Shown here: one piece after another, positions 1 to 64,000 of the stretch
How positions within the stretch are numbered: the first letter of the stretch is position 1
Layout: every line of letters begins with the position of its first letter
Assembly: GCA_002269645.1 (NCBI GenBank)
Contig: NIVC01000341.1
Span: 1 to 64,000, forward strand
Direction of reading: 5' to 3'
Source: Macrostomum lignano
Taxonomy: Eukaryota
DNA length: 64,000 nt
Notes under the pieces: generated by a model
The model's input: the letters and a program-made list of their open reading frames with translations, nothing else
Told to the model about the DNA's origin: nothing
Database searches by the model: none
Position numbers and translations under genes: made by a program

Positions 1-420
1 AAGGGAGAGGGAAGGAGAGGAAGGGAGAGGAAGGAGAGGAAGGGAGAGGGAAGGCGAGAGAAGGAGAGGAAAGGAGAGAGAAGGACAGAGGCGGCAGGGA
101 GAAGGAGAAAGAAGGAGAGAGGAGAGGGAAGGAGAGGAAGGAGAGGGAAGGAGAGAGGAGAGGGAAGGAGAGAGGAGAGGGAAGGAGAGAGGAGAGGGAA
201 GGAGAGAGGAAAGGGAAGGAGAGAGGAGAGGAAGGAGAGGAAGGGAGAGGGAAGGAGAGAGGAGAGGAAGGAGAGAGGAGAGGGAAGGAGAGAGGAGAGG
301 GAGGGAGAGAGGAGAGGGAAGGAGAGGAAGGGAGAGGGAAGGAGAGGAAGGGAGAGGGAGGAGAGGAAAGGAGAGAGAAGGAGAGAGGCGGCAGGGAGAA
401 GGAGAAAGAAGGAGAGAGGA
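1..420. repeat. Purine-rich (GA/GGAGA) low-complexity tract
   Basis: Almost pure G/A; it is the reverse-complement counterpart of the CT tract at 1865-2100 (both contain gagaggcggcag/ctgccgcctctc). Confidence 0.9.
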
Positions 421-1864
421 GAGATAATTGCGGAACGGCAACGGACTGCCCAAACTCTCCTCTCTCCTTTTCTTCTTCTCTCTCCTGTCCCCTCTCTCCT
501 TCTCCCATAGAAATTGATAGAGATTGCAGAGAAATTGATTTTTTGCAAAGGTTTCAAAGTTTTGAGCATCTCTTCCCCGCCTTTTAAAGCCGTCATCAGC
601 AAGAATGAGATCATGCTATGATCACGCAAGTTCCACGTGACAAAAATTTGAGTCACTTATCAACGCATCCTGACAGCATGTCTACATAGCTTGTAGAAAC
701 AATTGGGACTATTTTTGTGTGCATTGAACAGAGGCAGGAGGAACTAAAAATTCCTTCCACATAATGACGAACAATAGAAAAGAGAGAGAGAAATCGAATG
801 GGGGTAGACAGCGCCTCACTGAATGACTAAACAGCGAGATTAGCAAGGCTGGTTTGGGAAGAGATTGAATAGGCGGTCTTCAGTCACCCTCCGAACATCT
901 CACACAGATCGATCGATATTCGAGATGGGGTGAGGGGCACTGGGGAGTCATTATGCGGATTGCCCTTTGCCCTGGGGTCCCCGCTTTTGCCCAACAGCGA
1001 ACTCGAGAATCATAAACCTTGCAGACCTCATAGGCGATATGGAAGTGACACTCTCAAAAAACAAGACCGTTGTGACCAACTCAGACGGATTCGTTCTAAT
1101 CTGGACTAACCAGTAGGACTAAAAGCAGTTTAGTCCCATTTTAGAATAGATAGCAACTGAATGCAAGGCGCATAACAATTGCGATTACCGTCACCTTACC
1201 GCGCACACAACTGTATTTTCTATTTTACTGGAATTATTACTGATATCCCTAGATTTCTGAGATGCAGCAAATATAAATGTTCGTCACATTCAGTTCGCCA
1301 TTGACTCCCAGAAAATCATTGCATTAGCAATAGGTGGAAACGATGTCTCAGTTAATGGCTGCAGCCAAGAGAAGCTAAAAGAAAGGTTTGAGGGCGCATT
1401 GCGTCATCCCGTAGACAGTCGGTTGGGGACCACAAGAGTATAGATTTGGGGTTGAAAGCATTCTTGTTAATGCTTCAAAGATTTTGCACCTTTGCCCCCC
1501 TCAGTTAAACGGAACAGAATAAGGGACTGAATTGTCCCCTGCTATGTATGCTATGTGCAAATCATTTCTATTCTGCTCGGACAAAATCTTGGAGGAAACC
1601 ATTTCTCACAGGTTCCATGCCTCCCTACCTCCCGACAATGGGGTAAATGCTTTCTCAGAGTTGTGCAAGAAAATTCAGATACACAAAACCCCTCTCTCTC
1701 TCATAGGTGACTGAAGATCTCTCTCTTTCTCTCTCGCTCACCTTCTCATTATTGCTGATGGCGGCTTCAGGAAGAGATACTCGAAATTGTAGTTTGAATC
1801 CTTTGCAAAAATATAAATTTGTATGCATTTTATTATTGTGGGAGGGGCAACGGACTGCCCAAAC

Positions 1865-2100
1865 GGCCTCTCTCCTCTCTCTACCACTTCTTTCCTTCTC
1901 TCTGCCGCCTCTCTCCTTCTCTTCTCGTCTCTCCTTCCATCTCCCTCTCTTCTCGTCTCTCCTTCCATCTCCTTCTCTCTGCCGCCTCTCATCCCTGCCA
2001 CCTCTGTCCTTCTCTTCTTCTCTCTGCTCTCTCCTTCCTGCCACTTCTCTCCTCTCTCCTTCTCCATGCCGCCTGTCTCCTTCTCTCTATCTCTCTCTCT
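1865..2100. repeat. Pyrimidine-rich (CT) low-complexity tract
   Basis: Almost pure C/T; the ORFs predicted here are low-complexity artefacts. Confidence 0.9.
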
Positions 2101-2477
2101 CCTTGTTTTGTATAAAAAAGCGCTTCAACATTTCAGCCCTTTGATTTTCGGTGACGTAATGGCCAGACATCAATAAATATTAATCCAGATTAATCGAAGC
2201 ACTCAAGGCTATATATATGACAAATAGCAAGCATGGCTTTAAATCTCGTTCATAAGTTGCTGCTATATAAAGGAAAAAGTAGCATAGTCAGGAAGGAATA
2301 TGGATTCCTGGGCCATCCCATCCCCATTGGCCTAGCCAATAGGAGCGCATTTCACACAGTTTTCCACGGAATTTCGCGACCGCTCCGCGGAAATTTAGAC
2401 CCTTTCCACGGACCCAACTGTACATTAGAACGCGAGCTGAGAATGTCGTTAAATGAGCGTCTGCGAAGTGAGATGCG

Positions 2478-3112
2478 CCCCTCTCGTCTATTGCGTCCCT
2501 CTCGTGTATATTATGGCGCCCCTCTCGTGTATATTATGGCGCCCCTCTCGTGTATATTATGTCGCCCCTCTCGTGTATATTATGGCGCCCCTCTCGTGTA
2601 TATTATGTCGCCCCTCTCGTGTATATTATGGCGCCCCTCTCGTGTATATTATGTCGCCCCTCTCGTGTATATTATGGCGCCCCTCTCGTGTATATTATGG
2701 CCCCTCTCGTGTATATTATGTCGCCCCTCTCGTGTATATTATGGCGCCCCTCTCGTGTATATTATGTCGTCCCTCTCGTGTATATTATGGCGCCCCTCTC
2801 GTGTATATTATGGCGCCCCTCTCGTGTATATTATGTCGTCCCTCTCGTGTATATTATGGCCCCTCTCGTGTATATTATGGCGCCCCTCTCGTGTATATTA
2901 TGGCGTCCCTCTCGTGTATATTATGGCGTCCCTCTCGTGTATATTATGGCGTCCCCTCGTGTATATTATGGCGCCCCTCTCGTGTATATTATGGCGTCCC
3001 CTCGTGTATATTATGGCGTCCCCTCGTGTATATTATGGCGTCCCCTCGTGTATATTATGGCGTCCCCTCTCGTGTATATTATGGCGCCCCTCTCGTGTAT
3101 ATTATGGCGCCC
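2478..3112. repeat. 23-bp minisatellite (cgcccctctcgtgtatattatgg)n, ~27 copies
   Basis: Directly visible tandem array with minor variants. Confidence 0.95.
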
Positions 3113-4483
3113 CCGCTCTTATGTTTAAAATCGGCCCCCTCGTTTTATATTTCGAAATCCGCCACTGACGCGTTTACTTCAAACCGATGGAGTTCTAACC
3201 TTTTTTTCATTTAAAAAAGCACACTGACAGTTTAAACCGAAAGAAAGCTGGGGCTATTATTAGCCATTAGCACGCGAGCTGCGAATGCCGCTATGTGAGT
3301 GTCTGCGGAGTGAGATGCGGATGGGGGGTCATTATTATTTCAAGCAACCTCCCAGCCTCCGAGGTTGTTAAGATTATAAATTGCACTAGAGGGGCGTTAC
3401 TGTCTCGAGAACTTCTATTGAAGTGGTATAGGACCGGAAAATAACGAGTGGAAAAAAACAATGAGAGCTTGTCTGAGGGCTCGGACATTGAGTAGTTTAA
3501 AACAGCCGAGTGGGCAGGAGGACGGCAATTAAATTCTCTTGTATTCGCTCGCGCGTGTTCTCTCAACGGTGCAGGGACGTCTAAATTTATATAGACGTCT
3601 GGATAGATAATTGACTGGCTCCGTCTGCAACAGGGCAACCATGTAGATACTGTCACCCCCCCCCCCCACCCAAAAATATCCCCCAGCTAAAGGTAGATGT
3701 GTAGGCCATTAATCCATCTAAGGCAGCTGATGGCAATGTAAACTGGCTAGTTAAAATTTTGTCGAGGTTTGATGCTTGTAAAAAACTCTTTTACCAGTCC
3801 AGATACTGTTTTCAGGACTCCCCTGTCGCTATTTTTTATGCAGTTATGAACTTTCTTTCCTCAACAGGTATATGGCGCCATTTTCTTACGGAAGGTGATA
3901 TAGAATTAGCACACACGGAGTTGGTAGCCAAGGTGCGGGTGAGGCTGCTACCCCCCCCCCCCCCAACCCCAAAGAGCAATTACAGCTTCTTAACGATGCG
4001 TTGCCATTAGAAACAACGGCTTCATTATGCTTTGCTCAAACCCCTCTATAGACGATACTTACGAATTTTATTGTTTTTTTCTGTCACCCGTTCGGGTTAA
4101 GCTATACAGAGAAACAAGCATGCAATGACAAGCTATTTTTAATGAAGAGTGTCATTTCATTAGTTACGAAAACCTTAGGTGCTACCTTAGCTAATGACGA
4201 ATCGACTCAATAGAGCTGGACAACCTGTGGATTATAACATTAATTACCAATCAAAAATTGTTTGTACAGCGGCTTCCACTCTTGTTTGTTTATTTCAAAT
4301 ATGACAGCGGCTGAACAGTGGCACTGGTTCAGGTTGATTCGGAATGAACTATGAGAAGGAACTATGAGAAAGTCAGGTAAATGCGCCAACGTGTCAGTTG
4401 AATGTGAAGCTCTGTCAGTCGGGTGAGGCCCTTTGTAAGTTAAGTTGAGTTGAATGTGGTCAGTATCATTGGCGCGTGGTGCG

Positions 4484-4585
4484 TCAGTTGGTGTGTCAGT
4501 TGGTGTGTCAGTTGGTGTGTCAGTTGGTGTTTCAGTTGGTGTGTCAGTTGGTGTGTCAGTTGGTGTTTCAGTTGGTGTGTCAGTT
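4484..4585. repeat. 12-bp tandem repeat (gtgtcagttggt)n, ~8 copies
   Basis: Directly visible tandem array. Confidence 0.9.
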
Positions 4586-5414
4586 AGCCCGAAGTCCTGT
4601 GTCAGCCAGGCGAGTCTCTGGGTCAGCAATTTGCATCTGGATTGGTTGCGTTTTAACCAATTCCAAAGTTGACTGATTAGAAAAAAAATCAGTTTAATAA
4701 AACTTACTTGCGATTGTCGTAGCAAGGGCTATGAAAAGTATGAGGTGAATATTATATAGCACTGCGCTCAACAGTAGATTTCAGTTGCTGTACGTCCAAA
4801 TGGAAAGTGAGTTCAGATATCATATTGAAAAAGAACAGCAATTTACAAGCCTCAACGGTTTTTTTTCAACAAAAATATTTCAATGTGCTTTTATATTTAG
4901 CTGTGAATACAGGAGGATGGTAACTTTATGCCAAAACGGTTAGAAAATATTAGAATTCACACACTGAAAGAACTTAAAACAAAGGGAAAAAACAAGAGGT
5001 CATTGGACGGTCATTAATTCATAAATACTCGAAAAGATTGATAAATAAAAGGCATACATATAGTTATTAGTTAATTTGGTTAAATAATCTGTGATCAAGT
5101 TTTCAATGATTGCTACCAAGTTAAAAAGCAAACTTAAACCAATGTAACAATTTTTATTAGTGTGCACATTTTTTTCTGAAAACAAATAGCAGTTACTCCT
5201 AATCCAAAAAATTGATTGTTGCCATGGTATTTTAAATATTGGCAGCATCCGTAGTTTGCGTAAAATAGATTGATAAATTAATAAAAACAATCATTGTATA
5301 ACTTATAATTAGATAGATAATATGATAGATAGCTAGCTCTTTTGCTAGTCAAAATCAAAGTCAAAGTTTTCAAATTCAACGCACACTCCCGAACAAGTTC
5401 AATAATTTAATCTG

Positions 5415-8400
5415 TTAACTTGTTCCGGACGTCGGGTTCACCAGCACTTCAACGGGAACCCTCGCTCTGAGGCCAAACACGATCGAAAGTACGACGACCG
5501 TAACGAGGACCACACCGCCAACCACGGACAGCGAGATGATCAAAGCCTGGTTTTCTGAAATACAGAAATATAGCATAAAAATGAAAAAAGTCAGTAAAAG
5601 ACAATAAAGCAATCGTTGGACTACCCTCTTATTCCTACTACATGGCCTATTTGGCCTACTTGGTCTTAGTCTCTCGCCTGACTAAACCCACCTCCGGCCG
5701 ACCCTCGCTAACCCGAACCCACTTCCAGCCAAACCTCGCCTGTTAAAATCAGCTTCCGACTATTAGACTGTAAAATATACAATTCTATACATAGTTGTCC
5801 ATTCCAGAGAAAGGACTATACAAAGAAGCAGTGCACTCACGATTGTTGGTTTCGCCTCCTGTCGCCGTGGTGGCACTGTCGACAACATCTACATTGATCT
5901 GCACCGAGACGCAGGCGCCGTTGACTTTGATCTTGTTGTGCGCACAGTCACAAGAATAGTTGCCGATGTTATTAATGCAGATGTAGTCACCGCCGCAAGG
6001 ATTCGTAGAGTTCACTCGACACTCGTTGATGTCCTGAATTCAAAATCGTTTCGATGCTTTCCATGACTTTTTCACTAACGCTAAACTTTACAAGAATTTT
6101 GTGATTGTGAAAGCAACTACTTTTCCGTTACAATATAGCACAGCTTCTTACCATAGCAGAAAATCATGTGACCGAATTCACACCTACGGAAATCATCCTT
6201 ACCTCGCATTCGTACAGAGCGTTCAGCTTGAAGCCCGCCATCGGACACGTGCACGTGTAGGACCCGTTCGTGTTCACGCACGTCTGGTTCTGATCGGCTC
6301 TGCACCGATTGTCCCCGGTGGCGCATTCGTCGATGTCCTCGCACAAACTGGAGTTGCTAGGCGACACCCGGAAGCCAGGAGTGGTGCAGTTGCACCGGTA
6401 GCCTGGGACCAAGTTGGTGCACTGCTCCTGACAGATGCCGGGAGTCTCCAGGCATTCGTTCGTATCTGCAGTTTATGTTTAAAAAACGTCAAGTCTAAGC
6501 ATCATCGGCAAAATCAAGAAGAAAATTAGTTAGAAAATTAATTCCCACAATACTTTGATAATATACATCGATAAAGAAAAGGTCCTGGATCTTACCTTCG
6601 CACACCTGTCCATCACCCACCATCCCATCGGGGCAGCTGTCACAGTAGTAACTACCGTTGCTGTACATGTGGCACATGCTGGCATTGTAGCAAGGATTCG
6701 GCTGTGCCGAGCAGGGCGTCACGTCGCACCTGTCACCTTGGTAGCCACTGGGACAGCTGCACTGTGCTCGGTAGAAGTTCTCTGCAGTGCGGTACAAATG
6801 AATTTTATACATTTGGTTTCACAACTTCATACTTGACCCTACAAAGTTAGTTAAAGAAGTAAATTTATAGTAAATGAAAGTAGTACCTCCAACCACTGTT
6901 TCCCCAGTCGTGTAGTTGAAGCTGTGCGTGGCCCCGTTCTCGCAGTCGATGTACAAGACGACTGGCGTCCAAGAAGTCGGTGCTCCCATCGAGTCAGTGG
7001 CCACGATCGTCAAGTTGAAAGCGCTGATGTTTATGCCGACCTGCCACACCAGCACGTTGCCGTCGAGCCACATCGACGTGTCGTTGCTGGGCTCCTGGAT
7101 GCTCAACACGATAGGATTTCCGTCTTTGTCGGTGACGTTGATGGTCAAGTTGAAAGTTGTCGACGAGTAGACCGTGATGTTTGTTGGCATGTTAAACTCT
7201 GGAGCAAAGTTTGAGGCCACCGCTTTTGCCGACACCTCCTGGCTGACCGCCAACGAAGCTTCTTCTGCAGCGTCGAGTGACTGCAGCTGTGCTGCGTCAT
7301 ACATGCAGCTCAAGTAGATGGACTGCTCTGCATTCCAGCAGGTCTGAAACATCAAAGCATTTAGTATTGAATTTAATGTGATATTGAGCAGCCAATAGTG
7401 TGATTGTCTACAAAGTGCCGACTTACCTTGTTTGCCGACGTCATGAGCTCCGAGTTGTTGTGGAACAGGTCCAACAAGTTATCCTTGTAGTCCTCGACAA
7501 ACACCGGAACGAAGGACATGTTACAGAAGTCCGCTCGAGTCTTTCCCGCTGGATATGGGAAGTGACTCACGTCGCTCGACTGCAGCGCCCAGCTCTGACC
7601 GAAGTGGAACAGGTCTCGCTCCGAGCTGTTTCCAGGAAAGAGGGTGCCGTTTCGTAGCTTGAAGTCGTCAGTCTTGTTTCCGTTGAAGTTTCCCATGAGT
7701 CCTTCCACTTCGCTGGCGTGTCTCAGCTGGTCGAGCTGCACCGATGCCTGCAGCAGACTAAGAACTCTGTCGACGGTCACGGAGAAGCCAGTGTCCGACT
7801 CGCTGATGCTGATGCTCTTGTTGTCGTTTGACTTCAGGGTGTACTTTTCGATGGTTGTGGAGTTCTCCTGTTCGGAGAAGTACGTGAGCACACTGCCCAA
7901 CAGCTCGTTGTCTTTGTACACGTCCAGGTCGTTTGAGCTCGTGTTAAGCAGAACAGAAATGGAACAGTTGTTGGAGCCGGCCTTGAGCGCAAATCCGATG
8001 AAAACGGTAGCCGATGCGGTGACATTCGGATTGAGTGACTTTGCCAGACCCGTTCTGGCTTGCAACTCGAGCATAGGAGCACTCTGCGAGCTGTTCCTGA
8101 TCATGTAGTACTCGCACAAGCCGTTGAAGGAGTACGTGATTCCGTCAATAGTGCTAATGTGAGGATCACCTCGATTGAAACCTGTTTCGTAAATTGAAAG
8201 AATCAGTTAAGACTTAGTAGTAAACTATTGCTAAGCTAAAATGACAAGTTCAGCCTGTTTGCTCACCCCAAGCCGGTTCGGTGTATTCTCGACTATTGCA
8301 CTTTGGGCGGAACTTCTTGTACTTTCCAATCACCTTGCCCGCTCGGCAAACATCGTAGCCATACGTCTCGTTTCTGAGCTGCTCGTCGTACTTGATCCAC

Positions 8401-11400
8401 CACCAGTAGTTCTGGTTCGTTCTCTCCAGAATCATGCTGTGTCCCGCTCCTTGCACAGTACTCTTGATTAAGGAGCCACTCTGGCGTCTGTCGAACATGA
8501 TGTTGCGCAACCGCCAGCGCATGCTCCACACCGAGTAGCCGGCATCGCAGTAATCCACGAGTTGGCCGTCCTTCTTCCAGTGTACCTTGAGCTTGTAGCA
8601 ACATCTTGGCGCAGCGTAGAACTGACACCGCATGAAACGGTTGCAGTACCAGTTCCACCACGGATAAGGACATACTGGCGGATTTGTAAAGTTCTGCACG
8701 CACTCAAATCTGCCTCGGAAGCACATGGTGAGCTTATAGTTTCCTTTCTCGTTCTGGTTTTTCTTGTCGCAAGAGTACTCATATGGCCAGTAGCGCCAGT
8801 CCAACACCGCTTGGCGCATGTCTCGAGGGCAAGTGCGGCAGCTCAACTTCGTCGTAAGAGGTCGTTTGCGCTCGTTGTCCATCCATTTTTTGCACTTGAG
8901 CTTGTCGCTAGGAGGAATGGAGTCCGCCATTATCCTTACGTGTCTTCCGACTTTTCCGACATTTCCCATGACCTTATTGTCGGTGACATAATTGCTGCGC
9001 CACCAGTAGTAGCTAAAGGGCAACCTGTCGAATTTCTGGTAACCGTCAGTGAAGCCTGCCGCGACGTAGAAGTACCGCCAGCGCCACTCGCTCATCTCGA
9101 ACTGTCCGTAGTTAAAGATGACGAAGGAGTGGCTCTCGTTTCTGGTGACGATTGCTTGGAAGCTGATGTGCTGCGGGAGTTTGCAGGAGTTTGATTCTGC
9201 TTAATAAAATTTAAAATTTCTATTGCAAGGCACCCAACATAATACGGTACATTTACTTTTCTACCTACGCAGTAGAACCTACACTGTTGCCTACCCATAT
9301 TAAAACGATGGCGAGGCATATATTATGCAAGACTGAAGGGCCTGTCTTACCTCCTGCTTGGGGTCGCAGTACTTGCAGTAGTATTGAGCCCAGCTGTACC
9401 CCAGCTGTTTATAGTAGTAGTTGCAGTAGCGATTACAGTAGTAAACGTAGTAGCTGTACGGCTGCATCTTATTCCAGGTGACGATGAGTGCATTCAGCGG
9501 ATTGTAGGTATCGCCTCCGCTGAAGCTGGTAATAATTTCCACAACCTTTTTCCAGTTCTGCGTGTTACTGTGCTGTGAGCTGTCCAGCAACTCGTAGTAG
9601 ACGGCGGAGTCTGGGTAGGCGAACGAATACCGGTAGGACCAATAGGGAAACACCATCGGCTTCACCAGGTAGGTGTACCAGGTAGGCCAGGTCAGCTGGT
9701 ACGGTGGATCCGAAAAGGACAGGTAGCCGTCTTTAGAAATCTGTATTAATTTCGTGTGGATTGCATAAATTAGCTAGCAAAATGGTTCGATTTGAATAGT
9801 CGAACAAGTTAATGGCTTGAGTCTGCATACCTTGCATACGGTGCTCTCTTGTGATCCGATGATGAACGGAGCTTCAGTTTCAATTGTAACGTAGCTGACT
9901 GTGTAGTTGTTGAAGTCGTATGTCGTCAGCTTTGTGCCATTGTCAGTGGAAAGAGTCATCAGTTCTGTAAGTCGGAAAATTTGACAAATTTACGGTTTTT
10001 TCGGGTACAGAACTTACAGTGTTATTCGGATTTTTTAATTGCGTATTTTTGTCTTACCAATGCAAGTGTATCCGTCGCCATAGTAACCAGGGCGACAGGC
10101 GCAAGAAAATGAGCCCGGATTGTTGCTGCAGATGGCGTTGACGTGACAAGGCGAACTGCTGCACTCGTCAATGTCTGCAATAGGGATTGTAGTTTGCTTT
10201 CAATTTCTAGGAAGTCTGATAGATTGACAATTTTAATATTTGCTTTTGTTAATATGGTATTTATATTGCATACAGAAAACCCAGACCGAGAAAGAAAATG
10301 CATACAAAAATATTACCTGTGTTGCAGTCGATGCCTGACCAGCCAGAGGGGCAAACGCACTGAAATGCATTCACTCGGTCAATGCAACTGCCTCTAAAGC
10401 AAGGCATTTGTGCGCAGTCATCGGTATCTATAAATATTGAATCAAGTAAGGTTGGCAAATATGGTTCCATATGTTGCTTGAATAGGCGTGACTTATTTGA
10501 AAATAACATAAATCAATTAAACTTACTGATTTCGCAAAGAGATCCTTGGTACCCAGGCAAGCAACTACATGTAAAGTACGTTTCTGTAGTGTGACAAGTG
10601 GCCCCATTTTTACATGGCGCACTGTTGCACAGCTTCGACGCGTCAACGATAACACTGCCGCTACTAGTAGTGCCAACAACAACTGGTGGCAGCGTAGTGA
10701 CACCTGCTACAGTAGACTGGGGAGCCGCACTCGATGGCTGATTAGCAGTGGACTGAGGAGCAGCGGTGGACTGAGGATCAGAACTGGACTGAGGAGCAGC
10801 GGTAGACTGGGGATCAGAACTGGACTGAGGAGCAGCGGTAGACTGGGGATCAGAACTGGACTGAGGAGCAGCAGTGGACTGAGGAGCAGCGGTGGACTGG
10901 GGATCAGAACTGGATTGAGGAGCAGCAGTGGATTGAGGAGCAGCAGTGGATTGAACATCAGAAGTTGATGATGGATAAGACTGCGGTTCGGCAGTGCTCG
11001 GCTGAGGTCCAGTCGAAGGCGGATCAGACTGCGGTTCGGCAGTGCTCGGCTGAGGTCCCGTCGAAGTCGGATCAGACTGCGGTTCGGCAGTGCTCGGCTG
11101 AGGTCCCGTCGAAGTCGGATCAGACTGCTGTTCAGCAGTGCTCGGCTGAGGTCCCGTCGAAGGCGGATCAGACTGCGGTTCGGCAGTGCTCGGCTGAGGT
11201 CCAGTCGGAGTCGGATCAGACTGCGGTTCGGCAGTGCTCGGCTGAGGTCCAGTCGGAGTCGGATCAGACTGCGGTTCGGCAGTGCTCGGCTGAGGCCCCG
11301 TCGAAGGCGGATCAGACTGCGGTTCGGCAGTGCTCGGCTGAGGCCCCGTCGAAGGCGGATCAGACTGCGGTTCGGCAGTGCTCGGCTGAGGTCCCGTCGA

Positions 11401-14059
11401 AGTCGGATCAGACTGCGGTTCGGCAGTGCTCGGCTGAGGTCCCGTCGAAGGCAGATCAGACTGCGGTTCGGCAGTGCTCGGCTGAGGTCCCGTCGAAGTC
11501 GGATCAGACTGCGGTTCGGCAGTGCTCGGCTGAGGTCCCGTCGAAGGCGGATCAGACTGCAGTTCGGCAGTGCTCGGCTGAGGTCCCGTCGAAGGCGGAT
11601 CAGACTGCGGTTCGGCAGTGCTCGGCTGAGGTCCCGTCGAAGTCGGATCAGACTGCGGTTCGGCAGTGCTCGGCTGAGGTCCAGTCGAAGGCGGATCAGA
11701 CTGCGGTTCGGCAGTGCTCGGCTGAGGTCCCGTCGAAGGCGGATCAGACTGCAGTTCAGCAGTGCTCGGCTGAGGTCCCGTCGAAGGCGGATCAGACTGC
11801 GGTTCGGCAGTGCTCGGCTGAGGTCCCGTCGAAGTCGGATACGACTGCGGTTCGGCAGTGCTCGGCTGAGGTCCCGTCGAAGGCGGATCAGACTGCTGTT
11901 CAGCAGTGCTCGGCTGAGGTCCCGTCGAAGTCGGATCAGACTGCGGTTCGGCAGTGCTCGGCTGAGGTCCCGTCGAAGTCGGATCAGACTGCGGTTCGGC
12001 AGTGCTCGGCTGAGGTCCAGTCGGGGTCGGATCAGACTGCGGTTCGGCAGTGCTCGGCTGGGGTCCAGTCGGGGTCGGATCAGACTGCGGTTCGGCAGTG
12101 CTCGGCTGAGGTCCAGTCGGAGTCGTATCAGACTGCGGTTCGGCAGTGCTCGGCTGAGGTCCCGTCGAAGGCAGATCAGACTGCGGTTCGGCAGTGCTCG
12201 GCTGAGGTCCCGTCGAAGTCGGATCAGACTGCGGTTCGGCAGTGCTCGGCTGAGGTCCCGTCGAAGGCGGATCAGACTGCAGTTCAGCAGTGCTCGGCTG
12301 AGGTCCCGTCGAAGGCGGATCAGACTGCTGTTCAGCAGTGCTCGGCTGAGGTCCCGTCGAAGTCGGATCAGACTGCGGTTCGGCAGTGCTCGGCTGAGGT
12401 CCCGTCGAAGTCGGATCAGACTGCGGTTCGGCAGTGCTCGGCTGAGGTCCCGTCGAAGTCGGATACGACTGCGGTTCGGCAGTGCTCGGCTGAGGTCCCG
12501 TCGAAGTCGGATCAGACTGCGGTTCGGCAGTGCTCGGCTGAGGTCCCGTCGAAGTCGGATCAGACTGCGGTTCGGCAGTGCTCGGCTGAGGTCCCGTCGA
12601 AGGCGGATCAGACTGCGGTTCGGCAGTGCTCGGCTGAGGTCCCGTCGAAGGCGGATCAGACTGCGGTTCGGCAGTGCTCGGCTGAGGTCCCGTCGAAGGC
12701 AGATCAGACTGCGGTTCGGCAGTGCTCGGCTGAGGTCCCGTCGAAGGCGGATCAGACTGCGGTTCGGCAGTGCTCGGCTGAGGTCCCGTCGAAGGCGGAT
12801 CAGACTGCTGTTCGGCAGTGCTCGGCTGAGGTCCCGTCGAAGTCGGATACGACTGCGGTTCGGCAGTGCTCGGCTGAGGTCCCGTCGAAGGCGGATCAGA
12901 CTGCTGTTCAGCAGTGCTCGGCTGAGGTCCCGTCGAAGTCGGATACGACTGCGGTTCGGCAGTGCTCGGCTGAGGTCCCGTCGAAGGCGGATCAGACTGC
13001 GGTTCGGCAGTGCTCGGCTGAGGTCCCGTCGAAGGCGGATCAGACTGCGGTTCGGCAGTGCTCGGCTGAGGTCCCGTCGAAGGCGGATCAGTCTGCGGTT
13101 CGGCAGTGCTCGGCTGAGGTCCCGTCGAAGTCGGATCAGACTGCGGTTCGGCAGTGCTCGGCTGAGGTCCCGTCGAAGGCGGATCAGACTGCGGTTCGGC
13201 AGTGCTCGGCTGAGGTCCCGTCGAAGGCGGATCAGACTGCGGTTCGGCAGTGCTCGGCTGAGGTCCCGTCGACGGATAAGCAGTGTTCTGTATGTCAATT
13301 GTTGACTCTACGACGCCATTCGATTCTGTTGTTGCAGGTGCAACAATTGCTGTTTGGGATACATTGGGGATACAGTTAGGATACCTTGTAAGAATTTAAC
13401 AGGATGCAGGCATTCAAAATATTTACAACTTAACAACATTAAAAATTGTTTTACGTTTTTTAAGCATAAGCCCGTGTCTATTTGCTTTATAATTTAAAAA
13501 GGTAGTTGGAACCCACTCTTAGCTTTTTTTCATGGGAGTTGGTCCGTAAAATTCGATTTCTCGGAAAGATAATTCATTCTGATGCGGCGTCGTTTTTGAT
13601 CTGCTCATGTTTAAACGAATTTAATAACGAGCAGCATATTGGGAGCTTAGGTATTACGCGTTTAATTGTGACTTACTTTTCGTCTTGGCTCTACTCCAGG
13701 AGCGTAGCAAGAAAGTTTCTCCGGGAGGGGGGATAAATTACTTTCACAGCGGACATTTATATTTTATACAGTATACCTATAGAGAACCATACTTCAAAAA
13801 AATCTTAGGCTATTCGGGGGGGATACTATATGCTATGCCCTATGCCACTGCTATGCTCGATCGTATTTGCATGTATAAGGAACGAAATGATTTCCTGGAA
13901 CAAATGAAATGTGGTTCATTCATATTGTGGTAGAATATTATTGAGGCTCCTGGGTGTCTGACAACAGCAGTACTGGTAACGATGCAGAATAAATAACTTA
14001 CGAAGCACTAAGCTAACGATAGCTGCAATAGCCAGTAGACGCCATGCAGCGTTCTGCAT
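5415..14059 (-). CDS. MUC4-like type I transmembrane mucin (signal peptide, PTS repeats, 3 EGF, NIDO, AMOP-like, vWD with GDPH, further EGF/cbEGF, TM), ~2176 aa, 13 exons
   Basis: GT-AG exons with consistent phases: 14059-14002, 13349-10527, 10427-10317, 10174-10058, 9964-9831, 9740-9351, 9170-8267, 8181-7427, 7343-6887, 6781-6596, 6465-6203, 6033-5841, 5554-5415 (6531 nt). Motifs: signal [19 protein letters not shown]; DIDEC/DTNEC/DINEC cbEGF starts; NIDO-like [22 protein letters not shown]; AMOP-like CKKW...[14 protein letters not shown]; [17 protein letters not shown]; [27 protein letters not shown]. Confidence 0.9.
10977..13272 (-). repeat. Coding 48-bp tandem repeat encoding [15 protein letters not shown](P/T), ~48 copies (mucin domain)
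   Basis: This frame links the signal-peptide exon to the downstream QSTAAP repeats and the EGF motif [12 protein letters not shown]. The ORF track shows only the two wrong frames. Confidence 0.9.
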
Positions 14060-14197
14060 GGGGGACGCTGCTTTTTGAAAGCGGGCAATTTTGTTAAAAC
14101 TGGATGGCAGCTCGACGAATAAGCAGAAGCTGAAAGAATATAACTTGAGGCTGATCGTGCTGGAATAATTAATAGAACTTATCAAAGTGTGTCAGCA

Positions 14198-14242
14198 TTT
14201 ATATATACGTTGCTGCGTGCCCGCGGCAATGCATCTGATTGG
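14198..14242 (-). promoter_or_regulatory. Putative TATA box plus CCAAT box of the mucin gene
   Basis: TATATATAAA at 14207-14198 and CCAAT at 14242-14238 on the minus strand, about 140-180 nt upstream of the ATG at 14059. Confidence 0.5.
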
Positions 14243-16567
14243 GCGAACAAGGTGGTTCAGTTTTTTTAAACAATTACGACAGAAACACGAGATCAGCGGC
14301 ATGCCAACTTGTACTAGGACATCCATCTGCTGCCGCACGACAGGTTAGAGTGTTACGGTGTTTCGTAATTTCTGTTTTTAGCTAAAACTACATAATAGCT
14401 TCTTTAGACACTTACGCTTGTATAGACTGCCGAAAAGGGTATGGGTAGAGACTGAGAATCTCGGCACTCATCATTTGCATTGCCCCATTGTCTTCACAAA
14501 TCTACGAATTTATACAATGTGCAGCCGCAGGCGCGCAGGCGAAGCATATAGTGAGAATCCAGTCAGTGTTGGCTGTATGATAAAAGTTTTATTTCTGTCA
14601 CACCATATTATTCAAATGGCGTGACAGACAGACAGTATGAGTTTCGAAAAGAGTTCACTAACAATTTGAAACTGGAATAATGGCACTCTGGATAGGTGGA
14701 CAGACACTGCCGATGAATACTTTGGCAAAAGACTGTGTAACTATAAAAAAGCTGGAAGTAGCTGAGCTTAACCACTTGTCTGAAACCCTAACTACAATCT
14801 TTCTGAACTTTTTTTTAACAAAAGGGAACTCCATAGGGTGAAGTAGAATTAGAATGCTATAAGGTAGAATGATAGCAGACAGTGAAAGAAAATGAGAGAC
14901 ACGACAGTGGCCAGAGGAAGAAAAGTGGGTGCATGGTTGGGTGGTCATTGGTCACCTTTACCGGCGAATGTTTATGATCAAAGCAACGCATTACGCTGAA
15001 ATATCAGAAAAACTAATAAACAAAATTTATGGGGTCACCCCCGGATGGACGGGAGGGTGGTCACCCTGGGGCTGCAAGCCCCATCTCCGCCCCCGCGACG
15101 CCACTTACTGTCAAACTTAAGCTAGTTGAGGTCGGTTGGCATTGTAATATGCTTGTAATTTTGAAACTACGAGCTGAATTACTCTGCAGATGCCAATGGG
15201 TTTTGCAAACACAACCTTAAAACCTGTTTTGCAGCTTTTCTTGAAAAAAGCAAAATTATTGAAAAATTTGAGCGGCAATTTTTTGGTTTCTTGGTAGTTA
15301 AGTTAGTGCCTATCTGTAATTAACGAATTGGAAATCTACGCTTGTATTTTTCAGACACTATGTTATAAACTTTTGTGTAGATAAACAAAGAAACATACAA
15401 ACAAACCTAATAAACAGAGGAGCCGACACACAAGGAAACAAATAAAGCATGGGAGAGTGCGCCAAAATCATTATAAATAAATTTAGTTAGATGAACTATT
15501 TTTCAAATTTAAAATTGAAAGCAACTTTTATCTAGTCTAATAAAAAACTGAACAAGAACAGAAAGCCTAGAGGGGTGAGGCATCGTCGCTTACTTTAGAA
15601 ACTAAAATTGATTGAATTAAACATAAAGCTAATATTAACCGCAATTGAATACAATTTAGGGGTATTTAATTAAAAGATTCCATTTATCAAACCACTGCTA
15701 CACAAAAGTATTTAGTGTTGTTGCTTTTAATCTTTGTTTGTCTGGTTATATATTTTACTACAATTTCACAAAATTTCTAGTAAAATATGAGCGTATATAC
15801 CAGTAGTCTCGTGTTCAAGTCTGGATGCACTTTAACTGTGTTAAATAATTAGTTCGCTTGACGTCCGTACAACTAAACTTTAAACTCAAACTTATTATTA
15901 TCAACTATATAGTTTAGTACAATGACATCTTGGAAAACAAAGCAGGGATAAATTAAGTTGTGCTACTTGGAGTACAATAACGTAAACAGCTGATTAAAGT
16001 AACAACGTCAACAATACATTATACAAATATAAACGTCTTGCTACCGCAGTATTAGCAATGCATATACAATTACGCTCGTAATAAATATTAGAATAGCAAA
16101 CTGTTTACAAAAAGCATTTAACGCATTACAGGACAGTTTTGTGGGCACTTTCGAAAAAATTATATATTTGCTAAGTTTCAAAGGTCAGAACAGAATTGAG
16201 ACCAAAATTGCATTAGTGACTAAAAGAACTCGATGTTATCTAGATATGAATATTTTACAGCGCAACAATTTGAAAAATGAAACTCACTGCAATTATAACA
16301 AAAAGAACTCAACAAATTCAACGAATGTTAGCAGAGAAATAAAAATTTACAGTAAAAATTTGATTTTTCTTATACTACTTATACTACTAATATAATAAGT
16401 AGTTAAAGTAAATAATTGAATCGAAATTGAACTAAGAAAACACTTATTTAAGGATTTGATTAAGCATTGCTTGCTATTTTAAACAAACCGTCAGTATTAT
16501 ATATAGTTTGAGTTACAGTTAGTTAACCCTGCCAGCAATTCACTCCGCACACTAGTTCGGCCGTTCG

Positions 16568-35456
<18,889 letters not shown>

Positions 35457-36748
35457 GAATTCAGTTATACAGACTAATTAAAAAAGGTAATGTTAATATG
35501 AATAATTATATTAATAGACTATATATGTGTATGTAGGTAGGCCTAGGCGTTTTGATTTTGAAAGACGAAATGTCGAATGACGCAGTTAGTCTTGATATTA
35601 GTGCTAGAAAAACTAACAAAACATTAATAGTAGCCTTGGGAGCAATTTACAAAAATATTATTTGTTCTATCTATGATGCGCAATGCCGTAATAAGTAGAG
35701 CTAAGCCTACAGATACACAAGCAAAATCAATTACCTAATTCATTCAATCTCTTCATTCTAAAAAGAAAACATTTTCTGTTTTTAAATTGGAAAATAAAGA
35801 TCAGCTGTTTTTCTCTATATTTTGGAAGGTGTCGTTAAAAACGAAATGTCCAACTACGCGGGAGGGTAATGTTAGAAAACATGCTGATGCTCCCTTAAGC
35901 AAACAAGGATCTTAAGCTGAACTTAATTTTTTCTACATTTAGGAATGTTAAATATCTTTTTTGTCTATGTTTTAATGTTTCTGGTGATTTTCTTAGTTAT
36001 TATCCCAGCTCATACATAAAAAATAATTAATTTGCTTCAAAATGTTCTTCGCGATTATGAGCTACCTGAGATTATCCTTGAGCTACCCAGTAACTTCTGC
36101 GAAGCTTACCATGCTGCTCAATCGTCTTTGATTTGCCTGACCGAATTGCGTAAGCAGGATGTGAAACAAAAGCAACCTACGGGTACTAAATATCACTTTA
36201 AAGCTAAACCCAAAATCAGTTGCATCAAAAGAAATTTAATTTAATCACTTCCGTTTGCTTTTCCTTGTCTCGTTCCCTTGACATCGTAAAGTGGATACGT
36301 CTAAAAATAAGAATTAATTAGGAGTAATTTTTTATGACAAAACATCTAATTACTGCATTACGTGATTCGTGCTTCTTCACATCCTACGATCGTAAATACA
36401 TGTACGTGTAGAACATGTAGAATCAGTAGTACACTGGAAGAGGTTAGCATCCTCTGCTATACATGTACGAGCTATATACAGGTTTATCAAAATGAAGCAC
36501 AAAAGGGGAACCTTGTAAGTACGTTACGTACAATTTTGAAAATAAAGGCAAGACCTTTGAAGAATCGAATTTACACGTATAGTTAAGTTACGATCGCATC
36601 TTTTATTTGCTCGGCACAAGTTACAGCCTACTTTTTACAGCTGTACAAGTAAACACGGCAAATATAAGATAATCAAAATACGCAAATTAATGTACTCGAA
36701 TATGAATCGAAGTAGCTATAATATTTTAATGCACAATGAAAAACGGTT

Positions 36749-37469
36749 TTACGCCCAGTCAGTGGACCCTCCTCCTCTACGCGACACCTTGTCCATCGAT
36801 CGGCGACTTTTACCGGCTAGCCGACGCTCCGTTGCAAGCTGACGGCGCCGGGCTAGCGCCGCTGACACCTCAGGTGATGGCGGCGGCCGCGGCCGCAAGG
36901 CAGCTTCAGCTTGGCGAATAAATGTGCGAAGTTTGTCCAGACAGTCGGTCTGGTTAAGCACCTGGCGTTTGGTTCGCTCCGAGGTCACTATGAGCCAGTC
37001 GGATTTGTTGACTCGGCTGGCCTAGTTTAATTATGAGTATAAATTCATTGTAAAAATAAGAGTATGCATATTTACAACCAAATGTACGACGTAAGGTTAA
37101 GACGATTAATATTTTATTTAAGACGACTGCTCCCATTCTGAGACAACTAATAACCCTGCTCACCTGCATCGACCTAATTTGAGCTTTCACCGGTTCGCTA
37201 ATAAAAGTTGCGCTACTCAAGTGCAGTCGCACTTCAACTTTACTCTGCGTCTTGTTGACATGCTGACCGCCCGGCCCACCGGAAGTCATATGACTCACTC
37301 GCACCTGTTCCATAGGAATTATGCCATTAAATTTGTCATTTTCAACGCGATCATCGTTGTCACCTTCTCGACTGCAGAGGCGTCGGCAGAGACTGCGCAG
37401 CGGAATAGCTGGCACAATGGCGCCGCCACGCACTAGAGCTGAGGCTAATGTCAGGTTAATGAGGCCAGG
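36749..37469 (-). CDS. MRPL58: Mitochondrial peptidyl-tRNA hydrolase ICT1 / ribosomal protein mL62; exons 37469-37164 and 37021-36749
   Basis: GGQ release-factor motif SGGPGGQHVNKTQSKVEVR; second exon ASRVNKSDWLIVTSERTKRQVLNQTDCLDKLR with a basic C-terminal tail; phase-0 GT-AG intron. The 5' start is uncertain (no in-frame ATG upstream). Confidence 0.88.
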
Positions 37470-37589
37470 CTGTGGGATTATTAAGTGCAGTAGTGGATCA
37501 TAACACTGTAACCATTTCCGACGCCGAATGCGGTTAAATTTTATAAAGTTATATTTATCCTCAGTTTGCACGACCCTTTATGGCGAATA

Positions 37590-38240
37590 TACAGGGTTGT
37601 TTGTAGCTAATATGCAGGGTTGTTTACAGAACTTACAGGCCTGTTTATAGCTAATATAGGGTTATTTATAGCTAATATACAGGGCTGATTATAGCTAATA
37701 TACAGGGTTGTTTATAACTAATATACAGCGTTGTTTATAGCTTATATAAAAGGGTTGTTTATAGCTAATATACAGGGTTGTTTATAATATTGCTGTTTAG
37801 TAATAAATTTGTATTAAATTTGTATTAATTAGTTGTTTTAGTTGTAATTAGTTGTAATTATTTGTAATAATTAGTATTAGTATTAGTATTAATTTGTATT
37901 AAATTAAATTTGAGGTGTCTTAAATTTGTTTATAACTAATATACAGGGTTGTTTATAGCTAATATACAGGGTTGTTTATCGCTAATATACAAGGGTTGTT
38001 TATAGCTAATATACAGGGTTGTTTATCGCTAATATACAGGGTTGTTTATCGCTAATATACAGGGTTGTTTATAGCTAATATACAGGGCTGTTTATCGCTA
38101 ATATACAAGGGTTGTTTATAGCTAATATACAGGGTTGTTTATCGCTAATATACAAGGGTTGTTTATCGCTAATATACAGGGTTGTTTATAGCTAATATAC
38201 AGGGTTGTTTATCGCTAATATACAGGGTTGTATAACTAAT
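37590..38240. repeat. ~23-bp minisatellite (tacagggttgtttatagctaata)n, interrupted by an AT-rich tract
   Basis: Visible array upstream of ICT1. Confidence 0.9.
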
Positions 38241-39095
38241 ATACAATTTATAAGGCTAACAAATCTATGAAACTATAACAAATCATATAGTAAACATGCC
38301 GATGATTTTTCAATTCTAATGAGTGTTAGTTGCGATTCTCTTTAGGTCTCTAATATATGTATCAGTTTAGCTAGTATTATTTTTCAGCAATAATAAAACA
38401 AACTAAATAACAAGTTAGCTTTGGAAGCATTCAACAAAACGCAAATTATTAACGCGCTGCCTAGAAGTGGTGGCAGTAAGTCAGCTTTGAGACAACTCGT
38501 CTGTTGTATTAATACTACTAATAGTAAGAGTGCAAAATGGACAGAAAAAACTGGTTTTTATCGAGTCGAGAGTAAAGACAAATCTAAGTTATTTAAGTCT
38601 AAACAATAGTAGATTATATACAAATAAAAAAACGAAAATACACAAAATCTGTTCTGTAGTTCCATTGAAACCAAAATAGAACAAGCATAAGTACAAAAAA
38701 TAGTTGTTTTAAAATATTTATTACATTTAAAAGTGTGGAAAATAGTGCAGCAAATATCGACGATAGAAAGTCTCTATCAAAGTGGGAATGTTACTAAATT
38801 TAAATAAAAAACAGCAAAAAAACATAGCAGACTACTATAATATAAAAATAATTATAGTTACCAGATGTTTATTTACAACAGTGGAAAATTGCACTAATTA
38901 TCGATAGCGATATGACGGAATTGTCGGATTAATATACAGCAATAAGTCAAAACAATCAGAGGACACTACTCAGTAGTAATAAGTCTAGTTTATAAGACAA
39001 CTTGTCATGATAAAACGGTTATTTACATATAAAAAATGATATAAAAATATTCAGCTCCGCTGTAGCAAGTTAATGAATCAGTTAGTGGTGTCAGA

Positions 39096-42000
39096 TCAGA
39101 TCATGGTGTCCCTGTAGGGCGCTAAACGCACAGGCGACACGGCACCCAAACTGAGGCGATGATTCTTTCTATTCCTACTATCCTGATGAGAATTATTGTC
39201 GCCGCTATTGTTCTGATTATTATTCGGCTCCTTGTCGTGATTGTGCCGCCTCGGCACTACGGGTGGTTGCTTGTGACGCGATTGTTGCTGATGCTGCTGA
39301 GAAGGCTGCTGCTCAGTGAAGGTCATTGTGCTCAAATCGACCAGATGCTGTTCCTCATCTTCCTCATCGACGCCAGAGGAGTTGTCGTGTCCTGCACGTG
39401 CAGGAAGTGCAGCAGCAACGGTGGCGGCGATGACGACCGACTGCCTGGAGGCGCCGCCGCTCACAATAGACGAGCCGGAAGCGCCGCTGATGACGCAATC
39501 TTCAATTTCGTCTGGTCGCATTGCGAGACTCTCGCGCACCAATCTGTCCATGTCGGCCAGGGCATCCGCGACAGTGCTTGATTGCTGCTGCTGGTGATGA
39601 TGCTTCACAGCATCCGATAGCAGGTGCTGCCAGTCAGACGACCAAACTAGCAGGGCTCCGTGTAGACCGGAGGTGTCATCTGTGACGCCTAAAATGTAAA
39701 GTGACACTACTCAGTGAATCTTAGCAGCCGTTATTTATCAGCACACTTTATTACCAGAAGAAGCTCTGCTTAACTCATCTAAACCACAACAAAAATCGCG
39801 GACTAAAAGAATCACCCTCTAAATTAAAAGAATCACCCTCTAAACTAAAAGAATCACCCTATAAACTAAAAGAATCACCCTATAAACTAAAAGAATCACT
39901 CTCTAAACTAGAAGAATCACTCTCTAAACTAAAAGAATCACCCTCTAAACTAAAAGAATCACCCTATAAACTAAAAAAATCACCCTCTAAATTAAAAGAA
40001 TTACTCTCTAAACTAAAAGAATCACCCTCTAAACTAAAAGAATCACCCCTAAACTAAAAGAATCAACCTCTTAACTAAAAGAATCACTCTCCAAACTAGA
40101 AGAATCACTCTCTAAACTAAAAGAATCACCCTCTAAACTAAAAGAATCACTCTCTAAACTAAAAGAATCACCCTCTAAACTAAAAGAATCACTCTCTAAA
40201 CTAAAAGAATCACTCTCTAAACTAAAAGAATCACCCTCTAAATTAAAAGAATCACCCTATAAACTAAAAGAATCACTCTCTAAACTAGAAGAATCACTCT
40301 CTAAACTAAAAGAATCACCCTTTAAACTAAAAGAATCACCCTCTAAACTAAAATGAATCACTCTCTAAACTAAAAGAATCACTCTCTAAACTAAAATAAT
40401 CACTCTCTAAACTAAAAGAATCACCCTCTAAACCAGAAGAATCACCCTCTAAACTAAAAGAATCACTCTCTAAACTAAAAGAATTGCCCTCTAAACTAAA
40501 AGAATCACCCTCTAAACTAAAAGAATCGCCCTCTAAACTAAAAGATTAAAAGAAAAACGCCTAAAAATACATCTCCATCTATAGAAAGGGAAGCCAGCAC
40601 ACAGCACACACCAGGCTTGGCAACGCAGCCAACGGCAGACGCCAGCCATTGGGCCAAATTGGCATTGGACCAGAACAACAGAGGTATGGCGGCCCAGGCA
40701 CGGCTCCGCAGGCGCTCCAACGAGTCCCAGTCGCAGCGCAGGCGACGCAGCAGTTCAACGCCCATCAGCAGACTTCGTCGATGCCGCCGACGGCTCAAGC
40801 CAAACGCGTACTGCTGATCAAGCTTAGCCAATTGGCGCTTGTCCAAGGACAACAGTCTGGACAGATCAATGCCGGCGGATTGGAAAGCCGCACTAAACTG
40901 TCGCAGGCCAAGCGACGGCAGGAATTGTTCCGCAATCCAGACGGCTGAACCGATCGATGGAGACGGCTGCTGCTGTTGTTGGCCGCCAGCTGTGTGCTCC
41001 GGACCGGATGCGCTGCTTTCGGCGGCGCTGACATTGCCAATGCTCAGCTTCATCAACGACAATGTTGACGATGGCATCGCTTGAGAAGTGAAAAATCCCG
41101 GTTCGGTTTGGGTTGACAATGAGACGGTCGAACCAGATGAAAATTGCTGCTGTTGCTGCTGCTGTTGTTGCAGACTCTGCACTCGTTTGCGCTGCTTGTT
41201 TAATTGACGATGGAGCTTTGCTACCTGTGAATGTAATGAGGATTTCTTGTTAATCGGTTCACCTGGTATGAGATACATAAACCGAGTGGGAGGGAAAGCT
41301 CAGTGTGAGGTGAGGGAGTGGCAGCTTAGTGTGAGGTGAGGGAGTGGCAGCTCAGTGTGAGGTGAGGGAGTGGCAGCTCAGTGTGAGGTGAGGGAGTGGC
41401 AGCTCAGTGTGAGGTGAGGGAGTGGCAGCTCAGTGTGAGGTGAGGGAGTGGCAGCTCAGTGTGAGGTGAGGGAGTGGCAGCTCAGTGTGAGGTGAGGGAG
41501 TGGCAGCTCAGTGTGAGGTGAGGGAGTGGCAGCTCAGTGTGAGGTGAGGGAGTGGCAGCTCAGTGTGAGGTGAGGGAGTGGCAGCTCAGTGTGAGGTGAG
41601 GGAGTGGCAGCTCAGTGTGAGGTGAGGGAGTGGCAGCTCAGTGTGAGGTGAGGGAGTGGCAGCTCAGTGTGAGGTGAGGGAGTGGCAGCTCAGTGTGAGA
41701 TGAGGGAGTGGCAGCTGAGTGTGAGGTGAGGGAGTGGCAGCTCAGTGTGAGGTGAGGGAGTGGCAGCTCAGTGTGAGGTGAGGGAGTGGCAGCTCAGTGT
41801 GAGGTGAGGGAGTGGCAGCTCAGTGTGAGATGAGGGAGTGGCAGCTCAGTGTGAGGTGAGGGAGTGGCAGCTCAGTGTGAGGTGAGGGAGTGGCAGCTCA
41901 GTGTGAGGTGAGGGAGTGGCAGCTCAGTGTGAGGTGAGGGAGTGGCAGCTCAGTGTGAGGTGAGGGAGTGGCAGCTTAGTGTGAGGTGAGGGAGTGGCAG

Positions 42001-43365
42001 CTGAGTGTGAGATGAGGGAGTGGCAGCTCAGTGTGAGGTGAGGGAGTGGCAGCTCAGTGTGAGGTGAGGGAGTGGCAGCTCAGTGTGAGGTGAGGGAGTG
42101 GCAGCTCAGTGTGAGGTGAGGGAGTGGCAGCTCAGTGTGAGGTGAGGGAGTGGCAGCTCAGTGTGAGGTGAGGGAGTGGCAGCTGAGTGTGAGATGAGGG
42201 AGTGGCAGCTGAGTGTGAGGTGAGGGAGTGGCAGCTCAGTGTGAGGTGAGGGAGTGGCAGCTCAGTGTGAGGTGAGGGAGTGGCAGCTCAGTGTGAGGTG
42301 AGGGAGTGGCAGCTCAGTGTGAGGTGAGGGAGTGGCAGCTCAGTGTGAGATGAGGGAGTGGCAGCTCAGTGTGAGGTGAGGGAGTGGCAGCTCAGTGTGA
42401 GGTGAGGGAGTGGCAGCTCAGTGTGAGGTGAGGGAGTGGCAGCTCAGTGTGAGGTGAGGGAGTGGCAGGTGTGAGGTGAGGGAGTGGCAGCTCAGTGTGA
42501 GGTGAGGGAGTGGCAGCTCAGTGTGAGGTGAGGGAGTGGCAGCTGAGTGTGAGATGAGGGAGTGGCAGCTCAGTGTGAGGTGAGGGAGTGGCAGCTCAGT
42601 GTGAGGTGAGGGAGTGGCAGCTCAGTGTGAGGTGAGGGAGTGGCAGCTCAGTGTGAGGTGAGGGAATGACAAAAGGCAGTCTATTGAATGCATGCAAAAA
42701 TGCAAATCAGCTTTAAGTTGAATTTAAAAGGTTACATCAAATTTAATTTAAACACACATAGTAAAATGTAATTTTTAAACTGCTTGCAAGCATTTTTAGA
42801 AAACACTAGAATCGATCACACACATGCATACCTACCAACAGACAAAAATTTTTGTCAAAATTTTCTACCCATTAAAGTTCAAGCACTTTTAGATTGTTTT
42901 AAAAAGCAAAATTTATGGATAAGCAAGCTGAAGGTACTGCACTGCAATACACTAATTGATTAGTAAATGAAAGTAAATGAAAATAAAAATGTTTACCTCA
43001 ATATTATACTGAAAGTGTGTCAACAAGATATTGCAACAATTAAATGCTGTGCAAATACAGAGGTTGGTGCATAATAGGAACATTAAATAACAAGATATAC
43101 TCTGAAAATACCAATTAAAATACATTTATCTCACCTGGCGCAAACAGTCAGCTGATTTGTCATTTGACTCCTTGCAAAAGGCCAACACTTGCGCTTTCTC
43201 TTTTTCTTTGGCTTCTACACATTCTAATAGTGTCTTAATCTGGTGAAGCAGGTCAATTCGCTCTCTTTTCAATTCATCAATTTCTCTTTGTTGCCTGGCA
43301 ATTAGTTCATCAGCTGTGCTAGCACTGTTCAGTGATCTGCCAGATTTAAACTGGCATTCAGCCAT
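39096..43365 (-). CDS. Kazrin/liprin-family-like protein (coiled coil, polyQ, two SAM-like domains); exons 43365-43135, 41224-40612, 39688-39096
   Basis: Phases fit (0, 1). SAM-like WIAEQFLPSLGLRQFSAAF...SLLMGVELL and FWSNANLAQWL...SGLHGALLV resemble the kazrin/liprin SAM2-SAM3 region; N-terminal heptads ARQQREIDELKRERIDLLHQIKTL. Confidence 0.75.
39800..40540. repeat. 21-bp intronic minisatellite (ctaaaagaatcaccctctaaa)n, ~35 copies
   Basis: Visible array filling intron 2 of the kazrin-like gene. Confidence 0.95.
41295..42665. repeat. 26-bp intronic minisatellite (ctcagtgtgaggtgagggagtggcag)n, ~52 copies
   Basis: Highly homogeneous array in intron 1 of the kazrin-like gene. Confidence 0.97.
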
Positions 43366-43579
43366 GTGGACACTAAGCTAAATATCAATAAGACCAAGTG
43401 CAAATTGATATAACTTGCACTGAAATGGTGGAAAGTTGTTAAATAAATTAGTATATCACATAAAAAAGCTACTTTACAAGATAAACAAATATTTAAACAG
43501 GACACTACATTGAAGCTAGGTCAAAAAATCTATATAAAAACTACCCAATTATAAACTTGTTGAGTGTCAAGCAGCCTTC

Positions 43580-46500
43580 TTGAAGCACCTGCTAGACGCT
43601 GGCCTGACTCACCTGGTGACCCATGAGATCATCCTGAAGGATCGGACACCAGTTGCGCTACCACCGCACAGGATCCCGCCTCATCTGAAGGACAAGCTAG
43701 ACGCCCTGCTAGACGAGATGCTGGCGAAGCACATCATTCGCCCAGCTTATTCTAGCTACAACTTGCTAATGCTGATAGTGCCCAAGAAGGACGGCAACAT
43801 CAGGCTGGTGCATGACTTCAGAGCTCTCAACGACAAGTGCGTGTACTACCCATACCTGCTGCCGCACATTCAGGAGACCTTCGTGAAGCTGCGTGGTGCC
43901 CAGTGGTACTCTAGCTTGGATCTTGCTCAAGGATTCTGGCAGATCCCGCTGCGCGACTGCGATCAGCACCTGACGGCGTTCTCTGTGATTGACCGCGGAC
44001 AATTCTGTTTCAATGTTCTACCGATGGGTCTCCACGATAGTCCCGCAGCTTTCAGCGTTGCATCAATAAGCTCCTGGACGGCCTGATGCCAAAGACTGCG
44101 CTTGGCTACATGGATGACATCGTGGTGCACTCAGTGACCTTCGAGGAGGAGGAGCTGGACAACCTGCGGACTGTACTCCAGCGGATTATTGCATCCAACC
44201 TCAGGTTCAAGCCAAAAAAGTGCCATTTGTTCCCCAAAGAGCTGCATTATCTAGGTCACGTCGTGACTCCCGACGGCCTGAAGACCTGTGAGGACAAGAT
44301 TGCGCAGATCCGTGATTGGCCCGTGCCACAGTCCGTTACTCAACTGAGACAATTCCTAGGCCTCGCTAACTACTACCACAAGTTTGTCAACGGCTACGCT
44401 GGATTTGCTGCCCCGCTGCATGCCCTGACTCGAAAGGACATTGGCAGCCTGCGGCAGCATTGGACTGATGAGCACCAGGTAGCGTTCGACACGTTGAAGA
44501 AGAAGTTGTGTTCGACTGAAGTTCTTGCTCTGTCTGAGTTTAACTCAGATCCTGATGTGAAGTTTGCCCAAGACACTGATGTCTCAGACATTTGCATAGG
44601 CGCTTGTCTTATACAACAGCAATCTGACGGCGTCGACCGCCCAGTTGCATTCTTTAGCCGGAAACTTCGTGATCCTAAGAAGCGCTACACGGTCACGAAG
44701 AAAGAGCTGCTTGCAATCGTGGACGCGATGCGACATTTCCGTCATTATTTAATCGGCAAGGAATTTGAGGTTCGTTCTGACCATCGGGCCTTGCTGTGGC
44801 TGTTAACCAGACGCAGGTCACAGGCATCTTGGGCTGTTGGATTGAGCGACTGAGCGAGTTCCGCTTCCAGCTTCACCATCGCAAAGGCAAGGACCACGCC
44901 AACGCCGACGCCTTGTCAAGACGGCCGGAGACACCACCGGTTGACTTTGAGCACTGCCGACTGCTTGAGCATCCCGGTTCTGCAGCCCGACCCGGTGATG
45001 ACACCAGCCTGGAGCCGGACTTGGACACCACACGTGAGGCCACTGCAAGAGCAGCCCTCTCGAAGAAGGTCCACATTCGCAAAGTGGAGGCCGAAACTGC
45101 CCTGGCCAAAGACCTGGAGGCCGCTGCGCCAGCAGCCCTTCAGCACGACGACCATTGCTGCAGTCAACGCCTGGAGACCAGTCTGGACACCAACCCGGAG
45201 GCCACTGATACCTCAGCCCTCCGCAGAGATGCCCATTCTGACTGTCGTTACTTGGGGATTCGCCCGGACAAGACCTCGGAGGCCACTGCTCGTGAATTCA
45301 GACCAGCAATGTAAATTCAACCCCCCGGAGTTTTGCGCTGAGAGTTCTTGTCGTGTTGACAGAGGCCAGACTCTCGCGACGGCTGCAAGGTCAACGCTCT
45401 GTCCCCCGAGCCGACAGACAGCTGCTAATCGCCTGCGTGGAAAGTTGAGTCCCCCTTTGCGACACCGCCCAGTGCTGGAGAAGACTCACCCAATGTCGAT
45501 GATGAACAAGCCGACGGCTACGGCTGCCTGCGACGAGGCGTGCTTCACGTGTTGCATCTTGCCCTACAGTCAAGAGTCGCCTGGGCTGTGCAGTGGAGGC
45601 AAGTGAACTGCTCCAGCTGCGGAAATTCCTGTCAAGAGAGCGACGATGAGAACTTCAAAACGAGATCAGCGATCATACGCCGACGTTGTGAGCCCCTCGG
45701 AGTGACCTAATCCTGACGCCGACAAGACGGAGTCGTGTGATCAACTGCGAGCCAAAGAAGCGGAGACTGCGGGAGTCATGAACCCTCAGCCATGCCGCGC
45801 CGTGCTCACTGATTTCCTGAGGTCACCGATGACGCGGCAACAGTTTTTCGACGCGCAGCGCGCCGACCAAGCAATCAGTTATGTGCTCAACTTGGTCGAG
45901 AACAAAGCCCCGAAGCCTGAGTTCGACGCCCGGTTGCGACTAACGAAGGAGCAGCGGAACCTGCTCGGTTATTACGAGAATCTGCGAGAGGACAACGGCC
46001 TGCTGCTGATCGATCTGACCAACGCCAGGCTGTCCTGCCCGATGCTCTCGATGCCCAGGTGCTCCAGGAGCTCCACAGTTCGCCACTGTGTGGCTTGACG
46101 CTGTGCGACGCGACGTCGAAGTACCCGTTTGCCTATCCTATGAGGAACCAGAAAGCCAAGACGGTCATCAAGATCCTGCAGGAGCGCTTGATCCCTGACT
46201 TTGGTGTACCTTGCTGGATACACACTGATCAAGGAACCAACTTCACTGGCTCAGCTCTGCGACCTGTTTGGCATCCGGCATACAACCACAACGCCGTACA
46301 ATCCAGCTTCTAACGGGCAAGTAGAGAACCTCAACAAGTAGTTGAAGAGTGTCCCCACCTGCCTCCTCGAGCACAACCATAATGACTGGGACACCTTTCT
46401 CCCAGCCTGTCTGATGGCTCTCCGCTCTAGTGTACACCCGGTGACAGGCTTCACGCACCACTACCTGGTGTTTGGTCGAGACTTCCGACTTCCAATCGAC

Positions 46501-47031
46501 AACGCGATCAAGAAGCTGCCCGAGTATGCCGATCTGCCAGACTACATCAAGGACTTCCAGCGCCGCTTAGACGAAGAGACTGAGCTAGCCAAAGAACGCC
46601 TGCATCTGCATCAGCAGCTGCGCGACGAGCACTATTTGAACCTGCCCGCAGCCAAGAAGCTCAAACCTGGCGACCTGGTTTTCCTCAACAACCCGCTGCT
46701 CGAACCGGATGAAGCGGCAAAGTTCCAAAGTTCCAAAGGCAAAGTCGTCTACAAGATTCGCCGTACACTACCAAACCTGCGGGCCAGGCGTGACGAGCTA
46801 ATTGTCCATCGCCAGAATTTGCTGCTCGTGCCTGATGCCGACTATCAGCTGACTTCGGAGCCGGAGGTCGACAAGGCCAAGAAGCGCCGCAGGTCGACCG
46901 ACGTCCTGGATGGTGCAGGACCCGCGACCCTGACACCAATCCTGGAGGATGACGATGATAATGACGCGTGTCCGGCCTTTCCGATGGCACTTCCGGCCGT
47001 TGGCGATCCCAGATGTGCGGTCAGGAGGTGA
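43580..47031 (+). pseudogene. Gypsy pol pseudogene (RT, RNase H, integrase) with frameshifts and deletions
   Basis: RT: KKDGNIRLVHDFRALN, LDLAQGFWQI, YMDDIVV. RNase H: DTDVSDICIGACL, YTVTKKELLAIV, DHRALLWL, HANADALSR. Integrase: HTDQGTNFT, NGQVE. The HHCC region and first catalytic Asp appear deleted near 46090. Confidence 0.92.
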
Positions 47032-47377
47032 ACCGGTCACGACACCAGCGAACCAGGTAAGTGCATTTCGGCGTGAACCACTGCCATATGGTGATCGCCA
47101 TGTTAGTGTGCCTGGTGTGAATGGGTCTGCACCTGTTGCTTCATTTTCACCTGTCCATGCGTCCCCCCTTCCCAAACCTTTTTTTGCAGCGCAGTCTCCT
47201 GCGCTATCATCTTGCACCACTCAGGTGGAAGCGTCTCCCTTACTGGTAGCCGTAGGTAGGCCAGTTAGGGATCCGAAGCTACCCGAGAGGCTTCTGATTA
47301 GCGATCCCAGGGCTAAAACGCATGTTAGTTGCACCGCCCGCATGCGCGTGCACAAATTGAAACATTTCAGTGCAGCA

Positions 47378-48478
47378 ATGCACTAACGCCCGCGTCAAGC
47401 GAGCTCAAGCTCATCTTCTGAGGCTAAGCGAGGCCGGCAAAGCCAGAGCCGGCGAAAGCTGGGAACTCCGCCCTCCCTGGAGGTCATGGGAATCCCGCGC
47501 CGAGCCTTGGCCATACAGCAGCCGAGACAGCATAATGACCAGGAGCACCCAGAGAGGTCACCCTGGCGCAGGAATGAGCAAGCTCAGCGCAATAGCTCGC
47601 CATCACCTGAGCCGCGACGGTGCCGACCCGGCCACCGAGGTCAACGCACTGACTGAACTGAGCTTCCTGAGGTCATCAACCTCACGGCTGACTCACCTCC
47701 GGGTGGCACCACAGTCCGGCGAGTGACTGCCTAGCGATTAGCGGCAGCTCTCGCGTATGCCCAACTGGAGCAGGAGGTAACCCGCGGCTTAGCTGCGGTC
47801 CGCCTCCAAATCAGAACCACTTTTGCAGATGCTGCCTTGGAGCCTCCCAACCATCTAGAGGTTCGCCAGCGCGTCCGTGGCAGGTCCGTGGACAAAGGCT
47901 CGCAGGTCCCTGCGCAGCCCGGAACTCGCGGTGACCAGTCAGGGATGCCTGGGTCGCTGATGTCACTGGCGGACGACAACCAACCGCCGATGGCCAATCA
48001 GGAGGAGCCGGCCGAGGCAGTCGGCCCTTGGGAAGGCCTAGCGGAGGCCCTGTGTAGGAAACTGCCCCGCGCTCCGCTGCCCACCCCCAAAGAGCTGCCG
48101 CAACTGGTGGACGCGAGTGTCCAGATGGATGCTCCAGGGCTAGCATCGCCTGCTGACAAAGATCGAGCCGCACTGCTGTCCGCAGGGCCCTGCCTGACGC
48201 GCAACATCCTGGTTGACGTGGCCTGGCCTGGCAACTGGCCCTTGACATTCGCCGGGCCAGTTTGGAGCGGCCTGCGCCACACAACTGCCGAGGAGCGATT
48301 GACCCTGCTTCCAATGGGGCTGCCCAACCAAGCTGCTTGGTTGGGCGGCCCCGATCTGCAGCAGCCGTATCGGCCCTACGCCGTGCACCTGGTGGCAATT
48401 TGGGTTGCCCAGCATCTCGGCGGCTGCGAGGCTGACCTGCTGGTGGCCCTGGCCTGCCCACCACTGCAGTACATCTGA
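47378..48478 (+). pseudogene. Additional ORF3 of the Gypsy element (unknown protein, ~366 codons, 3 premature stops)
   Basis: One frame from ATG 47378 to TGA 48476, with stops only at 47384, 47654 and 47732; preceded by the acceptor-like catttcag. Confidence 0.5.
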
Positions 48479-49044
48479 ATCGCGCTGAGGCGATACATTC
48501 TAGCCCTGACAGATTTCCAACACCTGCGGGGTCTCCTGCGTAAGGTTCTCCTCTCCCCTTTGATGTCTGTGCATTGCATGCCAAGCTGATATTGCGCCCA
48601 TTTAGTATAGGTTCTCTTGCCCTCAGGGAATGCTCCAGTTTTAGCCTGAGTAGGAAGCACCCTGGATTTGTCCCATTTATTCAGGTCCGAAGCGTTTTGG
48701 CAACCCCTTTGGTGTTCACTTTGAAAAGGGGTGCAATTGCTTCCAAATGTACTGTGGGCTAGTGCCCCCATGTCAATATTTAGGCGCCATTTCTTAAGTG
48801 GGCTGGCACCCCCACGTGACATTTAGGCATTCAGTAGCGGGCCAATGTTCTCGCCATACTGGGCTTCTATCCTTTTGTGGCCCCCACCCAGCCAGCATTA
48901 TTTTCTTACAGCAGCCATCTTAATAGCAATTTATCTGCAGTATTTGCCATTTTAGTGTTTTTCTTCATTAAAACTTGCATTTGTTTTATTTTCTAAATAA
49001 AGCACGCGCTGCTTCACTCTGCCTCTTTATTTGAACAGGGAGAG

Positions 49045-50040
49045 TGTAGTAAGTCGCTATTTAGTTAGGCGCCGCACTAGTCAGCTGTTTCCCTTGCCCT
49101 CACCCCAGTCTTCTGTCTGCCGCTGGGCAGTTGCCTGTCCCTTCCCACCTGTCCTCTTGCCTGTCCTTTGCCTGTTTGCCTGTCTGTCTCTTTGTCCTTG
49201 TTTGCCCCCTTTTTTCTTATGCTCCCATTTAGCAGTGCTCAGACAGCTTGGTCTAGCCTGCCTCTGTTTTATTCTCTGTTTGGCATCTCCAAATTTGGAG
49301 TGCTGTCCTATTTTCTGGTCTCAAGGTCACAAGTGCCTTTACTTGTGGGCCTTTTTCCCCCTTGTCATGTGAGCCAGTCACATGACAGGGCCTTCTTTCT
49401 TTAGTCCAAAGTGCAATGATTTCATCATTGTATGCTAGGCTTGCATTTATGGGGACATCATGTATGCCAGGACCCCTGCCTCTTAGGGGTGGGTCTTCAT
49501 GCTATGGTGCAATTGATTTTCCCTATAAATGCAGCCCCTCTCATGGCTTGGTTTAGACGAGCCCCATTTTCCACCTGCGACCCCTTCCTCAGCCTTTCCT
49601 CCAAGATTCTCTCAGTTCAAGTCTCTAAGTTTGTGTGCCAAGTTTGTGCCTAAGTTTGAACTCTCAAGACTCTCAACTTTGTGCGTGCGTGCTTCTGATT
49701 GTTCTTGCTATCTATTAGCAGGGTAGCTTAGATAGCCTGAAGCTAGCACTATCACTCTAACCCTGCACTAACCCGGCAGGGACTGCTGACTATGGAGGCT
49801 TTTGTTTGAGAATTGCTAAACCTGCACCAAGTGCTTGACTTTCTCTCTTGTCTTAGTTATCTGCTTCTATAAGCTTAGCACCTCACCAAAGGCTGCGACT
49901 CTGCAAAGCTAATGGCAGCACTACCTATACTACGAGAACTAGTTTCTAAGAAACTGCTAACCAGAGGTCATTGTCTAGCACTAGGAGATCAGCCAGACTG
50001 TCCCAAGACAACCATAGGCAAGACAACAAGTATTTTACTA
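49045..50040 (+). mobile_element. 3' LTR of the Gypsy element (CpG-eroded)
   Basis: Starts TGTAGT after the PPT; TATAAAT near 49525; 5' and 3' segments align with the solo LTR at 17556-19437. The 3' end is approximate. Confidence 0.75.
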
Positions 50041-50058
50041 GTGGTAGCAATCATACAT

Positions 50059-50214
50059 GCGCAACCTTGGGAATCACTCAGCCATTTCTATTGGCAACAC
50101 ACACATGTAAGTTGCTATTGGCTGTTAGCAGTCACGTGACTACTCTCCCATCCAATAGCGACTTACATGTGTGTGTTGCCAATAGAAACAGCCGGGTGAA
50201 TCCCAAGGTTGCGC
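50059..50214. mobile_element. Hairpin/MITE-like palindrome with ~63-bp arms
   Basis: gcgcaaccttggga...gctattgg pairs with ccaatagc...tcccaaggttgcgc; the loop contains agtcacgtgact. Confidence 0.7.
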
Positions 50215-52322
50215 CCAAGCATAGTAGCAGTGGGATTTCAAGACCTACTAGGCCACTTTAAGACAACCATAAGACAAAACCTAAACTACTTCACAAAGTT
50301 CAAGCAATGGCAAGGAGGGGTATTAGACAATAAAAGAATAGCAAATGGCCAATGCTAGGTCACCTAGATGCATAACTAAGACTTGGTCTTATACCCAGTG
50401 CCAAAATTCTGCAAGGCTATAAATAAAACAAAAAATGGCCAGATAAGGGAAATGTAGGGCTAGAAAATAGAAAAGATGTATTACCTAAAGAAAAAAAGGG
50501 GCCAAACCTAGGAAACAAGATGAAAAATGATGTCAAGGGAAAATACTTCAAGATAGATCAGTAGATGGACAGGGCCAGCCCTAGGAAAAAGAGAACCCTG
50601 GCCTAAGTCATAATTTTAAAAGTCAAAATAGTAGGCCTAGCTTCAACTATTTTATAAGTATCAAAAATAGACAAACCTTGTTTCTTAAAATATGTTTCAA
50701 AATATTTTCCAAGGTAGGTTTTTAAAAAAAAGTTCTATGAATATGAAGATAGCAGGTATTTATTTTCTTAGCAAAAAATTGTTACTCCTTTTGATATAGA
50801 AAATAGATTGAATGTTCATCTTTTGCTATATTGCCTTTTTTAGTCTATTGATAGTCATTGCTTTACAAATAGTTAGCAAAAGAATTATAAAATAGATTGA
50901 ATAGTATTGATATTTCTACTTATACATTTTAACAAACTTAACATATATAGGCTTTGGGGCCTACTTACACAAGTCTTAGCCCTCATATTAACTCTATAGG
51001 CCTATATTTTAAAATATAATAAATATATTTTAAGATAGAAGTCTGATAGGCCCTAGGCCCTTATATGTTAACTTATAATTCTAATAAATATATTGTAACT
51101 GTCACCCTTTGGTTTTTTATTCTAACCTTTTTGACTATCACCTTTTTTATCTGTTGCTGTTGCTCTTTTTGACCTTTAAACTAGGGCCTAGGCCTAATGG
51201 CTCCCTAGCCATATAAATTAGGCCTAGGCCCTATAAAATAGAGTTAGTAGTTAATAGTATAGTACCTAGGCCTGAAGAGACCTAATAGAAATAGATTATA
51301 ACTAGGCCTAATAGTCTAAATTAAGAAATATTTTTTCTCTAAGGCCTAGACTCAAAAATCTTTTTCAAATATTAAATAGGCCCTATACTTTTTTGTTTAG
51401 TTATGTTAAGTTACACTATGGCTGCTAACCATGTACAAATAGGCCTTATAACAAGAATCAGGGTGTCATTTGGTAATTTGAAGAGTAGTTGGCAAGAATA
51501 ACATGTAGTGATTAAAAATCCTATTGTGAATTCCAACATACACTCTAACAGCTAGATTTTTTATGCTAATTCTTGTTTTATATTTAACAGGCATTTGATT
51601 GAGAAGCAATAGGGCCTAATTGTCTCTTATGATTAATGACTGATCATACTCCTAATTGTCCAATAGGCCCTAGTTTAATCAATTTCTTCAATACCACCAA
51701 AGCTCACCATCACGGCCTCTAAAATTCCGGGGCCTCTCACGGATACGGCCCGGGCCGGGCCGGCCGTACGCGCGCGATTCTGAAATTAACGAACAGTTAA
51801 ATGTGAACATTTTCTTAGAAAGCTAATGTGACAATCAAATATATGCAGTTAAAAGGTAATAAAAACCTATAAAATATTAATGAAATGAGATTCAATTTAA
51901 ATATGTGACATTTGTTCGCTTGAAATGATGAAAATGGCTTACAGAGATACATATAATCAGGAAATAAAACTATTTTTAAACCTTATCTCACTTCTACGCG
52001 CCGAACATATTATTATAAGATGGTGGACTGATTGATATTACATTCCATTTCATTACATTACATACCTGAAACTGATTTCTTTATAAGTTAGATCTAGTGC
52101 ATGCTTTCTGTCAAATTTACTTTTCTGCATGTTTTGTATGGACTCTGGCCAGCCATGGACATTCTTTTGAATGACGATCATTGTTTAGCTTAGGCCCAGT
52201 TTCGGTGGACGATCGCTATTGTAAATTGTCTCTATCTCTGTTCAAGCGGAAGAAACCACAATTTTTAGGCCCTCTATATAAGTTTTAACAGTCAGAGAGT
52301 CAACAGTGTAATAGGCCTATAG

Positions 52323-53614
52323 GTAGGGACTTCAGTGAGTTATAAGAAGTGCGTGCCAATGGCAAAAAAGTAAGAAAAAAGTCCAATTTTTCAAGGGCGA
52401 TTTTAAAGAAACTATAGAAGCCAGGATGAAAGTAAAATATGCATTTAAAAGGTAAAAAGGAGCTCTTTCAAATGACACCAACTGCAAGTCTAGCTTTGTT
52501 ATACTTTTTGCACTGTCTATTTTTAAAGTTGACCATTTTTTAGGAGGAATATAAAATTGAAGCCAAAATGAATAAAAAAACAGTGGTTCAGAAAATGCTT
52601 TTTCTTAGCTGCAATGTGTTTCTTATAATGGAAACAAAGGTTTTATAGTGTAAAGGGATAATTTAGAAACATTTTTCTGGTGTTAAAAAAAATTTTTTTT
52701 TTCTTTTAATGCCCATATGGCTCTATGCAAAATTTCAAATCCAAAATTTTCCATGAAATCCTTTTCCTGCATTGTTTCTCTTTATATTTTTCATTACCTA
52801 TTGACAATACAAGCACAGTAAAAAAAACCGCTTGCCAATAGCTATAGGCGCAAAAATTTTGTGGAGGTTTCTTTTTTTGATACGTTTACATGTAAAATAC
52901 CCATTGAAACGTGTATTTCGTGTTTTTTGTGAGACTCTGCCTTCCGGCAAACTAGTTCTCTGTGTCATTTAACTAATTCTGCTATGCTGAACACGATAGG
53001 CAAAACCGTTTTTTAATAAACCCATGCGCAAAGCCTGTACAGCACATTACATTGCAGTTGGGGTGTCTGTCATGCATTAAAAATTTAGGGCAAGAAGTAG
53101 AATAGTATTATAGTAGGTAAAAACCTGAACAAAATGACACTAGGGCCTAGCCTTGTATAAATTAAGCAAGCAGAACAGATGCTATTGTATTTTTAAAATT
53201 GCAATCATTGCGTATCTGGTTAAAATAGTCAAAATTTCATACACCCATCCTGTTTCAATTAGCTTAGCAACTTGGGCATATAAAATAATATTAAAATATA
53301 TAATTCATACAATTAACACTAAAAAACTGAACAAAATGACACCAAGCACAGTCATTTTGGTTGGCTAGAAAATTAATTACAAGTGTTCAAAGACAAAAAG
53401 CCAACTTTTTGGCCAAAAATGATCACAAACCGTAATGTAAAAATTCCATTGGCTAAAGGCACAAATCGGGGTTACTAAAATAGCTGTAGTTTCCTTATTA
53501 CTCAACCAAATCACTAAAGTTTGGCCATTTTGGAAATGGGAAAGTAAGATCTATCTAGTGAAATAGCAGCCTATAACAATTTCTGAAATTTAATTTTCTC
53601 ACTGAAGTGCCTAC
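52323..53614. mobile_element. Non-autonomous DNA transposon (~1.3 kb)
   Basis: 17-bp TIR gtagggacttcagtgag / ctcactgaagtgcctac with TA-containing flanks; no ORF. Confidence 0.6.
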
Positions 53615-54072
53615 TATAGGCCTAGTATAGGGCCTACAGGCCCATAATTAGTTTCAGAAGGCGGTCATTCATTTCTATGTAACTTTTTTTAGGCCCTAGA
53701 GTCTAGAGAGAAATGATTGTGTTCTAAAACTGCAAAAAGTAGAATATTTTTTAATTCAGAGGGGTAATTTTTTATAAATTCGAAGCTACATACAATAAAG
53801 TCAAAGTAAAGTTCCAGAACATGTATAGCACTTATGATGGCCTATTTGATTTACATCTAAATGACAAATGAGTAGGGTCTACCTCTGGCACTGCCTTTAC
53901 TAGGAGAAGTCTTCGACAAATAGATGAATAGGCATAGTATCAAATACTTTGTTAAAACTTTTTGGTTGCTAAAAGGGCAGGGGCAGATTGACTTTTTGCC
54001 CTATACATAAATTTTTGGTGCCCCCTAGCTTAAAAATTAGTGTCTCTTATACTTGTGTTCGTGCCCCCAAAT

Positions 54073-54361
54073 GGCAATGGCTAGAGTTCCAGCACCGGAA
54101 CCCATTTTCTAATGGCTACGGATCTGGCAGTGCCATTATAATGTTGATGGAACATTATATTTTTCTTTCTATAGGTGGCTGATATTGAGATTTTGTTCTA
54201 GATTAAAATTAAGACGATATGATAAGATTCGAGATAAGATGCTTCTAATATTCAGACTTCTTAAAATATATTCTTAGCAGTCTTTATATGCTTCTATATG
54301 GCACTGCCAGATCCCTAGCTGTTAGAAAACGGGTTCCAGTGCCGGAACTCTAGCCATTACC
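54073..54361. mobile_element. MITE with ~65-bp imperfect TIRs
   Basis: ggcaatggctagagttcc...ggatctggcagtgccat is inverted at 54296-54361. Confidence 0.7.
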
Positions 54362-54580
54362 GCCCTAAACTTGGACTGCCCCTCCCTACAATGAAACTCT
54401 AGATCTGCCATTGTAAAAGAAGGTTAATTTTAAATATTTGCTTAGCTGCTGGCTTTACTTAGAATGACCAAATGACCCTAAGTATTTAGTAGTTTATTTG
54501 GAAGATTTGTAAAATAGTTTAAACAAAAAGACAGTTTTTCAAGCAACTTTTTTAGAATAAAAAATGAATACAACTAGATC

Positions 54581-54721
54581 CTTTAAGTGTTCATCATATA
54601 TTGTCATATCTATATTAATATGACTAGGCCTATATAGTACTAGGCCTACTAGGCCTATATAGTATCTATATGACATAGGCCTAGTCATATAGATATGACA
54701 ATATATGATGAACACTTAAAG
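54581..54721. repeat. Near-perfect 141-bp palindrome (34-bp perfect outer arms, 16-bp inner arms)
   Basis: ctttaagtgttcatcatatattgtcatatctata with its exact reverse complement at 54688-54721. Confidence 0.85.
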
Positions 54722-56778
54722 CAAAATATACAATAGTAGATTTTTAATTAAAATTAAAAATATAAAACTACATACAATATACTATTGTAATAAACTATAT
54801 GTAAATACCAAAATGCAAAAAGACTTCTAGGGTCCTTGAATAGATTTTTTAAGGTCCTTCTATTCCAATAAGCTGCCATGAGGATAAGCTGAAAATTATT
54901 GATACAGATCCATGTGAATAAAATTGGAATTATCAGCATTTGACTATAGGGATAAGCATTTCCATATAAATAAGGTATTCATTTATAATTGGCTCTTTTA
55001 TAATATAATTTTTAGTCTGCCCCCTTGGGTTTCCTAAACAATTGAAATCTACAAACAAATATGCCTAGGCCTAGTGCTATACTTTTGGAAATCATTATTT
55101 TAAAGGCAATTTTCATTTTTGAATATAGGTCATTTAAAACTAATACAATATACCCAAACATTGGATAGTATATACTATCTATATATGCCAGAAAATTCCA
55201 GCATACAGGGGGCCTATAGTCCCCACTCCTGAATCCTACATATATGCCAGAAAATTCTAGCATACAATGGATACAAAAAATGGTTAGCATAAAATATCTA
55301 ACATATAAAACAATCTACTTGAAAATTTTGCTATAGATCTAGTATATAATGTAGCTATTGGCATAGCTACTATGCCAATTGTAGCTAAGTCCTTTAGTAC
55401 AGAAGATGAAATGTTGTAATGCAATAAATGGTCTCTTATTTTTGCAACAAGGTCCTTTATTGTTGCAACATCTTTCTAATAATGTCTGGCATATATATGT
55501 TCTAGCACATAATGTCTATCACAAATAAATTTGTTTTTCTAGCATAAACTTGAAAGTATTGAAAGTATGTACTTAGAATATACTATTGGTATAAAACTTG
55601 ATATACAAAAGGGCCTGGTGTGCCCTCTTGGCCATGCTCCTAAATCTGTTACATAGTCCATCAAAACATGACCCCATACAACATAAATTCAGACCCTTTA
55701 CAGTCTATACCATAAATCTATTTATAAATTATTATTTATAAATCAAATCAAATATCTTTGTATCCTTAATATCCTTAACATATTCCTTAATGTTTTAAAG
55801 ATGTTAGGTTTAGCAATTTTTAGTAGGCCTAAAGATTGTATATTAAAAGTCTTGACTCTTATATAGATAGTAAGATAGTAATAGTACTTAGTAGTAGTAG
55901 ATAATTGTATAAATATAATGCTATATAAAAAACATTGCATATAAATCATATTTAAGAAATAACAAATCTAGATCAACAAAAGTCAATTAAAAAAATCAAT
56001 TTAAAAAAATCAAATATTTATAAGTAGCACAATAACTATATTTTACAAGGTCAACAGATAAACAAAGGTCAACTTGCAAATAAGTTTGGCTGTAACAAGA
56101 CAATATAGAGCAAAAAAGGCCACTAGATAAAAACAATGTGTTATGTTCTTAGGTTATTTAAATATGTTTAAGGAGTTGTCAATTTAGTGTTGATATCATA
56201 GTAGACTTTTATGCTGCTCAAAGATTTTAGTCTTGATTTTTTCTTTTTATTTTATAGCTCTTATAGTCAGCTTCAAACCTAAGCCTATCTCGTGGCTTTA
56301 TTTGGTCTATAGATAAAACAAATTAAAATATTATATATAGTATAGTCAAGTCATATTGTAATCCAAATCCAAAAGATAGATTCAAAGTCACCATTTCTAA
56401 GAAGTTTGTATATATGTATTATTTTAAAAATAGAAACCAACCTTATTTATTTTTTTGCTTTTTTATAATTTAACTGACTTTAATTGATTTAATTGCTTTT
56501 CTAAAAGGTTTCCTATCTTTAACAAATTAATATGATGGCTATAGATTAAATGGTATTAGAATTACTAGTTTATCTCTTAGTTTTATTATTATAAGTAGTA
56601 TGTAATACATTAAAGTGCCAAAAGACTTTGGGTTTGCTTTTCTTTTTTGCTATGTATAGATAGTTTTCAGTTAAGGAGAGCTACTGTCAAGTAGTTTTTT
56701 GTATCCCTTAGACTTTGCCTCTCTTATTGAACAATTTTAAAACAAAGTTGCTCTGAACTGAACAAATGTTTATGCTTG

Positions 56779-58117
56779 ATGGCTGGATTGGCTCCCAGAG
56801 GCTCAACCAGTGCTGGCAATGCCGACGCCTTGGACAGCCAGGCCACTGATGCCGCACTGTGGCCCCTAGTTGACGAAATCATTGACGATTTGGCTATGGA
56901 AGTGATCTTCTCCAGTCATATGGAGGCTAAAATGGGCGTGCTATTCCTGCACGAGGAGCTGCTGGCTGATGAGCACGTTGCCACGGGGGGTCGGCTTGGC
57001 AGCCACATTGCTGGCGGCATTGCCGGCCTTGTCGGCGGCGAGAGGTCGGGTAGCGACTCGGAACCGCCGATGTTTGGTTAGTTTCGCAAGAGTTAAACGC
57101 GTTTGCATTAATTTAGCATTTGTCGCCTGTAAGAGCCTGTAAATCCTGCGTGAGCCGTTTGACTGTCTAAACAGTAGTAATACACGTAAGTTGCACTTAC
57201 TACTGTTAGACACCTCAGCTGTCTTTAGTTTTTCTATACTGAACACTTCTCGCAAGTTATGTGCGTGTAAGTAGAGTGTTTAGTAACATATTTATTATAA
57301 ATAGGGTTCCTGTTAGAATGTACGCATTAGGCTACTTCGTAATTATAGTAAGTAGTGTAGTTATAATTTTTACACTATAAATGTTATTAAACTACTATTT
57401 GTAAGTATTGCAGTTTGAGTCTTTCTGGTATATTTATTATCAGATAGAGGATAGGTTTTAGTCTAGTGGTTAGAGTGTCAGACTCGCGACTAAAAGGTCG
57501 GGGGTTCGATTCTCAACATAACCCGTAACAATATGTGTCCTTGAGCAGGACACTCAACTCTGCACTGCTTCAGTTCACCCAGCTGTAGAATGGGCTCTTA
57601 TTAAGTTTTTTTCCTAACGCAAATTCGCACAGGAGGCCAGCCAGCCGCCAAGCTCAAGCCGGTGATGTGCCGCTGCCCGAATTGCAATCGGAGTATGGCC
57701 GCGCTAAGATTTGCGCCCCATCTAGAGAAATGCATGGGCATGGGCCGGGTTAGCAGCCGGGTGGCCTCGCGTAGAATAGCCATACAGCATCGGTATAGCG
57801 ACGACTCCGATAGCGACGATCAGCATCATCATCCGCCGCCGATGAAGCAGCGCCGTTCAATGAAACGCGTGTCCACGGCGCCTGGCAACGTTGTGAACCA
57901 GCCGTCTGGCCGGTCAGCTGTGCCGCCGCCGCCGCCGTTTGTGCCCGTTGTGCCGCCGCATTCTCAAGACGACGATTGGGACGGTTTGAGCACGCCGTCG
58001 CCTTCCAGCGCTAGCACCGGAAGCTCCAGCGGAAATAGCGGCGGCGGCGGCGGTGGAGGCGTCGGAAATGCCTGCTTAGCCAAGACCGCTTTGTACCATC
58101 ATTCGTCTAGGCGTTGA
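56779..58117 (+). CDS. ATXN7L3: SAGA deubiquitination-module subunit Sgf11 / ataxin-7-like 3; exons 56779-57076 and 57633-58117
   Basis: Sgf11 zinc finger [38 protein letters not shown]; N-terminal helix [18 protein letters not shown]; phase-1 GT-AG intron. Confidence 0.92.
57448..57596 (+). mobile_element. tRNA-derived SINE in the SGF11 intron
   Basis: A-box tagtctagtggttag, B-box ggttcgattc, then a central-domain-like tgtgtccttgagcaggacactcaac...cacccagctgtagaatggg. Confidence 0.75.
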
Positions 58118-58424
58118 GACGTGGTTTCTGGTTTTATTTTGAGATGCTTTCAAATGATGAATATCATCCTTATCCTAGTGACTTGAGACTATCTGAGTAG
58201 ATTCAACAAATATATACAGTTAACCAAGTGGATAATTTATTTATTTTTTGCATTTTTGCATGTGGGGGATTTTCTTGTGTTTGTTTAAAAAACAATGGAT
58301 TCTAGATTGAATGCTCTTATTATTGTACTAATTTCATTCTTCATGCTAATTTTATTGTGAATTAGGCATATGCTCTTATTTAGAATTGAATCCCCACATA
58401 GTCACACGGGACACCAGATCCCCA

Positions 58425-59245
58425 TACCCACACTCAGATCCCCATACACTACACTCAGAACCCCATACATCACACTCAGATCCCAATACACCACACTCAA
58501 ATACCAATACACCACACTCAGATCTCAGTACACCACACTCAGATCCCCATACACCACACTCAAATACCAATACACCACACTCAGGTCCCCATACACCACA
58601 CTCAGATCCCCATACACCACACTCAGGTCCCTATTCACCACACTCAGGTCCCAATAAACCACACTCAGAGCCCATACACCACACTCAGATCCCAATACAC
58701 CACACTCAAATACCAATACACCACACTCAGATCTCAGTACACCACACTCAGGTCCCCATACACCACACTCAGATCCCCATACACCACACTCAGGTCCCTA
58801 TTCACCACACTCAGGTCCCAATACACCACACTCAGAGCCCATACACCATACTCAGATCCCAATACACCACACTCAGATCCCCATACACCACACTCAGATC
58901 CCAATACACCACACTCAAATACCAATACACCACACTCAGATCTCAGTACACCACACTCAGATCCCCATACACCACACTCAGATCCCCATACACCACACTC
59001 AAATACCAATACACCACACTCAGATCTCAGTACACCACACTCAGATCCCCATACACCACACTCAGATCCCAAACACCATACTCAGATCCCAATACACCAC
59101 ACTCAGATCCCCATACACCACACTCAGATCCCCATACACCACACTCAGATACCAATACACCACACTCAGATCTCAGTACACCACACTCAGATCCCCATAC
59201 TCCACACTCAGATCCCAGTATACCACACTCAGATCCCCATACACC
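58425..59245. repeat. 21-bp minisatellite (cacactcagatccccatacac)n, ~39 copies
   Basis: Visible array downstream of SGF11. Confidence 0.95.
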
Positions 59246-59859
59246 CGTAATGTCTATTGAACGTTAAATTACCATACTGATTTAACCAAGAATTTCTGTA
59301 AATAAAAATGCGTATTTGATCATCAAATTCTGCTTTTTTAATTTAATTTCAAACGTTAGTTAGTACAATTAGAAAAACAGTATTCATGACGACAAATATG
59401 GCAGTAAATCACCTCATTTCCAGCTGTTACAGCTGAATGAGTTGACTGCAAAACTTACTAAATATGAAATACTACTCATGTTTTTCTGCGATCAAACCAG
59501 GCCACCTTGTTAATTAAGCTGTAACCGCCACCGGGTCACGGATCAGATGGAGCGTTTAAGATCTGTACAGCATATTATTGCATATCTGTACTCAAAAACT
59601 CTAATCACGAGTGGGAATTTCTTGTAACTGAGCAATCACCAATGCAAAACTAAAAAGACTTCGTAATCATGCGTTGAGATTCCTTCTACTTCTAATGTTG
59701 TTTTTTTGCACTTGTTGCGCGCGTTTTTTAAGTTTAGCGCGTGAAGCTCAGAAATTTCATTTGATAAATTGTTTACTATCAAATTTTATATTTGTGTTAC
59801 TCTGCCCGTTGTGTTCTTGTGGGACAGGGCAAGACTTGTTAGCGACAGCTTCTCAACTC

Positions 59860-62800
59860 ATTCTGCTAGCAGAAGTAGCATCGCATTTAAACTCCTGATG
59901 TCCCTGTCGACGGCCTCTCTTTGAGGTTATGGCCGGCATTTTGACTCCATTTTTTATCGTGCTTTGATGAGTAGATCTACCACCTCGTAATGGCCATTTT
60001 GTGATTCTTGTCACCATTTGTGCCATTTTTGCTCTTTGAAACTAAAATTTTTGTTGTAATTATTTTCTTATAAATAGTGTGGGATAACAGTAATTTTGTT
60101 TTTCTTGTCAGGGTCGGCGGCATCTTTGAAGTGTGCCGTCTCGCTGACACCTGTTTCACAGTTGCACAGCCTGGCCACTACTTGCAAGTGTCCTTTCTCT
60201 GCTGCCTTCACTGCGGTGTGGGAGCATGGAGAAGCTGCTTAAGTTTGTCAGCTCTCATTCAAACTAAAATCTGAAACCGTGTGTAATATGTTTTGCTTTT
60301 GCATCTTATCCATCTCAATCATTGCTGTTGAACAAAATTCTTTGTTTGTCTCACTGTTCTCAGTGAGAATTCGTGGGACATCCAAGTGGGATCTATCACT
60401 GTGCTTTGATGCGACAACTTTCTCACGTGGTGTGCTCACGGCAGTAACACGGGCTGTTGCTGCAATTGATGTCTCTGACGCCATTCAGCACTCTGCCACC
60501 AAATTGACTTTATTGATTTATTGTGCTTTGATCAGCCTGCTCACGACTTTATGATGACCATTCTGTGCTTCTCATCCTGTGCTAGGCTAGCTGCTTTGCA
60601 GATGGGATGGGAGGCGCAGAAACGTAAAAGTGCTGGTTTTACTATTGCAAGAATAAAAAGTGTGGGATAAAAGTAATTTTGTTCACTTCGATGTGTGCCG
60701 GTTCTCGGACACTTGTTGCACTGTTGTGGATGTTGAGAAGCGGCAGCTTTTTATCTCATTCTGTTAGCAGAAGTAGCATTATATTTGAGCTCTTGATGTC
60801 CCTGTCGGCGGCCTCTCCGAGGTTTTGGCCGGCACTTTTACTCCATTATTCATTGTGCTTTGATGAGTAGATCTACCACCTCATGATGGCCATTTTGTGA
60901 TTCTTGTCTCATTTTTGCTATTTGAGTTTCTGAAGTTAACAGTTCTTTTAATTAGTATTGTATTTATAAGTAGTGTGGGATAAAAGTACTTTGTTTTGAT
61001 TTTATGCCAGAGTCAGCAGCATCTTTTTGTGTGCAGTCTTTCTCAATATCCTAAGGACTGACCTTTGGCCCTCACCTGTTCGTAAGAACATTAAAAAGCC
61101 GTTTCATCCCTACAGACTGCAGCCCTCCTGTTGGTTCCCATGTGCAGTTGCATTGCGGTGTGCCTCTGCGGTCTGGTCTCTGTTCCATTCCTGCCGTTGC
61201 TGAGTCTGAATGGCCGTTTCATTGCGGTGTGCCTCTGCGGTCTGGTCTCTGTTCCATTCCTGCCGTTGCTGAGTCTGAATGGCCGTTTCATTGCGGTGTG
61301 CCTCTGCGGTCTGGTCTCTGTTCCATTCCTGCCGTTGCTGAGTCTGAATGGCCGTTTCATTGCGGTGTGCCTCTGCGGTCTGGTCTCTGTTCCATTCCTG
61401 CAGTTGCTGTGTCTGAATGGCCGTTTCATTGCGGTGTGCCTCTGCGGTCTGGTCTCTGTTCCATTCCTGCCGTTGCTGAGTCTGAATGGCCGTTTCATTG
61501 CGGTGTGCCTCTGCGGTCTGGTCTCTGTTCCATTCCTGCCGTTGCTGAGTCTGAATGGCCGTTTCATTGCGGTGTGCCTCTGCGGTCTGGTCTCTGTTCC
61601 ATTCCTGCCGTTGCTGAGTCTGAATGGCCGTTTCATTGCGGTGTGCCTCTGCGGTCTGGTCTCTGTTCCATTCCTGCCGTTGCTGAGTCTGAATGGCCGT
61701 TTCATTGCGGTGTGCCTCTGCGGTCTGGTCTCTGTTCCATTCCTGCCGTTGCTGAGTCTGAATGGCCGTTTCATTGCGGTGTGCCTCTGCGGTCTGGTCT
61801 CTGTTCCATTCCTGCCGTTGCTGAGTCTGAATGGCCGTTTCATTGCGGTGTGCCTCTGCGGTCTGGTCTCTGTTCCATTCCTGCCGTTGCTGAGTCTGAA
61901 TGGCCGTTTCATTGCGGTGTGCCTCTGCGGTCTGGTCTCTGTTCCATTCCTGCAGTTGCTGTGTCTGAATGGCCGTTTCATTGCGGTGTGCCTCTGCGGT
62001 CTGGTCTCTGTTCCATTCCTGCAGTTGCTGTGTCTGAATGGCCGTTTCATTGCGGTGTGCCTCTGCGGTCTGGTCTCTGTTCCATTCCTGCAGTTGCTGT
62101 GTCTGAATGGCCGTTTCATTGCGGTGTGCCTCTGCGGTCTGGTCTCTGTTCCATTCCTGCCGTTGCTGAGTCTGAATGGCCGTTTCATTGCGGTGTGCCT
62201 CTGCGGTCTGGTCTCTGTTCCATTCCTGCCGTTGCTGAGTCTGAATGGCCGTTTCATTGCGGTGTGCCTCTGCGGTCTGGTCTCTGTTCCATTCCTGCAG
62301 TTGCTGTGTCTGAATGGCCGTTTCATTGCGGTGTGCCTCTGCGGTCTGGTCTCTGTTCCATTCCTGCAGTTGCTGTGTCTGAATGGCCGTTTCATTGCGG
62401 TGTGCCTCTGCGGTCTGGTCTCTGTTCCATTCCTGCAGTTGCTGTGTCTGAATGGCCGTTTCATTGCGGTGTGCCTCTGCGGTCTGGTCTCTGTACGACC
62501 GAATACGCTTTTCTTTGGAATCATTTAAATGCTCTAATTACTATTATAGTTATAAATAGTGTGGGATAAAAGTACTATTGTTCATTTTTATGTCGATATC
62601 TCTTTGATGTGTACCGATTCTGTGGTACCTGTTGCACATTTGCACAGCCTGGCTACAACTTGCAAGTGTCCTTTCTATGCTGCACTGCGGTGTGGGAGCA
62701 TGAAGAAACTGCTTGAGTCTTGAAACACCCGTGTGTTTTGAGTCTATAAAACTCTTGCGCTACAATTTTATCAGAAATTCAAACATTTTTTGTAATTTTT

Positions 62801-64000
62801 ATTATGAGTTTTTGGAGTACGATTTTGTCATTATGCATCTGTGTAGTCCAACATTTGATAATGTGCTGTGGCATTCTCATGGTGGACATGATCCACTGCA
62901 GGCTGGGAAGCGGCAGCTTCTCAACTCATTCTGTTAGCAGAAGTAGCATCGCATTTGAGCTCTTGATGTCCCTGTTGGAGACCTCTCTGAGGTTATGGCC
63001 GGCATTTTGACTCGATTTTTATTGTGCTTTGATGAGTAGATCTACCACCTCATGATGGCCATTTTGTGATTCTTGTCACAGTTTGTGCCATTTCTGCTTT
63101 CTGAGGAGAAGAGTTTTTTAGAATAATACTGTAATAAATAATGTGGGATAAAAGTATTTCGTTCTCTCTTTATGCTAGTCAGCGGCATTTCTTTGATCTG
63201 ATTTGCCTCTGATTGTCCTATTCCTGCCGTTGCTGAGTCTGGACTTCTGACTCATTGTGGCGAGCCTCGCCCGTTGCCGCCTGTTTTGTTCACGTCGTTT
63301 TTCTTCCTAATTTGCAGCCATAAGAGGCGTTTGTGCATCTCCAGCTGCATCAGTTGTGATGACGCCGGCTGCAGGTGTCAATGATCTTGTCTGTTCTCAT
63401 AGGCTTCTATTCTGGATTTGTTGTCCTGCTGCAGTGTATCAAATATAAATGGTGTGGGATAAAACTACTTTGTTCTTTGTGTCAGACTCAACGGCAATCT
63501 AAGTTGTGTATCGGCTTTGGCACCTGTTGCACATTTTTATCGTGCTTTGATGAGTAGATCTACCACCTCATGATGGCCATTTTGTAATTCTTGCAACAAT
63601 TTAGGCTTTTTTTCAGTTTCTGAAATTAAAAGTTCTTGTTCTAATTAGTATTGTATGTATAAATAGTGTGGAATAAAAGTACTTTGCTCACTTTTTATGT
63701 CAGAGTCGGCGGCATGTCTTTGATGTGTGTCGCCTCGCTGACATCTGTTGCACAGTTGCACAGCCTGGCCACTACTTGCAAGTGCCCTTTCTGTGCTGCC
63801 TTCACTGCGGTGTCGGGGCATGGAGAAGCTGCTGAGTTCATGTGATATTTTTGCACTTTTAGCGTCTTAAAGAACACGTCGTATGTCTGTCAGTAGTAAA
63901 ACACTTGTTCTTCTGTCAGCTGCAACTTTTGAGCTCTTGCTGTCCCTGTCGGCGGCCTCTCTTTGAGCTTATGGCCGGCATTTTGGCTCGATTTTTATTG
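59860..64000 (-). pseudogene. Decayed, tandemly re-duplicated ankyrin-repeat coding sequence (cut by the window end)
   Basis: Minus-strand fragments TAVKAAEKGHLQVVARLC (near 60200 and 63790), SQNGHHEVVDLLIKA (near 59980, 60880, 63050, 63570), ADPDKKNKI and GDAQTPLMAA, with frequent stops and frameshifts. Confidence 0.7.
61150..62495. repeat. 69-bp minisatellite, ~20 copies, two variants
   Basis: cattgcggtgtgcctctgcggtctggtctctgttccattcctgc(c/a)gttgctg(a/t)gtctgaatggccgttt. Confidence 0.97.

Follow-up and report, generated by a model that had tools for sequence, protein, structure and literature searches.

An ICT1/mL62 gene copy of Macrostomum lignano that lacks its own start codon most likely takes its AUG from the trans-spliced leader

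The spliced leaders (SLs) reported from flatworms all end in ATG, and in Schistosoma the AUG of the SL was shown experimentally to serve as initiator Met (Cheng et al., 2006, a result taken up in PMC12582326 and in PMC9851317). Macrostomum lignano possesses a single SL of 35 nt, CGGTCTCTTACTGCGAAGACTCAATTTATTGCATG, which has ATG at its 3' end (PMC8629364), and trans-splicing affects 30-39% of its genes, conserved ones being over-represented (PMC8629364, PMC5730564). The trans-splice acceptors of this species are enriched for the motif [T/C]TNCAG, while its cis-splice donors follow the consensus GT[G/A]AG, which is found at 65% of them (PMC8629364). In the M. lignano literature that we searched, no discussion of the SL AUG as initiator was found. 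Since the mechanism as such has been known in flatworms since 2006, the gene described below would be a new example and not a new principle, and the general biological surprise is small.

The stretch of DNA that we analysed, here called the window, is 64,000 nt long and corresponds to NIVC01000341.1:1-64000 of the M. lignano assembly GCA_002269645.1 (Mlig_3_7), window and contig coordinates being the same. The initial annotation of this stretch, which was made from its letters, had supposed a flatworm with trans-splicing and had left room for an organism without an AUG-terminated SL; the taxon is now fixed as M. lignano, in which SL trans-splicing is documented and the SL ends in ATG. Our analysis suggests that the ICT1 copy in this window, which lacks a genomic start codon before its conserved domain, most likely receives its AUG from the trans-spliced leader. 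The features on which the argument draws are the following.

37164 to 37469, minus strand: coding exon 1 of ICT1/mL62 (PGLINL...IRSMQ), with the presequence-like N-terminus and the GGQ motif.
37022 to 37163, minus strand: cis intron of 142 nt, GTGAGC...CTAG, GC 31%, with a donor that fits the published GT[G/A]AG consensus.
36749 to 37021, minus strand: coding exon 2 of ICT1/mL62, which encodes the basic C-terminal tail and ends in the stop TAA (36751-36749).
36602 to 36730, minus strand: candidate ICT1 poly(A) signals, ATTAAA at 36730-36725 and AATAAA at 36607-36602, recognised by pattern only.
37472 to 37574, minus strand: putative outron, AT-rich (GC 37%), without an in-frame ATG, the frame being open from the stop at 37574-37572.
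37311 to 37313, minus strand: first genomic in-frame ATG (Met of IIPMEQ, residue 54 of the M-prefixed protein), within the conserved region.
37470 to 37471, minus strand: proposed SL trans-splice acceptor A2, cccacAG|CCTGGC, where joining would put the SL AUG in frame before Pro-Gly-Leu.
37506 to 37507, minus strand: alternative in-frame acceptor A1, ggTTACAG|TGT, which fits [T/C]TNCAG perfectly and would give M-CYDPLLHLIIPQ-PGL...
37511 to 37515, minus strand: out-of-frame ATG followed by GT, a candidate one-codon exon end before a 43-nt cis intron (37512..37470) with the non-consensus donor GTTAC.
37577 to 38245, minus strand: 23-nt tandem array between the 3' end of the upstream gene and ICT1, with a copy number that differs between the two assembly copies.

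The minus-strand gene has two exons (37469..37164 and 37021..36749), and the joined exons translate into a protein with 100% identity to GenBank PAA56680.1/PAA85195.1 ('hypothetical protein BOX15_Mlig016451g4, partial'). The protein matches PF00472 (RF-1 domain), carries the GGQ motif as SGGPGGQHVNK together with a basic C-terminal tail, and aligns with the porcine and human mitoribosomal ICT1 of PDB structures at E=1.7e-24 over residues 36-185 (HMMER). Its score against NCBIfam ArfB is 72 bits, which lies under the 100-bit cut-off for bacterial equivalogs, as expected for a eukaryotic homologue. Judged by these matches, the gene encodes ICT1/mL62, a mitochondrial ribosome rescue factor of the ArfB-like mitochondrial peptidyl-tRNA hydrolase family.

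As the initial annotation had pointed out, the reading frame of exon 1 is open far upstream without offering an ATG. The minus-strand ORF 36954..37571 directly follows the stop at 37574-37572, the sole 'start' at its upstream end is a GTG at 37571, and no Met precedes ...GIIPMEQ, the first Met codon being the one at 37313-37311. Counted on the M-prefixed protein, the alignment with the solved mammalian ICT1 structures sets in at residues 36-49 and so before Met54 (HMMER), and in the orthologue from Owenia DKYSGSVPIDKV aligns with DKFNGIIPMEQV; this homology places the true start upstream of Met54. Translation from the internal Met, or from a near-cognate codon such as CUG or GUG in an unspliced leader, would leave the protein with no N-terminus or a different one. 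It could draw on the fact that this is the first genomic in-frame ATG and on out-of-frame AGs within exon 1 (e.g. ctctgcAG at 37373-37372) at which the SL could in principle be added, so that Met54 would be the first AUG in frame. However, the residues homologous to mammalian ICT1 and the entire presequence of a mitoribosomal protein would then be lost, the GC content and the open frame favour 37469-37314 as coding sequence, and the ATG has a C at -3, so that we regard initiation at these codons as extremely improbable.

Base composition points to where the exon begins. Between 37469 and the internal Met the sequence has a GC content of 52%, as has the remainder of exon 1; the value is 37% in the 102 nt before this segment (37571-37470) and 31% in the intron, and the step from 37% to 52% at 37469 therefore suggests that ICT1 exon 1 starts at or very near this position. 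Exactly there, as had been proposed before, an acceptor AG (37471-37470) immediately precedes the ICT1 codons CCT GGC, which begin at 37469; the AG is part of a CAG, and 59% of the preceding 17 bases are pyrimidines. We had considered the in-frame position of this AG as evidence for an acceptor and dropped it: from the upstream stop to the internal Met, 3/11 AG dinucleotides lie in the ICT1 frame (37560, 37506 and 37470), close to the third expected by chance, and the position alone is not significant. One of them, at 37507-37506 (A1), is a second in-frame acceptor that the initial annotation did not list.

We propose that the 5' part of the ICT1 pre-mRNA, the outron, is removed by SL trans-splicing at the CAG acceptor 37471-37470, so that the 35-nt SL (...UUGCAUG) would be joined to CCUGGC... 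The end of the SL, TTATTGCATG, would thus meet the start of the exon, CCTGGCCTCATT, in the junction TTTATTGCATGCCTGGCCTCATT, as opposed to the colinear, unspliced run through the acceptor, CCCACAGCCTGG; ATCCCACAGCCTGGCC and ATCCCCATGCCTGGCC likewise represent unspliced or genomic states of the ICT1 junction. The terminal AUG of the SL would then start a precursor of 193 residues, MPGLINLTLASALVRGGAIVPAIPLRSLCRRLCSR..., whose Arg-rich and acid-free N-terminus would serve as mitochondrial presequence. By crude metrics, the presequence-like character that had been noted for the stretch after the acceptor holds: the first 35 residues carry a charge of +5/-0, the first acidic residue is at position 36, and the maximum helical hydrophobic moment of the M-prefixed N-terminus is 0.67. 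The GGQ motif occupies residues 68-70 of the MPGL... protein, residues 55-57 in Owenia and residues 87-89 in human ICT1, and its position in the flatworm protein thus falls between the other two. Two features of the proposed junction are less favourable: CCACAG at A2 lacks the T at -5 of [T/C]TNCAG, to which TTACAG at the upstream A1 conforms perfectly, and the Kozak context of the SL AUG is poor, with U at -3 and C at +4.

The public gene models are in line with a start that the genome does not encode. The NCBI CDS is flagged 5'-partial and starts at LINL (37463), 6 nt inside exon 1, with no upstream exon and no Met, and the ML2-derived UniProt entry A0A1I8GHF1 (UniRef100, n=2) starts LIIPQPGL, 15 nt upstream of A2, reading through the CAG, again without Met. 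In the annotation of Mlig_3_7, SL sequences were trimmed before mapping and ORF calling, and an ORF that begins with the SL AUG necessarily emerges from such a procedure as '5'-partial'; the 'partial' database entries of ICT1 would be a consequence of this order of steps. We nevertheless gave up the idea that the 'partial' flag proves a trans-splice boundary: the models of the neighbouring, cis-spliced SAM-domain gene are partial too and merely fragmented, which makes the flag weak evidence for ICT1. The protein cluster consists of NCBI and UniRef models only and holds no RNA-derived sequence, the first 32 nt of exon 1 gave no match in a metagenome scan, and neither a full-text search with the gene id nor a search of the PMC5816591 supplement found anything.

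Similar truncations occur at other genes of the region. The SAM-domain gene (window 43365-39096, L003 4099-8368) is annotated as two partial CDSs of 52 aa and 394 aa, the ends of which fall 21-75 nt inside exons; a consensus donor, CAG|GTGAGA (L003 4330, phase 0), joins its exon 1 in frame to a CACAG acceptor at L003 6239|6240, so that the two CDSs probably belong to one gene. An AMMECR1-like gene (PLFVTWK... motif) at L004 12765-14453, homologous to window ~18900-17286 on the minus strand, has an annotated 5'-partial CDS that begins 4 nt after the AG acceptor of an apparent internal exon, and is thus a further example of a model cut off shortly after the exon border.

The ICT1 protein is encoded a second time in the assembly, on NIVC01002591.1. 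Over 1.6 kb (window 38087-36488), which include the whole gene and 600 nt upstream, the two copies are identical except at one place, and this place is the proposed junction: CCCACAG|CCTGGC in the window corresponds to CCCCATG|CCTGGC in the second copy, a change of ACAG to CATG that creates a genomic in-frame ATG exactly at the predicted position of the SL AUG. The three changed bases (-4, -3 and -2: C, A and T) copy the terminal CATG of the SL, while position -5 stays genomic. The CATG state is represented by the k-mer CCCCATGCCTGG.

This difference between the copies bears on the choice of acceptor. The SL might be added at the in-frame A1 (TTACAG|TGT, 37507-37506), alone or in alternation with A2, in which case TTGCATG would be joined to TGTTATGATCC (junction k-mer TTTATTGCATGTGTTATGATCC) and the precursor, MCYDPLLHLIIPQPGLINL..., would be 12 residues longer. 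A1 is a perfect [T/C]TNCAG in frame with ICT1, and the ML2-based UniProt model extends into the interval between the two acceptors. On the other hand, the 36 nt from A1 to A2 have a GC content of ~39% by hand count, like the surrounding putative outron (37%), the additional peptide would introduce an Asp at position 4 and lower the charge of the first 35 residues to +1/-1, the NCBI model starts at A2+6, away from A1, and the CATG difference sits at A2, A1 being the same in both copies. Use of A1 is therefore in our view quite improbable.

Ordinary cis-splicing would provide the same protein without any SL. If transcription started upstream of 37515, the ATG at 37515-37513 could end a tiny exon and removal of a 43-nt intron (37512..37470) would yield MPGLINL... 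through the junction GGAAATG|CCTGGC (k-mer CGGAAATGCCTGGCCTC). The initial annotation had named this as one of the findings that would refute its proposal. The sequence elements do exist: the out-of-frame ATG is followed by GT, the arrangement ATG|GT...AG|CCT restores the frame, and the ATG-GT is kept in both assembly copies. Yet the donor GTTAC misses GT[G/A]AG, the intron is absent from the annotated model, and a canonical GT-AG junction would be called by STAR and would complete the ORF, whereas both public models are without Met. In the second copy, moreover, the acceptor AG is gone, so that the intron could not be spliced there. Taken together, these points make the 43-nt intron very unlikely.

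A further explanation would be an unrecognised cis exon with an ATG, located beyond or inside the tandem array and spliced to 37469, the present models being incomplete. Models of this region are demonstrably fragmented, as in the SAM-domain gene, and candidates with weak donors exist, for example MLPKLTCYL|GTTTGT at 38430-38403. None of the candidates, however, has a consensus donor, and a search for an upstream phase-0 exon of the form ATG...GT[AG]AG found none in 37470-39400. In addition, the sequence after 37469 already resembles the extreme N-terminus of a presequence, the length of the N-terminus lies within the range of the orthologues, and the region in question consists of the 3' UTR of the neighbour and satellite sequence. 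An upstream exon of this kind thus appears very unlikely indeed, and SL addition at A2 remains the reading that we prefer.

The neighbour in question, a same-strand gene with coiled-coil and SAM domains (window ~43365-39096, minus), ends 1.6 kb before the acceptor, has AATAAA at 38873 and 38722 in its 3' region, and is separated from ICT1 by a gap of which ~670 nt are the 23-nt tandem array. Under the 1-kb criterion of PMC8629364, once adjusted for repeats, the two genes could count as an operon; in a check for shared names, the 52-aa upstream fragment carried no transcriptional-unit name in the annotation. A homology search with an exon of the SAM gene returned no matches, probably owing to poly-Q bias. 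The array (window 37577-38245) lies directly upstream of ICT1, has the minus-strand unit AACAACCCTGTATATTAGC[T/G]ATA and contains two more units in the second assembly copy. The 13-nt core of the array, CCCTGTATATTAG, occurs without mismatch within a trematode SL of the Fasciola type, AACCTTAACGGTTCTCTGCCCTGTATATTAGTGCATG (PMC3795323), has the same orientation as ICT1 and is distinct from the M. lignano SL; 13 exact and 6 one-mismatch copies of the core, all within the array, compare with 0.04 expected. The resemblance may be coincidental, or the array may preserve the remnant of an SL-like sequence. A TATA-like TATAAAA lies at 37545-37539 on the minus strand, ~70 nt upstream of the acceptor. 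If it were functional, the outron would be very short (~40-50 nt) and both A1 and the ATG-GT would be too near the cap for use; given the AT-richness of the region, it is likely a chance occurrence.

Other parts of the window hold repeats and mobile elements. On the plus strand at 43580-47031, ORFs with reverse-transcriptase, RNase H and integrase-like sequence (LTR-retrotransposon pol) are broken across several frames, and long, satellite-like tandem arrays at 2233-3214, 10546-13379, 30600-32764, 58386-59267 and 61091-62569 are open in several frames and give rise to spurious ORFs of 200-860 aa. When the two assembly copies are compared, the array at 30.6-32.8 kb shows strong differences in both length and sequence. 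An ORF with an SGF11/ATXN7L3-type zinc-finger motif at 57662-58117 (plus strand) is what we take to be, probably, an exon of a SAGA deubiquitinase-module gene.

What the CATG of the second copy means depends on how it arose. One explanation is that the genomic ATG is functional as it stands in the second copy, with the ACAG of the window being a variant or null allele or an error, and that no SL AUG is needed at all. This would account for an in-frame ATG at the exact position, and the copies do differ more widely by ~0.2-0.3% substitutions and other multi-base changes, which suggests that they are distinct alleles or homeologues. Against it, the CAG state occurs in two independent assemblies, namely the Mlig_3_7 window and the ML2-derived UniRef100 entry (n=2, ...IIPQPGL), while CATG is confined to the error-laden end of one contig in an assembly polished with RNA-seq. 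That all three changed bases copy the SL also speaks against a mutation unrelated to it: with ~3 multi-base events in 8 kb, we roughly estimate the probability of a random event giving CATG at these four bases as ~1e-4 or less. For these reasons we consider it very improbable that a genomic ATG accounts for the start of ICT1.

We believe instead that CATG is probably an imprint of SL-bearing ICT1 RNA reads. The second copy lies 3.7 kb from the contig end of NIVC01002591.1, and Mlig_3_7 was polished by Pilon with RNA-seq. At this end (L004 1-850, window ~41160-40310), where no gene was called, at least five single-base deletions frameshift an exon of the SAM gene that is intact in the window; they bear the signature of uncorrected long-read consensus errors and not of divergence. 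Polishing with DNA was thus evidently poor there, and uncorrected indels combined with RNA-seq polishing lead us to read CATG as a trace of SL-bearing reads. Read in this way, it would testify indirectly, at the level of reads, to joining of the SL at 37470|37469. A simple end-to-end pile-up of reads as the cause is weakened by the borders of the ICT1 cis intron in the second copy, which show no comparable imprint; the handling of mass soft-clipping by Pilon is a possible cause. The other multi-base differences between the copies mean that CATG could be a real allele, which we regard as rather unlikely. Such an allele might represent genomic capture of the 3' end of the SL, for instance by conversion from a reverse-transcribed trans-spliced mRNA, a scenario that we consider improbable. 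Under either origin of CATG, the placement of the initiator Met directly before Pro-Gly-Leu is corroborated.

Searches for the SL elsewhere in the window gave a negative picture. The full SL is absent from the window, there were no Rfam matches, and matches to SL suffixes of 5-8 nt occurred in background-like numbers with none at a convincing gene start; further SL imprints in the window were accordingly dropped.

The earlier suggestion that a trans-spliced leader may supply the missing AUG is thus supported by the taxon, the SL ending, the homology upstream of Met54, the Met-less public models and the CATG of the second copy, with addition of the SL at A2, use of its AUG as start codon and mitochondrial targeting by the resulting N-terminus as the predicted course of events. 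If this is confirmed, an essential and conserved mitochondrial protein, mL62/ICT1, would depend wholly on the SL for its initiator codon and hence for its import presequence, and PAA56680.1, PAA85195.1 and A0A1I8GHF1 would probably not be truly 'partial'. Wherever the SL is trimmed ahead of ORF calling, SL-AUG ORFs would be mis-flagged systematically. If CATG is a polishing imprint, Mlig_3_7 may hold SL-derived false ATGs at other trans-splice sites, which would matter for promoter and reporter design in M. lignano as a transgenic model. Should genomic capture prove true, an SL-dependent start would have turned into a genomic ATG at the identical position, the same protein would be made from two near-identical copies in one animal with the start provided in trans by one and in cis by the other, and the locus would offer a caught-in-the-act view of the gain or loss of SL-AUG dependence.

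Compared with its mammalian counterpart ICT1/mL62 (MRPL58; PDB 4ce4_u, 3j7y_p, 1j26_A), the flatworm protein has the GGQ domain and the basic C-terminal tail in common, and also an N-terminal extension, which is ~20 residues shorter than the mammalian one and contains a putative presequence; the mammalian gene encodes its own ATG, unlike the flatworm copy. With respect to the second copy, the nearest parallel is Mlig013257.g1, a trans-spliced gene with SL sequence in the genome at its 5' end (PMC8629364). In both cases bases that appear to derive from the SL directly precede the first exon in the assembly, but Mlig013257.g1 has the whole SL, whereas at ICT1 no more than its final four bases (CATG) are present, and these in one copy out of two. 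The slORFs identified with slORFfinder (PMC9851317) resemble the proposed situation in that the start codon is supplied in trans and is invisible to genome-based ORF calling; that survey covered nematodes, Oikopleura and trypanosomes by ribosome profiling, with no flatworm data.

The closest match is with the SL-AUG-initiated flatworm mRNAs of the type of Cheng et al. (2006), as portrayed in the papers that cite them. M. lignano differs as a free-living macrostomorph with another 35-nt SL, and at its ICT1 gene SL addition and translation from the SL AUG are what we infer. The likenesses are that the SL ends in AUG, that an acceptor lies in frame directly before codon 2, that the recipient gene has no AUG upstream of its conserved coding region and that trimming of the SL in annotation leaves a '5'-partial' ORF. 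Five features define this type: two of them, an SL joined at the acceptor and initiation at its AUG, are predictions for ICT1, and the other three, namely an SL that ends in AUG, an acceptor in frame and the lack of a genomic AUG that could give the full-length protein, are present in M. lignano.
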